DNA from: Yuukianura sp. NJ FZ-2021
Lineage: Eukaryota
Assembly: GCA_046563655.1 (NCBI GenBank)
Contig: JAJCTO010000010.1
Coordinates: 434,001 to 498,000, forward strand
Direction of reading: 5' to 3'
Length of the DNA stretch: 64,000 bases
The translations under genes were made by a program, and so were the position numbers. Positions 1 to 64,000 of this stretch are shown here, piece after piece; the first letter of the stretch is position 1; the number at the start of each line of letters is the position of its first letter. Under the pieces are notes generated by a model. That model did no database searches and was not told where the DNA came from. It saw only the letters and a list, made by a program, of their open reading frames with translations.

Positions 1-841
1 TTAACACTTGCGTGCACATTTGCACAACTGAAATAAACAGGGAAAAAAAAACAGGTTTTACTGTTTGCACAATTTTAAAATATAGATTTTTTATGCACAA
101 TTTTATGCTTTTGATGTTTCCTAGGAAACGATTCGTTTCATGAAATGTTTGTTAAGATGTGTCCACTTTTATGAATTTTAAAAAACAAAAATCTCAGTTC
201 GTTTCCAGTTTCCGACTTGTACGGAAGTGAAAAAATCTTGTCCACGAAAGGTTAATTAAAAAGTTCTTTTAAGAACTAAGCTGAACGAACTTACCCAAAA
301 ATGGGACGCTGGGAATGTGAACAATGTCTGCGAAAGTTACAATCTAATCAAAGGAAGCACGTTTGTGATGGGAAATCGATTTGCACAAGGTGTTATGTGA
401 CTCTGCGTGAAGCTTCAGGCTCTATTGGTCGAAAGTTAAGAATTGGTAAGTTCAAAAATACTCGAGAATGTTAAATTATGGAAATGAAGTTGCGGATTTC
501 GAATCATTATTGACTTTTTCTTTGCTGTAGCCATTGCTTCCAGCAAACCTATTTTGCCAGTTCGGCCAATCACAAGAAGCCAAGCCAATTTTCACAATAA
601 TGAGGAAAATGAAGATATCGAAGAAAATGCTTCCATGGACATTGACAGCCAACAGTTCTCCGCTCATTCCCAAGGTATAAAATGAAAAATCTGTTCTTTG
701 TGTTGGAAATACTGTATGTCAAAGTACTAAACTTTACAATTTCTTTTCAGATGTTTCACTTCCCGACTCAAACCAACCCATGTCGCCATCTTCGGGAGAA
801 GACAGTTATGACCATTCTCAACTTTCGAATTTTTCTACACT

Positions 842-1039
842 TGTAATGTACGTAAGAAACTACGTAATTATAGAAACTAGTTATTTCCAGTTTAGGCATC
901 ATTGCTGATGCAACTTTCCTCCCACCTTTCTTAGCACGTAAGTCTTAGCTATAAAAGCTCGAGCTCTCTCAAGCACTTCATTCTATTCTCACATAGAATC
1001 GGCCCAATAAACACACACTCTTCTTTTCCATACACCACA
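842..1039 (+). repeat. 5' LTR (198 bp)
   Basis: TGTAATGTAC...CACCACA, identical by eye to 5339-5536. Contains TATAAAA and AATAAA. Confidence 0.97.
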
Positions 1040-1044
1040 CATTT

Positions 1045-1054
1045 TGGCGACGAG
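1045..1054 (+). promoter_or_regulatory. Primer-binding site TGGCGACGAG (tRNA-Ser type)
   Basis: Lies just 3' of the LTR. Complementary to a tRNA 3' end ...CUCGUCGCCA as in tRNA-Ser(GCU). Confidence 0.8.
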
Positions 1055-1119
1055 AGTAAAAGCCCAAAACTCATCCCTCTTTTCCAGCAATACTTGCCCA
1101 ATTATTCCAGGACAATAAC

Positions 1120-4100
1120 ATGGCCACTGCTATTGTTGGAACCCTAAAACCCTTCGATTCATCAAGCGATGATTTTGAAGATTGGGTGGATGTCTATAAG
1201 TCATTCCTCGTAGCGAATGGACTTAGCTCAGAATCCACTGACGCGGACGTGCAAAAGAAACGCGCCGGCATTTTTCTTTCGTCCCTAGGCATATCCACAT
1301 ATTCCTTGCTAGTGAATCTGCTATCACCAATTTCACCACTCAAGGCGGAGCTTAAGACCTTGATCACAACCCTGCAGAATCACTTTAAACCAGCCCCTAA
1401 AGCCCTCGCAGAGAGATACAAATTCTCATTACGGAAACAGCGCCCAGGCGAATCCGTATCCGCATTTCTCGCAGCCCTGCGAAAAATGGCAATCACGTGC
1501 AAGTTTGGTACCAACCTCCCAAACCACTTAAGAGACCAATTTATCTTTGGCTTAACAAGCGAGCGTGCCCAGAAGGCGGTTTTCACTAAAGAGGATGAGG
1601 TGACCTTGGAGGAGGTTCTCAAGGTCGCGGTGTCGCACGAAGCTGCGGATACCAGTGCAATGGTTATACGTAATCCAAACACCTCAGAGGTAAATTTCGC
1701 GTCCACGGCACGTCGCCCATTTCAGACACCACATCGTGGTAGGGGGCGTGGCCGGGGTGGCCCACAGAGGGGTAGCGCCCAATCACGACCTTCTGGAGCC
1801 CAGCCCTCCAGAAATGGTCAATGTCCAAACTGCGGCTCCAAGGCCCACAGTACCGCTCGCGACTGTCCACACAAGGACGCAGAGTGCTTTGCATGTGGCA
1901 AACGTGGCCACTTCAAGAAAATGTGCCGGAATGGCAGGAAACCCCACACAACCCACACGGTAGGTCAGGACACTTCGGAGAACTACGTCTCGAATGTGAA
2001 CACCGTACGGCAAGGTCCCTCTTTGGACGCCGAGTACACGATCTTGGTCAAGATCAACGGGGTAAACCACGTCATGGAACTTGACAGTGGATGCAAAACA
2101 AGTCTCCTAAGTGAGGACTTCTGGCGGAACTCCCTCGGATCGCCGCCCCTACGGAAATCGAGTCAAGTCTTCCGTACCTTCACAGACGAAAAGTTCAAAC
2201 CTCTCGGGGAACTAGAGGTCAAGGTGAACTATCAGGGTATTTCACGCAATTACACATTTGCAGTTTCAAAAGGTAAGAGTCTCTTTGGCAGAGATCTTAC
2301 ACGGCTCTTTGGAATGGAGATAACACTTGTCGACCAGTCCCGCTGTCACAATGTATCCCCCAATTTGCCCAAGCAATGGACGCTTAACGCTCTACTAGAC
2401 GAGTACGCAGACGTTTTCGGTCCGGTTAACGGGACTATCCATGGATTTAAAGCAAATGTCATTCTGAAAGACAATGCTGTCCCAAAATTTTACAAAGCCC
2501 GTCCCATACCCTTCGCTCTCCGCAGCAAGGTAGACGCGGAATTAGATACAATGGAGAAGACAGGCGTCATTTCGCGAATCGAACATTCCGATAGGGCCTT
2601 TCCAGTTGTTGTTGTTCCCAAAGCAAATGGACGTGTACGCATTACCGGAGATTTTAAGCACACGGTCAATGCCCAGCTGAACGTTACCCAATACCCTTTA
2701 CAGCGCGTGGAGGAACTGTTCTCACTTGTCTCAGGAGGTGAAACATTCTCACGACTTGATGGCCCAGATGCATTCCACCAAGTGGAATTGGAGGACTCAT
2801 GCAAGTCCTGCCTCGTCATAAACACACACCGTGGACTGTATAGATACAATGTCTTGCCCCAAGGCATTGCCTCATCCCCAGCGATCTTTCAAGAATTCAT
2901 GGATACACTCTTGAAATCTATACCCATGTCCGGTTCCTTTATGGACGATTCAGTTTGTAGCGGTCGCACGGAACGAGAGCACCTACAAACTCTGGCCATG
3001 ATACTGCAGCGAATGCGAGAGGCAAATTACCGGCTATCCAAGCCCAAATGCCAGTTTTTGAAAAAGTCCCTGGACTACGTTGGCTTCGTTCTCACGAAAG
3101 CCGGGATACAGACATCCCCAGACAAAATCAAAGCCCTCTTGTCCATTCCCAAACCCTCAACCGTCACTGAGGTAAAGTCATTCCTTGGTTTGGTAAATTT
3201 CTACGGCAAATTTGTACCTTTCCTTTCCGACAAATGTGAGCCCCTGTACCGTCTAACGAGAAAAGACGTACCATTTGTCTGGACCAAAGCCTGCCAAGCA
3301 GCATTTGAAGAAGTCAAACACGCACTGTCTTCATCTAAAGTCCTAAGTCACCACAATCCAAGCCTTCCTATTGGTATTAGCTGCGATGCTTCCCAGAAAG
3401 GATTGGGAGTCGTACTATATCACAAGCTAAGCGACAATTCGGAGAAGCCCATCGCTTATGCCTCGAAAGTTCTCTCGCCAGCGGAGCAGAGATATTCCCA
3501 GATAGAAAAGGAAGCCCTAGCCATAGTTTTTCGTGTGAAAAAGTTTTTCCAATACCTTTGTGGTAGACATTTTGCGATTATTACGGATCATAAGCCCTTA
3601 CTGTCAATTTTTGGTCCTAATACCCAAGTCCCATCGTACACGGCGACTCGACTACAGAAATGGTCGCTATACTTGAGCCAGTTCAATTACGACATTTCTT
3701 ATCGCAAAACCTTGGATCATGGGAACGCTGACGCGTTGTCACGTCACCCAGTCAGCAGCAGTTCAGTGGAATCTGAATTTTCGTTCGAAAACGAAGTAAA
3801 TCTTGTGGCCTGCTCCACATTGGAAGTCTTACCAGTCACCGCGAAGTCAATACGCGACGCAACGAGCACGGATAAGTTGCTATCTACTGTTGTTTGGTAT
3901 CTCACAAGCACATGGCCATCGGATATTGGTAGATCCGACCCACTTTACCCATTTTACATCCGACGGATGGAATTAACCTTGGTTTCCAACATTCTCATGT
4001 ATGGAATCAGAGCAGTGATCCCTGGTGCACTTCAGAAAAAGATTTTAAAAGAGCTTCACGCAAGCCACATAGGGATTGTCCGAATGAAATCCTTAGCCCG

Positions 4101-5301
4101 ACAGTACGTTTGGTGGCCACAGATTGATCACCAAATAGAAGAGTTGAGTTATCGCTGCGGAAAATGCGTCCAGAACCGACCAAACCCTCCCAGTTCTCCT
4201 CTTCACCCTTGGGAATTTCCAGAGCGCCCATGGCAACGATTGCATATCGATTTAGCCGGCCCATTTTTTAATAAGATGTTCCTTATTATTACCGATGCAC
4301 ACTCCAAATGGCCTGAGGTCTACGACCTCCAGAATGATGCGACCTCCCTGTCCATTATTCATCGACTCCGAGAATCTATCTGCAGATTCGGAATCCCAGA
4401 TCAGATCGTATCTGATAACGGTAGGCAATTCACTTCCCAAGAGTTTCAGTCGTTTTGTAAGTCGAATGGCATACGACACTCTACCAGTTCGGTTTATCAC
4501 CCCCGCTCCAACGGTGAAGCGGAACGCTTCATCCAGACATTCAAGAAGGCTCTTAAGGCTTCAGAAGGAGATAAGAAGCTCGCGTTACAACGATTCCTAT
4601 TCACGTATCGCATTACCCCACATGCGACTACAGGAAGAGCCCCAGCCGAACTCCTGCAAGGACGTTCACTCAAAACACTGTTAGACCTGGTCCGCCCAGA
4701 CGTCAAACAGAATGTCGCACAGGCTCAGCTGCGACAGAAGGAAAACTATGACAAGAAAACTCGAATTCGTACATTCGCAGTTGGTCAAAATGTTTGGGTT
4801 AAAACATATTCCAAAACTGAACCCAAATGGTCCCCAGGAATTATTGTGAAACAGTTAGGTCCAGTCACCTACACAGTCAGAGCTTCCGGAAAAGATATAA
4901 AGCGACACACAGACCAGATTCTGTCCGCCCCAAAAACAGTCAATGACGACTATCTGCTCGATGAGACATCAGATGGCACTGTCTCAATGCCCACAGTAGA
5001 CCCACAGTCCCCTACGACTTCTACTAGCTCGCAAACACAATTAGATGGTGGTCAACCAGGAGAGACATCTCAGACGTCTCACGGAACTCCACAACCACAG
5101 ACAAGCTCCTCTCTTGCTACAACAATTGCTACATTGTTGAAGTCCCCGTCCAAAAATATAAAACACATTGTAATCAACATCGGAGCAAACGAATCTACTG
5201 GATCTGCAACAGGATCAGCGCAAGGATCAGCGCCTGCCTCAGGACCAGCATCCAGACCGAAGAGATCAAGCACACATTATGGAAAAAGTTATAAGTATTA
5301 G
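1120..5301 (+). CDS. gag-pol: Gag-Pol polyprotein (Gag, 2x CCHC, protease, RT, RNase H, integrase), 1393 aa
   Basis: CPNCGSKAH/CFACGKRGH knuckles; LDSG protease; LPQG and FMDD RT; CDAS/EKEALA/TDHKPL/ADALSR RNase H; HHCC, IDLAGP, SDNG and NGEAER integrase. Order PR-RT-RH-IN. Confidence 0.97.
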   Translation: MATAIVGTLKPFDSSSDDFEDWVDVYKSFLVANGLSSESTDADVQKKRAGIFLSSLGISTYSLLVNLLSPISPLKAELKTLITTLQNHFKPAPKALAERYKFSLRKQRPGESVSAFLAALRKMAITCKFGTNLPNHLRDQFIFGLTSERAQKAVFTKEDEVTLEEVLKVAVSHEAADTSAMVIRNPNTSEVNFASTARRPFQTPHRGRGRGRGGPQRGSAQSRPSGAQPSRNGQCPNCGSKAHSTARDCPHKDAECFACGKRGHFKKMCRNGRKPHTTHTVGQDTSENYVSNVNTVRQGPSLDAEYTILVKINGVNHVMELDSGCKTSLLSEDFWRNSLGSPPLRKSSQVFRTFTDEKFKPLGELEVKVNYQGISRNYTFAVSKGKSLFGRDLTRLFGMEITLVDQSRCHNVSPNLPKQWTLNALLDEYADVFGPVNGTIHGFKANVILKDNAVPKFYKARPIPFALRSKVDAELDTMEKTGVISRIEHSDRAFPVVVVPKANGRVRITGDFKHTVNAQLNVTQYPLQRVEELFSLVSGGETFSRLDGPDAFHQVELEDSCKSCLVINTHRGLYRYNVLPQGIASSPAIFQEFMDTLLKSIPMSGSFMDDSVCSGRTEREHLQTLAMILQRMREANYRLSKPKCQFLKKSLDYVGFVLTKAGIQTSPDKIKALLSIPKPSTVTEVKSFLGLVNFYGKFVPFLSDKCEPLYRLTRKDVPFVWTKACQAAFEEVKHALSSSKVLSHHNPSLPIGISCDASQKGLGVVLYHKLSDNSEKPIAYASKVLSPAEQRYSQIEKEALAIVFRVKKFFQYLCGRHFAIITDHKPLLSIFGPNTQVPSYTATRLQKWSLYLSQFNYDISYRKTLDHGNADALSRHPVSSSSVESEFSFENEVNLVACSTLEVLPVTAKSIRDATSTDKLLSTVVWYLTSTWPSDIGRSDPLYPFYIRRMELTLVSNILMYGIRAVIPGALQKKILKELHASHIGIVRMKSLARQYVWWPQIDHQIEELSYRCGKCVQNRPNPPSSPLHPWEFPERPWQRLHIDLAGPFFNKMFLIITDAHSKWPEVYDLQNDATSLSIIHRLRESICRFGIPDQIVSDNGRQFTSQEFQSFCKSNGIRHSTSSVYHPRSNGEAERFIQTFKKALKASEGDKKLALQRFLFTYRITPHATTGRAPAELLQGRSLKTLLDLVRPDVKQNVAQAQLRQKENYDKKTRIRTFAVGQNVWVKTYSKTEPKWSPGIIVKQLGPVTYTVRASGKDIKRHTDQILSAPKTVNDDYLLDETSDGTVSMPTVDPQSPTTSTSSQTQLDGGQPGETSQTSHGTPQPQTSSSLATTIATLLKSPSKNIKHIVINIGANESTGSATGSAQGSAPASGPASRPKRSSTHYGKSYKY

Positions 5302-5324
5302 TTACTGTAGGATAGTCTTTTCCT

Positions 5325-5338
5325 AAAAAGGGAGATAG
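5325..5338 (+). promoter_or_regulatory. Polypurine tract
   Basis: AAAAAGGGAGATAG immediately before the 3' LTR. Confidence 0.85.
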
Positions 5339-5536
5339 TGTAATGTACGTAAGAAACTACGTAATTATAGAAACTAGTTATTTCCAGTTTAGGCATCATT
5401 GCTGATGCAACTTTCCTCCCACCTTTCTTAGCACGTAAGTCTTAGCTATAAAAGCTCGAGCTCTCTCAAGCACTTCATTCTATTCTCACATAGAATCGGC
5501 CCAATAAACACACACTCTTCTTTTCCATACACCACA
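5339..5536 (+). repeat. 3' LTR (198 bp)
   Basis: Direct repeat of 842-1039, followed by TSD ACACT. Confidence 0.97.
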
Positions 5537-8249
5537 ACACTGATCAACACTGAGGCTTCAATTGAGTCGTCCCAAACATCAAGCCAAGGGAGTTCTCGAG
5601 AGATAAAAATGATTAACGTTCGAGGGATGAAATCTGCAATCAAAAGCCAGCGTCGGTGTTTTGTCTGCAAAAGGAGTTCAGGAAGGACCGTCATTGGGGA
5701 TGCTGCCATCAAAAACGCCTTTGCTAGAAAACAAATCAGAATTCCTAAAGGAAACCGTTGCTGCACAACAAATCTACAAAACGGATTACTTAATCAGGAG
5801 GCTCTGGATGGACTAGAAGCTCATAGTGACGACTCCCAATTGGACGAAACTGAAGTTTCTAACTGGATTTCTACCCTAACTAACCTAGCAATCGGTCCAC
5901 GTATCGATTTCGCTGAAAACTCCGACCTGAGCGATGCAGATTACAAGGTAAATGTTGATTCTTCTACAATGATGTTAAATATTAAATGATTTACCGTTTG
6001 AAGTTTGAGTATTTTTTATTTATTATGTCCCTTGTTTTAGATGCTAACAGGATTCCCGAAGCACGTGTTCGAAGACATCCTCAATCATTGTGGCACTATC
6101 AAGAACAGTTCTAATCGATCGAGACGTAATGCTGTTGGGATGCTTTTGATGCAGCTTAGAATGAACCTTACTCAAAGGCAACTAGCGTTTCTGTTCCGAG
6201 TGCCTAACATTTCAACAGTTAGCGACACTCTGGATTCCGTCCTGAAGGCGTTAGAGAAGACGTTTCTGCCGAAATATCTTGGGTTTGCGCATATCACGAG
6301 AAAAGAGCTTATTGCACATCACTCTGTCAAATCATTCAACAAGCTACTCCGCACTACCAATGACGAAGAGGAGGATGATAATGATGCTTACAGTAAGTTT
6401 GTCAATATATAACTATCCTTGGAGTTATATTTACAATCGTTTCCGTTTTTTTCTAGCTGGCGATGATGTACTTAAACTAAACTTCGACTGCACTTACTTG
6501 TATCATCAAAAACCAAGTGATTTTGAGCTACAGCGGAAAACTTATTGCGTGCACAAACGGCAAACCTGGTGAAGCCCATGATGGTTGTAACCGAAACTGG
6601 GTACATCCTCGAGGCTTCTGACGTTTATTACTCCGACGCTGAAAACAATGACGCCGCCATTCTTCGACACATAATGCAGAACGGGCCACTACTGGATTAC
6701 TTTGAAGTTGGTGATCGTGCAATCTTTGACCGGGGCTTCAGAGACGCAGTGGAATTTACCGAAGATCATGCCATTCACGCTCATATGCCACCACTCCTGA
6801 GCCGCGGAGCAAAGCAGTTTTCGGCCATAGATGGGAACACGGCTAGGTAATTACATTTAGTAATATCGCAACTTCAGCTCAAATAGTATTTTGCATAAAT
6901 ACGATATTGGTTCTTGAATTAATTTCAGACAAGTAACAATGATTCGTTGGGTGGTGGAGGCAGTAAATGGTCGTGTGAAGAAGAAGTTCAGTTTTTTCGA
7001 CGATGTCATTGAAGCTTCATATCTCCCAAAAATTGGACGTCTTTTCCGTTTAGCTTGTGCTTTTATCAACGCGTACGCTGGCCCACTCTTCACAGAATCA
7101 GAAGATCACACTCAACTTGTTGAAGCTGCAATCCTGAAACTTGGAGAAGAGAACAAGCTATTTCAATTGCTGGTTGCAGAAGATCTTTTACGAAGGCGTT
7201 CCGTTTGGACGGAGGTAGCAGATTCGGATGTCCCGCACTTCCCGAGGCTAACACCAAATGATCTGAAAACGTTTGCCCTTGGAGTATACCAACCGAAATT
7301 AGGCAAACTCTACGCCAGGCAGTATTTAGCCTCCTCGACTGACTTCAAGGTATAGTTTTTTCAACTAGCTATTTCGGCAAGGCGTAACGTCTTTCTACTT
7401 TTGTTTGCAGATTTTTATTCATCACAGCAAACCAAACTTGCTCAAATCGAAGATCCAGGCCAGGTTCAGCCGGAGGCGTCACTACAACGTTTGGATTGAA
7501 TACGAGGCTAACGGAGTTGGTCCTTCAGCTATAACCGGCTATTACTGCTGTTGTCGGTCTGGAGCTAGGACACTTGGTACTTGTTCGCATGTAGCATCCG
7601 TGCTTTGGTACCTCGGGTATGCGAGACACGATCCTGACCAGAAGACTGGAAATCTACGCGATCTCTGCAGTACCATTCTCAGCGCCACACAGAACATGAA
7701 TGACGAGGAAGATGGCAGTGACACTTCAGAGAATGAGGAAAACTAATGTGAACATTGTGCTTTCTTCAACTGAGCTAATTTACTTTTTTCAATCAGTTTT
7801 CCTTTCTTTTTTGCAAGCCGAGTAAGTCTAACTTAATTCTGATCTCATCTCCTTTCCTCTGTGGATGGGGTAAGCGGCTTGAATTAAGGTTGGGATCTCA
7901 CACTGACGTGTGAGAGCAGAGGAAAGGATAGCTAGGTTAGTTTAGTTTTAGTTAGCGTTAAGTTCTAATATATTCCAGTAAAGAAAAAATAAAAACTTGA
8001 ACATTCTAAAAATTCGCCATTTGTAATCTTTTCTTTCAGTTTCGACGTTGCCCAAACGGTTTGTATACAATGCACAATTCCGAAAGGAAATTGTGCAGCG
8101 CATACAAACCATTTGTATATTTTCACACAAGTTGCACATTTGTGAAAAAAACACCGGGTTTAAAACGTTTTATATCGTTATTAAGTGGGCCGGAGAAAAT
8201 ACAAACAAACAAATGGCACTGGGCCGGTTTTTCTACAGAAACCCGAAAC

Positions 8250-8745
8250 CATCCTTTGTTCAAAATTCTAAAAATTGTAAAATCAAAGCCAGGCACAGAT
8301 CACCACATCGAACTGATCACAATCAAACTAGAAATCAACCTCAACAAAAGCATAACAGTGACGTGCCTGTATCGGCCCCAAGCAAGACCTGGAACTCTAA
8401 TCAGAAACGATATTTCATTCATTTGTAAACTAATTCAAGAGATATACGACAAAAGCTCCTCATCCTATTGCTGTCGACTTCAGTTTTCTTCCCGGTAGTG
8501 AGTACAACAATTTCAAACGCTTTTTCCAAATTCATTCAGTCAGTCGACTAGTCACAGTCCCAACATGCAGCCAAAACATATTTGATTTCTTTCTCGCAAT
8601 AGTTCGAATGTGGTAACCTGCGATGTAATCGACTGTGATGTACCAGATCATTCTCTCGTTCTCGCTAAAATCAAATCACAACGTAATCAAGCAACGCCCA
8701 AACAAATTCGATGCAGAAACTTTAGTAACATAAACATGGAGAAGA
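8250..8745 (+). pseudogene. Non-LTR retrotransposon APE-endonuclease fragment (CR1/L2-like)
   Basis: IELITIKL...VTCLYRP, a degenerate xDF motif, and PDHSLV...KQIRCRNF, typical of a LINE ORF2 endonuclease end. Frameshifted and truncated. Confidence 0.65.
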
Positions 8746-8750
8746 AACAA

Positions 8751-9706
8751 GAGAAAGAAGGCCACAAGCGACTTTGCAAAAGACTTTGGAAGCTGCTAAA
8801 CAACTCGGCATTTGGGAAGACTATCGAACAAGTCAGGAAGCGTCAAAACGTTCGGGTGGTCACAACAATGGATAAGGCGTTGTACTATAACAAGAAGCCA
8901 ACGGTTCAGAATGTTATCCCAATCAACGAGACAACTTGTATTTTCATGATGAAACGACTACAAGTTACACTCAACAAGCCAATATTCACAGGAGTCACCA
9001 TCTTGGACTTGGCTAAGAGTGTCATGTACCGACATCACAGCGCCGGAATGCAAGCATAATATGGCGACAATTGCCGCCTGATTTACACTAATACACGTAT
9101 GTTACCTATTTATGAATTACTTTACGTGTTAATTGATGTATTACGAGTTTGTAACTTTATTTTATTTTAGATTCCTTCATCTATCAGATTCAAACGGATG
9201 ACGTATATCAGGACATGCTACAAGGCAAGGATCTCTACGACATGAGCGAGTATCCAGAAAATCATTCACAATTTGGAAGGTTTCACGATCCGACAAACAA
9301 AAAAGTACTTGGAAAATTCAAAGATGAAGCCGCTGGAGCGGTGATCACTCATGTGTATTGTCCCCGACCCAAAATGTACACTATCCGATCCCTAAAGGTG
9401 GCACAAATCGATGGGGAGTACCAGAAGAAGCCGGATGGTGAATGGCTCTTGAAGGATGAGTATACCAAGAAGGCAAAAGGAATAACCAAGACGGCAGTGA
9501 ATGGGCAAGTCAAGTATGAAGACTATGAACGAGTCCTCAAGGAGAATGTTCAGACTATGGTCACCATGCGTGGTTTCAGAAGCGTCGAACACCGAATTTT
9601 TACAGAGGTCACAATGAAGAAGGCTCTCAACGGGTTAGACACTAAAAGATATGCTGTAGATAGTATCAATACTCTAGCTTTTGGTCATAGAGATATTCCA
9701 AAATAA
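8751..9706 (+). pseudogene. polB: Polinton C protein-primed DNA polymerase B, 3' fragment with intron 9097-9170
   Basis: KLLNNSAFGKT, LNKPIFTG, GKFKDE, PKMY, KKAKGI and TLAFGH. Premature TAA at 9057-9059. YTNT|(H)SF is split by GTATGT...TTTTAG. Confidence 0.9.
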
Positions 9707-9799
9707 TTTTTATTATAAGATTAGAATAAATTTAAAATACTTGTATAATAAAAATTTTCTGTATATAAACCAAGTCATTTCTGAAGCTGAGGTTTAGTT

Positions 9800-9989
9800 G
9801 TCATTTGCTCTTTGTAAAATGAGTGTCTACTCTCGCTGTGGGAAATTATTTTCACGATTGGACGTTGCTAAACGTCACGAAAAAACTTGTTCAAAATGTC
9901 TTTCGGTTGAATTACTTTTGGATTCTCCCACCACCGCCGCCGCCACCACCGCCGCCGCTGCAAAGCCCTTGGACTCCACCGCCAATGGT
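9800..9989 (+). repeat. Thrice-present segment encoding a degenerate zinc-finger ORF (RCGKLFSRLDVAKRHEKTC) plus a GCC/ACC tract
   Basis: Repeated directly at 22958-23156 and inverted at about 35070-35259. Lies downstream of polB-C, so it is probably Polinton C sequence. Confidence 0.7.
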
Positions 9990-10076
9990 ATGGGCCGGTC
10001 TGTGTTATACTGAGGAGGAGGAGTGTGAGTATCGCTAAGCTCTTCGGCCGAGCGGACATATATATATATATATATA

Positions 10077-10217
10077 AGGAGCACTGTTGACGACCATGAG
10101 AAGTGGACAGGTGAAAATTTGCATGTTATTCAAATGATCTATTGGAATTACATCAAAAGTTGAAGGATATTTGCCGACAATTTTGGCAAGATAAGAATAA
10201 ATTTGTTGTGTATTCAT
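10077..10217 (-). pseudogene. Adenain-like cysteine protease, 5' fragment truncated at a (TA)n tract
   Basis: MNTQQIYSYL...FDVIP...PLLMVVNS matches the start of the Polinton B protease at 49129. Confidence 0.8.
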
Positions 10218-11563
10218 TGTTGAAGGCTGGCTAGACTGTAGTCTCTAAAGTATACTGATTTTGTAGAATCAATGTGTAAGACGGATTGAAACTCGGCATA
10301 GACGCGGACGGTGACAGAGCATTTGAGTGCCGTTTTAAATTTGAGATCAATTTTGACGTTGCCGTACTTCGGAGTAGGAAACCCTTCTTTTGAATGTCTG
10401 AGATTATATAGCATTAGTGGGTGAGATTTGAATTCCTCCCGGTTCAAATCTAATCCAACGTCGTCGTTGGCTATTCCGAGACTACTAAACAGATTATGGT
10501 AGAGTTGAACATATTGATCTTGGCTGAAGTCAACATGTGTCCCAAGTGCAGTTCCAGAGTCACCATTAATGCTGACATTTATATAGCTCAAGTCAAAGTG
10601 CTCAAATGCAAATGGATTTGTAGTTATAGATCCAATGTAGTTTTCTGACGGTAAAAGTCCAATAAGTAGTCGATCACATATGACACCAGAAATGAGGTTT
10701 TCGTTTACGTTGGTGACTGTACCAGGAGATAGGGTATATGTTTTAATTTCAACTCGTTTCATGGGATAAGTCGCTGGTTTCCCATGCTCCCAACTTTGGA
10801 GAATTGAAGTTAGTAAGGATGGAAGGAGTTGATGTCGTTGTACAATTAGACGTGCATCTTGTATTTGAACTTGATAGTTGCCAGTTGTTTTGGCAACAAG
10901 ACAAAATTCTGGAGTGGATCTTAGAAATGAAATCCGCAAGTCAATTGAAGGAACAAGAAATTTGTTTTGAACACAAAGGTCGGTGAATGGACGCCCGACC
11001 ATGTCAATTGTTTTGCTTTTTACAGCAAATGCGTATCTTTGTTTAAATCCATCCTCTTTTGTTTCATCTGTACATTTAGGATCCTTTTCCTTGTAGAAAA
11101 GTGAGCATTGACTTTGGGAGCGTTTGTATTCTTTTCCATATCCAAGTAAAGTTTCCAAGTATGCCCTGTAGGCATATTGCAAACTTGCAGGAGTAATTAA
11201 AACTTCGTTGAGATATATTGAACACTGTAGAAATAAAGAGTGAAGGAAATTGTTGACTGATGCAACAATTGAGGTGTCGTCCAAATCTGTACCATTCTGC
11301 TTCACAATTTCGACTTTTAAATAAAGTTTTGTTTCCGACAAGTCGACTAGTTCAGTTTGGTTTCCTTGTACAAAAAATTCTAGAGGAGCTTGATTGTCTG
11401 AAAGTGAGTTGATTGAATGAAATTCCGTAGCTGAAGTTGATGCCAGACTAACATCAAATATCGGTTCTTCAAAGAGTTGTGTTTCTGATCTAACAAATGT
11501 GTAGGGTAAAGAAGAAGAAGAAGAAGATGATGGAGAAACTCTGGAAGATTTAACTTTTGGCAT
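10214..11563 (-). CDS. Polinton major capsid protein (PY, double jelly-roll), 449 aa
   Basis: SETQLF...PLEFFVQG...DLSETKLY...VNNFLHSLF...YAYRAYLETLL...NPFAF. Located just before the protease. Confidence 0.88.
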   Translation of the reverse strand: MPKVKSSRVSPSSSSSSSLPYTFVRSETQLFEEPIFDVSLASTSATEFHSINSLSDNQAPLEFFVQGNQTELVDLSETKLYLKVEIVKQNGTDLDDTSIVASVNNFLHSLFLQCSIYLNEVLITPASLQYAYRAYLETLLGYGKEYKRSQSQCSLFYKEKDPKCTDETKEDGFKQRYAFAVKSKTIDMVGRPFTDLCVQNKFLVPSIDLRISFLRSTPEFCLVAKTTGNYQVQIQDARLIVQRHQLLPSLLTSILQSWEHGKPATYPMKRVEIKTYTLSPGTVTNVNENLISGVICDRLLIGLLPSENYIGSITTNPFAFEHFDLSYINVSINGDSGTALGTHVDFSQDQYVQLYHNLFSSLGIANDDVGLDLNREEFKSHPLMLYNLRHSKEGFPTPKYGNVKIDLKFKTALKCSVTVRVYAEFQSVLHIDSTKSVYFRDYSLASLQQ

Positions 11564-11577
11564 TTTGTTTTTTTTTG

Positions 11578-12024
11578 TTAAAAGAGGTATCTGAGTTTGG
11601 AAGCTTTTGCTTTTTTGGCAACTTTTTTCTTTTTCTTTTTCTTTCGTTTTCTATGCTTCTTTGTGATTCGCCGTCCAGATCCCGTCTGATTAAGCAAGTC
11701 CCGCCCTGCTTCTTTAAGAGCATCTATTCCGTGGGAACGAAGTGATTCAGAAAATGGACGTTTACGTTCAATTAGATCAGATGCCACTGCACGCGCTGCC
11801 GTCAATGCATGTGGAGCGATATATTTTTTTAAAAATGGTACTAGCCTCCGTGCAAATGTACCTAGCACAGCTCCCAACCCGGCTCCCCTTTGTCTTCGTA
11901 CTCCACTAAAAAATATGGGGGATCCATAACCAATTTGATGAAAAGGAGGATTGAGATGAGTTGAAAATTTGAAGAAATTTTCAGCGCCATCTCTAGCGCA
12001 ATTGTATGGAACTAAGGCTCTCAT
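11578..12024 (-). CDS. Polinton PW-like basic core/membrane-active protein
   Basis: RQRGAGLGAVLGTFARRLVPFLK amphipathic segment, QTGSG motif and Lys/Arg-rich tail. Lies between the minor and major capsid genes. Confidence 0.7.
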   Translation of the reverse strand: MRALVPYNCARDGAENFFKFSTHLNPPFHQIGYGSPIFFSGVRRQRGAGLGAVLGTFARRLVPFLKKYIAPHALTAARAVASDLIERKRPFSESLRSHGIDALKEAGRDLLNQTGSGRRITKKHRKRKKKKKKKVAKKAKASKLRYLF

Positions 12025-12035
12025 TTTTTTTGCTC

Positions 12036-12836
12036 TTAATATTTTCGTTGACGGAAGCGAAGCGTCGCCGTCACGTTTCCAAATTGTAATGCCAGATTTT
12101 CTCCTACTTCATTTAATAAATAGATTTTGACAGTGTCAAACTCACTTACGGCTAGGTCCAAAAAATATGGATGCGAAAATTCATTAACAACTTGACGTCG
12201 TGTGTGTCCATCATAATTGACAACCCGCAGACACTGTACTAGTACATCTCCAACAAATTGTGGTTTAATAAGGTTACAGTATACAAACATTTTTGTATTT
12301 CCAGTATTAAAAAAGACGGGCATTGTTCCTTGACCTTTGAGTTGAAAAGGTTTTTGTAGAAAAAGTTTTTCTGTAGCTTTTGCATTACTTCTTCCAGAAA
12401 GATCTGGTTTAGGTAATCCAAGAATATCAACCAATTTTTGTGAAACTATAATTCCTTCATGTAGCAATGGAAATTGATAATAGAAAATGTGGTTTCTAAT
12501 TTCAAAAGTAGCTCCGTTTAGAGCAGATGACAGTTCTTGTAACAGTTCCTGTTCACTTGTAATGTTTCTGCTGCAGACATATGTTTGTAACGACGACACA
12601 AACTCGTCCTCACTTTTTTTGAAAGTTGAAAATAACACGTCACCAGAATGTATTATTGCATTTCCAAATGTATATGAGATTTCTGTAAGCGCAACTTCCC
12701 ATTGCCCAGCTGGGAAAGAGATTGTTGTAGAAAGACGGTTTTTGAAATTTGAAATTTTATTTTCTGGAAATAAATCCATACATGCGTTTGATTGTAATGT
12801 TACAAAAAATGAGGTGTCACGCTGTTGATGCGCCAT
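12036..12836 (-). CDS. Polinton minor capsid protein (penton, PX)
   Basis: FFVTLQSN..FPENK...WEVALTEISY...FVGD...LRVV...TLRFR. Confidence 0.85.
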   Translation of the reverse strand: MAHQQRDTSFFVTLQSNACMDLFPENKISNFKNRLSTTISFPAGQWEVALTEISYTFGNAIIHSGDVLFSTFKKSEDEFVSSLQTYVCSRNITSEQELLQELSSALNGATFEIRNHIFYYQFPLLHEGIIVSQKLVDILGLPKPDLSGRSNAKATEKLFLQKPFQLKGQGTMPVFFNTGNTKMFVYCNLIKPQFVGDVLVQCLRVVNYDGHTRRQVVNEFSHPYFLDLAVSEFDTVKIYLLNEVGENLALQFGNVTATLRFRQRKY

Positions 12837-12942
12837 TTTCTTTTTGAGATTCACGTGTTTATTTGACGAAATACAAAATCACACTAAGATAAAATACAAC
12901 GTTTACTTACTACTTAAGAAAAAAAAAGTAGAGGGGGCACAG

Positions 12943-13080
12943 GGGTTAAAAACCCCGGGTTGCACGCAGGGCTTAAACCCAAGTTGTACGCAGGGCTTAA
13001 ACCCAAGTTGTACGAAGGGCTTAAACCCACGTGGTCAGCAGGGAGTAACACCCAGCGTAGCCTTGTTGGGTTTAAAACCC
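12943..13080. repeat. 24-bp tandem array with palindromic GGGCTTAAACCC core (3 full units)
   Basis: GGGCTTAAACCCAAGTTGYACGCA units. The mirror copy has 7 units. Confidence 0.85.
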
Positions 13081-13139
13081 ACCATGGCAAAGCAGGGACC
13101 GCGCGCGCGCATCCCTGCAAGCATGGAAGCAAGGATTTT

Positions 13140-14172
13140 TTTTTCAAATACACACACAAAAGAATTTTTTTTTTTAATTTTTATATGCTTCCCAACTTTT
13201 GGCAAGTTGTTTTTTGACAATTTTTTTTTACTTTTTGTACTGTCATTTGTAGTAGTCGTAGTAGTAGTAAAGTTTTCTCGTTTTCGAAGTCTGTCTTTGA
13301 TTGGTAGAGATTTGAGTGGAGATGATTTTTGATGTTGTTGTGGAGACAAGGTTGGTGGTGTACCAAATGTATTACTTTCCACATCATCATCATCATCCCC
13401 TTCCTCCTCAATATTTCCTTCAGAATCTCCTTTAAAAAGGGATGAAAGGGGGGTTGTTGGTTCACTGGCAACTGTTGTAGTAGTTAAATTTTCTCTTCTA
13501 CTACCAACTTCTCCTGTTGGTACTTTTTCAAGAATCCTACGAACAGTTTGTGGTGGTGTTTGGATTTCTTCAAATTTTTGTAAATGTTCATAAACTTCAT
13601 TCCATCCAACTGGTATATTAAATAGGAGATTTTGTTTTTGCCTTTTGGTCAAATTTTTCTTTTTAAATGAAATAAATTGAGAGAGGACATTGATGATATT
13701 TGAAGAAGGAATTCGCTTATTATCAATCAAAATTTCCAAGTCTGAATTCCAACTGATGTTACTCAATTTCATAAAGTTTATAAACTTTTTGGCATCCTTT
13801 CCTGGTACTTGTTTTAAAATGTATGGTTCTGTAACATACTCAATTTTTTGTACCAAGTTGGATTGATTGTTGTTGTTGTTGTTGTTACTGGTGTTTGAAG
13901 TTGATGTCAAATTTGAACTAGTTTCAGAAATAGACTTGACTAAAACTGGACGATTTGACAAAATTTTTTTGGAGTAGGCGGCGAGAAAAATCATAGTATA
14001 AAAGAGCTTTGATATCATCTGGTACATCGTCAACTGATAAAATTATTTGCTTCTTGTGTTCCAAATCTTCATCTTCACCCCCCACAATCTTTGGTGACTC
14101 TATGGAACTTTTGTTTGGTTCTTCATACTTGTTCTTGTACTCTGATTCCGATATTAGACGCATTCGTTTCAT
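13140..14172 (-). pseudogene. Conserved Polinton protein of unknown function (frameshift in A-run near 13965)
   Basis: Mirror of 30792-31889 and homologous to 44891-45562 (MKR.RL.SE.EY, PDDIKALLY, VTEPYILKQ, RIP.SNIINV). Confidence 0.7.
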
Positions 14173-14519
14173 TTTTGAAAGATGGCTGATAGAACACTTG
14201 GGATCATAGATCCTAATAGCAACGGAATTATTGCACCACCCCTTTGAGACAAAAGTTTTTTCTTTTTTGCCAATGATGAGCGTCTCTTCTTTACAATTGA
14301 AAGTATTGTTCTTTTGAATGGACGTAACTTTTCAGCTGTAGACTTTTTTAGACCAACATTTTTTTTGTATATATTCAAAACACATTCACAAATACTTTTG
14401 ACTTCACCACTACTAGCATATTTAATTAACGCTTTTCTTTGTTGTGGTGAACAAAAAGTGAGTTTTCTTTCACAGTTGTAGACATGATTGTGTGAACTTA
14501 TGCGTGTGACCAGCTTCAT
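14169..14519 (-). CDS. Conserved small basic Polinton protein with QRGG motif and hydrophobic tail
   Basis: SICECVLNI...LLSQRGGAIIPLLLG. Homologue at 44517-44849. Confidence 0.75.
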   Translation of the reverse strand: MKLVTRISSHNHVYNCERKLTFCSPQQRKALIKYASSGEVKSICECVLNIYKKNVGLKKSTAEKLRPFKRTILSIVKKRRSSLAKKKKLLSQRGGAIIPLLLGSMIPSVLSAIFQK

Positions 14520-14613
14520 GTTGAAACTTCAAATGACTCATTTCATTGTGTGTATACCTCTCATATAAAACGTTTGGCATTTTCAAGTCTTAGGGTCAGA
14601 TTTCATTTAGATA

Positions 14614-15576
14614 ATGGAGCAGAAACATTTAATAGAAAAAATACGCAAGGATTACGTCAATCCTCGTTCAAGTTTTGCATTTTCAGGATTAGAAGGAACT
14701 TTTAAAGTTCAAAAGAAGAGTGGGGTCACAAAAACTGATGTACTAAAAGCATTAGAACAAATTCCAGCTTATACTCTTCACAAACCGGCTCGGAAACGCT
14801 ACAAAAGACGAAAAGTTTTTATACCGTCCATAAGATATCAGTATATAATTGATCTAATCGATATTTCAAAGTATTCTGAAGCAAATACGAATCATAAGTT
14901 CTTGTTGACTTGTATTGACGGTTTTTCTAAAGTCGCTGACGTCATCCCTTTAAAAAATAAAACTGGGAGTCAAGTAGCAAACGCTTTACAAAAAATCTTT
15001 AAGAAAAGAGGCCCTCCAAAGTCAATTAAATTTGACGAAGGGAAAGAATTTTTAAATCGAAATGTTAAACAGCTTTTAAAACAATACTCTGTTTCATTCT
15101 TTAGTACTAGATCAGAACTGAAGGCAGTTATTGTTGAAAGATTTAACCGAACATTAATGAGAAGGTTGGCGAGATATATGACACACAATCAGACCACAAA
15201 ATTCTTAGATGTTTTGCAAAATATTGTAACTTCATACAACAACACATATCATCGCTCCATAAAATGTACACCAAACCAAGTCAATGACGACACAAAAACT
15301 GAAGTATTTCTAAATTTGTACGGACACTTACCAAAACAAAACCAACCGAAAAGGAAACCTGCTACCTTCAATGTTGGAGACTCCGTACTACTTAGTAAAT
15401 ATAAAACACTTTTTGAAAAGGGATACGCCCAAAGCTGGACAAAAGAAATTTTCCAGATTGTTGAAGTTTGCAACTCCGTTCCCGTCACTTACAAGTTAAA
15501 AGACGGCAAAGGTGAAGACATATTTGGAATATTTTACAACGAAGAACTGCAACGCGTTCCTCAGTCTTCAGTTTAA
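14614..15576 (+). CDS. int: Polinton retroviral-like integrase, 320 aa
   Basis: YTLHKPAR, IDLID, FDEGKEF, VERFNRTL, YNNTYH and FYNEELQ. The DDE triad is intact. Confidence 0.93.
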   Translation: MEQKHLIEKIRKDYVNPRSSFAFSGLEGTFKVQKKSGVTKTDVLKALEQIPAYTLHKPARKRYKRRKVFIPSIRYQYIIDLIDISKYSEANTNHKFLLTCIDGFSKVADVIPLKNKTGSQVANALQKIFKKRGPPKSIKFDEGKEFLNRNVKQLLKQYSVSFFSTRSELKAVIVERFNRTLMRRLARYMTHNQTTKFLDVLQNIVTSYNNTYHRSIKCTPNQVNDDTKTEVFLNLYGHLPKQNQPKRKPATFNVGDSVLLSKYKTLFEKGYAQSWTKEIFQIVEVCNSVPVTYKLKDGKGEDIFGIFYNEELQRVPQSSV

Positions 15577-15588
15577 CTTCGTCGTGAC

Positions 15589-16083
15589 ATGAGCTCGTGT
15601 CAAATTTGCTCTCTGTGGCGTTCTTTTGCAAATTTTTGCTTCAAAAAAAATTCAACTACAACAATTACTGTTTGTGAAACCTTTTCTTGTAGCTGTAACC
15701 TCAATAAAACGTCGGAACTCCAGCCAGTCGAAAGGCATTCTCCAATTCAAGATTTTCTTAACCTAAACCCAAATATACTCACGGATACTACCCAAGAAAA
15801 AAAACAACGCAAACGAGTTCGAATTCCCAAGATTCCTCGTAAAGTCACATCTTTGGCAATGGTTGTTGAAGTTCGTCAAGAATTTCCTAAACCACATCCA
15901 CCACCACGAGTAAATTTGGAAGATGGTTGGCAGCTCTACATTGGCAATGAACAAGGAAATGACCAAGGACCGCTCACACATTTACATATTAAAAATGTTT
16001 ACGATGCTGGATCTAGTGTTGTGATTCCAATTCATTTATTTGATTGTCTCACAGAAGGACTGTCAAAGTTGAAACGAAACTAA
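15589..16083 (+). CDS. Conserved Polinton protein, Cys-rich N-terminus, possible PC4-like C-terminal domain
   Basis: Clear homologue at 42787-43350 (MVVEVR.EFPKP.PPP..NLEDGWQL...THLHIKN). The fold assignment is inference. Confidence 0.6.
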   Translation: MSSCQICSLWRSFANFCFKKNSTTTITVCETFSCSCNLNKTSELQPVERHSPIQDFLNLNPNILTDTTQEKKQRKRVRIPKIPRKVTSLAMVVEVRQEFPKPHPPPRVNLEDGWQLYIGNEQGNDQGPLTHLHIKNVYDAGSSVVIPIHLFDCLTEGLSKLKRN

Positions 16084-16089
16084 GGTATG

Positions 16090-16749
16090 TTACTTTTTCA
16101 AATATACTATACAAGATTCTGGATCTGCAAATACATTTGATCTTATTCGAAAGTCATCATTTTGACTTTGAGACATATCTAAAAATAAATAGCTATTTGG
16201 CTTGTTCTTTGTAGCATCCTCAAATGCTTCTTCTAGCGTCGAATTTGATTTTTCGCCTTTCATTTGTCGTCCCAAATATTTTATTATAGTCTTATCCCTT
16301 GGATTTCGAAATAATGCAACATATTTTGCATTTAAAGTCAAATTCCTACATCCTTTGAAGAAAAAATTTTGAATCGTAATCATAAGAGACAGTGAACGGT
16401 GATGAGAACCCCGAGTAACCATTCTACAAATATCCAAAGATGATCCAAGGTCTTCCATAAAGTCATCCAACACAACAAGGGTTGGCGTCTTGTTTCCAAT
16501 GTCAACATCAATTTGATCCATACCTTGACGAAAATCAATTAAAATTTCTTTTCCCCTGTTAACTCCTTTTAAACTTTTTGCAAAATCCGGCTCACCCTCG
16601 GCATAACAGTAGATTACACGCTTGATTTTTGGCTCAACAACTTCGTCTAAACGTTCCAAAACTTTTTTTATCAATGTACTTTTTCCACTTTGTGTAGGAC
16701 CGGCCAACACCATGACAAACGGATGCCGCAATGAACATTGGATTTCCAT
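16090..16749 (-). CDS. A32/FtsK-like DNA-packaging ATPase, 219 aa
   Basis: Walker A GPTQSGKST, Walker B VVLDDF, TRGSHH, QNFF and FRNPRD. Confidence 0.93.
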   Translation of the reverse strand: MEIQCSLRHPFVMVLAGPTQSGKSTLIKKVLERLDEVVEPKIKRVIYCYAEGEPDFAKSLKGVNRGKEILIDFRQGMDQIDVDIGNKTPTLVVLDDFMEDLGSSLDICRMVTRGSHHRSLSLMITIQNFFFKGCRNLTLNAKYVALFRNPRDKTIIKYLGRQMKGEKSNSTLEEAFEDATKNKPNSYLFLDMSQSQNDDFRIRSNVFADPESCIVYLKK

Positions 16750-16807
16750 CCTAACAAATCAAACTCCAAACAACTACTAACTGGAAGGACATTTAGTCTA
16801 ATTGGCT

Positions 16808-19800
16808 TTATTCATCTTCTTCCATACCGTCTACAATTTGATGCAAATTCTTTTCTAATTCAATTCTATAATGACCAAATCTTAATGAATCAATTGGAGA
16901 CAAATAAAAACTCTTATCTTCATATGCTGACAAACTTTTTTTTTGAACATTGTAGTTGTATACAAACGATGATTTAAACTTCGAATTGTATTCATACTAT
17001 AAGACTTGAACTGCCCGTTTTCTAAAACTTTTTTGTAATCTTCAAAATCCAATTCATTCTCGACAACCGAGCGAACTGTTCCTTTTGCCTTCTTCAGCTG
17101 AGTTTGGGTCCCATCCTCCTTCAACATCTTGATTGCATACATTTTTGGCTTCAATGCTATTGCTTCCAAAATTACTTCGTTGGCGCATTCATCCTTGAAG
17201 CAACCACCAACCCCTTCAAATTGGTCACTCCACAAATTTCCAAATTTTTCATTTCCTCTGTCGTACTTTGATGTGTCAAAAACGCCTTCATTCCTCCTCA
17301 CACTTTCAGCTATATCTGCATAAACATCTTCCGTCTTTATGTGAAGTAAAAAGCTATCCGTATCCGTATACATCAGCCTCATGTTGTCTCCATATCGCGG
17401 CTTTAACCACTTATAGTAAAAACTGTACATTCTGCATTTGGAATCATCCAAAATGCACTGTCCAACAAAAATAGGTTTGTCTAGCCTAGCAGCCAACTTT
17501 TTCATCACAAACAAAACACACTCATCATGAATGATTTTGACGTCCTCAACGGTTGGCTTTCGGGCGTATTCTCTCATCTTCACTCTTGATAATGCAATGT
17601 TGATCCGCCTATATTTCCGGACATTCTGGTAAACTTTTCCCGCAAATATGTTTCCCATGGCCTTGTAAAAGTTCTTATCCACCGGATTCGTCGCTTCGCG
17701 TCGACGTGTTATACAAATGTCCGTGTATACACGAAATAATGGAGCTTGAGTAAACCGTATGGCTCTGTGAACCTTCACAAGTTTCAGTCCAAGCTCCAAA
17801 AACAACTTTAAAAGTCGATACTGGACAATGTAGTTTCTTTTGTTACACAATGTTCCCAAAAGTTTTGTTTTTTTGCAAGATCCAGGTGTAGCTCCCACGT
17901 TCTTCAAAACTTCTTTGGTGTAGTCGGAGAGCCAATCGTATGTTATTTCACTTCGCTGTACTGCTAATGGGTAGTCATTGTGAGAATCATGCAATTCTTG
18001 CGGATAATCCAAATCTACCTCCAAAACTAATCCCTCCGGACCACAATCCTCCAAATCCATGATCATCTTCACGACACTATCCAAATTTCTTGTTCTGTTT
18101 TCCAGTGACATTTCCCACACAAAATCTTTCCACGGAACGTAGTTCCTCAAACAAGTTGCGTACAAGGCGTTTGCATCCCAGTAACAAATGTAACTCAATG
18201 GAAGCGCCGGGTCATACAAATCCCCCAAGTAAGGGTTATTTGCTTTTGCATAACGTAGTCCGACAGAACAAATTCCACCCCGAATCCCGCGTTCAAAATA
18301 CATGTACTTGTCAATCTCATCCAAATACTCGTACTCCACTTTTCCTGCCAACATTGCAGCGTCGTACGCAATTCCCGGAAGAGTGAGATAGTGCGCCGGA
18401 TCAAGGCGGAAACTCTCGAGCATACTTCTTCTCATATTCTGGAAACAATCTGCCAGGAGACATACATCAAGAGAAGCGTACAAGTTGTGATAATCTCTCA
18501 ATGTTTGACAGCCAAATTCCCGCCAAACCGTGTGCGCGTGTTCCAAGTCTTCAGGACTTATGGATTTTCCAGTCAAATCGCTTTTCCATTTTTCAGCAGG
18601 TGGCAAACACGTTTCATCAAATCGCTCCATAGAGTCAAAGTAACTGTAAGGGTAAACCCCTTTCCTTAAAAGTAATTCAATTTTACTTCCGTACTGTTGA
18701 AAATGATGACAAGTCACACCAAATTTGTCTTTTCCTTCTTTGGCAAGCATTTTGACTTGCTCTGATAAGCTTGCACTAATAAACTGATACGAATCAATCA
18801 TTCGCAGAACATGATCTCCATGGGTTGTCAACCGAAGCGCAGTAAACTTCTCGGTGCTGCTGCTCGCCAAAACTTCAACAGATTTAATTGTACTAGCACG
18901 CAATGCTTGTACAATAAATTTCGAATCATAATGTCGAAAACCATGACAAACAACTGGAATAAATGAACAAACTTGGGCGTTCAGGTTACACGGACCACAA
19001 CTCACTCCACGAATGGCTGATGTAACATGGCAGTGGTCAATGCACTTAGTGTCAACCCCTTCCACAAACTCCAGTCCACAATGAATACAGTGAGTTGAAG
19101 CCATCAAAAGATGAGCATAGTCAGATTCTGTCCATCGTGGGTTGAGGCCTACATCTTTTTTCAAAATTGGACATATCTTTTCCGCAACAGACACGAGTTC
19201 GTCAACCAGCCTCAGTGCAGCATCCGGACCACAAAATGTTAGGTCTACTACACGGTCCGCCAGATAACCGTCAGGTCTGATGATACTCATTGACCACCCA
19301 CAGTCTAAATGTTCATTATAAACGTCACCAATCTGTCGAGTACCAATCCCGTCTGTTGGTACTAACACTGATTCAAAATCTAAGTATATGACATACGGCA
19401 AAGGAAGACGTTGCACGAGGAATCTTGACGTAAAGTATTTTTCGGTTGGTAAAACGACACGTTGTACGTCCAACGCCGCACAAAACTTTTGGTGATTTTG
19501 CAATTTCTTTTCGCTTTTTGAAAAACACACACAAAAACGACACACAAACATTTCATACCACCGTTCACCTGTTCCTAGTAATCGAGACGCCCTCCGTAGG
19601 ATTATAATCACTTTGCGGCAAAAGTGTGTAATGAGACTTGTCTCCGTCGATTAACAATAACAAATCAACAGTTTTAGCTCTTGCTTCTCTAAATACGTAG
19701 AGAGGAAAAATATCAATCTTCTTTTTCCCTTTCAAACTTGGAGCAAGTTCGTCTCGAGGTTCGTAACCAAACACATTTACGGCAATCTGTGGATTGAAGT

Positions 19801-21307
19801 GATGGAACTTGTCAAGTTGAGCGATGGTCATCGGAAAATTTATACAATCCCAGTCAATCAAGATCCGTCTGATAATTTTTAGGATTGGTAAAGCGTACCA
19901 GTCTACATTTGGGTTTTTGTAAAGTGGGTTGAGTTCTGCCATGATAGCGTACTTGAAGCATAATTCGTCATTGTTACGAATATTTATAATGCATCGTTTG
20001 TCGCGAATGACTTTTGGAGTCGAAACCCAACTTGACCCTCGGTCCATCCTATACTCGAAAACTCTCAGTTGAAGTACCAAGAAGCGCTTCAATTTCCAAC
20101 CCGAACCGTGGTGAACGAATGATTCCATAGACAATCTCATTTTAGAATACATTTGCCTCAAAATAGTTTGAATCATACTCTGATGAAAACATCCATGTAG
20201 AAAACTGTTGAACGGAAACCGTTCCACCTCGGCTTCACCTGGTCGATCCCTTGATGTTCTTGTCATCTCTGCAACCAACGTACAAATCAACTTCATACCC
20301 CCAAACTCCTGAAGAAGTCCTTCCACCAAAGTTGTCAGCGCGTTAGCTGTACTTCGCATCACACCCGTCACATTTGCAAAGAGTTGTGGAGTCAAATCCA
20401 CCTCGAATTCACGTACAAGACCACCGTCAGCGCCATTTCGCCGACGTCCAGCCCTCTGAACTTCTCGAATCTCGAGCCCACTTTGAGTTCCTTCCCACTG
20501 TTGACCTTCCATTTGATCAATGTAAAGTTCGCGATGAAACTCAAACCGATGGTAGTCGAGCTCTCCTGCATTCTCAAAGATTGATGGCACATTGTGAGCA
20601 GAACCTCTCGCGAAAGTTTGACAAGTCTTCATTCATGGCTGATTCTTGAATTTCTGAGAATTCTTCTACAGAAAAATCCAAATCTTTTATTTTCACGACT
20701 AACCATCCAAATCACTCTTTTTTTCTTTTCTGTTGCTACTACCTTCATAATCAAGCAGCCCTTCTAAAATTGCATCTACAACTGGGTCTACTGGTCTTTC
20801 CAAATTCCTTGCTCCAGATTCGTCATTGACTGGTACCCTGGGACGACTTGGACCCGCAACTTCTCCGTCTATTGGTTCCCACTCTAACATAATTTACACA
20901 ACTTTATAAGATACCCAGAAGCGTACGTTTTCTTTGAGAGAAATACCTTGACGTGGTATCACGGCTGTCTCTACAGTTCGGAGCTTATGGACCCAACTTG
21001 AGATTGGTATCTGGTGGAGAGTTTGTGTATAACTAGTTGCCCCTTCTCTGAGAAGAGAGGGAGCCACTGTTTTGTTAAAGGCGCAGTGCCTCCCTCTCTT
21101 CGCAGAGAAGGGGCAACTGGTGATACATAAAAGCCTCCACCAGATACCAATCTCAAGTTGGGTCCATAAGCTCCGAACTGTAGAGACAGCCGTGCGTGGT
21201 ATGCGAAGGTCGTAAACATGACGTTCAAAAGCGTGATCCCAAAAGGAATCTTGCGAATCGAAACGCTCACCACAATTGTCACACTTAAATCTCCGGATCC
21301 CTTCCAT
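16808..21307 (-). pseudogene. polB: Polinton A pPolB, copy 1 (5' zinc-finger exons; MITE insertion; frameshifts)
   Basis: GSGW, YLDFES, EndoVII-like DHCH...CGPCN, RKGVYPY, DANALY and YTDTDS. Frameshifts near 20580, 19590 and 16940. Confidence 0.92.
20960..21194. mobile_element. 235-bp hAT-like MITE
   Basis: Near-perfect palindrome CACGGCTGTCTCTACAG...CTGTAGAGACAGCCGTG with 8-bp TSD CGTGGTAT (20952-20959, 21195-21202). The empty site is present in the mirror arm near 24004-24011. Confidence 0.93.
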
Positions 21308-21447
21308 GCTTCTTCTTCTTAGCTCTCACAACAAATGTTAATTTACTCAAAAATTTCACTTCATTAAATAGTAAATGACAAAACGTAGGTCAAACGAAAA
21401 CACACAAACTTGAATCAAATTATTTTTTTTATTCATTTCTCAATGTA

Positions 21448-21537
21448 GGATTCGAACTCGCAGCAACAAAAGTCATCCCACAACTCAATTCAACTTTTAG
21501 TTGAATTGATTAGTTGAATTGGGTTGTGGGAGGACTT
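21448..21537 (-). ncRNA. Candidate hairpin RNA plus downstream B-box (Polinton A)
   Basis: Stem of about 26 bp at 21470-21537 ending in TTTT on the minus strand, then GCTGCGAGTTCGAATCC. The same layout occurs at 37314-37410. Confidence 0.4.
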
Positions 21538-21568
21538 GGGAAACTCAACACAAAATATCAACACTTGA

Positions 21569-22488
21569 CTAAGTATACACCCTTAATCTAATTAGTATAG
21601 GTTCTCGGCAAACTGCACAACTTCTTAATGACAATGAACATGTAGGACAAGCAACCAAATGTTTACATGGCAAGAATACGTCGCAGGCTTCTTTGTCCCA
21701 ACAAATCTTACAAGTAATACTGTTGCCAGAGTCGTCTCTGGTAATACCAGAAACCAAAACGCCGGATGCCGCACTTGAGACATGTTCAGATGTCCCGGCA
21801 ACATCAGTTCCACCCACACTGGGAATATCAGTTTCGAGGCTAGTTATTTCTGCCACGTAACGTGTTGCCGACCCGGCCAAATCGGCTCCTCCATCGCTGG
21901 GGATGTCGGTTTCAGGCGCGGTTCTTCCCGCGCCGGCCATGTCGGTTTCAGGGGCGGCTGCTGCTGCGGCCATGTCGGTTCCTCTCGTCCCAGCACCGGC
22001 AACATCTATTCCCCTCTGGCCATGGTCGGTGGAAACATCAGAAGCTACGGTGCCGGGCATACCGGTTCCTGTGGTCACATATTCGAAAACATCAATCCTC
22101 GCTGCTCCGGTCGCTTCGGCTCCGTGGGTCCCAGTGACATCCGGAACGGTAACTAACCCAACCCCGGATAGTAGACCGGTCATGACTACAACATACGGAC
22201 AGCGTGGAAAATGTTTCCGGTGCTCCAACAACGGCTCATCACCAACCACCCATTCCCCCACGACACCCCGGCAATATGGACACGCAACCTGTTCAACAGA
22301 AAACAAATTATTCCAAATTTTTTACTTTTTTTTAGAAAACGTTGAAAATTACCCACCTTGTCATCTACTCCGAGGTAGTAAAATCCCGCAAACGAACATG
22401 CTTCCGGGGCCACAAAATTCAATGGCCATCTTACTTGAGCGTTCTGAAACGTTTGTAATCTCCCCTCATAACTCATGAGGCCCTCCAT
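21569..22488 (-). CDS. iap: Inhibitor of apoptosis (one BIR + RING), two exons 22488-22357 and 22288-21569, about 283 aa
   Basis: RLQTF..WP...AGFYY, CPYC-x16-H-x6-C BIR, and CKICWD...PCKHLVACPTC...CAVCR RING. A 68-nt GT-AG intron restores the frame. Confidence 0.93.
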
Positions 22489-22497
22489 ATTCCTTTG

Positions 22498-22534
22498 ACT
22501 GACTTCTCACAACTCAAGCGTTACTATATATATA
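22498..22534 (-). promoter_or_regulatory. TATA + TCAGT initiator upstream of iap
   Basis: TATATATATA at 22534-22525, TCAGT at 22502-22498, ATG at 22488. Confidence 0.55.
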
Positions 22535-22685
22535 CATTCGCAAAACCTAATTGTAGGGTCGGCTATTAATAGTACAAATTGAAATGACGATGAACATACG
22601 ATTCTGGACTTTGTTCCCACGTGTGCACCTAAGGACATGACTCACCACCGTCCTTGAAACAGGGTCGGACTGTGGACCACACAAA

Positions 22686-22957
22686 AACGATTTTGGACTT
22701 TGTTCACGCGTGTGCACGTAAGGTGTGAGTCACCTTCGTCTTTGAAAACAGATCTGACTTTGTACCAAATAAGACTTCCAAATTAAAATGCCATCATTGA
22801 ACTTAACCTTCTTATATGACTTATTAACGACCTAATTTTATGACTCAACTTCCAAATACTTTGAACCTTCATCTTGCATTCTTGTTTGAGTTATTTCGAT
22901 GAATCAACTTTCGAAAGAAAAACGTTTTACGTTCTTGCACACACCAACCATGCTACT
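22686..22957 (-). repeat. Polinton A terminal (TIR) sequence
   Basis: Begins AGTAGCATGG on the minus strand and matches 63133-63404 in inverted orientation. Confidence 0.8.
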
Positions 22958-23158
22958 GTCATTTGCTCTTTGTAAAATGAGTGTCTACTCTCGCTGTGGG
23001 AAATTAGTTTCACGATTGGACGTTGCTAAGCGTCACGAAAAAACTTGTTCAAAATGTCTTTCGGTTGAATTACTTTTGGATTCTCCCACCACCGCCGCCG
23101 CCACCGCCGCCACCACCACCGCCGCCGCAAAGCCCTCGGACTCCACCGCCAATGGTTA

Positions 23159-23741
23159 TCGAATCATTCTATCTTATTACACCAGACTTTTGTCAAACTG
23201 TGTTGTAATTTCAATCAATTACACTGGACTTTTCTCAAACTGTCTTGTAATTTCAATAAACTACACTGGACTTTTGTCAAACTGTCTTGTAATTTCAATA
23301 AACTACACTGGACTTTTGTCAAACTGTCTCGTAATTTCAATAAACTACACTGGACTTTTGTCAAACTGTCTTGTAATTTCAATAAACTACAGTACTTTTC
23401 TCAATTGCCGGGGGTATTTCCACCCTAATACGTCGCACTTGTGTAATGCAATGCTTTCCACTTCAGCTACAACGTGCTAACATGAGTTAGCACGTCAAAA
23501 TCAAATTTGACTTAGTGTGGAAATACCCCCGGCAATTGAGAAAAGTCTAGTGTAATTGATTGAAATTACAAAACAGTTTGACAAAAGTCCAGTGTAGTTT
23601 ATTGAAATTACGAGACAGTTTGACAAAAGTCCAGTGTAGTTTATTGAAATTACAAGACAGTTTGACAAAAGCCCAGTGTAGTTTGTTGAAATTACACGAC
23701 AGTTTGACAAAAGTCTGGTGTAATAAGATAGAATGATTCGA
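23159..23741. mobile_element. Foldback-type element with 42-bp tandem repeats in both arms
   Basis: TCGAATCATTCTATCTTATTACACCAGAC... mirrored at the end. About 5 units left and 4 right of ACTGGACTTTTGTCAAACTGTCTTGTAATTTCAATAAACTAC. TSD unclear. Confidence 0.8.
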
Positions 23742-23934
23742 GTATGATGCCATAAGGCAAGAAATGAAAAGCATGGCTATAGTCCTCCTCCCCTTCTCCT
23801 CCTCCTCCCCCTCCCCTCCTCCTCCTCCCCCTCCGCTCCTCCTCCTCCTCCTCCTCCTCCCCTCCTCCTCAGATAGCTGAAGAGCATGCCCATACTCCTA
23901 CTCCTCCTCAGATAGCTCAAGAGCATGCCTATAC

Positions 23935-26900
23935 TGGTGAGCGTTTCGATTCGCAAGATTCCTTTTGGGATCACGCTTTTGAACGTCATGTTTACGACCT
24001 TCGCATACCACGTCAAGGTATTTCTCTCAAAGAAAACGTACGCTTCTGGGTATCTTATAAAGTTGTGTAAATTATGTTAGAGTGGGAACCAATAGACGGA
24101 GAAGTTGCGGGTGCAAGTCGTCCCAGGGTACCAGTCAATGACGAATCTGGAGCAAGGAATTTGGAAAGACCAGTAGACCCAGTTGTAGATGCAATTTTAG
24201 AAGGGCTGCTTGATTATGAAGGTAGTAGCAACAGAAAAGAAAAAAAGAGTGATTTGGATGGTTAGTCGTGAAAATAAAAGATTTGGATTTTTCTGTAGAA
24301 GAATTCTCAGAAATTCAAGAATCAGCCATGAATGAAGACTTGTCAAACTTTCGCGAGAGGTTCTGCTCACAATGTGCCATCAATCTTTGAGAATGCAGGA
24401 GAGCTCGACTACCATCGGTTTGAGTTTCATCGCGAACTTTACATTGATCAAATGGAAGGTCAACAGTGGGAAGGAACTCAAAGTGGGCTCGAGATTCGAG
24501 AAGTTCAGAGGGCTGGACGTCGGCGAAATGGCGCTGACGGTGGTCTTGTACGTGAATTCGAGGTGGATTTGACTCCACAACTCTTTGCAAATGTGACGGG
24601 TGTGATGCGAAGTACAGCTAACGCGCTGACAACTTTGGTGGAAGGACTTCTTCAGGAGTTTGGGGGTATGAAGTTGATTTGTACGTTGGTTGCAGAGATG
24701 ACAAGAACATCAAGGGATCGACCAGGTGAAGCCGAGGTGGAACGGTTTCCGTTCAACAGTTTTCTACATGGATGTTTTCATCAGAGTATGATTCAAACTA
24801 TTTTGAGGCAAATGTATTCTAAAATGAGATTGTCTATGGAATCATTCGTTCACCACGGTTCGGGTTGGAAATTGAAGCGCTTCTTGGTACTTCAACTGAG
24901 AGTTTTCGAGTATAGGATGGACCGAGGGTCAAGTTGGGTTTCGACTCCAAAAGTCATTCGCGACAAACGATGCATTATAAATATTCGTAACAATGACGAA
25001 TTATGCTTCAAGTACGCTATCATGGCAGAACTCAACCCACTTTACAAAAACCCAAATGTAGACTGGTACGCTTTACCAATCCTAAAAATTATCAGACGGA
25101 TCTTGATTGACTGGGATTGTATAAATTTTCCGATGACCATCGCTCAACTTGACAAGTTCCATCACTTCAATCCACAGATTGCCGTAAATGTGTTTGGTTA
25201 CGAACCTCGAGACGAACTTGCTCCAAGTTTGAAAGGGAAAAAGAAGATTGATATTTTTCCTCTCTACGTATTTAGAGAAGCAAGAGCTAAAACTGTTGAT
25301 TTGTTATTGTTAATCGACGGAGACAAGTCTCATTACACACTTTTGCCGCAAAGTGATTATAATCCTACGGAGGGCCTGTCTCGATTACTAGGAACAGGTG
25401 AACGGTGGTATGAAATGTTTGTGTGTCGTTTTTGTGTGTGTTTTTCAAAAAGCGAAAAGAAATTGCAAAATCACCAAAAGTTTTGTGCGGCGTTGGACGT
25501 ACAACGTGTCGTTTTACCAACCGAAAAATACTTTACGTCAAGATTCCTCGTGCAACGTCTTCCTTTGCCGTATGTCATATACTTAGATTTTGAATCAGTG
25601 TTAGTACCAACAGACGGGATTGGTACTCGACAGATTGGTGACGTTTATAATGAACATTTAGACTGTGGGTGGTCAATGAGTATCATCAGACCTGACGGTT
25701 ATCTGGCGGACCGTGTAGTAGACCTAACATTTTGTGGTCCGGATGCTGCACTGAGGCTGGTTGACGAACTCGTGTCTGTTGCGGAAAAGATATGTCCAAT
25801 TTTGAAAAAAGATGTAGGCCTCAACCCACGATGGACAGAATCTGACTATGCTCATCTTTTGATGGCTTCAACTCACTGTATTCATTGTGGACTGGAGTTT
25901 GTAGAAGGGGTTGACACTAAGTGCATTGACCACTGCCATGTTACATCAGCCATTCGTGGAGTGAGTTGTGGTCCGTGTAACCTGAACGCCCAAGTTTGTT
26001 CATTTATTCCAGTTGTTTGTCATGGTTTTCGACATTATGATTCGAAATTTATTGTACAAGCATTGCGTGCTAGTACAATTAAATCTGTTGAAGTTTTGGC
26101 GAGCAGCAGCGCCGAGAAGTTTACTGCGCTTCGGTTGACAACCCATGGAGATCATGTTCTGCGAATGATTGATTCGTATCAGTTTATTAGTGCAAGCTTA
26201 TCAGAGCAAGTCAAAATGCTTGCCAAAGAAGGAAAAGACAAATTTGGTGTGACTTGTCATCATTTTCAACAGTACGGAAGTAAAATTGAATTACTTTTAA
26301 GGAAAGGGGTTTACCCTTACAGTTACTTTGACTCTATGGAGCGATTTGATGAAACGTGTTTGCCACCTGCTGAAAAATGGAAAAGCGATTTGACTGGAAA
26401 ATCCATAAGTCCTGAAGACTTGGAACACGCGCACACGGTTTGGCGGGAATTTGGCTGTCAAACATTGAGAGATTATCACAACTTGTACGCTTCTCTTGAT
26501 GTATGTCTCCTGGCAGATTGTTTCCAGAATATGAGAAGAAGTATGCTCGAGAGTTTCCGCCTTGATCCGGCGCACTATCTCACTCTTCCGGGAATTGCGT
26601 ACGACGCTGCAATGTTGGCAGGAAAAGTGGAGTACGAGTATTTGGATGAGATTGACAAGTACATGTATTTTGAACGCGGGATTCGGGGTGGAATTTGTTC
26701 TGTCGGACTACGTTATGCAAAAGCAAATAACCCTTACTTGGGGGATTTGTATGACCCGGCGCTTCCATTGAGTTACATTTGTTACTGGGATGCAAACGCC
26801 TTGTACGCAACTTGTTTGAGGAACTACGTTCCGTGGAAAGATTTTGTGTGGGAAATGTCACTGGAAAACAGAACAAGAAATTTGGATAGTGTCGTGAAGA

Positions 26901-28158
26901 TGATCATGGATTTGGAGGATTGTGGTCCGGAGGGATTAGTTTTGGAGGTAGATTTGGATTATCCGCAAGAATTGCATGATTCTCACAATGACTACCCATT
27001 AGCAGTACAGCGAAGTGAAATAACATACGATTGGCTCTCCGACTACACCAAAGAAGTTTTGAAGAACGTGGGAGCTACACCTGGATCTTGCAAAAAAACA
27101 AAACTTTTGGGAACATTGTGTAACAAAAGAAACTACATTGTCCAGTATCGACTTTTAAAGTTGTTTTTGGAGCTTGGACTGAAACTTGTGAAGGTTCACA
27201 GAGCCATACGGTTTACTCAAGCTCCATTATTTCGTGTATACACGGACATTTGTATAACACGTCGACGCGAAGCGACGAATCCGGTGGATAAGAACTTTTA
27301 CAAGGCCATGGGAAACATATTTGCGGGAAAAGTTTACCAGAATGTCCGGAAATATAGGCGGATCAACATTGCATTATCAAGAGTGAAGATGAGAGAATAC
27401 GCCCGAAAGCCAACCGTTGAGGACGTCAAAATCATTCATGATGAGTGTGTTTTGTTTGTGATGAAAAAGTTGGCTGCTAGGCTAGACAAACCTATTTTTG
27501 TTGGACAGTGCAATTTGGATGATTCCAAATGCAGAATGTACAGTTTTTACTATAAGTGGTTAAAGCCGCGATATGGAGACAACATGAGGCTGATGTATAC
27601 GGATACGGATAGCTTTTTACTTCACATAAAGACGGAAGATGTTTATGCAGATATAGCTGAAAGTGTGAGGAGGAATGAAGGCGTTTTTGACACATCAAAG
27701 TACGACAGAGGAAATGAAAAATTTGGATATTTGTGGAGTGACCAATTTGAAGGGGTTGGTGGTTGCGTCAAGGATAAATGCGCCAACGAAGTAATTTCGG
27801 AAGCAATAGCATTGAAGCCAAAAATGTATGCAATCAAGATGTTGAAGGAGGATGGGACCCAAACTCAGCTGAAGAAGGCAAAAGGAACAGTTCGCTCGGT
27901 TGTCGAGAATGAATTGGATTTTGAAGATTACAAAAAAGTTTTAGAAAACGGGCAGTTCAAGTCTTATAGTATGAATACAATTCGAAGTTTAAATCATCGT
28001 TTGTATACAACTACAATGTTCAAAAAAAAAGTTTGTCAGCATATGAAGATAAGAGTTTTTATTTGTCTCCAATTGATTCATTAAGATTTGGTCATTATAG
28101 AATTGAATTAGAAAAGAATTTGCATCAAATTGTAGACGGTATGGAAGAAGATGAATAA
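23935..28158 (+). pseudogene. polB: Polinton A pPolB, copy 2 (1250-aa ORF 24332-28084; 5' exons; terminal frameshift)
   Basis: All exonuclease and polymerase motifs lie in one ORF. The true C-terminus LSAYEDK...LRFGHY is in another frame after the A-run at about 28025. Intron 24018-24080; tentative intron 24261-24298. Confidence 0.92.
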
Positions 28159-28216
28159 AGCCAGTTAGACTAAATGTCCTTCCAGTTAGTAGTTGTTTGG
28201 AGTTTGATTTGTTAGG

Positions 28217-28875
28217 ATGGAAATCCAATGTTCATTGCGGCATCCGTTTGTCATGGTGTTGGCCGGTCCTACACAAAGTGGAAAAAGTACATTGATAAAA
28301 AAGTTTTGGAACGTTTAGACGAAGTTGTTGAGCCAAAAATCAAGCGTGTAATCTACTGTTATGCCGAGGATGAGCCGGATTTTGCAAAAAGTTTAAAAGG
28401 AGTTAACAGGGGAAAAGAAATTGAAATTGATTTTCGCCAAGGTATGGATCAAATTGATGTTGACATTGGAAACAAGACGCCAACCCTTGTTGTGTTGGAT
28501 GACTTTATGGAAGACCTTGGATCATCTTTGGATATTTGTAGAATGGTTACTCGGGGTTCTCATCACCGTTCACTGTCTCTTATGATTACGATTCAAAATT
28601 TTTTCTTCAAAGGATGTAGGAATTTGACTTTAAATGCAAAATATGTTGCATTATTTCGAAATCCAAGGGATAAGACTATAATAAAATATTTGGGACGACA
28701 AATGAAAGGCGAAAAATCAAATTCGACGCTAGAAGAAGCATTTGAGGATGCTACAAAGAACAAGCCAAATAGCTATTTATTTTTAGATATGTCTCAAAGT
28801 CAAAATGATGACTTTCGAATAAGATCAAATGTATTTGCAGATCCAGAATCTTGTATAGTATATTTGAAAAAGTAA
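28217..28875 (+). pseudogene. Packaging ATPase, copy 2 (1-nt frameshift near 28296)
   Basis: Mirror of 16090-16749; Walker A is out of frame with the remainder. Confidence 0.88.
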
Positions 28876-28881
28876 CATACC

Positions 28882-29376
28882 TTAGTTTCGTTTCAACTTT
28901 GACAGTCCTTCTGTGAGACAATCAAATAAATGAATTGGAATCACAACACTAGATCCAGCATCGTAAACATTTTTAATATGTAAATGTGTGAGCGGTCCTT
29001 GGTCATTTCCTTGTTCATTGCCAATGTAGAGCTGCCAACCATCTTCCAAATTTACTCGTGGTGGTGGATGTGGTTTAGGAAATTCTTGACGAACTTCAAC
29101 AACCATTGCCAAAGATGTGACTTTACGAGGAATCTTGGGAATTCGAACTCGTTTGCGTTGTTTTTTTTCTTGGGTAGTATCCGTGAGTATATTTGGGTTT
29201 AGGTTAAGAAAATCTTGAATTGGAGAATGCCTTTCGACTGGCTGGAGTTCCGACGTTTTATTGAGGTTACAGCTACAAGAAAAGGTTTCACAAACAGTAA
29301 TTGTTGTAGTTGAATTTTTTTTGAAGCAAAAATTTGCAAAAGAACGCCACAGAGAGCAAATTTGACACGAGCTCAT
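28882..29376 (-). CDS. Conserved Polinton protein, copy 2
   Basis: Translation identical to 15589-16083. Confidence 0.6.
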   Translation of the reverse strand: MSSCQICSLWRSFANFCFKKNSTTTITVCETFSCSCNLNKTSELQPVERHSPIQDFLNLNPNILTDTTQEKKQRKRVRIPKIPRKVTSLAMVVEVRQEFPKPHPPPRVNLEDGWQLYIGNEQGNDQGPLTHLHIKNVYDAGSSVVIPIHLFDCLTEGLSKLKRN

Positions 29377-29388
29377 GTCACGACGAAG

Positions 29389-30351
29389 TTAAACTGAAGA
29401 CTGAGGAACGCGTTGCAGTTCTTCGTTGTAAAATATTCCAAATATGTCTTCACCTTTGCCGTCTTTTAACTTGTAAGTGACGGGAACGGAGTTGCAAACT
29501 TCAACAATCTGGAAAATTTCTTTTGTCCAGCTTTGGGCGTATCCCTTTTCAAAAAGTGTTTTATATTTACTAAGTAGTACGGAGTCTCCAACATTGAAGG
29601 TAGCAGGTTTCCTTTTCGGTTGGTTTTGTTTTGGTAAGTGTCCGTACAAATTTAGAAATACTTCAGTTTTTGTGTCGTCATTGACTTGGTTTGGTGTACA
29701 TTTTATGGAGCGATGATATGTGTTGTTGTATGAAGTTACAATATTTTGCAAAACATCTAAGAATTTTGTGGTCTGATTGTGTGTCATATATCTCGCCAAC
29801 CTTCTCATTAATGTTCGGTTAAATCTTTCAACAATAACTGCCTTCAGTTCTGATCTAGTACTAAAGAATGAAACAGAGTATTGTTTTAAAGGCTGTTTAA
29901 CATTTCGATTTAAAAATTCTTTCCCTTCGTCAAATTTAATTGACTTTGGAGGGCCTCTTTTCTTAAAGATTTTTTGTAAAGCGTTTGCTACTTGACTCCC
30001 AGTTTTATTTTTTAAAGGGATGACGTCAGCGACTTTAGAAAAACCGTCAATACAAGTCAACAAGAACTTATGATTCGTATTTGCTTCAGAATACTTTGAA
30101 ATATCGATTAGATCAATTATATACTGATATCTTATGGACGGTATAAAAACTTTTCGTCTTTTGTAGCGTTTCCGAGCCGGTTTGTGAAGAGTATAAGCTG
30201 GAATTTGTTCTAATGCTTTTAGTACATCAGTTTTTGTGACCCCACTCTTCTTTTGAACTTTAAAAGTTCCTTCTAATCCTGAAAATGCAAAACTTGAACG
30301 AGGATTGACGTAATCCTTGCGTATTTTTTCTATTAAATGTTTCTGCTCCAT
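29389..30351 (-). CDS. int: Polinton integrase, copy 2
   Basis: One amino-acid difference (L/P) from 14614-15576. Confidence 0.93.
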   Translation of the reverse strand: MEQKHLIEKIRKDYVNPRSSFAFSGLEGTFKVQKKSGVTKTDVLKALEQIPAYTLHKPARKRYKRRKVFIPSIRYQYIIDLIDISKYSEANTNHKFLLTCIDGFSKVADVIPLKNKTGSQVANALQKIFKKRGPPKSIKFDEGKEFLNRNVKQPLKQYSVSFFSTRSELKAVIVERFNRTLMRRLARYMTHNQTTKFLDVLQNIVTSYNNTYHRSIKCTPNQVNDDTKTEVFLNLYGHLPKQNQPKRKPATFNVGDSVLLSKYKTLFEKGYAQSWTKEIFQIVEVCNSVPVTYKLKDGKGEDIFGIFYNEELQRVPQSSV

Positions 30352-30445
30352 TATCTAAATGAAATCTGACCCTAAGACTTGAAAATGCCAAACGTTTTAT
30401 ATGAGAGGTATACACACAATGAAATGAGTCATTTGAAGTTTCAAC

Positions 30446-30795
30446 ATGAAGCTGGTCACACGCATAAGTTCACACAATCATGTCTACAACTGTGAAAGAA
30501 AACTCACTTTTTGTTCACCACAACAAAGAAAAGCGTTAATTAAATATGCTAGTAGTGGTGAAGTCAAAAGTATTTGTGAATGTGTTTTGAATATATACAA
30601 AAAAATGTTGGTCTAAAAAAGTCTACAGTTGAAAAGTTACGTCCATTCAAAAGAACAATACTTTCAATTGTAAAGAAGAGACGCTCATCATTGGCAAAAA
30701 AGAAAAAACTTTTGTCTCAAAGGGGTGGTGCAATAATTCCGTTGCTATTAGGATCTATGATCCCAAGTGTTCTATCAGCCATCTTTCAAAAATGA
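30446..30795 (+). pseudogene. Small basic QRGG protein, copy 2 (A-run frameshift near 30600)
   Basis: Mirror of 14169-14519. Confidence 0.7.
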
Positions 30796-31889
30796 AACGA
30801 ATGCGTCTAATATCGGAATCAGAGTACAAGAACAAGTATGAAGAACCAAACAAAAGTTCCATAGAGTCACCAAAGATTGTGGGGGGTGAAGATGAAGATT
30901 TGGAACACAAGAAGCAAATAATTTTATCAGTTGACGATGTACCAGATGATATCAAAGCTCTTTTATACTATGATTTTTCTCGCCGCCTACTCCAAAAAAA
31001 AAATTTGTCAAATCGTCCAGTTTTAGTCAAGTCTATTTCTGAAACTAGTTCAAATTTGACATCAACTTCAAACACCAGTAACAACAACAACAACAACAAT
31101 CAATCCAACTTGGTACAAAAAATTGAGTATGTTACAGAACCATACATTTTAAAACAAGTACCAGGAAAGGATGCCAAAAAGTTTATAAACTTTATGAAAT
31201 TGAGTAACATCAGTTGGAATTCAGACTTGGAAATTTTGATTGATAATAAGCGAATTCCTTCTTCAAATATCATCAATGTCCTCTCTCAATTTATTTCATT
31301 TAAAAAGAAAAATTTGACCGAAAGGCAAAAACAAAATCTCCTATTTAATATACCAGTTGGATGGAATGAAGTTTATGAACATTTACAAAAATTTGAAGAA
31401 ATCCAAACACCACCACAAACTGTTCGTAGGATTCTTGAAAAAGTACCAACAGGAGAAGTTGGTAGTAGAAGAGAAAATTTAACTACTACAACAGTTGCCA
31501 GTGAACCAACAACCCCCCTTTCATCCCTTTTTAAAGGAGATTCTGAAGGAAATATTGAGGAGGAAGGGGATGATGATGATGATGTGGAAAGTAATACATT
31601 TGGTACACCACCAACCTTGTCTCCACAACAACATCAAAAATCATCTCCACTCAAATCTCTACCAATCAAAGACAGACTTCGAAAACGAGAAAACTTTACT
31701 ACTACTACGACTACTACAAATGACAGTACAAAAAGTAAAAAAAAATTGTCAAAAAACAACTTGCCAAAAGTTGGGAAGCATATAAAAATTAAAAAAAATT
31801 CTTTTGTGTGTGTATTTGAAAAAAATCCTTGCTTCCATGCTTGCAGGGATGCGCGCGCGCGGTCCCTGCTTTGCCATGGTGGGTTTTAA
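30792..31889 (+). CDS. Conserved Polinton protein of unknown function, copy 2
   Basis: 365-aa ORF homologous to 44891-45562. The C-terminus is uncertain. Confidence 0.7.
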   Translation: MKRMRLISESEYKNKYEEPNKSSIESPKIVGGEDEDLEHKKQIILSVDDVPDDIKALLYYDFSRRLLQKKNLSNRPVLVKSISETSSNLTSTSNTSNNNNNNNQSNLVQKIEYVTEPYILKQVPGKDAKKFINFMKLSNISWNSDLEILIDNKRIPSSNIINVLSQFISFKKKNLTERQKQNLLFNIPVGWNEVYEHLQKFEEIQTPPQTVRRILEKVPTGEVGSRRENLTTTTVASEPTTPLSSLFKGDSEGNIEEEGDDDDDVESNTFGTPPTLSPQQHQKSSPLKSLPIKDRLRKRENFTTTTTTTNDSTKSKKKLSKNNLPKVGKHIKIKKNSFVCVFEKNPCFHACRDARARSLLCHGGF

Positions 31890-32115
31890 ACCCAACAAGG
31901 CTACGCTGGGTGTTACTCCCTGCTGACCACGTGGGTTTTAACCCTGCGTGCAACTTGGGTTTAAGCCCTGCGTGCAACTTGGGTTAAAGCCCTGCGTGCA
32001 ACTTGTATTTAAGCCCTGCGTGCAACTTGGGTTTAAGCCCTTCGTACAACTTGGGTTTAAGCCCTGCGTACAACTTGGGTTTAAGCCCTGCGTGCAACCC
32101 GGGGTTTTTAACCCC
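31880..32115. repeat. 24-bp palindromic-core tandem array (7 units)
   Basis: GGGTTTAAGCCCTGCGTGCAACTT units. Confidence 0.88.
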
Positions 32116-32220
32116 TGTGCCCCCTCTACTTTTTTTTTCTTAAGTAGTAAGTAAACGTTGTATTTTATCTTAGTGTGATTTTGTATTTCGTCAAATAAAC
32201 ACGTGAATCTCAAAAAGAAA

Positions 32221-33020
32221 ATGGCGCATCAACAGCGTGACACCTCATTTTTTGTAACATTACAATCAAACGCATGTATGGATTTATTTCCAGAAAATAA
32301 AATTTCAAATTTCAAAAACCGTCTTTCTACAACAATCTCTTTCCCAGCTGGGCAATGGGAAGTTGCGCTTACAGAAATCTCATATACATTTGGAAATGCA
32401 ATAATACATTCTGGTGACGTGTTATTTTCAACTTTCAAAAAAGTGAGGACGAGTTTGTGTCGTCGTTACAAACATATGTCTGCAGCAGAAACATTACAAG
32501 TGAACAGGAACTGTTACAAGAACTGTCATCTGCTCTAAACGGAGCTACTTTTGAAATTAGAAACCACATTTTCTATTATCAATTTCCATTGCTACATGAA
32601 GGAATTATAGTTTCACAAAAATTGGTTGATATTCTTGGATTACCTAAACCAGATCTTTCTGGAAGAAGTAATGCAAAAGCTACAGAAAAACTTTTTCTAC
32701 AAAAACCTCTTCAACTCAAAGGTCAAGGAACAATGCCCGTCTTTTTTAATACTGGAAATACAAAAATGTTTGTATACTGTAACCTTATTAAACCACAATT
32801 TGTTGGAGATGTACTAGTACAGTGTCTGCGGGTTGTCAATTATGATGGACACACACGACGTCAAGTTGTTAATGAATTTTCGCATCCATATTTTTTGGAC
32901 CTAGCCGTAAGTGAGTTTGACACTGTCAAAATCTATTTATTAAATGAAGTAGGAGAAAATCTGGCATTACAATTTGGAAACGTGACGGCGACGCTTCGCT
33001 TCCGTCAACGAAAATATTAA
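32221..33020 (+). pseudogene. Minor capsid protein, copy 2 (A-run frameshift near 32440)
   Basis: Mirror of 12036-12836. Confidence 0.85.
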
Positions 33021-33030
33021 GAGCAAAAAA

Positions 33031-33477
33031 ATGAGAGCCTTAGTTCCATACAATTGCGCTAGAGATGGCGCTGAAAATTTCTTCAAATTTTCAACTCATC
33101 TCAATCCTCCTTTTCATCAAATTGGTTATGGATCCCCCATATTTTTTAGTGGAGTACGAAGACAAAGGGGAGCCGGGTTGGGAGCTGTGCTAGGTACATT
33201 TGCACGGAGGCTAGTACCATTTTTAAAAAAATATATCGCTCCACATGCATTGACGGCAGCGCGTGCAGTGGCATCTGATCTAATTGAACGTAAACGTCCA
33301 TTTTCTGAATCACTTCGTTCCCACGGAATAGATGCTCTTAAAGAAGCAGGGCGGGACTTGCTTAATCAGACGGGATCTGGACGGCGAATCACAAAGAAGC
33401 ATAGAAAACGAAAGAAAAAGAAAAAGAAAAAAGTTGCCAAAAAAGCAAAAGCTTCCAAACTCAGATACCTCTTTTAA
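33031..33477 (+). CDS. PW-like protein, copy 2
   Basis: Translation identical to 11578-12024. Confidence 0.7.
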   Translation: MRALVPYNCARDGAENFFKFSTHLNPPFHQIGYGSPIFFSGVRRQRGAGLGAVLGTFARRLVPFLKKYIAPHALTAARAVASDLIERKRPFSESLRSHGIDALKEAGRDLLNQTGSGRRITKKHRKRKKKKKKKVAKKAKASKLRYLF

Positions 33478-33493
33478 CAAAAAAAAAAACAAA

Positions 33494-34843
33494 ATGCCAA
33501 AAGTTAAATCTTCCAGAGTTTCTCCATCATCTTCTTCTTCTTCTTCTTTACCTTACACATTTGTTAGATCAGAAACACAACTCTTTGAAGAACCGATATT
33601 TGATGTTAGTCTGGCATCAACTTCAGCTACGGAATTTCATTCAATCAACTCACTTTCAGACAATCAAGCTCCTCTAGAATTTTTTGTACAAGGAAACCAA
33701 ACTGAACTAGTCGACTTGTCGGAAACAAAACTTTATTTAAAAGTCAAAATTGTGAAGCAGAATGGTACAGATTTGGACGACACCTCAATTGTTGCATCAG
33801 TCAACAATTTCCTTCACTCTTTATTTCTACAGTGTTCAATATATCTCAACGAAGTTTTAATTACTCCTGCAAGTTTGCAATATGCCTACAGGGCATACTT
33901 GGAAACTTTACTTGGATATGGAAAAGAATACAAACGCTCCCAAAGTCAATGCTCACTTTTCTACAAGGAAAAGGATCCTAAATGTACAGATGAAACAAAA
34001 GAGGATGGATTTAAACAAAGATACGCATTTGCTGTAAAAAGCAAAACAATTGAAATGGTCGGGCGTCCATTCACCGACCTTTGTGTTCAAAACAAATTTC
34101 TTGTTCCTTCAATTGACTTGCGGATTTCATTTCTAAGATCCACTCCAGAATTCTGTCTTGTTGCCAAAACAACTGGCAACTATCAAGTTCAAATACAAGA
34201 TGCACGTCTAATTGTACAACGACATCAACTCCTTCCATCCTTACTAACTTCAATTCTCCAAACTTGGGAGCATGGGAAACCAGCGACTTATCCCATGAAA
34301 CGAGTTGAAATTAAAACATATACCCTATCTCCTGGTACAGTCACCAACGTAAACGAAAACCTCATTTCTGGTGTCATATGTGATCGACTACTTATTGGAC
34401 TTTTACCGTCAGAAAACTACATTGGATCTATAACTACAAATCCATTTGCATTTGAGCACTTTGACTTGAGCTATATAAATGTCAGTATTAATGGTGACTC
34501 TGGAACTGCACTTGGGACACATGTTGACTTCAGCCAAGATCAATATGTTCAACTCTACCATAATCTGTTTAGTAGTCTCGGAATAGCCAACGACGACGTT
34601 GGATTAGATTTGAACCGGGAGGAATTCAAATCTCACCCACTAATGCTATATAATCTCAGACATTCAAAAGAAGGGTTTCCTACTCCGAAGTACGGCAACG
34701 TCAAAATTGATCTCAAATTTAAAACGGCACTCAAATGCTCTGTCACCGTCCGCGTCTATGCCGAGTTTCAATCCGTCTTACACATTGATTCTACAAAATC
34801 AGTATACTTTAGAGACTACAGTCTAGCCAGCCTTCAACAATGA
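33494..34843 (+). CDS. Major capsid protein, copy 2
   Basis: Starts MPKVKSS; 3 amino-acid differences seen from copy 1. Confidence 0.88.
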   Translation: MPKVKSSRVSPSSSSSSSLPYTFVRSETQLFEEPIFDVSLASTSATEFHSINSLSDNQAPLEFFVQGNQTELVDLSETKLYLKVKIVKQNGTDLDDTSIVASVNNFLHSLFLQCSIYLNEVLITPASLQYAYRAYLETLLGYGKEYKRSQSQCSLFYKEKDPKCTDETKEDGFKQRYAFAVKSKTIEMVGRPFTDLCVQNKFLVPSIDLRISFLRSTPEFCLVAKTTGNYQVQIQDARLIVQRHQLLPSLLTSILQTWEHGKPATYPMKRVEIKTYTLSPGTVTNVNENLISGVICDRLLIGLLPSENYIGSITTNPFAFEHFDLSYINVSINGDSGTALGTHVDFSQDQYVQLYHNLFSSLGIANDDVGLDLNREEFKSHPLMLYNLRHSKEGFPTPKYGNVKIDLKFKTALKCSVTVRVYAEFQSVLHIDSTKSVYFRDYSLASLQQ

Positions 34844-34980
34844 ATACACAACAAATTTATTCTTATCTTGCCAAAATTGTCGGCAAATATCCTTCAACTT
34901 TTGATGTAATTCCAATAGATCATTTGAGTAACATGCAAATTTTCACCTGTCCACTTCTCATGGTCGTCAACAGTGCTCCT
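34840..34980 (+). pseudogene. Protease 5' fragment, copy 2
   Basis: Mirror of 10077-10217. Confidence 0.8.
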
Positions 34981-35352
34981 TATATATATATATATATATA
35001 TGTCCGCTCGGCCGAAGAGCTTAGCGATACTCACACTCCTCCTCCTCAGTATAACACAGACCGGCCCATACCATTGGCGGTGGAGTCCAAGGGCTTTGCA
35101 GCGGCGGCGGTGGTGGCGGCGGCGGTGGTGGGAGAATCCAAAAGTAATTCAACCGAAAGACATTTTGAACAAGTTTTTTCGTGACGTTTAGCAACGTCCA
35201 ATCGTGAAAATAATTTCCCACAGCGAGAGTAGACACTCATTTTACAAAGAGCAAATGACAACTAAACCTCAGCTTCAGAAATGACTTGGTTTATATACAG
35301 AAAATTTTTATTATACAAGTATTTCAAATTTATTCTAATTTTATAATAAAAA

Positions 35353-35620
35353 TTATTTTGGAATATCTCTATGGCCAAAAGCTAGAGTATTGATACTATC
35401 TACAGCATATCTTTTAGTGTCTTACCCGTTGAGAGCCTTCTTCATGGTGACCTCTGTAAAAATTCTGTGTTCGACGCTTCTGAAACCACGCATGGTGACC
35501 ATAGTCTGAACATTCTCCTTGAGGACTCGTTCATAGTCTTCATACTTGACTTGCCCATTCACTGCCGTCTTGGTTATTCCTTTTGCCTTCTTGGTATAGT
35601 CATCCTTCAAGAGCCATTCA
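35353..35620 (-). pseudogene. polB: Polinton C polB extreme 3' end, separated from the rest by Polinton B
   Basis: KKAKGI...TLAFGH. Continues 55858+ once the insertion is removed. Confidence 0.88.
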
Positions 35621-36165
35621 AGTAATAACCTTAGTTTAGCTAGTAGAACCGAGATGGGAGAATTCCATCTCAGTTCTGCTGGCTGATTTGTGCTTTATGC
35701 TGGAAATCTGAAGTAGGTCAGTGGGAATGAAATGCATCCCCCACTCCCCGTGTCCCCCCCCTGCGCATTGAACAAAACAATGTCACGCTGAAGACTCTAC
35801 ACACATAAAATTTGAAAAGAGGATTGGAAAAGAGGAATTGAGTAGTTGCTCTTGAGATGATGGAAATGATGGAAGTTTGTTTAAGAAAATCAAATTTACA
35901 AAACTGTAAATTTTTGAATTTAGACTACAAAACAAAAAAAAACACACAAAAATATTTTCTGATGTTTGTCGATTCATTGAATGCATAAAACAAATTTGTG
36001 AATGTTTTGGATCCAAATTTTGTTTGGTCTTGTTTGGAGGAGTGTGAGAAAAAGTTTCAGATTCTTCACATAAAATTGATGGGTTTCTCGTCACATCTCA
36101 AAAGAACAAAAGCAATAAAATTTGACTTGACACAACATGTCAGAGTTGACACTCTGTAATCCCCT
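35621..36165 (+). repeat. Polinton B left TIR (first ~103 bp near-identical to right TIR, then decaying similarity)
   Basis: Matches the reverse complement of about 55305-55851. Confidence 0.88.
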
Positions 36166-36250
36166 GTTAACTCGATCAATGTCTTTTCAAAATAAGAGCT
36201 TGTGGATGTAATTTCGCTTAAGTTCTATCAATCGAATTTCAGTAACAGAA

Positions 36251-36885
36251 ATGGATCACAGTCAGTTGAAACACTGTCATAATTTTGACACTGTTGTTTT
36301 TAAAAATAAGTTACCAGAATCCCATCCAGCTCTTTCTTTTTTAGAAAAAGAGGGTACTATTTTTGGTAGAAAAGGCGAAGTTTTGGAATTTTCTGAGTCC
36401 TCATCAGAGGATTCAGACGGCGATGACGAAGAGAATGGAGGGCTGTCGCGCCGCTACTGGCGCGAAAAAATTCGAGTGAGACCCCAAGTGGACTTAAGAA
36501 CGTACAGAATGAGAATAAGGCTTGGAAAGTAAGTGAAAAACTATTTTTCAAATAAAAATGTATGTTTGAAAAGTGAAGTTTTGTAAAAAAAAAACTCTAT
36601 TTTCAGGCCTTGTGTATTTAGTTTCAAAATCATGACGATGATGAAGAAGCAAGGTTGGATTCCAGGCCAACGGCTGGGAAAAAACGGGACTGGTCCACTC
36701 TATCCAGTAAGTTGTTTAAGAAGAAGTTCTGAATATGTTAATAGTAGTTTTATTTTATATAAGTTAATTAATTTTCATTTGTGATGTAGATGTATGCGGA
36801 GGAAAGCCAGGAGCTTTGGGGTCAACACTCGGACGGTCGCGGGTTAGGAGCGGAAAGTGTGAAAAGTTTTATGCTCGCAAAATAA
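36251..36885 (+). CDS. G-patch domain protein, 3 exons (36251-36528, 36607-36706, 36790-36885), about 157 aa
   Basis: Spliced product KIMTMMKKQGWIPGQRLGKNGTGPLYP...GRGLG fits the G-patch consensus. Introns are GT-AG and the frame is open. Confidence 0.85.
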
Positions 36886-37247
36886 TTTTTGTTGGTTAAA
36901 TAAAAAGTTTGCATTATCAATAAAATTTGATTAATTTGAGAATGAAAAGTGTTTTGGTTTTGGGAATTCGAGTATAGTCTTTGCAGTTTGGTTAGCTTGA
37001 AAGATTAGGAGTTTGAAGGTAATTTCTTTAATTTTTGGTATTTTTATGAATTGAAGCGGTTGAGCCGCGGCAGCCTTTTTTTACAAATTTCCTTTTACAA
37101 AATTTTGATTAGGTTTTTTCATGATTTTATAATTTTTGTTGCTTGACTCAAAAATAGTTGTACGAAGTTGAATGAAGTGTTTTTTTGCTTTGTGAAAGAG
37201 AGGAGACGACGAAGCTTTGTGTTTCTTAGGATTTGGAGAAAAAGGTG

Positions 37248-37410
37248 GTGGATCTCCAAATCTGTCAAATACTTTGACGGTATTTGATCCACGAATTGTT
37301 CTAGTAATTAAATAAGTAACTCAATTGCCCAGTGGTGTAGATGATCCATTGAGCAATTGAGTTACTTTTATGCAAATTTTTTTGAAATGTATGCTGCGGG
37401 TTCAAATCCC
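37248..37410 (+). ncRNA. Two tandem hairpins plus downstream B-box (Polinton B)
   Basis: Stems 37248-37292 and 37314-37367, the second ending in TTTT, then GCTGCGGGTTCAAATCCC at 37393-37410. Confidence 0.4.
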
Positions 37411-37754
37411 GCACCTTGCAGAATTTTTTAATTTTTTTGTACTATTATATAATATGAGAGTTTGGGGAAAGTTTTGAACCGAAAACTAATGTTAAAAATT
37501 TCGCTAAAAAATTTAAAACACTTTTGTAGTTTTGTTGGAAAACGCTGACAGTTGTTTTGTTATGTAGCTTTTTTCAGCTTTTGAACACACAAATTTTTCA
37601 AAACATGATTCTTTTCAGGGGGAAGTGAGGGGAGTTTAAATGATTCCGTAATGGGGTGCGGCTGGAGTTTAGTATAAATTCTTTGAAATTTTGGGAACTT
37701 TTGATCAGATATGTGACGCTCATGTAGCTAGATTGAGGTAAATACGATTAAGTC

Positions 37755-40700
37755 ATGGCAGGTAATTACTTTTGCTCATTTTGCTCCACATACTTTGATT
37801 CACTTGAGCTGTTTGAAAGTCACTGCCGGAGATATCACAACAGGAATACTGAACAAGCAAGTAAGACTTTGAAAATGTAAATTGTAGCTTTTTTTATCTA
37901 TGTCGAATTGTTTTTTGTTTTAAATGTCAGTGGAACAACCGGGTTCAAGCTAATCCATGAGGGGTAGACCAGTTCACAATACCAATTTTGAGAACAGCTT
38001 AGACAACAGTCAATTCAACGAAGCTTTAACTGATGTTGTTAATATTAATAATAACGGTATACTTATTAAATCCTTTCTTTGCTAAAATGTAACTTTATGA
38101 ATGATTTGGTTTCTCAGAGCTCCTGATGGAGCTTTCTGCGGATGATCTTGAGGTGATTGAGCAAGTACTGCGGGAAGATGACCTTAGCCTTGGTATGTGA
38201 GCTAACCTAACCTAGATTTGGTTCAAATTTGTATTTTTTTTCCAGAACTGTCTCCGCCAAATGTTTGGACAGAAAACGTAAATTTTAAGAACCGATTTTG
38301 TCCACTCTGTGTTGTTCGTTTCAAAGACGCGGGTGATTTGGATTTACATCGGTTTGTCTATCATCCGGAACTTTTTGAGAGAAGTGAAATACCAGTTCAA
38401 GTAGGTGGACGATTAAATGCTGCTGAATTTGTTCTCCAGCGTGGAAGAAGAGGACGTGAAGGTATAGTTCGAGAGTATGTTGCTGACTTGACTAGAAGTA
38501 TTTATGGTGACATTGAAGGAGTGTTTACGTGTCATGAAGTGATTCTATTAGAACTTTTGAGGAACATTTTTTTGGAGATTGGAGCGTATAGAATTTTGGG
38601 GACCGTCTACGCTGAAATGACAAGATTAGCCAGAGATGTCGCTGGTGTCAGTGAAAGTGAAGTTTTCCCATTTCACTCATTTATGCATAGTGTTTTAGAT
38701 CCTAGTATGGTATCAACAGTTATTCATCAATTACAGCGCAAAATGTCACTATCGTTGGAAGCATTTCTATACAATGGTTCGGGGTGGAGAGTGAAACTGT
38801 TTACAAAATTTCAACTACGAATTTTGAAATTTCAAATGGACAGAGCTTCAAGTTACATTCCTACACCAAAGTCAATTCAAAACAAAAATTGTGTTGTGAA
38901 TATAAGAAACACTGATGAGTACTGTTTCAAGTATTGTATTTTGGCAGCATTGTTTCCTCTTTACCAGAATCCAAACATTAACTGGAAAAGATTCACAGAT
39001 CCGAGAGAGTATCTTAAATACAAATGCAGTGTTGACTTTGACTGTATCAACTTTCCAATGTCAATTTGTCAGATGGATAAATTCTTGCACTTTAACTCCA
39101 GTTTAGCAGTAAATGTTTATGGTTATGAGGAATTGGATGAACTGGACTCTAACATTTCAAAAAAGAAGGTCACCGTTTTTCCATTGTATGTGTGTAAGGA
39201 AAGAAGAAAGTTTAACATTGACTTGCTCTTGTTGCTAGATGGTTTGAAAGCTCACTTCACTTTATTAAAGAAAAGTGATTTAAATCCTTCGGAAGGTCTT
39301 TCTAGACTTTTGGGAAAGGAAGAACGGAATTATGCAAAATACATCTGCAGATTCTGTCTACTCTATTGGAAAACAAAGAAGAAGCTCGAGAATCATGAAA
39401 AATACTGTGCCGCTTTAGAACTACAAAGAGTTTCGTTACCAAATGAAAAGTATTTCAATTTCACAAGAATTAAGAGAACACTGCCTGTACCAGTTGTCGG
39501 TTATTTGGATTTTGAAGCAATTTTATTTCCACAAGCAGCAAGTGACCTAACGTCAAAGGTTGGTGATGTGTACAATGAGCACATTGCTTGTGGGTGGTCA
39601 CTCATATTGATTGGACCTCTCGGTGAAGCACTTGAAGGAATTAAAATTTTTCAAGGTCATGACGCGCAGCATACTGCTCTTGATGAGTTAATCAAAACGG
39701 CTTCAAAATATTTTCCACTCCTAAAAGTTGATGTTGGGCGGGATGCAAGATGGTGTACTACAGACTTTTATAACTTGCTTCATGCCTCAACACACTGTAT
39801 ACATTGTGGTATGGAGGTTCCTAACCGCGAAAAAGTGATTGATCATTGTCATTATACCGGAGCTATTCGTGGAATGAGTTGTAGCAAGTGTAACTTAAAT
39901 TGTGAGACAGTTAATTTCATTCCAATCATATGTCACGGTTTTCGTCACTACGACTCAAAATTTATTGTACAAGCTCTTAAAAGTACAAAACTGAAAAAAG
40001 TGGAAGTGCTACCTCACTCGATTGAAAAGTTTACTTCAATGCAATTGACAACTTTAGAAGGATATGTACTTAAGTTCATGGATTCTTTTCAGTTTATAAG
40101 TTCAAGTTTAGCCGATCAAGTCAAAGTTTTGGCAAAGGATAACTTTGATAAGTTTCCCATAACAAAAGCCACATTTGATAAGAATTATAAAAATATTAAT
40201 TTGTTGTTTCGAAAAGGAGTGTATCCTTATACATATTTTGACAATTTTGAAAAGTTTGATGAGACAAGTTTACCGCCGAAATGTCTTTGGGTGAGTGACT
40301 TAACAGGGAAAGGAATTAGTGATGAAGACTTTGAACATGCACAACGTGTTTGGAAAGAATTTGGTTGTAAAACTTTGAGGGATTACCACAACCTATACGT
40401 ATCTCTAGATGTCACACTTCTTGCTGACTGTTTTCAAAACTTTAGGCAAAGATTTTTAGCAGATTTCCGTTTAGACCCTGCTCACTATTACACTTTGCCT
40501 GGTATAGCATATGATGCTGCTATACTATGTGGCAGTGTTGGTTTTGAATATTTGCAAGATTTGGATCAATATACGTTTATTGAGAGAGGAATTAGGGGTG
40601 GTATTTGTAGCGTTGGCTTGCGCTATGCAAAAGCAAACAACAAATTCTTAGGTTCATCCTATGACCCTACGCTACCAACAAGTTATTTATGTTTGTGGGA

Positions 40701-42040
40701 TGCAAACGTGCTGTACGCCCACCAACTTCGAAATTTTGTACCATGGAAAGACTTCCGGTGGGATTTATGTTTGTGGCAAAGGACAGTGAAGCTGGAACGA
40801 TGTCATAAAGATGATTCGGGGTATGGACGACGAAGCGGAAGAAGGTTTAATTTTGGAAGTAGATTTGACGTATCCAAAGGAGCTGCATGATTTGCACAAC
40901 GATTACCCACTTGCAGTTGAGCGGCGATCTATTCAGTTTTCAGATTTGTCATCCTACACACATCATGTTATGTATAACGCAGGAGCGAAGTCTTCAACTC
41001 AAAAAAAGACAAAGTTGGTGGGAAGTTTAGAAGATAAAAAGAATTATGTTGTACACTACAGATTACTAAAACTTTTTTTAGAACTTGGTTTGAAGTTAAC
41101 AAAAGTACACTGTGCTTTGAGGTTCAGACAAGCACCATTGTTCCGTGTATACTGTGAGTTGTGTATAAAAAGGAGCCAAGGGTCAACAAATGAAGTAGAC
41201 AAGAAAGCCTACAAAGCTTTGGGAAACATTTTAGTTGGAAAAACGTTTCAAAATGTTAGAAAATATAAGCGAATTAATGTTGCCCTATGAAAAGAGAAGA
41301 TTTTGGAGTATGGTAAAAAGCCTACAGTAGAAGATATTAGAATAATACATGATGACTGTGTTCTATTTCAAATGAAAAAGTTGTCTGTGTGTTTGAATAA
41401 GCCAATATTTGTAGGGCTTACTGTGTTAGACGATAGTAAAAAACAAATGTATGAAGTATACTATAAGAAACTGAAACCACGTTATGGTAGTAATATGCGT
41501 CTAATATTTACAGATACTGATAGTTTTATGTTATATATTAAGACAGAAGATGTTTATGCAGATATTTATGCTAGTGTAAGGCAAGACGAAGGGCTATTTG
41601 ATACGTCAAATTTTAAGAAAAGTGATAAGCTACTAGGACACTTGTACAGTGACAAGCATGCTGGAGAAGGGGGATACTACAAAGATGAGAGTCCAGAGTG
41701 CATAATTTCTGAAGTTGTGGCTCTAAAACCAAAACTATATTCTTTGAAGCTGGTGACACGTGACGGAGAGGAGAGAGAAATTAAAAAAGCAAAAGGTACT
41801 GTGACTGCAGTGCTGGAGTCTCAGTTAAGCTTCAAAGATTATAAAGATGTATTAGAGGAAGGTAGCTGTAGATTTGTATCAATGAATACTATTCGTAGTT
41901 TAAATCACAAACTGTACACAACAACAATGAAAAAGCAGAGCTTGTCTGCGGTAGATGACAAGGCCTTTTATTTGACACCAATTGAATCCCTTAGATTTGG
42001 ACATTATAAGATTAAAGAGTTTCAAGATAGTGTTGTGTAG
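37755..42040 (+). pseudogene. polB: Polinton B pPolB with spliced 5' C2H2 exons
   Basis: Exon 1 MAGNYFCSFC...HCRRYH. Introns include 38057-38117 and 38193-38245. Motifs GSGW, YLDFEA, DHCH..CN, RKGVYPY, DANVLY and FTDTDS. Frameshift near 40790 and stop at 41288. Confidence 0.92.
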
Positions 42041-42129
42041 AAGGAAGGAAATAAACCAGTTTAATAAAAATTTAATAAATCATGTTTTGAATATGTTTCA
42101 CTTCATTTGCGTACAGAAGTTCGGATAGG

Positions 42130-42775
42130 ATGGAGTTCAGGCCTGAATTGATTCATCCGTTTGTGATGGTGTTGAGTGGACCTACACAAAGTGGAAAGAG
42201 TACACTGATTAGACAATTGATTGAAAGGAGAGATGAAGTAATTGAACCAAAAATTAGGCGTATTATTTGTTGCTACAGTGAGGATGAGCCTAGTTTTGCG
42301 GAGACATTGAGATTACATCATAAAGTTGAATTTAAGCAAGGGATGGAGAATTTGGATGTGGCAGAAGGAAATCAAGTGGAAACAATGGTGATTTTAGATG
42401 ACTTCATGGAGGTTATTGCCAACTCGAAAGAAGTCTGTGCCATGGCCACCAGAGGCTCTCATCATCGCTCTCTTAGTTTAAGTTATAACAGTGCAAAATT
42501 TTTTTTATAAGGGATGTAGAAACCTAACTTTAAATAGTAAATATGTAGTTTTGTTTCGAAATCCCAGGGATACAACAATTATAAAATACTTGGCAAGGCA
42601 AATGAATGGCGGAAAGTCAAACGGGTTGTTGGAAGAAGCATATGAAGACGCAACAAAAAACAAGCCCAATAGTTATTTGTTTATTGATTTATCTCAAAAT
42701 CAGGATGACAATTTTCGTTTTAGATCAAATGTGTTTCCCAGACTCATCCTCTTGTATAGTATATATGAAGAGATA
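42130..42775 (+). pseudogene. Packaging ATPase (frameshifted near 42480)
   Basis: GPTQSGKST, ILDDF, TRGSHH and FRNPRD spread over two frames. Confidence 0.9.
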
Positions 42776-42786
42776 ATAATAAAAGC

Positions 42787-43350
42787 TTACAGTTGCAATC
42801 TTTTGAGTTTCAAAAGTCCTTCCATCAAACAGTCGTATAACTCAACGGGCAAAGCGACTCCGACACTTTGATCAAATTGATTCTTAATGTGCAAGTGTGT
42901 TGTTCCAGAAAATCCGTTTTCATTTCCAAAAAAAAGTTGCCAACCGTCTTCCAAGTTAATTTGAGGTGGAGGAAATGGTTTAGGAAATTCTTTCCGGACT
43001 TCAACGACCATAGAAAGGGATGTAACCTTCTTTGCACGTTGATTAGGTGTAGATTGCCGTCTAATTTTTTTTCCACCTCCAGTTCTGCGACAAGTTTGCT
43101 CAGATTCAGGCTCAGTTGTAGGTTGAGGAGTTGGGTGGATGACAGTGTTAATATATGTATCCATTTCGGTAGCAAATGTAGAAGTAGTTGGAGAAGTAGC
43201 TGGTTTGTCCATAGTACGTTGCCTTCCAAGTTTATTTAAGTTACAATTGCAGGAAAAAGTTTTACACACGGTTATCGTAGTTGTATTATTTCTTTTGAAG
43301 AAAAAATTGGATAATGTTTGCCAAATAGAACAAAAACTACAAGAGCTCAT
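42787..43350 (-). CDS. Conserved Polinton protein (homologue of 15589-16083)
   Basis: Shared N-terminal Cys block and C-terminal LEDGWQL domain. Confidence 0.65.
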   Translation of the reverse strand: MSSCSFCSIWQTLSNFFFKRNNTTTITVCKTFSCNCNLNKLGRQRTMDKPATSPTTSTFATEMDTYINTVIHPTPQPTTEPESEQTCRRTGGGKKIRRQSTPNQRAKKVTSLSMVVEVRKEFPKPFPPPQINLEDGWQLFFGNENGFSGTTHLHIKNQFDQSVGVALPVELYDCLMEGLLKLKRLQL

Positions 43351-43363
43351 TCCTCGATCAAGT

Positions 43364-44350
43364 TCAAACTAGAAATGGTGAAACTTTTAAAAGTTCTTCC
43401 CTGTAAAATATTCCAAAAATTGAAACCCCCTTTTTGTCTTGGATTTGAAAGGTGATTGGATTTGTATTATAAACATTTGAAATTGTAAAAATTTCATTTT
43501 TCCAAGACTGGGCGTAGCCTTTAGCAAAAGTGGATTTAACTTTACTGATAAGTACTTTATCACCAACGTGAAGCAGTTTTGACTTTGGAAATTTGAGTCT
43601 AGATGTATATTTTGAGTACAAATTTAAGAAAACTTGAGTTTTTGTTTCGTTGTTGACTTGATTTGGAGTCATTTTTATTGAGGAATGGTAGGAATTGTTA
43701 TAAGCCTCAACAAGATTTTGCAAAACATGAGTGTATTTTGTACTATTTGAATGAGTCATGTACTTTGCAATCCTATTCATGAGAGTTCTGTTAAACCGTT
43801 CAACTATTACAGCTTTAAGTTCAGAACGGGTATTAAACAAGTTTACTCCTACTTTTTTAAGCATAGTTTTGACATTCTTATTAATAAACTCAGATCCCTG
43901 ATCGCACTGCAACTGCTTAGGCACGCCTCTTTTTTTAAATATTTTTTGTAAAGTTGTAGCTAAAAGTTTTCCAGTTTTATTTTTGAGTGGAATAGCGTCT
44001 GCAACTTTTGAAAAAGCATCAATGCAGGTAGCCAAATATCTATATCCTCCATTTGTGTCTTTGTACTTGGAAAGGTCAACCAAATCAATACAATACTGAT
44101 ACTTCATTGACAGAACAAACACTTTTCGCCGGGGATAACGTTTTCTAGCTGGAACGTGTAAATTATATGCCGGTAGAGATGACAGAGCGTTTCCCACAAC
44201 CTTAGAAAGTGTGGATGCGGAGAGTTTATTTTCTTTAGATTTAAGTAGAGTTTTGAGAATTTGGCGTTGTCCAGTAAAAGCAAAACTATTTTTAGGGTTG
44301 ACATACTGCTGCCTAATTTTTTTTTCAAGTTTGAGGTGACGTCGCGGCAT
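43364..44350 (-). CDS. int: Polinton integrase, 328 aa
   Basis: IDLVD, CDQGSEF, VERFNRTL and FYREEL. Confidence 0.93.
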   Translation of the reverse strand: MPRRHLKLEKKIRQQYVNPKNSFAFTGQRQILKTLLKSKENKLSASTLSKVVGNALSSLPAYNLHVPARKRYPRRKVFVLSMKYQYCIDLVDLSKYKDTNGGYRYLATCIDAFSKVADAIPLKNKTGKLLATTLQKIFKKRGVPKQLQCDQGSEFINKNVKTMLKKVGVNLFNTRSELKAVIVERFNRTLMNRIAKYMTHSNSTKYTHVLQNLVEAYNNSYHSSIKMTPNQVNNETKTQVFLNLYSKYTSRLKFPKSKLLHVGDKVLISKVKSTFAKGYAQSWKNEIFTISNVYNTNPITFQIQDKKGVSIFGIFYREELLKVSPFLV

Positions 44351-44516
44351 GATGACAAGTAGTTGAGGGGGAGTGGGGGGAACTTAAGTTCAAATGTCAA
44401 AAGGGGGCGTTAAAAGGTGACTGAACAAATGTTTTGACTATGTAAATTCTTATAAAGGATTTAGTAATTTGGAAAAGTTTGTTCATTTGAAAAGTTGACA
44501 TGCCGCTGGGAACATC

Positions 44517-44849
44517 ATGTCTCTAAGATTACGAAAAAATTGTGACTTTTTGAAATATTTGTCAACTTGTGCAAAAGAACAACGAATAGGGTTAATAAAA
44601 AACGCAACAAAGCCTGAAATTGAGTCTATTTGTGAATGCATTTTAAATATTTATAAAAAAAACTTTGGAGTGAGTAGTAAAACAATTTCAAAATTAAAAC
44701 CGCATAAGAAGACAATTCTTTCAATTGTAAAACGAAGAAAAACTTCATTATCAAGAAAAAAGAAGCTTTTAACACAACGCGGTGGAGCTATCCTTCCAAT
44801 TCTCCTTGCATCAATAATTCCACCAGTACTTTCCAGAATTTTAAAATAA
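44517..44849 (+). CDS. Small basic QRGG Polinton protein
   Basis: SICECILNI...LLTQRGGAILPILLA. Confidence 0.78.
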   Translation: MSLRLRKNCDFLKYLSTCAKEQRIGLIKNATKPEIESICECILNIYKKNFGVSSKTISKLKPHKKTILSIVKRRKTSLSRKKKLLTQRGGAILPILLASIIPPVLSRILK

Positions 44850-44890
44850 AGCAGTGAGAAGGGAATAGGTAAGTAGGAGGAATTGACAGA

Positions 44891-45014
44891 ATGAAGAGGT
44901 TGAGATTAGTTTCGGAAGCTGAATATAAAAAAAAGTTTGACCCTACATTTGAAGTAAGCAGCAGCGGCAACAGTGGAGTTGATTTGACAAAAAGTTTAGA
45001 TTCAAAGTTGACTC

Positions 45015-45047
<33 letters not shown>

Positions 45048-45994
45048 GTAAAGGGGAACAGTTGCAATTTGGTAAACAACAAATTTTGAGTGCAAAGGAT
45101 ATTCCTGATGACATCAAGGCTTTACTTTATCATGACTTTGCGAAACGGTTACACGAGAGACGTAAAATTTTAGCCAACCAACCTATTCTTGTTAAAAATG
45201 TGGACAGAAAAAAAAAAGGAGCGACGAGTGCAATTTTAAGCAGTAATAATTCTGGAAACTCTTCTATGATTTTGGTTACTGAACCCTACATTTTAAAACA
45301 AATTCCAAAAGTGAAAGAAGGAAAAAAATTGTTTAAACATATGAAACAATGTAACATTTTTTGGAATGATAAGTTTGAAATTGTTATTGACGAAAACCGA
45401 ATTCCATTTTCAAATATTATAAATGTCATTTCATATTACTTGGAAAATTCAAAACGAAGAGAACAGTTTCAACCACCTCCAGGTTGGTATGAAGTACATC
45501 AGCACCTTCAATCCGCATTAGTTTCCCCCACACGCCATAAGAAAACTACTAAAGCAATTTAAATCCATACATTATGGTTCCCTAAACATGTCACCAACTA
45601 AATCTACTCCAGCGCTTAATTTAGAAAAAACATCTCCAGCTTCGTCTAGTATCATTTCATTTGAACCGGGTTCAAATTATTCTACAGCTGATTTAAATAG
45701 TAGTACAGCAATAGAAACATTACCAAATGACTCTCAGCTTTTATTGGATGAAGACCAAGAAGTTGGAAGTGGAGGAGTGGAAAGAAGTGGTGTAGTAGAT
45801 AGACAAGACGAAGAGGGTGTGGAATTTCCTTCAAACAAACGTACTACTCCTATGCTAGCACGTTTGAGAAAAGAAAAACTCCACCTTCAACTCCAAAAAA
45901 AGTTAAAGGAAAAGTAGTAAAAGGGAAACAAGTTGGAAAAGGTTTCAAGCATCGTCCTTCTCCTCCTCCCTTTTTAAATTGGGAAACATACTAA
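44891..45994 (+). pseudogene. Conserved Polinton protein of unknown function (split into 223-aa and 109-aa ORFs)
   Basis: Homologous to 30792-31889. The end coordinate is approximate. Confidence 0.62.
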
Positions 45995-46087
45995 GAAGAA
46001 GAAAAAAAGAGTGAGAAAGAAGGGGAGGCCCCCCCTGGGGGACAGATCGTGCAACTTTTACTAAAAAAGGGGGATCCCTTACCGTTT

Positions 46088-46285
46088 TCCTTGGGATTTT
46101 TTCCCAGCGTGTTCACAGTGGATTTAAATCCAGCGTTCCTCTGGATTTTTTTCCAGCGTGTCCACAGTGGATTTAATCCAGCGTTTCTCTTGGATTCTTT
46201 TCCAGCGTGTCCACAGTGGATTAAATCCAGCGTTCCTCTTGGGATTTAAATTCCTGCCTTAACATTGAGTTTTTAAATCCCTGCG
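46088..46285. repeat. ~45-bp tandem array with palindromic TGGATTTAAATCCA core
   Basis: TTCCAGCGTGTCCACAGTGGATTTAAATCCAGCGTTCCTCTTGG-like units, 3 copies plus degenerate ones. Confidence 0.8.
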
Positions 46286-46339
46286 TTAACTTTGCCTTGT
46301 TTTTTTTAAGTGTGTTGTCCATTTTTAAAAAAAAAAGTT

Positions 46340-47240
46340 ATGAGTTTAATTGGAAACGAAACTTCATTTTATGTTACTTTACAATCTAATGCTTCCATGG
46401 ACATTTTCCCTGGAAATAAAATTTCCGATTTTAAAAATCGGCTTGGCTCTCCAATTTCTCTTCCACCAGGTCAATGGCAAGTAGCTTTAACAAGTATTAG
46501 TTACACATACGGTAGTCCATTCATAAGGAAAGGAGATGTTTTATTTGCCTATACCTTTATTTGAAAAGAAGAAGAAGAATAGTGAAGCATCTACTTTGGA
46601 AACACCTACTTCAAAAATTATATATTTACATAAAGAAAAACCTTTAGAAACAACACATGTGGAAATGAAGGAGGTTGTGGTACCAACAACTGTTCTCATA
46701 CGACCCCCACCTCCAATCTCATCTTACAAAGATATAACTACAGAATCTGAACTACTTCATGTACTTCATAAACTAATTGAGGGAAGTCATTTTGACATTG
46801 ATGGAAACACATTTTCCTATACTATTCCTCTTGATGAACAAGAAACATTGGAATTTTCTCCAAAATTATGTGATATTCTTGGCTTAAGTTCTAATCAACT
46901 TACCTACTCTCATCAAAATTCAAATGGAAAAAACATTTTTAGCGGGAAAGGAACAATGCCAATGTTTTTGAATTCTGGAAATACTAAATTATTCATATAT
47001 TGTCCTTTAATTCGTCCACAATTTGTTGGAGACGTGATGGTTCCATGCCTCCGTGTGATTGATTATGATGGAATTACCGGGAAACAGAAAACACATGAAT
47101 TTATACATCAATTCTTTTATGATATTGCTGTGTCAGAATTTGAAGTAATACACATATATATACGCAATGAAGTTTCTGAACCAGTTGCATTTGAATTTGG
47201 TAACGTGACTGTTACACTACGATTTCGAGAAAAACGTTAG
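46340..47240 (+). pseudogene. Minor capsid protein (frameshift near 46555)
   Basis: FYVTLQSNAS..FPGN, WQVAL, FVGDV and TLRFR. Confidence 0.85.
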
Positions 47241-47253
47241 GATTTTTTGAAAA

Positions 47254-47742
47254 ATGAAACATTCAGGATTTAACTGTCGAGTGGATGAGCCGAATCAATT
47301 CTTTAAATTAAATTATTATACTCCACAATTTGGATACGGTACAGTAGAACCAAGATTGTACTTTTCTGGAGTTAGGAGACAAAAGGGAGCTGGAATTGGG
47401 GGAGTATTTGGGACTTTAGCTAGACGTTTGTTACCATTTGTTAAACAATTTATACTTCCACATGCTGCAAAAGCATTAAAAGGCATTGCTATTGATGCGA
47501 TTGATGGAAATCAAAATATGAAACAGTCTCTTAAAAGTCATGGTCTTCAGGCACTTAAGGCTGCAGGGAGAGACGTTCTTAGTCAGAGTGGATTTGGAAG
47601 ACGAAGACGAAACAAGTCTAAGAAAAAGAAGAAGAGTAGGCGTACTTTGAAACGAGTAGGTCCTAAACCCACCAAAAGGAGAAATAAAATCAAAAGACGA
47701 AGAAGAAAAAAAAATTCAAAAAAAATTAGGTATATTTTTTGA
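47254..47742 (+). CDS. PW-like basic protein
   Basis: RQKGAGIGGVFGTLARRLLPFVK, QSGFG and a K/R-rich tail. Confidence 0.72.
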   Translation: MKHSGFNCRVDEPNQFFKLNYYTPQFGYGTVEPRLYFSGVRRQKGAGIGGVFGTLARRLLPFVKQFILPHAAKALKGIAIDAIDGNQNMKQSLKSHGLQALKAAGRDVLSQSGFGRRRRNKSKKKKKSRRTLKRVGPKPTKRRNKIKRRRRKKNSKKIRYIF

Positions 47743-47752
47743 AAAAAAAAAA

Positions 47753-49132
47753 ATGCCAAAAGTCAAAGCTTCAAAATTAAAAAGTTCATCCCATGCTGCT
47801 CCCTACACTGTCATCCGATCAGAAACACAACTTTTTGAAGAACCAGTCTATGATGTTTCACTTTCTTCAACTTCAATTTCTGAGTATCATTCAATTAATT
47901 CAATCACTGATTCTCAATCTCCACTTGAATTTTTTATTCAATCAAATCAAGTGGAATTTTTAGACCTTGCTGAAACTAAACTATATATTAAGGCACGTAT
48001 TGTTAAAACTGGCAATTCAACTTTAGAGGAAGCGGATATTGTTATACCAACAAACAATTTTCTTCATAGTTTGTTTTCACAATGTTCAATTTATCTAAAT
48101 GAAGTCCAAATCACACCCGCAAATAATTCATATGCTTACAGAGCCTATATTGAAACCTTATTAGCATATGGAAAAGAATTTAAAAAATCTCAAAGTCAAT
48201 GTGCATTTTTCTACAAAGATAAAGATCCTAAAAATACAGATGTAAAATTAGAAGGCGGTTTGAAAACTCGTTACGATTTGTCAAAATCTTCGAATGTAAT
48301 TGAATGTTTGGGACGACCATTCACAGATATCTGTATGCAAAATAAGTATTTAGTACCTGGAATTGATGTTCGAGTTTCGTTTCTCCGCTCTACTCCAGAA
48401 TTTTCACTCATCTCCAACGTAGCTAATGCAAAATATCAAGTGCAAATTTTGGAAAGTAAATTAATAATACAAAAACAAAGCCTTCTTCCATCTCTACTCA
48501 CTTCTACTCTAAAAACTTGGGAACAAGGAAGACCAGTCACTTATCCTCTGAAACGTGTTGAAGTCAAAACTTATACAATTTCTCCTGGAACTATAAATAG
48601 TGTGAATGAAAACTTGTTAACTGGAATTGTACCTAGATAGAATAATTTTGGGACTCATTCCTTCTGAAAATTTTATTGGCACTTATGCTACAAATCCTTT
48701 TGCTTTTGATCATTTTGGACTAAATTATATTCATGTTAGTGTAAATGGAGATTCTGGTTCAAGCCTTCCAGTGGCTTGAACCAGGCTTGGTTCAAGCCTG
48801 GTTCAAGCCATTGTGATTTTGAAGAGAATCAATACGTACAATTGTACAGTAACCTTTTCTACGGACTTGGAATTTCAAATGATGACGTTGGAATTGATTT
48901 AAATTGGAGTGAATTTAAATCTAATCCACTATTCGTTTACAACTTGAGACATATAAAAGACGGATTTCCAGCTCCAAAATATGGAAATGTTAAAATTGAT
49001 TTAAAGTTTAAGGAAGGTTTGAAAAAAGCAATTACTGTCGTTGTCTATTCTGAACTACAGTCAGTCTTACATATCGATAGTTCCAAATCAGTTTACTTTA
49101 GAGACTACAGCGGATCAACTATTGATTCATGA
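47753..49132 (+). pseudogene. Major capsid protein (frameshift near 48635; 35-bp insertion 48774-48808)
   Basis: Collinear with the family A capsid across three frames. Confidence 0.88.
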
Positions 49133-49647
49133 ATACTAATCAAATTTTTTCTTATCTTAACTCTTTTTTGTCAAATAAAAATTGTTCATTCGATGTAATA
49201 CCATGTGACCTTTTAGACACTTACTCAATTAGAAAGTATCCCTTACTCCTTTGTTGTAACACGGACGAATCAAATTCTCCTGGACAACATTAGATTTCAA
49301 TTTTTAGAACGTCATCTCAAACTCCTCTCATATTTGTTGATTCTTATGGAATGGGAGCCACTTTTTACAATAAATTTTTTCAAAACTTTGCCTCTTGTCT
49401 CAACACCTACTTTATAGAAAATACACAACGGCTCCAAAGTTTTAACAGTTCAGTTTGTGGAGAATATTCAATTTACTTTCTATTTAAACTTTATTCTTCT
49501 TGCTGTTTAATGTCAATTTATTGTAACTTTAATCGTAATACTGTTACTAATGACTCTAAATTCAAATACTTTGTTAGAAAAAAAAACTTGCATGTAGAAA
49601 ATTTAATTCAAATTATAAAGCTATTCAATGTTGTCAACCTTTTTTGA
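49129..49647 (+). pseudogene. Adenain-like cysteine protease (TAG at 49291 replaces the W of HW)
   Basis: NTD...PGQH*...DSYG...RLQ...SVCGEY. Confidence 0.88.
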
Positions 49648-49761
49648 AATAAATAAACAACAAATATCCAATTCTCTTTTTTTTCAATGCTGCAAATCTC
49701 TAAACACGAGGCGTTTATTTAGTTCTTTTTTAAAAAAAAAACCAAAAAAGATTAAAATGTT

Positions 49762-50209
49762 TTAGTCGTGTGGGATTCCAACTAGTTCAGCTCGAAAAGC
49801 TTCCAGTTCGTTCAAACAATTTTGAAGGCACTCAGCCAATTTTGTAACCTCTCCCCTATTTGATCGTAGATAAATGTTGTTGAGACGGCGCATTACATAG
49901 GGAATGTTCCGAACTTCAGAATTAGTCGTCTTTCCAAGCCGCTTCATGTAGACCCAAGTAAAGGGATTTCCACGGTACATTACCTCACGACTTCACAAGT
50001 TTAACTTCCTTTCCTCGTTGTCCCACACCGTCAAATCCTCCACCTCTTCAGTCCCTCCTGTAGTAGCAGCAGCAGCTGCAGCGTTTTCCTTTCCCTCTCC
50101 TGACATAGAAACAAAATGAGCTATTATAAACATCACAAGTACTTTCGAAAAGTTTTTTCTCCTTACCCCTTGAAGGCAATTCGGGCGAATTTGGTGGAGC
50201 CTGAGCCAT
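49762..50209 (-). pseudogene. Small two-exon accessory gene with in-frame TGA; function unknown
   Basis: MAQAPP...SRG splices in frame to ...LTVWDNEERKLNL*SREVMYRGNPFTWVY... Confidence 0.45.
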
Positions 50210-50401
50210 GGTTAACCGGTTGATGCAAAAGCAGAAAGTGTCGATAGCAGAATGATAAGCTTTATGAACAAAATTTCCTTCTTTTATACCAAAAAATTCC
50301 CACTTCAGCATCACTCCCAAACTCAAACCCCCTCCTCCAAAAACTATTTTTTTTGCTGAGGAATATTTGTTCTAGAACCTGTTAGCTATACTTTTATTCA
50401 A

Positions 50402-51995
50402 TCAGTATTCATCCTCTACATGCGGAAGTGGATTGAACCTTTGACGATAATCACTTTCAATACCTAACAATTCAGAAATAAAATTTTGTTTCACCAAATT
50501 ATTTTTAAATTCAAATTCCAGTTCAAATCCGTTCAGGACGTCGACTCCCATCCGATCCTCCTCCGTGTCTTCAACATCGTGCCAAATTCTTAGCCTCCGT
50601 GCACAGCATAGAATAAGCCTCCAACACTCCTTGTCAACCACGTAACTTTCCCGCGTACGTTGACTTACTCCACTAATTAACAAAACCTTCGGTTAGTCAA
50701 CTTCAGTTAACATATGAATGAAGACTTCGTGATCGATTTCACAATTGAAATCAATTGGACTCCAATTCGATCTAATTTTAAATAGTACAAATATTTAAGT
50801 CCTGAAAGGCTATGCATTAAATCCCTTCGAGCAATACTACAACCTTTTAATTCTAAAAACTGAAGAGATTCTGGAAGTGTAGGCGTAAATGTTATCCGGT
50901 TATACGGTTCAAACCCCCCTTCACCTAATCTAAACCTAGTAAGTACATGAGGCAAAACTTCTAAGGTTAACTCTCTCAAGTTTATCATTTGAGAGAGTTC
51001 CACAATTCTAAAGGGTCCCCTCGGCGTAATTGTAATATTACTTAGATCTAATACCTTCAAAGAAGTTAGGCTTCTTTCTACAATAGTACTTACACGATTT
51101 AAACTTAGTATATCTAATTCTATTCTAATAGTTTCAAAAGAATTTGGAATTCTGCAAAGGTTCCACAATATAGACACCATACTTGGATGAAAATAGTACA
51201 GAGGGGCACATACTACGGAAATATTTTTCAAATTTGGAAAACTACAAGTTAATTGTACCATCAAAGGTACAAGGAGGACAGTAAAATGGAGGAGGTTCAC
51301 ACTCGACCTCAATTGTAACTAAAGTCGTACGATTATTAATAATAAACTCAAAAAAGTTACGAATACATTTTTCGGAAAACGGGTGGTTGATGGAAAATCG
51401 CTGTAGATTTGGAAAACAAATAATTTTACCAAGAAACTTAGCAACAGGACCACCTACAAGTTGGTTATGTCTTGTGTCAATAAAGTTAGACTTAAATTCT
51501 AAACTAGTTAACTTATTTAAACCAAAGCACATTCGGTCCAAAATTCCCTGCTCCAACTCTTCAACAAACATTAGAAATAAAAATTTAACTGAATTTACCA
51601 TTGAACATATTTCTAAAGCTTCTCTAATACAATCTTGGGACACTGGCCCTGAAAATAAAATACTTTTTACGAGATGTGGATACATCAATGGCGGTAAAAG
51701 TGGCTTCTCTGTTGAAGACAACTGCAGAAATTTGATTTTTCTGAATTTGAAAAAATCAAGCGTCGACGGGTCTGGGTGAAACATTGTCCACATTCCCACA
51801 GCGTCTATTGCGTCTTGCCACGTTTTTGAAACGGACCTCATTGTTTTAAGATCCTCATTTTCCAAAAACGACAGAATACCTTCACAAACCTTCATCAACA
51901 AAAACAATCAAGAATAAAAGTATCCTTAACTGAAATATGATTATGCTCTTTTTTCAAAAGAAATGTACCTCCAATGGCAAATCTCCCAAACTCAT
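50402..51995 (-). pseudogene. F-box / LRR-like protein (exon 1 51995-51969; frameshifts near 51300 and 50720)
   Basis: Spliced MSLGDLPLE|VCEGILSFLENEDLKTMRSVSKTWQDAI is an F-box. LxxLxL repeats follow (LTSLEF, LKVLDLS, LRELTL, LQFLELKGC). Confidence 0.82.
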
Positions 51996-52205
51996 TTTAT
52001 TGTTTAAAAGAAATTTTGTTAGCACGAAGATGCAGTCAAAAAACAAAATGTGAAAACACACTGAGTTCAAATCCCAAACAGGTAGCTCCTTTTATTCTGC
52101 AAACAGACTCAGCTCAAATCCATTTTAATTCAAAGAAGGAAAACATCTAATAGCGACTAACATCATTCTAAATTAGGGGGGTGTGTAACTGAATTACCAA
52201 AAAAC

Positions 52206-53931
52206 TCAATTTTTGGATAAGTCGATGACATCATCGTCTGTATCCTCAAAGCGATGACCTGTTGGTGGACTTCCCTCACCAATTTCACTTCCTCTGTACA
52301 TAATCAACTCTCGACCCTCCGGAGTATCCTCTCCCGGATCACATACGGTGACCCCAACATTGGAGCCAGGTTCAACTGACTCCAAAGCACCGGAGACAAC
52401 AGTAGACGAAGCCGCAGGCTTCTTGGCAAGTATATTTGCCAGCCCAAGACGCACAGGATTCCACCACAACTTAGGCTCTTGTGCTTCTCGCGGCCGCTTA
52501 GCAGCCGGCCCCCTTCCCGAAGAATCCACCTGAATCCTGTTGTCTCCATACGGCTGGCTCATTCCAGGACGGATGGTTAAATTTGGAAGAAGCAGTAGTT
52601 GAGTCAGTGAACTTGGTGGACCAACATTTGGAGCGTTGCCACATTGCATCGGAAGGGTCGGACGTACTAAAGATGTTCCAACCAAGGGCGGTGGGACCAC
52701 GGGCACAACTGAACCTTCCTGAACTGCCGGCGTCGCTCCTTGAGGAAGAGTAACAGGACCAAAAGCAACAGCGTCCTCAATACGATCTGGACCACCTTCG
52801 CTTCTACCCGTCAGCAATCCCGAGACTATGGTATTTCTCAGATTACTAAAACAAAAAAAATTTACCAATATTTAGTTAATAACAAATTAACTTACAATTT
52901 AAAAATTCTAAAATTACCTAGATCGAATGAGTCGTTCAAAGGCCGACTTAATTGCATTGAGCTCATGCTCATGCTTTCGGCTTAATTCGATTATCCGATT
53001 CTCCCTGAAACAAATTAAATACTTAGTTAAATTGACCAACAAAACATAACAAACAAGTAAATATCAAGAATATCGTACTTGTAATTTTAACTGACCTGCT
53101 TATGATGGCATTCTCAAGATCTTGTTTTAACTTTCTTTCAATTATCTCACCGCCGCGCACCCGTCCCTCCAACTCCCCTCTCAGTCGAGTAATTTCAGCC
53201 AGTTGAGTTTCCCTAAAAAAAATTATAATACATTTCAGAAATTTTTCTTGTGAAAAGTTGCAAAAATTGAATTTTAAAACTTGCGCATCCAATTTCCCTT
53301 TCAATTCCTCAACTCGTCTGCACGTAACCTGCATGGCACTTGCGACGGAATTCATGGCTTGGCTAAAAAAAAAGTTTTTTTTAGGAATAGGTTGATTTTA
53401 AAACGTTATGTATAAATGATTCAAAGATTTTACTTACCTCACAATCAAGTAATCACCCGCCCCATAGTTCAGCATAACACGGAATCCTTTGACTTCGTGT
53501 GCCTTGGAGAAAATTGGTGCCCTACACTGCGGGCTTGGAACTTGGAAATGGACACGGAGTGCTGAAAAAGCATTTGATTCAATTAACTAACCGTACTAGA
53601 GTGATAAACTTATATAAAAAATGTTAACCTTCTGCGCTGTTCCAAAACGTTGACAATAGTTCCCACCGCAATGATTCTTTTCATCAAGCATCTCCTAAAC
53701 AAAAATATCGAATTAGTTTACCTTAAAACTAGAAAGTTATTGTTTCCAAAACATATTTCCAGAAACTCACCAGTGAAAAGCATGGTAACATTCGGTTACC
53801 CACACTGATGCGTGTGCGCCGGAAACTTCGACAAAAGCTGGATTATTGTCAACAATTGAAAATTTACACAAACTACACGTAGCAATTGGCATCGTAACTT
53901 GTCTGTGCCTAAGCTTTCGTGTAATAGACAT
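52206..53931 (-). pseudogene. RING-H2 + coiled-coil protein with C-terminal SIM-like motif, about 7 exons
   Basis: CSLC...ECYHAFHWRC...CPF/PQCR, heptad-rich middle exons, and a DDDVIDLSKN end. One apparent frameshift near 53535. Confidence 0.68.
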
Positions 53932-54584
53932 GTCTACTCTGGAACTCAGCGTCTTTTAAACTTTCTACAGAAGTTAAAAATTTGAAGATCATCAGCTTGA
54001 AAATCTAGGGGGTTTGTACAACCAAAGAAAAAGTTTCTGCCTAAATCCAAAAACTGATATCAATTTTCAATAAAAAGCTAAGTCTTCGTATGGAGATAAT
54101 GGTGGGGAGTCCAGACTCATTAGGGCGGGGAGCGTCATTAGTAGACTTTGTGTCTTAAACTCAATTTTTTTCATGAAAAATATGTTACAAACGCTTTTTC
54201 AAAACCCAACGTGTTTTCTGTTTTTAGTGTTTTTAATATAGACAAAATAACATTTACTTAGATTTTTTAAAGAAAGAGCAAATATTTATTTTGGAATTCA
54301 ATTCTTGAAGTACAAATGAATTCCGCAAAACTTTGAGCTAGGGGGCAGAGATTATTTGAATTAGTCGGTCGTTAATTAGTTTTGGGAGCATCAAAGCCTA
54401 GATCCATTCTTTTTCCGAATGTCCAAATTTTTCTGGAAAGGGAAGGGGGGGGGGCAAAAGATCATCGATGATTATTTACAAATTTTGAAAAACTTTGTCA
54501 ACATGTTTCTAAATGTTTCTAAACGTTGAGCGTTTCTTTTTGATTAAAAAATTATGCATTTTACTAATTCTCAAATCCGTTGAA

Positions 54585-55142
54585 CTAATTGCAGTGGTAA
54601 CCTTCTACTTTTTGTGTCCTCTTGCTACCAAACCCTATCCTAGCTTGGAAATCATCCAAATCTTCTACCACCTGCAATTGCAATTTTGAAAATGTAGTGT
54701 GATATTTGAAGACACAAAATTACAAAAACAAACGTAATCACAGAATATTACATACCGCAGAAAGAATCCCATTTCCATTGGTTCCAAGTCGTCTCCCGGG
54801 TTTCCAACCCATTCTCTTCATTATTTTTAGTACAACTTTACTAATACCGGCAGGACTAGAAAATTTTATTCAAATTAAAAATTAGTTCACATTGAACTTG
54901 AAAAAGAATTTCAATTTTGAAAGAACATATAAGTTTAAAATTATAGGAATAACTTACATGTTTAACACACTAAAAAAACTAAGCACAAATGAGTTGTAAT
55001 TTGTGGCAGCTACACTGTCTTCCGATTCCTTAATGAAAACTGTGAAGTTTTTCTCCAAAAAATCATACACTTTGTGACCCTTCGGGAAACGTTTTTCAAA
55101 ATTTTCTAGATTAAAATTGTGACACACTGACAAATTTTCCAT
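54585..55142 (-). CDS. G-patch domain protein, 3 exons (55142-54958, 54855-54756, 54671-54585), about 123 aa
   Basis: VVLKIMKRMGWKPGRRLGTNGNGILSA...RIGFG. The N-terminus CHNF...FLEK is homologous to the gene at 36251. Confidence 0.85.
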
Positions 55143-55304
55143 TTTTCCAGGCTGAACTTTTGTTCTAGACACCCCTAGTTAGAAACTGATTTTACATTTC
55201 TATTTAGAACTGCAACTTTGTCTTCAGAACTGATTTGTGTAGACAAAGTAGCTACATAAAATAATTTTTTGCAAATCCATTGATCGAATTTGCAAACATC
55301 AAAC

Positions 55305-55851
55305 AGTGTCAACTTTGACATTCTATGTCAAGTCGAGACAAAAGATTTATTGCTTTTCCCATTTGAAGGGAACCCCATTAATTTAATGTGGAGATTCTCT
55401 CACTTCTTCTCACAGTTCTCAAATCTCACACATCTAATACCAAGTCAAAAAAATCAGTTCCAAACCATACATGCATTGTTTCATATACAAAATAAATCGA
55501 CATACGTCAGAACTTATTTCTAGTTTTTGAAAAAAGTCAAACATTGTATTTTCATCAATACATCTTTTTTCAAAAAACTTCTGTCATTTCAATTGGAAAG
55601 GGTGGGGGGGGGGGGACAATTAGGGGTGTCATTTCATCTCATGAGCAAATCCTCTCTTCACATTTCTTGTGTGTAGAGTCTTCAGCTAGAGATTGTTTTG
55701 GTCCAAGTGGAGGGAGGGGGATGGGGAGTGGGGGTTGCATGTCATTGCCACTGACCTACTTCAGATTTCCAGCATAAAGCACGAATCAGCCAGCAGAACT
55801 GAGATGGAATTCTCCCATCTCGGTTCTACTAGCTAAACTAAGGTTATTACT
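55305..55851 (-). repeat. Polinton B right TIR
   Basis: Inverted match to 35621-36165. Confidence 0.88.
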
Positions 55852-55857
55852 AATTCA

Positions 55858-58800
55858 CCATCCGGCTTCTTCTGGTACTCCCCATCGATTTGTGCCACCT
55901 TTAGGGATCGGATAGTGTACATTTTGGGTCGGGGACAATACACATGAGTGACCACCGCTCCAGCGGCTTCATCTTTGAATTTTCCAAGTACTTTTTTATT
56001 TGTCGGATCGTGAAACCTTCCAAATTGTGAATGATTCTCTGTATACTCGCTCATGTCGTAGAGATCCTTGCGTTGTAGCATGTCCTGATATACGTCATCC
56101 GTTTGAATCTGATAGATGAAGGAATCTAAAATAAAATAAAGTTACAAACTCGTAATACATCAATTAACACGTAAAGTAATTCATAAATAGGTAACATACG
56201 TGTATTAGTGTAAATCAGGCGGCAATTGTCGCCATATTATGCTTGCATTCCGGCGCTGTGATGTCGGTACATGACACTCTTAGCCAAGTCCAAGATGGTG
56301 ACTCCTGTGAATATTGGCTTGTTGAGTGTAACTTGTAGTCGTTTCATCATGAAAATACAAGTTGTCTCGTTGATTGGGATAACATTCTGAACCGTTGGCT
56401 TCTTGTTATAGTACAACGCCTTATCCATTGTTGTGACCACCCGAACGTTTTGACGCTTCCTGACTTGTTCGATAGTCTTCCCAAATGCCGAGTTGTTTAG
56501 CAGCTTCCAAAGTCTTTTGCAAAGTCGCTTGTTCATTTCAGTATTGAAGTCGATGAATTGTTTCATCCATAGACCTTGGACAAAGGAAATACCACGGTGG
56601 ACCTTTGTGACTTTGGCGCCCATTTTGAGGTACTCTTTGAGAACCTCTTGATGCAGAATATAGTTTTTCTTGTTGTTTAAATCTGCAACCAGCTTTTTGA
56701 CTTTAAAAAGTCCAGGTCCTGACTTGAGATCTTCCAAGAGTTGATGTTGATGGGCGGAGAGCTCTTCCATTGGAACAGTTCTTGTAACTGGGGCTGGAGG
56801 GTAATCATTCAATTTTTCATGAAGACTGGTATCAATCTCCAAGTCAACCTCCAGCATATAGCCAATGACTTTCTTCCTTTCTGTTTCGGCAACAAATTCG
56901 TCGATATTGCCGGAAATTTTCTGGATTTCTTCTTCTGAGAGCCACCGAAACTGTCCAAGGGGTAGCGCAAGACTCATGGCTTTACCATATAAATTATTTG
57001 CGTCGATGTAGAGAATATAATAGATTGGTTTGTCTGGATCGTATTCATCTCCCATATATGGATTGTTCGCGACCGCTTCCCGCCTGGAGCCAACGCTGAC
57101 ATAGCCGCCTCTGATTCCATGCTCAATCCAGCAATGCATTGTTGGGTCGGTGATCAAGTCTAGGACGACTCCTGATTTTTTGAGAACACAATCCATCGCC
57201 ATCATTGGTAGGAAAAAGTAATGGCCTAATTCTAAGCCGTAGCTGTCCATCATCAGCTTTCGAACTCCCTCCATGACATCTGCTAGAAGAGACACGTCAA
57301 GACGCACGTAGAGGTCATGCCACTCGCCCATGTTTTTAATTTTGAAGCTTTCCCACACCTCTTTTGCGTGATTGTAGACGGCGTCTTGATTTGGCGTTTC
57401 CGTCATGTCATTGAAGAATGCTTCTTTTGGAGATAAACTTGTAATGTCAAAATCTTGATATGACGTCATCAGTGAATACGGATAAGCGCCCTTCTTGAAG
57501 AGTAGGTCAATGTTGGCGCCATTCTCAACTTCACGCTGAAATTCCTGCCTTGTAATTTCAAATTTGGCGTTGGGGTCTTTGTGCATTACTTCAACAAGCT
57601 TGTCCAGTGATTTCAAAGTGAACCCGAGACTGTCTGTGAAGCGGAGCTTGTATTTCTCCCGTCGTCTCACGTTTTCTCGCGTGATCTCCTCCTCTACGTC
57701 TTCTTCCTCCCCCGAGCGTTCCGGTGCTACAGTGACACACAAATACTTCTCGCTGCTCTTTGGGATCACTTCAACGTGACTGATGATTTTATTTTCCGTA
57801 AGCTTTCCCATCGCCTGAATCAAGAAGTGCACATCGAAGAGCTTCTCACAAAAACAGCAGAAACAAGCAGTCTTTTTCTCATCCCCCTGTCTAGGTGTCA
57901 TGTTTCTTTCCAACATGTCAGGAGCAATTCGCTCATACTCGTCCACTTCTTCGCCCAATGTTTTGGAGAAACGAAGGATACTCTCCATGAAGTGTGCAGT
58001 AATGTCTTCATCATTTTCTGTAGCGTGATAGTATTCGCCATGACGGAGCTTCCCTTCAAAATCCACACAGACCCATGCATAGCCGCAGGGCTTGTGAGTA
58101 TGATACGATGGTTCTCTGTTGGCTTACTTTTGATCCCGGTAACATGTTCTTTACGTCTTCGACGCTCGTCTTCTTGCTCGGCTGAAGCATGAAATTTGGG
58201 CAGAAAGGCTTCAAAGTCAGCGTAGAATCGAAAAGGTACTGGCTGTGTTCTAGCCCACTTGTTAAAGTACAGCTCGTTTTCATTTTCTTTGGGGTAAGTG
58301 ACTTTCTGCAGACCAAGTGCAGCATAAAACGGTTTGTACAACTCCAGTGATTTTACCTCTCGAAAATTGGAGAGACAGTTTCGACAGATATGTCTAGTTT
58401 TGCAGTCATTTGGTGGTCGTATTAGAGCTTCGAGATTGCGAATTAAAATGAAGTGAGCGTTATTACCTTTCATGAGACACATTAAATCGACATGGATGTC
58501 CTTCGCTTGTTTTGAATTGTATAGGACGGAGATGTTGCTCTGGATATACTTGAAAAGCTCCAAGTCTTCCATTTTTGATTTCTTTTTCTCTCTTCTCTCT
58601 GGAGCAGATGGAACGTCCGTCATGTCATAACCAAACACAGCCACTGAAATACAGGGGTTAAGCGCTTCAAATTTTGAGATTTGCTCAAGAGTCATTGGAA
58701 AGTGAAGTCCATTGGTGTTGACTTTGTGAGCATGTGCAGCGTAGGTCTTCACTAGCTTATCAATTCTGCAACGATGTCTATTTGTTTGTGGTACTCCACC

Positions 58801-60720
58801 GATTGACTCATGTGCAAGTACTGACCAGAGGAAGCATTTGTTGTGAGAATTGGTGACTGTTACTTCACTGTTGTCGATATTGAGCAGTGACTTTTTGTGC
58901 TCGGACAGCGGAAACGGTGTCTCAATATAAGATCCCACTTTAGTAAACTAATACTTGGCTGTTACAATTTTGACCATTATTGACCAAACACGAGATAATG
59001 ACGCTGGCGTGAAGACAAGATGGCGATAAGAAGTGAAGCCTGCGTCCTTTGTTTCAATGCTGCCATCTGCGTGTGTCTTGGAGAAGCGACATTTCATGGA
59101 AAAGAAAACTCTCACATTCTTCCACTTTTAGTCTTCTGGAGACGCACGTCTACGACGTGCTGAAGAAGACTATTGATACGACTTTGTCCGTCCGTCTGTC
59201 ACCTTTTTTAGGATCCTTTCCACTGAAACATAAGCCCCATCGCAGTCGGGGGGTTATCTACGGCTCAAGTGTTTTTAGTAGGTCTACATTGCACTCAAAG
59301 TCTTACATTAACAACGTCAAAATATGCGGCTGCTTCGCGTTGCAGTTTCTTAATTCCTCAAAATTTTTGTATTAGGTCTGCATTGTACTCAAAATATTTT
59401 TAAATAACGATGTTTTGATCTTCTCATTTTCTGACATTATGTTTAGTTACGTTGTTAAATTAAGACTGACTAGAGGGTAGAAAATCCGGCTTAAATGATT
59501 ACTATGTGAATTGTGAATGACAAGGGTCAAATTTGCGTTTACTATACATTTCTATAATTTCGATTTTAAACAATCGATATTCGATACCTGCACCTCAACG
59601 CTCAATTTTGTGCATGATGCACACTTATGACTGCCAGAGATACATAAACGTTGAATTGTGCATTTTGATTTTGATTGTGAACCGATTTTGATTTTAAAGA
59701 AACGATATTTGACACCTGTCCTTCAACGTTCAATTTTGTGCATGCTACACGCTCATTGCACTTGAATGTAAAATTGTGCAGATATTTTGACGCTGGGTAA
59801 TGGACGTTGTTACGTCATAGGTGCTCAATTATTGTGCACCAAATAATTTTGAAGAGAGTGAAAATTGTGCAGAGTTTAATTTTTACCACATTTTCATGCA
59901 AACGGTTTTTTAATATTTTTTCCTATTGGACAATTTGTTGCAACTAATGCAGATAGTAGGACCTCATATCCGCCCTGACAATTTTAAGCGATGTTTTGTA
60001 TCATGGAATGCATGAAAACGGTTTCTCATCTATGTGTTCCACGGTTTTACGACCAGCCGATCTAAGTCGCATCAATTGTCAACTTCCTCCAGAAGACCTA
60101 TGCTCAACCCTTGAGCATTGCCCTACCTTGTTTGAGATCGTCTTCAATGTTATCAAAGGATGATTCTTGTACACAATTGAAAAAGTCCCGCTCATCGAAT
60201 CCGCTGCCGCACTGGAATTTCTCAAACTCTGCCGAGTACTTTGTACACATATTAAGGGAAGTAAGAATGGGTTTCACCAAAATTAGTTCCATAGCCGACG
60301 GCTGTATTCCTCCAGTTTGAACACTGTAAAAGTCTGGATGCACATTGTGGAAGTGTTCTTGCAGTTTATCTCTACAGTTGAATGACAAGCCACAAGGGGG
60401 ACACAGTAGTTCACGATATACTTGAAGGATTTCACGGTTCACTGGAAGAGAAGTTTGGTCTCCTGAAAATCTTGATCATGGCGTTCCATGAAATGGCGGT
60501 CCAACTCTTCTTGAGCGAAGAACACAGCAAAACATACTGGACACTCAATATCCGCCATTTTGCCACAAGGTAACTGACGAAAGTCATCGTCATGGCAACT
60601 AACATGTGCTGCCAAGTCTTTTTTCTTATAGAACTTTACGCCACAAATGGAGCACTCGTGATTCCTGACACAAATTTGTTTTGAAGAACCAGCCACTGGA
60701 GAAGCTGACCGCTTTGACAT
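55858..60720 (-). pseudogene. polB: Polinton C pPolB (three N-terminal C2H2 fingers 60720-60320; about 1-kb insertion; internal deletion; intron 56199-56126)
   Basis: GSYI.TP, KCFLWSVLA, YADFEA, KKGAYPY, GIRGG, DANNLYG and KLLNNSAFGKT. HPDFYSVQTGG parallels HPELF...VQVGG of polB-B. Confidence 0.85.
58985..59975. mobile_element. Probable DNA-transposon remnant inserted in polB-C
   Basis: Non-polB sequence with repeated ATTGTGCA/TTTGTGCA motifs, a ~70-bp imperfect direct repeat and a CATATCCGCCC end. Confidence 0.35.
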
Positions 60721-61599
60721 TTTGAATTTAATACTTTTGAATTTAGTTCGAAATTCGACTGTGTTGGAAGAAGGACAAGGTTGAACTGAGTCCCTTGTTT
60801 CAAGAACATTTTAAAAATAGAAAAATAATTTTGCATAGTTTTGTTCTGTTTTGTCAAATCGCCTCAGGTGTTGGAAATGTGAAGGGTTCACATTCCATTG
60901 TCAAATATTCGAAATTTTTCGAAAGATAATCCGGCAAAAGGTTCAGGTATGAAAGGGTTCACATTCCAAACACAGTTCTAAAAACTCGAGGACATTGAAC
61001 CCAGTCTGTTGCAAACTATAATTTAACGTAGGCCTTCAATAACTAACGTTCAAACTAAAACATTTTAGTTTAAGTTAGGGGGGGGGGGCTAAAATTAAGT
61101 GGAGGGTAAAAATTGTTTTCAGAGATCCTTTTTTGGTAGGCCAAAAATAAGTGGAGGGAAACTTTTTATCATTTTGAAGTTTTTTCCTCTCCCCAATACT
61201 GGGACCGACTAGCCCCCGCGGCTGAGCTATACCTAAGTGGAGCAAACTCACCCCCTTGCATTCTACTGAGACGCGTCCTGGATCGTCCTGGAGCCGAATT
61301 CTTTTGGAATCTAGACGGTCTCGTAGACCGTCTCGAAGACGAAGACCTATTCTTTTGGCGGGCTTCGGGAGGGTCTTGAGACAAAGTCTTGGCTAGACAA
61401 GCCAAAGACAGCAAATAGACCGGTTCAAATGAATAGCCGTATTCTGTTGCAGTCTATGAGACCAAAAATTAAGACTTTTTCGTAGCCTGCTCCGGAGCAC
61501 GCTAATTCATGGTCTTCGCTTTCAATTCTTGATCAGTTGTTTCTAAAACTTTGAAAAATTATACCTAGTAACAAGTACGTGCTGTATTATATCGCTGCC

Positions 61600-61800
61600 A
61601 ATACTTAGTGGTCAGTGCCTTATGGTCAGTGCCAACTATTAAGTACCTAATGGTCAGTGCTTACTATTCAGTGCCTACTAAACATTACTTAATCGTCAGT
61701 ACCTAATGGCCAGTGCCTCCTATTCAGTGGTTAGTGGTCAGTGGTGCCTGCTATTCAGTAAGTTGTCAGTGTCTACTATTGAGTCAGTGGACAGTGCATT
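61600..61800. repeat. Degenerate TGGTCAGTGCCTACTATTCAGT tandem repeat
   Basis: Recurrent (T)CAGTG motifs at about 12-15-bp spacing. Confidence 0.6.
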
Positions 61801-62501
61801 TGAACACCATTTCTCAAATGCTAGTATCTCTCTTGGACCACCCCGTCCCCGGCTGCTATACAGAATGAGCTAGTGAGTGAACACTGACGATTAACGCACA
61901 ACGCACCGATCCACTCTCTCGAACGTATCTGTCCCCCTCCCCCCCTCCATTGAACTAGGCCAGTGACACTCATCTGTCAATGTACAATGAGAGTTATCAA
62001 TAAATCTATCGTTCCGACGTAAAACAACACAACTCAAAAACCGTTGACGACTTGTGTTGCTAATTGAAAAAAGTAAACAAACATCAGCAAAATCGGCAAA
62101 AATTTCTATTATCGATTAAATTAGTGACTCAAAACTGTTGCAAATTGAGTGAAATTGAAAGTTATCACCGTGTGAAACAATTTGGATTTCGTGGCGAAAG
62201 AGACAGGTTCAGCTTTTGTATGTCGGTCTGTACCTCAGTTGTAAGTATCGTTTGATACTACTCGTAGGAATCGACTGATTTGTCAGTCTGACTAATGCGT
62301 TATAGCCAGCGTTCCTGAACGTGGCTTAATTGCCACTTCCACGGGATATCCAGTGGAAGAAATTGGTCCTACTGGACGGTGGATGGAAGAAATTAGCTGA
62401 GTTCAAATACTCAGCGCCAATTTCAAATAAATTTTAATTTCTTTGGAATAATTTAATTAATTATTTATACATCTTTTGATTGATTGGTTTTGTTATTAGA
62501 A

Positions 62502-63050
62502 GCGCAGTTAGTGCGCAGTTATTATGCGCAGTTTGTGCGCAGTCTGTGCGCAGTTCGTGCGCAATTAGTGCGCAGTTTGTGCGCAGTTTGTGCGCAGTTT
62601 GTGCGCAGTTTGTGCGCAGTTCATGCGCAGTTTGTGCACAGTTTGTACACAATTTGTGCGCAGTCAGTGCGCAGTTCGTGCGCAATTAGTGCGTAGTTTG
62701 TGCGCAGTTAGTGGGCAGTTTATGCCCAGTTTGCGCGCAGTATACGTGCAGTTAGTGCGCAGCTTATGCGCAGTTTGTGCGCAGTTAGTGCGCAATTCAT
62801 GCGCAGTTTGTGCGCAGTATACGTGCAGTTAGTGCGCAGTTCGTGCGCAATTAGAGCGCAGTTTGTGCGCAGTTAGTGCGCAGTTTGTGCGCAGTATACG
62901 TGCAGTTAGTGTGCAGTTTGTGCGCAGTATACGTGCAGTTAGTGCGCAGTTTGTGCGCAGTTTGTGCGCAGTTAGTGCGCAGTTTATGCGCAGTTTGTGC
63001 GCAGTATACGTGCAGTTAGTGCGCAGTTTATGCGCACTAACTGTGCGCAG
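62502..63050. repeat. 11-bp tandem repeat GCGCAGTTTGT (about 50 copies)
   Basis: Directly visible. Ends with an inverted unit and TTTCATCCAGGG, suggesting the subterminal array of a non-autonomous DNA transposon. Confidence 0.92.
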
Positions 63051-63132
63051 ATTTCATCCAGGGTTGGATATTAAGTGGATTATTAAGTGGATGAAAGTGG
63101 CATCCCAACCATTTTCGACGGCTAAGTGGCAT

Positions 63133-63404
63133 AGTAGCATGGTTGGTGTGTGCAAGAACGTAAAACGTTCTAGTTTCGAAAGTTGAGTCATCAAATTAAC
63201 TCAAACAAGAATGCAAGGTGAAGGTCCAAAGTATTTGGAAGTTGAGTCATAGAATTAGGTCGTTAATAAGTCATATAAGAAGGTTAAGTTCAATGATGGC
63301 ATTTTAATTTGGAAGTCTTATTTGGTACAAAGTCCGATCTGTTTTCAAAGACGAAGGTGACTCACACCTTACGTGCACACGCGTGAACAAAGTCCAAAAT
63401 CGTT
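63133..63404 (+). repeat. Second Polinton A-family terminus
   Basis: Starts AGTAGCATGGTTGG; close inverted match to 22686-22957 with scattered mismatches. Confidence 0.82.
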
Positions 63405-63473
63405 AGTATGATAATATCAGCTAAGAACGTAAAAAGTTCTTAAATCGTTTGGTGAGTCACACATTTAACTCAT

Positions 63474-64000
63474 TGTGGGGGTTATTCCCCACAAACCACT
63501 ATAGCCACTTTGGTTCCCTTTCCCCTCTTCTCCCCCTTCGTCCTTCCAGTAGCAGCACAACAACAACTCCACGTCTTCACCACCAAAACCACTCTCCAAC
63601 CAATTAGACACAACCAAAGTTGCATCAGCCATCCACTCGTCTCGTCATCGTCACTGCAGTCCACTCCTGTCCACAACACAGTCTCTCCCTACTCGTCACT
63701 CTGCCCGGATCTTGTCCCGTCTCTCTCTCCACGTCTCCTCCATCTTGGATTGGCCACTGGACCACGCCGGAACTACTGTTGTGACACGGACTGACCTCTA
63801 CAAGCCCCACCGGACCAGTACCTGGTCAATCCTGCACAGGACCGAGCCCCACCAACCTCTACACTTCACCAATTCAACATTTGGCCCTCATTAGACCGCA
63901 AACTCTATCCTAATTACTGTAAATAAAGTTCATTGTCCATTTACAGCCATTGTCGTGACCTCTGCCCCACTTTATTGTTCGAGTGGCCTGTGTGCCAGTC
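63474..64000 (+). mobile_element. Possible LTR (incomplete)
   Basis: Abrupt TGT start, C-rich composition and AATAAA near 63922. No partner LTR in the window. Confidence 0.35.

Follow-up and report, generated by a model that had tools for sequence, protein, structure and literature searches.

By analysing a 64-kb stretch of genomic DNA (the window), we found that a Polinton of about 20 kb (35621-55851) carries two spliced G-patch genes, hereafter genes A and B, one reading inward from each end (Table 1). By its gene content, the element is of the pPolB2/HNH type, a kind described in nematodes, and the genome around it looks like that of a nematode. Both A and B are real and long-maintained genes, and G-patch genes in this kind of element are previously undescribed; our literature search found no paper tying them to Polintons or Mavericks. 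Our favoured reading, which we consider rather probable, is that A and B are paralogous accessory genes of the Polinton, kept for a long time within the old inner part of its terminal inverted repeats (TIRs), and that they likely serve as cofactors of DEAH helicases.

Table 1. Features of the Polinton and its insertion site (positions in the window).
Feature	Position	Strand	Remarks
Left target-site duplication ATTCA	35616..35620	.	single ATTCA at the empty site
Left terminal inverted repeat	35621..35825	+	140 nt at 94%, then 72 nt at 82%
Left repeat, diverged inner part	35826..36214	+	includes the conserved upstream block, ~36125-36160
Gene A exon 1	36251..36528	+	278 nt, phase 2; conserved N-terminal block, acidic stretch, basic stretch
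Gene A exon 2	36607..36706	+	100 nt; G-patch brace helix and glycine-rich core
Gene A exon 3	36790..36885	+	closing G-L-G and stop codon; AATAAA signals within ~50 nt downstream
Protein-primed DNA polymerase B, HNH insert (pPolB2 type)	38206..42040	+	Endonuclease_7, 28.1 bits; one frameshift, one in-frame stop
Putative packaging ATPase	42129..42868	+	spread over reading frames 2, 3, 1; AAA_14, Adeno_IVa2
rve integrase	43367..44383	-	rve, 55.3 bits; open, single alignment without stops
Homologue of the neighbouring element's 503-aa ORF	47555..49123	+	probable major capsid protein
F-box and leucine-rich-repeat ORFs, host-like cargo	50051..51907	-	same strand as gene B
Gene B exon 3	54585..54671	-	closing G-F-G and stop codon
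Gene B exon 2	54756..54855	-	100 nt; G-patch core
Gene B exon 1	54958..55142	-	185 nt, phase 2
Right repeat, diverged inner part	55245..55647	-	upstream of gene B
Right terminal inverted repeat	55648..55851	-	matches the left end
Right target-site duplication ATTCA	55853..55857	.	one extra A at 55852

The spliced products of A and B are 157 and 123 aa long, respectively, and share a layout: they start with a short conserved N-terminal block, continue with a charged linker that varies and end in a G-patch. The three-exon structures, including the shared phases and the middle exon of 100 nt, exactly matched those described in the initial annotation. All four introns are of the GT..AG type, with GTAAGT donors in three of them, and the GC content of the exons is 32-50% versus 19-27% in the introns. 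Ahead of each ATG, at a distance of 8-9 nt, there is a candidate spliced-leader acceptor (TTTCAG / GTTCAG). Given the base composition of the element, open frames of 157 and 123 codons are expected by chance with P ~8e-6 and ~1e-4, respectively. Since these values are low and since A and B found each other reciprocally, with no third match within the window, chance can be excluded. We also noticed that a contig joint from the DNA sample falls inside exon 1 of gene B, so that an intact gene B may be absent from at least one copy. An internally deleted derivative was also seen in this sample.

The products of A and B are 30% identical (E 2e-13). Both hold the CHNF...FLEK N-terminus and the G-patch core that had been pointed out beforehand, and with introns at identical positions and in identical phases they are paralogues. 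Over 110 aligned codons, pS was saturated (0.77-0.84) whereas pN was not (0.35-0.45). As DNA, exon 2 can still be aligned between the two genes (z = 5.2), but neither intron 2 nor exon 3 rises above the background; upstream, both genes are preceded by a conserved block that contains a TGACA..TGTCA palindrome. The saturation of synonymous but not of non-synonymous sites, the conserved intron positions and the contrast in GC content between exons and introns identify A and B as real genes maintained over a long time, and the substitution pattern, as read from the two coding sequences, demonstrates long-term purifying selection on both.

The Polinton is bounded by near-perfect terminal repeats and a 5-bp target duplication, and the window's other palindrome arm holds the uninterrupted empty site, a single ATTCA at ~9439-9443 with matching flanks. 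When the left and right ends were compared from the tips inward, 99 of the first 100 positions were identical, then 81 of 99, then 55-75% per 100 nt up to the genes, beyond which the identity dropped to background; overall, 35621-36214 and 55851-55245 were 70% identical over 629 columns. The insertion is young, as judged from the 99 identical positions in the outermost 100 nt and from the empty site, and the gradient indicates that the divergence of A and B is older than this insertion. Gene A begins 631 nt and gene B 710 nt inward of its terminus, and the ends can be aligned for about 600 nt, that is right up to A and B, which fits the earlier proposal that the genes were duplicated through a once-longer TIR. 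A and B lie within this old, diverged inner portion of the repeats, so that each end has one inward-reading copy. Identity has been preserved only in the outermost 100-200 nt; the inner portion has diverged over a long time, and yet neither copy has lost its frame, either of its introns or the G-patch. This shows that genes within long terminal repeats can become paralogues while the tips remain identical and, if A and B do act on the host, that the subterminal regions of such elements hold host-interaction genes. Poxvirus ITR genes and the early genes that adjoin the adenovirus ITRs are likewise host-interaction genes at genome ends, diploid owing to their place in the repeat and read from both ends; their proteins are unrelated to A and B, and A and B, rather than remaining identical copies, now share 30% identity.

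Then, we searched for relatives of the two genes. A word search of 5.8 billion proteins with the N-terminal exon and with a 43-aa G-patch ORF found no family member outside this element, and the N-terminal exon matched no Pfam family and had no usable match in the ESM Atlas. A HMMER profile of the same exon run against 1.84 billion representatives returned two proteins, neither of them a true relative: these repeat proteins, of Ig-like or FN3-like type, had reached their scores by adding up weak similarity along the acidic linker. An alignment of two exons retrieved three loci from IMG/VR and no family member among them, one being a false, glycosyltransferase-like match (L002) and the other two generic G-patches outside the A/B family, in a giant-virus MAG and in an RNA virus (L001 and L003). 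Likewise, a degenerate DNA pattern for G-W-x-P-G-x-R-L-G-x-N-G-x-G gave two chance matches and no family member in metagenome contigs, both on GC-rich contigs without G-patch context, and the polymerase of the element found no relative in IMG/VR. The AlphaFold2 model of exon 1, built from a two-sequence alignment, was unusable (mean pLDDT 41.6).

An alternative to our favoured reading is that A and B are passenger cargo, that is a fragment of a host G-patch gene captured with its introns into a long TIR and not serving the element, selection having acted in the host or only briefly. In the available part of a report on nematode Mavericks (bioRxiv 10.1101/2022.07.12.499685), core genes are described as intronless and intron-bearing genes adjacent to the TIRs are read as host-derived. 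The cargo named there comprises intron-bearing wasp/wosp proteases and krma kinases, which lie, like A and B, between the TIR and an intronless core; unlike this cargo, A and B belong to another protein family, are much smaller and form an inverted pair at both ends inside an old repeat, and that part of the report makes no mention of the G-patch. Of the marks of such Maverick cargo (Widen et al.), namely introns, a place between TIR and core, host origin and exchange among species, A and B show the first two. A capture from the host would also agree with the host-like F-box and leucine-rich-repeat ORFs on the same side, with a related neighbouring element in the same 64-kb window, in which we found no G-patch gene of the A/B type, and with the closest solved G-patch, which for exon 2 of gene B is the host-type splicing factor STIP-1/TFIP11 of C. 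elegans (8ro0), though weakly (E 0.006). However, synonymous sites are saturated between the copies and yet frame, introns and motif are kept in both, which requires long selection on both genes while they travelled with the ends of the element. Moreover, neither the word search nor the 1.84 billion representatives yielded a host protein carrying the N-terminal block, and the palindrome-bearing block upstream of A and B is conserved. Taken together, we consider passenger cargo unlikely.

As to the motif itself, the G-patch assignment passed the Pfam check: compared with PF01585, whose gathering threshold is 22 bits, exon 2 alone scored 27.9 bits in gene A (E 2.2e-6, profile positions 6-28 of 45) and 33.9 bits in gene B (E 2.9e-8, profile positions 2-29 of 45), and the ORF surrounding exon 2 of gene A (36587-36781) scored 29.4 bits. 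Both genes share the core G-W-x-P-G-x-R-L-G-x-N-G-x-G, and the best matches among solved G-patches were STIP-1/TFIP11 and SUGP1. The consensus, as given in the available part of PMC11459146, is Gx2hhx3Gax2GxGlG...GhG, with the closing GhG 10-16 residues past the small residue. Two of its glycines are replaced in both A and B, the one located 8 residues before G-W being I or V and the middle one of GxGlG being R, and the remaining ones are kept. The closing GhG follows after 12 residues in gene B (G-F-G), inside this range, and after 17 residues in gene A (G-L-G), one beyond it. The contacts between DHX15 and NKRF, as described in the available part of PMC7132122, involve two hydrophobic residues of the brace helix, an invariant G with an aromatic residue after it, the next conserved L and the hydrophobic residue of GhG. 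By eye, all of these have counterparts in A and B, with M-M or I-M as the brace-helix pair, then G-W, then the L of R-L-G.

Cellular G-patch cofactors of DEAH helicases include NKRF, TFIP11/Ntr1/STIP-1, SUGP1, Pfa1/Sqs1 and Spp2/GPKOW. Like these, A and B combine an above-threshold Pfam score with the brace-helix hydrophobics, the G and aromatic residue, the conserved L and a closing GhG; unlike these, they have two replaced glycines, are 123-157 aa long, carry an N-terminal block without detectable relative and are encoded by a mobile element. In retroviruses, the G-patch is fused to the protease. The G-patch of M-PMV is, according to the available part of PMC11459146, a cofactor that recruits the host DHX15. 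As in M-PMV, the G-patch studied here is encoded by a virus-like, integrating element, and recruitment of DHX15 is the mechanism that we propose; by contrast, the M-PMV motif lies within a viral polyprotein and serves the packaging of an RNA genome, whereas A and B are stand-alone, small spliced proteins of a DNA element, two diverged paralogues in terminal repeats.

The two replaced glycines, together with a basic R/K-rich stretch ahead of the motif in gene A, could suggest that the G-patch acts without any DEAH helicase, for instance through contact with nucleic acid or some other partner while the element is replicated or packaged. We hold this to be very unlikely, as the helicase-contact residues are retained and the retroviral G-patch, once credited with an action on nucleic acid, has now been shown to recruit DHX15 (PMC11459146, in the part available). 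Thus, coming back to the favoured reading, the conservation of the motif and the M-PMV precedent make it plausible that A and B are helicase adaptors of the DHX15/Prp43 type. On the model of all G-patches characterised so far, that of A and B would most likely hold a host DEAH helicase in a clamp across its winged-helix and RecA2 domains, with DHX15/Prp43, possibly DHX16 or DHX35, as the candidate to be activated or redirected, and the N-terminal block would choose the target of the helicase. We infer that A and B are expressed, bind the helicase and benefit the element.

DHX15/Prp43 and DHX16/Prp2 function in spliceosome proofreading and disassembly and in ribosome building. To our knowledge, G-patch proteins are the sole dedicated activators of these helicases, and betaretroviruses are the only mobile or viral G-patch users known so far. 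If our reading is true, this Polinton, with its long-kept G-patch pair, would add a second and independent case, this time from a DNA element and in an animal group that is easily accessible to genetics. The initial annotation had gone further by suggesting that the genes may steer host splicing or RNA sensing, which our data do not support and which is speculation. One version of such an idea would be that A and B capture the host DHX15/Prp43, as activators on spliced transcripts of the element or as decoys, and thereby blunt a silencing by small RNAs that is coupled to splicing. This would mirror, from the side of the parasite, the situation in Cryptococcus, where RNAi and silencing of transposons depend on Prp43 together with a G-patch protein (PMC6643885), and it would converge with the way in which retroviruses hijack DHX15 through a G-patch (PMC11459146); we regard it as distinctly unlikely.

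Finally, we considered the type and state of the element that carries the genes. In the available part of PMC10748475, nematode pPolB2 Polintons are described with a polymerase bearing an HNH (Endonuclease_7) insert, an integrase, an ATPase, TIRs and a target-site duplication of 5-8 bp, and these features are shared by the element studied here, the ATPase probably so; neither a protease nor a fusogen was recognised. The best relative of its polymerase is a protein of 1281 aa, 44% identical, which carries PF02945. In the ATPase region, Adeno_IVa2 narrowly passed its cutoff of 21 with 21.1 bits, and the AAA matches stayed under their cutoffs. The ORF at 47555..49123 is probably the major capsid protein, judging from its position and size. 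Among the host-like ORFs, the F-box scored 22.3 bits (cutoff 20.5) and LRR_4 23.3 bits, under its cutoff.

Damage to the core genes was scored against the intact ORFs of the related neighbouring element, with which the core shares about 65% nucleotide identity. Frameshifts or in-frame stops affect the polymerase (a frameshift near 40797 and a stop at 41288), the packaging ATPase, the capsid-like ORF (out of frame at ~48620-48800, with four stops) and the homologue of a 418-aa ORF, whereas the frames of the integrase and of the ORF at 42790-43368 have stayed open; the earlier statement that most core genes are broken is thus roughly right. That A and B remain open amid this damage had been taken as a sign of selection, but it has no statistical weight, because at a lesion density of about 1 per kb in the core the 846 coding nt of A and B would be expected to escape damage by chance in about half of all cases. 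These broken polymerase, ATPase and capsid-like genes, and a survival of two short genes after insertion that is expected about half the time, would suit a view of A and B as decayed relics or chance ORFs, unexpressed and functionless by now, but the low probabilities of the open frames, the splice sites, phases and exon size conserved between A and B, a pN far under pS, the Pfam matches in both and the youth of the insertion make it highly improbable.

The description of the element as intron-rich is not supported either, since its core is colinear with uninterrupted ORFs of the neighbour, such as a single polymerase ORF of 1250 aa, and since core genes of nematode Mavericks are reported to be intronless. 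Clusters of stops in the core were considered as possible introns and rejected, the capsid-like stretch losing similarity and appearing out of frame rather than inserted. Introns are found only in the accessory genes A and B.

Splicing the two candidate genes of Polinton B by coordinates, we obtained exactly the three-exon models that the initial annotation had proposed, with gene A reading inward from the left end of the element and gene B from the right end. All four introns are of the GT..AG type and 78-102 nt long, with a GTAAGT donor in three of them and TTTTCAG, TTGCAG, TGTAG and TCTAG as acceptors. GC content is 32-50% in the exons versus 19-27% in the introns. Given the base composition of the element, the probability that a random frame stays open is ~8e-6 for 157 codons and ~1e-4 for 123 codons. 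The gene pair is a confirmed observation and no product of chance.

Positions of the features discussed, in nucleotides of the window
Feature	Position	Strand	Remark
Gene A exon 1	36251-36528	+	278 nt, phase 2
Gene A exon 2	36607-36706	+	100 nt
Gene A exon 3	36790-36885	+	spliced product 157 aa
Gene B exon 1	55142-54958	-	185 nt, phase 2
Gene B exon 2	54855-54756	-	100 nt
Gene B exon 3	54671-54585	-	spliced product 123 aa
Polinton B, inverted repeats	35621-35825 and 55648-55851		bound 20,231 bp
Polinton B, further ORF	42790-43368		open
Palindrome, left arm	8764-20959
Palindrome, right arm	24005-35620, resuming 55853-56532
Second Polinton, polymerase	24332-28081		1250 aa, uninterrupted
Second Polinton, possible TIR	22957-23156, 35103-35260, 9799-9989		158-200 nt, 90-97% identity
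42-nt tandem-repeat arrays	23159-23745		small palindrome (93-95%)
BIR/RING ORF	21572-22321	-	250 aa
Third polymerase B gene	55836-58947	-	three successive ORFs
Inverted repeats, possible third element	22686-22957 / 63133-63404		272 nt, 96%
LTR retrotransposon	842-5536		LTRs 842-1039 / 5339-5536
DDE_Tnp_4 fragments	6041-7352
11-nt tandem-repeat array	62437-63000		at least 42 registers

Against the Pfam G-patch model (PF01585, cutoff 22 bits), the 33 residues that each middle exon encodes are enough to score 27.9 bits for A and 33.9 bits for B, which bears out the G-patch claimed for both genes; exons 1 and 3, each alone against Pfam, gave no meaningful match. We then compared the motif residues with the consensus in the accessible text of PMC11459146 and with the NKRF-DHX15 contacts in that of PMC7132122. 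In both proteins the brace helix retains its two hydrophobic residues and is followed by the invariant G with W, another G, the conserved L with its G, a G four positions later and a small residue; the motif closes with G-L-G (A) or G-F-G (B). Two consensus glycines are missing from both: the first one, and the central one in GxGlG, where each protein has R. From the small residue to the closing motif there are 12 residues in B, within the 10-16 of the consensus as given in PMC11459146, and 17 in A, one above. Since this GhG-type motif is present only once the exon 2-3 splice is made, it mildly supports the proposed splice. The closest solved G-patches by sequence are those of C. elegans STIP-1 (8ro0), SUGP1 and TFIP11, all DHX15 partners, at weak match (E 0.006-0.2 for B and 0.74 for A).

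The spliced products are 30% identical to each other (E 2e-13), and tblastn of both against the whole 64-kb window returned only the two genes themselves. A sensitive blastn of one end of the element against the reverse complement of the other paired 35621-36214 with 55851-55245 (70% over 629 columns), the alignment stopping just before both start codons, which lie 631 (A) and 710 (B) nt in from the termini. Identity is 99/100 in the first 100 columns from the termini, 81/99 in the second 100, 55-75% onward to ~36190 and 33-53%, that is background, beyond. Within the genes, DNA-level alignment survives in exon 2 only (63% over 75 nt; z = 5.2 versus shuffles). Polinton B interrupts only the right arm of a large, near-perfect palindrome; ATTCA flanks it on both sides and is single copy at the uninterrupted site of the left arm, which is a clean empty site. 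Between the two arms there are 45 substitutions and 13 gap openings over ~12.3 kb. This makes the palindrome genuine DNA and no perfect fold-back, and on this scale Polinton B inserted recently. Given this young insertion and the near-identical tips, the strong inner divergence must be older than the present insertion. A and B therefore descend from an old duplication carried in a once-longer terminal repeat, as had been suggested and as the end alignment reaching almost to both genes supports; they later diverged in an element lineage that homogenised the tips only.

Over 110 aligned codons, A and B differ at synonymous sites in a proportion of 0.84, past the saturation limit, and at non-synonymous sites in a proportion of 0.45; the corresponding values are 0.77 and 0.41 in the N-terminal block and 0.81 and 0.35 in exon 2. 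The genes are also alike in start, intron positions and phases, exact middle-exon size and motif residues. Together, this substitution pattern and the kept gene structure need both copies to have been held under purifying selection for a long time. A and B also have in common a conserved upstream stretch of 35 nt containing a TGACA..TGTCA palindrome, possibly a regulatory site used by both.

In Polinton B, Pfam also matched HNH (Endonuclease_7) in an ORF of 894 aa, Adeno_IVa2 and AAA in the ATPase, rve in the integrase, and F-box and LRR in further ORFs. Four proteins among the 8000 candidates scored were relatives of its polymerase at E <= 1e-10, the best one (44% identity, 1281 aa) carrying the same HNH family; according to the accessible text of PMC10748475, an HNH insert in polymerase B defines pPolB2 Polintons, known from nematodes. 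The introns, short and AT-rich, with TTTCAG acceptors, would suit a rhabditid nematode as host. A second pPolB2 Polinton, largely intact, lies for the most part in the palindrome arms. It is colinear with Polinton B from polymerase to capsid-like ORF (64-75% nucleotide identity), with uninterrupted ORFs that include an ATPase (219 aa), an integrase (321 aa) and a further ORF of 503 aa. Taking these ORFs as reference for gene integrity, four core genes of Polinton B are broken: the polymerase (one frameshift and one in-frame stop), the ATPase (split across three frames) and the homologues of the capsid-like 503-aa ORF (an out-of-frame stretch, four stops) and of a 418-aa ORF (three in-frame stops). 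The integrase is open. The initial annotation had contrasted open G-patch genes with a mostly broken core. The breakage stands, but the contrast is a weak argument: with at least eight lesions in the four broken genes, over an assessed core of ~8.7 kb that includes two intact genes (~1/kb), simple arithmetic leaves the 846 coding nt of A and B unhit by chance ~45% of the time. The core genes align uninterrupted to single ORFs of the second Polinton, which lends no support to the earlier description of the element as intron-rich. Published nematode Mavericks, in the accessible part of bioRxiv 10.1101/2022.07.12.499685, have an intronless core and intron-bearing cargo adjoining a TIR. Since tblastn of the window found no G-patch gene of this type in the second Polinton, A and B are accessory rather than core genes.

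The element family is multi-copy in one DNA sample, whose contigs show differing indel states in some lesioned stretches. One contig runs from 37110 through 39 other letters straight into 53365; such an internally deleted derivative would retain both G-patch genes. Others join 55105, inside exon 1 of gene B, to 49373. Among the 40 differences listed for this sample out of 780, two fall in gene A, both intronic.

All characterised G-patches, in the accessible text of PMC7132122, bind to the winged-helix and RecA2 domains of a DEAH helicase, whose RNA affinity, ATPase and unwinding they raise, and M-PMV uses its own G-patch to draw DHX15 into particles for genome packaging (PMC11459146, accessible text). 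By analogy with these, the A and B proteins most likely bind a host DEAH helicase. Their G-patch would engage the helicase while the orphan N-terminal block would supply the address, and the element might gain help with its own spliced messages or might draw DHX15/Prp43 off surveillance, transposon RNAi in Cryptococcus requiring a G-patch protein and Prp43 (PMC6643885, accessible text). That both genes are passengers from which the element gains nothing is one of the options. As for helicase binding, an element-encoded G-patch is common to M-PMV and Polinton B, but DHX15 recruitment is shown for the former and predicted for the latter.

We found no relatives of A and B in the window or in the protein collections and the viral (IMG/VR) and metagenome contigs searched; these collections cover nematode assemblies poorly, so this says little about rarity. 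In full-text literature, G-patch together with Polinton was not found and G-patch with Maverick gave nothing relevant, in agreement with the earlier statement that stand-alone G-patch genes are not known from Polintons, as far as the searchable text goes. Titles and abstracts on G-patch and DNA transposons revealed no comparable transposon-encoded gene among the matches listed. The accessible texts of the nematode Polinton/Maverick studies (PMC10748475; bioRxiv 10.1101/2022.07.12.499685) do not mention a G-patch gene, and their supplements might list uncharacterised ORFs. Other viral sequences have G-patches too: that of a 287-aa ORF in a giant-virus MAG (L001 376-1236) scores 36.7 bits, and that of a polyprotein on an RNA-virus contig (L003 1-3072, 3827-6877) scores 49 bits, the polyprotein also having a trypsin-like protease, with an RdRP and an S-domain coat protein after it. 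The helicase-cofactor motif and Maverick accessory-gene biology are each known, but the literature searched does not describe them in combination.

Several neighbouring features were also observed. If the second Polinton spans 22957-35260, between copies of its possible TIR, Polinton B would lie ~360 nt outside it, not within; the 42-nt tandem-repeat arrays stand beside its putative left end. An ORF in the non-palindromic centre, which separates the two copies of the second Polinton, matches BIR at 35.8 bits and RING at 43.9 bits; it resembles an inhibitor of apoptosis and may be a further subterminal host-interaction gene. Three successive minus-strand ORFs share 29-36% identity with the Polinton B polymerase and make up a third, more distantly related polymerase B gene, and the 272-nt inverted repeats may delimit a third element enclosing the others. 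A long 11-nt tandem-repeat array is also present. Finally, the LTR retrotransposon has two LTRs of 198 nt that are identical and a pol ORF (RT, RNase H, integrase) that is open over 1413 aa; DDE_Tnp_4 transposase fragments follow it.

Follow-up and report, generated by a model that had tools for sequence, protein, structure and literature searches.

Two diverged Polintons within the window, i.e. the whole stretch of 64,000 nucleotides of Yuukianura sp. DNA that was analyzed, carry a common module upstream of the first exon of their polB gene: on the polB strand, a long hairpin is followed by a run of T residues that begins within the hairpin base, and then by a 17-mer bearing a B-box. We favor the interpretation that this module is a compact RNA polymerase III (Pol III) gene for a hairpin RNA, probably remodelled from a captured tRNA gene. 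Based on the sequences and on the comparison with known systems, we assign a probability of about 0.4 to this reading. Two full copies of the module and one partial copy are available, all of them from one genome; the two elements with full copies are called A and B in the following.

The window contains a gypsy-type LTR retroelement (842-5536) and Polintons. Element B is delimited by inverted repeats, of which the left one (8764-9443 plus 35621-35760) is interrupted by a composite of 26 kb (9440-35620) and the right one (55712-56532) is continuous; the uninterrupted version of the insertion site of the composite is found in the right repeat at 55830-55880. The composite consists of arm A, an inverted copy A', and a unique centre (21271-23934). 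Both arms have a length of about 11.8 kb and are 100% identical in inverted orientation (A: 9439-21270 minus a MITE; A': 23935-35620). This composite could be a head-to-head Polinton dimer, a product of hairpin replication, or an assembly artefact. Its unique centre includes a 42-nt tandem repeat in two arrays that are inverted relative to each other (23159-23394 and 23536-23745). Next to them lies a segment (22957-23156) whose sequence is also found close to the outer end of A (9799-9989) and of A' (35070-35260), so that it represents a third copy. Other repeats are a 24-nt repeat array inside A' (31889-32122), mirrored in A near 12959-13175, and an 11-nt tandem repeat forming a long array near the window end (62437-63100).

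The polB proteins of A' and B are 54% identical, and the conserved genes of the two elements are 71-76% identical in DNA. The polB frame is whole in A' (24332-28084, 1250 aa) and split into two ORFs both in A (16882-20632) and in B (38218-41290); the protein carries an Endonuclease VII domain (PF02945). Its neighbours in a protein atlas are mostly of arthropod origin or of Polinton type and possess Endonuclease_7, DNA_pol_B_2, and sometimes C2H2 domains; for few of them the taxon is known. In A as well as in B, a short C2H2-like ORF, followed by a splice-donor-like site, precedes polB on its own strand, and we read it as a candidate first exon of this gene. The exon of A contains a MITE of 236 nt (20960-21195) that does not occur in A'; its inverted ends measure about 60 nt, and it has an 8-bp duplication (ATACCACG). 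Copy A' is itself truncated in exon 1, at position 23935, and has no module.

The module is located upstream of the exon 1 ATG, at a distance of 141 nt in A and 345 nt in B. The genes further upstream are unrelated: element A has an IAP-like gene with BIR (PF00653) and RING (PF13920) domains (21569-22488, minus strand), and element B has a G-patch gene (PF01585) in pieces (36251-36885, plus strand). Hence, the module travels with polB or stands alone, and it is not part of an upstream gene. Between module and ATG, the two elements have a TATA-like TACTATT motif in common, which lies 28 nt downstream of the box in B and 75 nt downstream in A. The 10-mer form of this motif in A, TACTATTTAA, occurs as four exact copies in the window (21373, 42539, 45702 and 50787, all on the minus strand), and variants are found at 22574 (minus) and 37440 (plus). 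The ATG of polB exon 1 and that of the BIR gene in A are preceded by a copy or variant at a distance of 66-86 nt; other copies are away from obvious gene starts. The 10-mer may represent an element-specific TATA-like promoter motif.

Table 1. Features of the module and its surroundings in elements A and B. Positions refer to the window and are given in reading direction for minus-strand features where the analysis did so.
Feature	Position	Strand	Description
Upstream hairpin of B	37248-37292	+	folds; specific to B; outside the conserved module
Hairpin, module B	37314-37367	+	15-bp perfect stem, C.A mismatch, 6 bp, 10-nt loop; candidate hairpin RNA
A-box-like motifs of B (two, overlapping)	37317-37335	+	5' arm and loop; TAACTCAATTG at 37317, TTGCCCAGTGG at 37325
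T4, module B	37366-37369	+	overlaps the stem end by its first two T; candidate Pol III terminator before the B-box
T7, module B	37377-37383	+	inside the spacer; candidate Pol III terminator before the B-box
17-mer of B	37393-37409	+	GCTGCGGGTTCAAATCC; kept between A and B
B-box of B	37399-37409	+	GGTTCAAATCC; +86 from hairpin base; exact match to GGTTCRANYCY
tRNA 3'-half look-alike of B	37396-37429	+	T-stem GCGGG/CCCGC, loop TTCAAAT, 7-nt acceptor-like ACCTTGC, A, then T6 (37424-37429)
Short ORF of B	37387-37431	+	MYAAGSNPAPCRIF, then stop; 14 codons across the 17-mer
TATA-like motif of B	37440-37449	+	TACTATTATA; common to A; between module and polB ATG
Candidate polB exon 1 of B	37755-37860	+	C2H2-like; ATG at 37755; candidate donor GTAAGA at 37861
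Hairpin, module A	21537-21470	-	stems of 5, 9 and 10 bp, two mismatches, 16-nt loop
T4, module A	21471-21468	-	begins inside the hairpin base
17-mer of A	21464-21448	-	GCTGCGAGTTCGAATCC; 3 nt after T4
B-box-like motif of A	21458-21448	-	AGTTCGAATCC; +80 from hairpin base; matches RGTTCRANYCY
Short ORF of A	21429-21476	-	MTFVAASSNPTLRNE, then stop; 15 codons across the 17-mer, which is read in the same frame in B
TATA-like motif of A	21373-21364	-	TACTATTTAA; between module and polB ATG
Candidate polB exon 1 of A	21196-21307	-	C2H2; ATG at 21307; interrupted at 21195 by the 236-nt MITE

Both hairpins fold far better than expected from their composition. The hairpin of B has a fold energy of -28.5 kcal/mol (antisense strand: -28.2 kcal/mol) and a shuffle z-score of -7.2, that of A an energy of -32.4 kcal/mol (antisense strand lower, at -38.4 kcal/mol) and a z-score of -5.3; in each case none of 200 shuffles was equally good. 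Counted from the hairpin base of B, the two A-box-like motifs stand at +4 and +12; each has one mismatch to TRGYNNARNNG, matches of this quality (at most one mismatch) having a background rate of 0.0075 per position. Module A contains no A-box, as its best match to this consensus has three mismatches. The T4 run and the 17-mer of B are separated by a spacer of 23 nt, within which the T7 run lies and which the original prediction had passed over. The sequence of B is backed by contigs assembled from three DNA runs: one covers 37207-37389 with no difference, another 37310-38000 with eight.

The original prediction had described the order of hairpin, TTTT, and B-box in both elements, and we find its strings where it had placed them and the order confirmed. 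Confirmed are likewise the same position and orientation relative to polB in two diverged Polintons, as well as the statement that the DNA flanking the modules does not align. The second hairpin that it had reported for B (37248-37292) does fold; it is specific to B and stands outside the conserved module, being absent in A and, with regard to its 3' half, missing in a third lineage (described below), where a contig has a loose end before 37305. The A-box-like motifs of B, the third lineage, the broken T-arm of A, and the short ORF across the 17-mer had no place in that account.

Are the modules of A and B homologous, or did similar pieces come together by chance? The 17-mer common to both elements, with the B-box inside, can be written as GCTGCGRGTTCRAATCC. 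In its degenerate form it has two matches in the 64-kb window, compared to an expected number of 0.01, and two matches were reached in 0 out of 100 shuffles. The B-box consensus RGTTCRANYCY by itself is frequent, with 12 matches on the two strands of the window. Hairpins with a stem of at least 13 bp number 11 in the 64 kb, two of them being modules A and B; T4 or longer runs occur within 3 nt of 5 out of the 22 3' flanks of these 11 strong hairpins, the DNA being AT-rich. An 18-nt match taken alone is not significant (blastn-short, 3 kb against 3 kb: E = 6.6). A gapped local alignment of the two modules, used instead of a global MAFFT alignment that misplaced the module, reaches a score of 34 and spans AATTGAGTT, ACTTTT, and the 17-mer, up to TTG.AGAA; the same score was reached by 3 out of 500 shuffles and by 21 out of 1468 random pieces of the window. 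The intergenic flanks of the modules do not align. Thus, no single part of the module is decisive, and what goes beyond chance is the conjunction, in which hairpin, T-run, and box agree between A and B in order, strand, and place relative to polB exon 1. Both of these strong hairpins have a T-run and the shared box no more than 35 nt further along the polB strand, at a matching place relative to exon 1, and we conclude that modules A and B are homologous and not coincidental.

Further copies of the module are absent from the 64-kb window, where the arm motif has only chance-level matches with three mismatches, inside polB. A separate hairpin with a 21-bp stem is located at 48756-48813, in the region of B that is homologous to a 503-aa ORF of A'; it is built from repeated GGTTCAAGCC units and their complement and includes two exact matches to GGTTCRANYCY.

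A comparison of the two hairpins indicates that the pairing has been maintained by compensated changes and by a paired indel of 8 nt. In a register set by hand, the stem pairs AAGT/ACTT, AAC/GTT, and CAATT/AATTG are common to A and B, and in three further pairs both partners have changed with pairing retained (G:C to C:G, C:G to A:T, and A:T to T:A). Element A has, moreover, an insert of 8 nt in each arm (CCTCCCAC and GTGGGATG), and the two inserts pair with each other. Folding and covariation had been suggested as a check by the original prediction: besides the z-scores given above, RNAalifold on its own MAFFT alignment predicts 18 common pairs, five of them changed on both sides, a count that is indicative only, as it comes from two sequences. 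The T-run lies outside the palindrome, i.e. in neither element are the bases 5' of the hairpin complementary to it. The wobble pairs show no strand preference, and folding of the antisense strand is on a par with that of the sense strand in B and surpasses it in A; hence, the pairing fits a DNA palindrome as well as an RNA hairpin. If two U of the T-run are included, both hairpins form a full stem with a 2-nt 3' overhang, and thus both folds have the dimensions of a pre-miRNA or shRNA (stem of about 21-24 bp, small loop, 2-nt 3' overhang). The last 22 nt including these two U begin with ATTGAG in A and B in spite of the paired 8-nt indel, a register that was noticed post hoc. The best scores with miRNA families of Rfam are 31.5 bits for B and 32.0 bits for A, against gathering scores of 99 and 100, and represent generic hairpin matches on both strands.

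Evidence for a third lineage comes from contigs of the three DNA runs, which belong to one sample of one study and were compared with positions 36900-38000 at 80% likeness. Three other contigs match only 37305-37345, with three differences. Their 3' arm continues as ...CATTGAGCATTTGAGTTACTTTTT with a T-run that is T5 here; running on as ...CATTGAGCATTTGAGTTACTTTTTGCC, it is two substitutions away from the 3' arm of B before the T5 is reached. One third-lineage contig (2581 nt) also matches 37750-37866, i.e. polB exon 1 and the donor, with 21 differences (about 82%), and the gap between the hairpin match and the exon match is 371 nt, versus 404 nt in B. A third Polinton lineage therefore retains the hairpin, the T-run, and the spacing to the polB exon. 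Its hairpin is about 90% identical to that of B, versus about 82% for the adjacent exon, and the DNA between them is not matched at 80%. The missing 3' half of the upstream hairpin at 37248-37292 in this lineage shows that this hairpin is not part of the conserved module. Over 37307-37343, the depth exceeds the value in the flanks by a factor of 2-3, and a contig of 84 nt leaves the hairpin into unrelated sequence, for which no counterpart was found in the window; the hairpin may thus occur in additional sequence contexts.

Outside this genome, relatives of polB were collected with alignment queries, which returned one and then five IMG/VR contigs, and with a single-protein query, which returned nothing. 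Among the five distant, adintovirus-like contigs (polB 28-33% identical), none has, in front of polB, a hairpin that is followed by a T-run and a B-box in sense orientation; one metagenome relative offers only 156 nt of upstream flank. A scan of viral contigs for the module pattern gave no match, and neither did the string of T-arm and acceptor. Two pattern matches in prokaryote genomes were dismissed as archaeal chance matches with no tRNA at the site. Presence in related Polintons was the criterion set by the original prediction; the third lineage has the hairpin, the T5, and the spacing, and none of the five distant contigs has the module. As far as seen in the viral, metagenome, and prokaryote collections compared, the module is lineage-specific.

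A B-box is part of tRNA genes, and the 3' part of module B resembles the 3' half of a tRNA; a tRNA gene was rejected nevertheless. ARAGORN predicts no gene in the window, and Rfam gives no match at gathering score; no tRNA row appears even at E-values up to 10, where only sub-threshold miRNA-hairpin rows and a 17-nt fragment of a tmRNA T-arm are found. When the ARAGORN thresholds were lowered to 40-60%, the calls in A and B were mutually inconsistent. Furthermore, the acceptor and anticodon arms are lacking, and the acceptor-like ACCTTGC of B has no 5' partner. The T-stem pairs in B and would be GCGAG/CCTAC in A, with two out of five pairs broken, while the B-box letters of A stay within the consensus. 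Conservation therefore acts on the sequence of the box and not on an RNA structure, as is expected for a TFIIIC site.

In both elements, the T-run (T4 in A and B) follows the hairpin and precedes the B-box, which is the order known from bovine leukemia virus (BLV). We rank a Pol III hairpin gene of the BLV type first on account of this order, the near-equal distances of the box (+86 in B, +80 in A), the hairpins with 2-nt overhangs, and the shared ATTGAG register. According to this model, TFIIIC would bind the B-box just downstream of the hairpin and, in B, possibly also the A-box-like motifs of the 5' arm; it would position TFIIIB upstream, so that transcription by Pol III begins close to the AAGT of the hairpin base. 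The polymerase would read the hairpin of 54-68 nt and stop in the run of T4 to T7. Because this run begins with the last two stem bases, the transcript would end in a U-tailed 3' overhang fit for Dicer, and the B-box would be left untranscribed, as in the miRNA genes of BLV. Module B may still contain the remnants of a tRNA gene: the 5' arm could derive from a string of D-arm and A-box, and the 3' part from the T-arm, the acceptor-like heptamer, and the trailing T-run. This Polinton lineage would then carry the module where a variable accessory gene and polB adjoin. The original prediction had proposed a Pol III small RNA of a form like either the adenovirus VA RNAs or a pre-miRNA; the hairpins and their BLV-type layout agree with the latter, and the VA-like form was not upheld, since there is no Rfam match and the hairpins are as short as 54 and 68 nt. 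A more specific version of our model, which we consider possible and on balance doubtful, reads the module as a Drosha-independent Pol III pre-miRNA or shRNA that is encoded by an animal Polinton/Maverick lineage, arose from a captured tRNA gene in convergence with BLV, and yields a 3'-arm small RNA starting with AUUGAG; this RNA might act on host RNAi, on transcripts of the host or of rivals, or on the element's own polB.

Among the alternatives, a module that acts on the DNA level within the polB promoter region deserves close attention. It would give rise to no stable small RNA; the B-box would be a boundary or insulator of the extra-TFIIIC type, or the site of another factor, and the palindrome a protein-binding or cruciform element that separates the accessory gene from polB. 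The box kept as sequence and not as structure is in line with it, as are the lack of an A-box in A, the equal or better antisense fold expected of a DNA palindrome, and the location upstream of the shared TACTATT motif and of polB exon 1, a similar motif preceding the BIR gene of A. The sequence is also compatible with a TFIIIC-only site, such as the insulator proposed by the original prediction; nothing supports the origin that was named along with it. However, arms of 21-24 bp with loops of 10-16 nt are far longer than the usual half-sites of factors, and such a module leaves two things unexplained, namely the T-run that all three lineages have at the 3' base of the hairpin on the polB strand and a spacing that copies a Pol III unit. 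We regard a purely DNA-level role as rather unlikely. It is improbable that we are dealing with a decaying relic, devoid of present function, of a tRNA gene, or of a tRNA-derived SINE or foldback element, ancestral or inserted twice, whose box and palindrome have not yet eroded. The resemblance of the 5' arm of B to a D-arm or A-box, and of its 3' part to T-arm, acceptor, and terminator, would fit such an origin, and so would the depth of the hairpin at 2-3 times its flanks, the 84-nt contig that joins it to unrelated sequence, and the tRNA genes reported in passages on polinton-like and related viruses (PMC12220804, PMC8502044). Yet the intergenic DNA has diverged beyond alignment, the module and the third-lineage hairpin are better kept than the adjacent coding exon, and both arms have changed together. 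Against independent insertion speaks the same place and orientation in both elements; no target-site duplication flanks the module in A or B, and the 64-kb window holds no further copies.

Two other interpretations invoke RNA polymerase II. In one of them, the hairpin belongs to a leader or to an inter-gene region, a kept upstream ORF of 14-15 codons tunes polB translation, and the likeness to a B-box is a coincidence. An ORF from ATG to stop crosses the 17-mer in the same frame in both copies, which a random 17-mer, given the frame, would show only about 6% of the time; two out of four substitutions in or just after the 17-mer are synonymous third-position changes, and the stops align after an indel of one codon. 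The ATGs are not homologous, however: that of A is situated in the 8-nt arm insert specific to A, that of B in the spacer specific to B. Moreover, the variable positions are exactly the degenerate positions of the B-box consensus, the TATA-like motif downstream of the ORF would place it outside the polB mRNA, and the tiny peptide belongs to no known family, so that we consider this interpretation quite improbable. The other one, to which we give very little credit, assigns the module to the upstream accessory gene as its 3'-end or terminator element, made up of a 3'-UTR hairpin and a U-rich downstream element. It could draw on the stop of the BIR-RING ORF of A at 21569, 32 nt before the hairpin, with an AATAAA after the box (21433-21428), and on an ATTAAA (37304-37309) and an ORF stop (37313-37315) that abut the hairpin of B. 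But the homologous modules stand next to unrelated upstream genes, the poly(A) signal precedes the module in B and follows it in A, and 3'-end formation by polymerase II does not involve a B-box.

Polintons, or Mavericks, are regarded as virus-like transposons that code for proteins. Should the module prove to be expressed, an animal Polinton would for the first time be seen to contain a non-coding RNA gene, and the BLV-type design, in which the terminator precedes the B-box, would have been reinvented independently; with one hairpin and one box, the module would offer a handle on how such elements meet the small-RNA defence of the host. If it is a TFIIIC site only, it would still be a conserved boundary element within a mobile element. 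In a search of full-text literature, we found no paper that relevantly joins Polinton, Maverick, or adintovirus with Pol III, TFIIIC, B-box, VA RNA, or pre-miRNA; one candidate for such a link, PMC6152972, was rejected, the passage in question being unrelated.

Several known systems share parts of the design. The B-box of yeast SNR6 (U6) acts from beyond the terminator, and ETC sites bind TFIIIC without a gene. Both differ from the module, in that U6 is a conserved snRNA with an upstream TATA and ETC sites have no adjacent hairpin and terminator. The adenovirus VA RNAs are about 160 nt long and their B-box is transcribed. A VA RNA is not supported for the module: Rfam has no VA row, the hairpins comprise 54 and 68 nt, and the terminators precede the B-box. 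The likeness consists in Pol III type 2 genes with internal A- and B-boxes, following the consensus given in the relevant section of PMC12498455, and in the fact that adenovirus belongs to the same wider lineage as the Polintons. Furthermore, tRNA genes are documented in polinton-like and related mid-size DNA viruses, according to the pertinent parts of PMC12220804 and the legend of figure 6 in PMC8502044. The tRNA genes of such viruses are a plausible source of the boxes, although the module, unlike them, is not a tRNA gene according to ARAGORN and Rfam. In the TMERs of murine gammaherpesvirus 68, unlike in the module, a tRNA-like part stands in front of the hairpins, and both are transcribed together. 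In these genes, tRNA-derived A- and B-boxes drive hairpin RNAs. The tRNA/TMER A1 motif TAGCTCAATTG, tabulated in PMC12498455, is identical to 37317-37327 at 10 out of 11 positions.

The closest likeness in layout is that to BLV. According to the passages on this virus in PMC12498455, its non-canonical type 2 promoters have A-box-like motifs just after the start and a B-box at about +65-85; this B-box is located downstream of the Pol III termination signal and not in the pre-miRNA, and its mutation abolishes expression. There is no sequence homology between the two systems, and the module, unlike its viral counterpart, resides in a DNA Polinton and not in a retrovirus, forms a single unit and not a cluster, lacks an A-box in A, and is known here from sequence alone. 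Like the BLV pre-miRNA genes, it combines a short hairpin with a T-run at the hairpin base and a B-box just past the terminator, here at +86 and +80.
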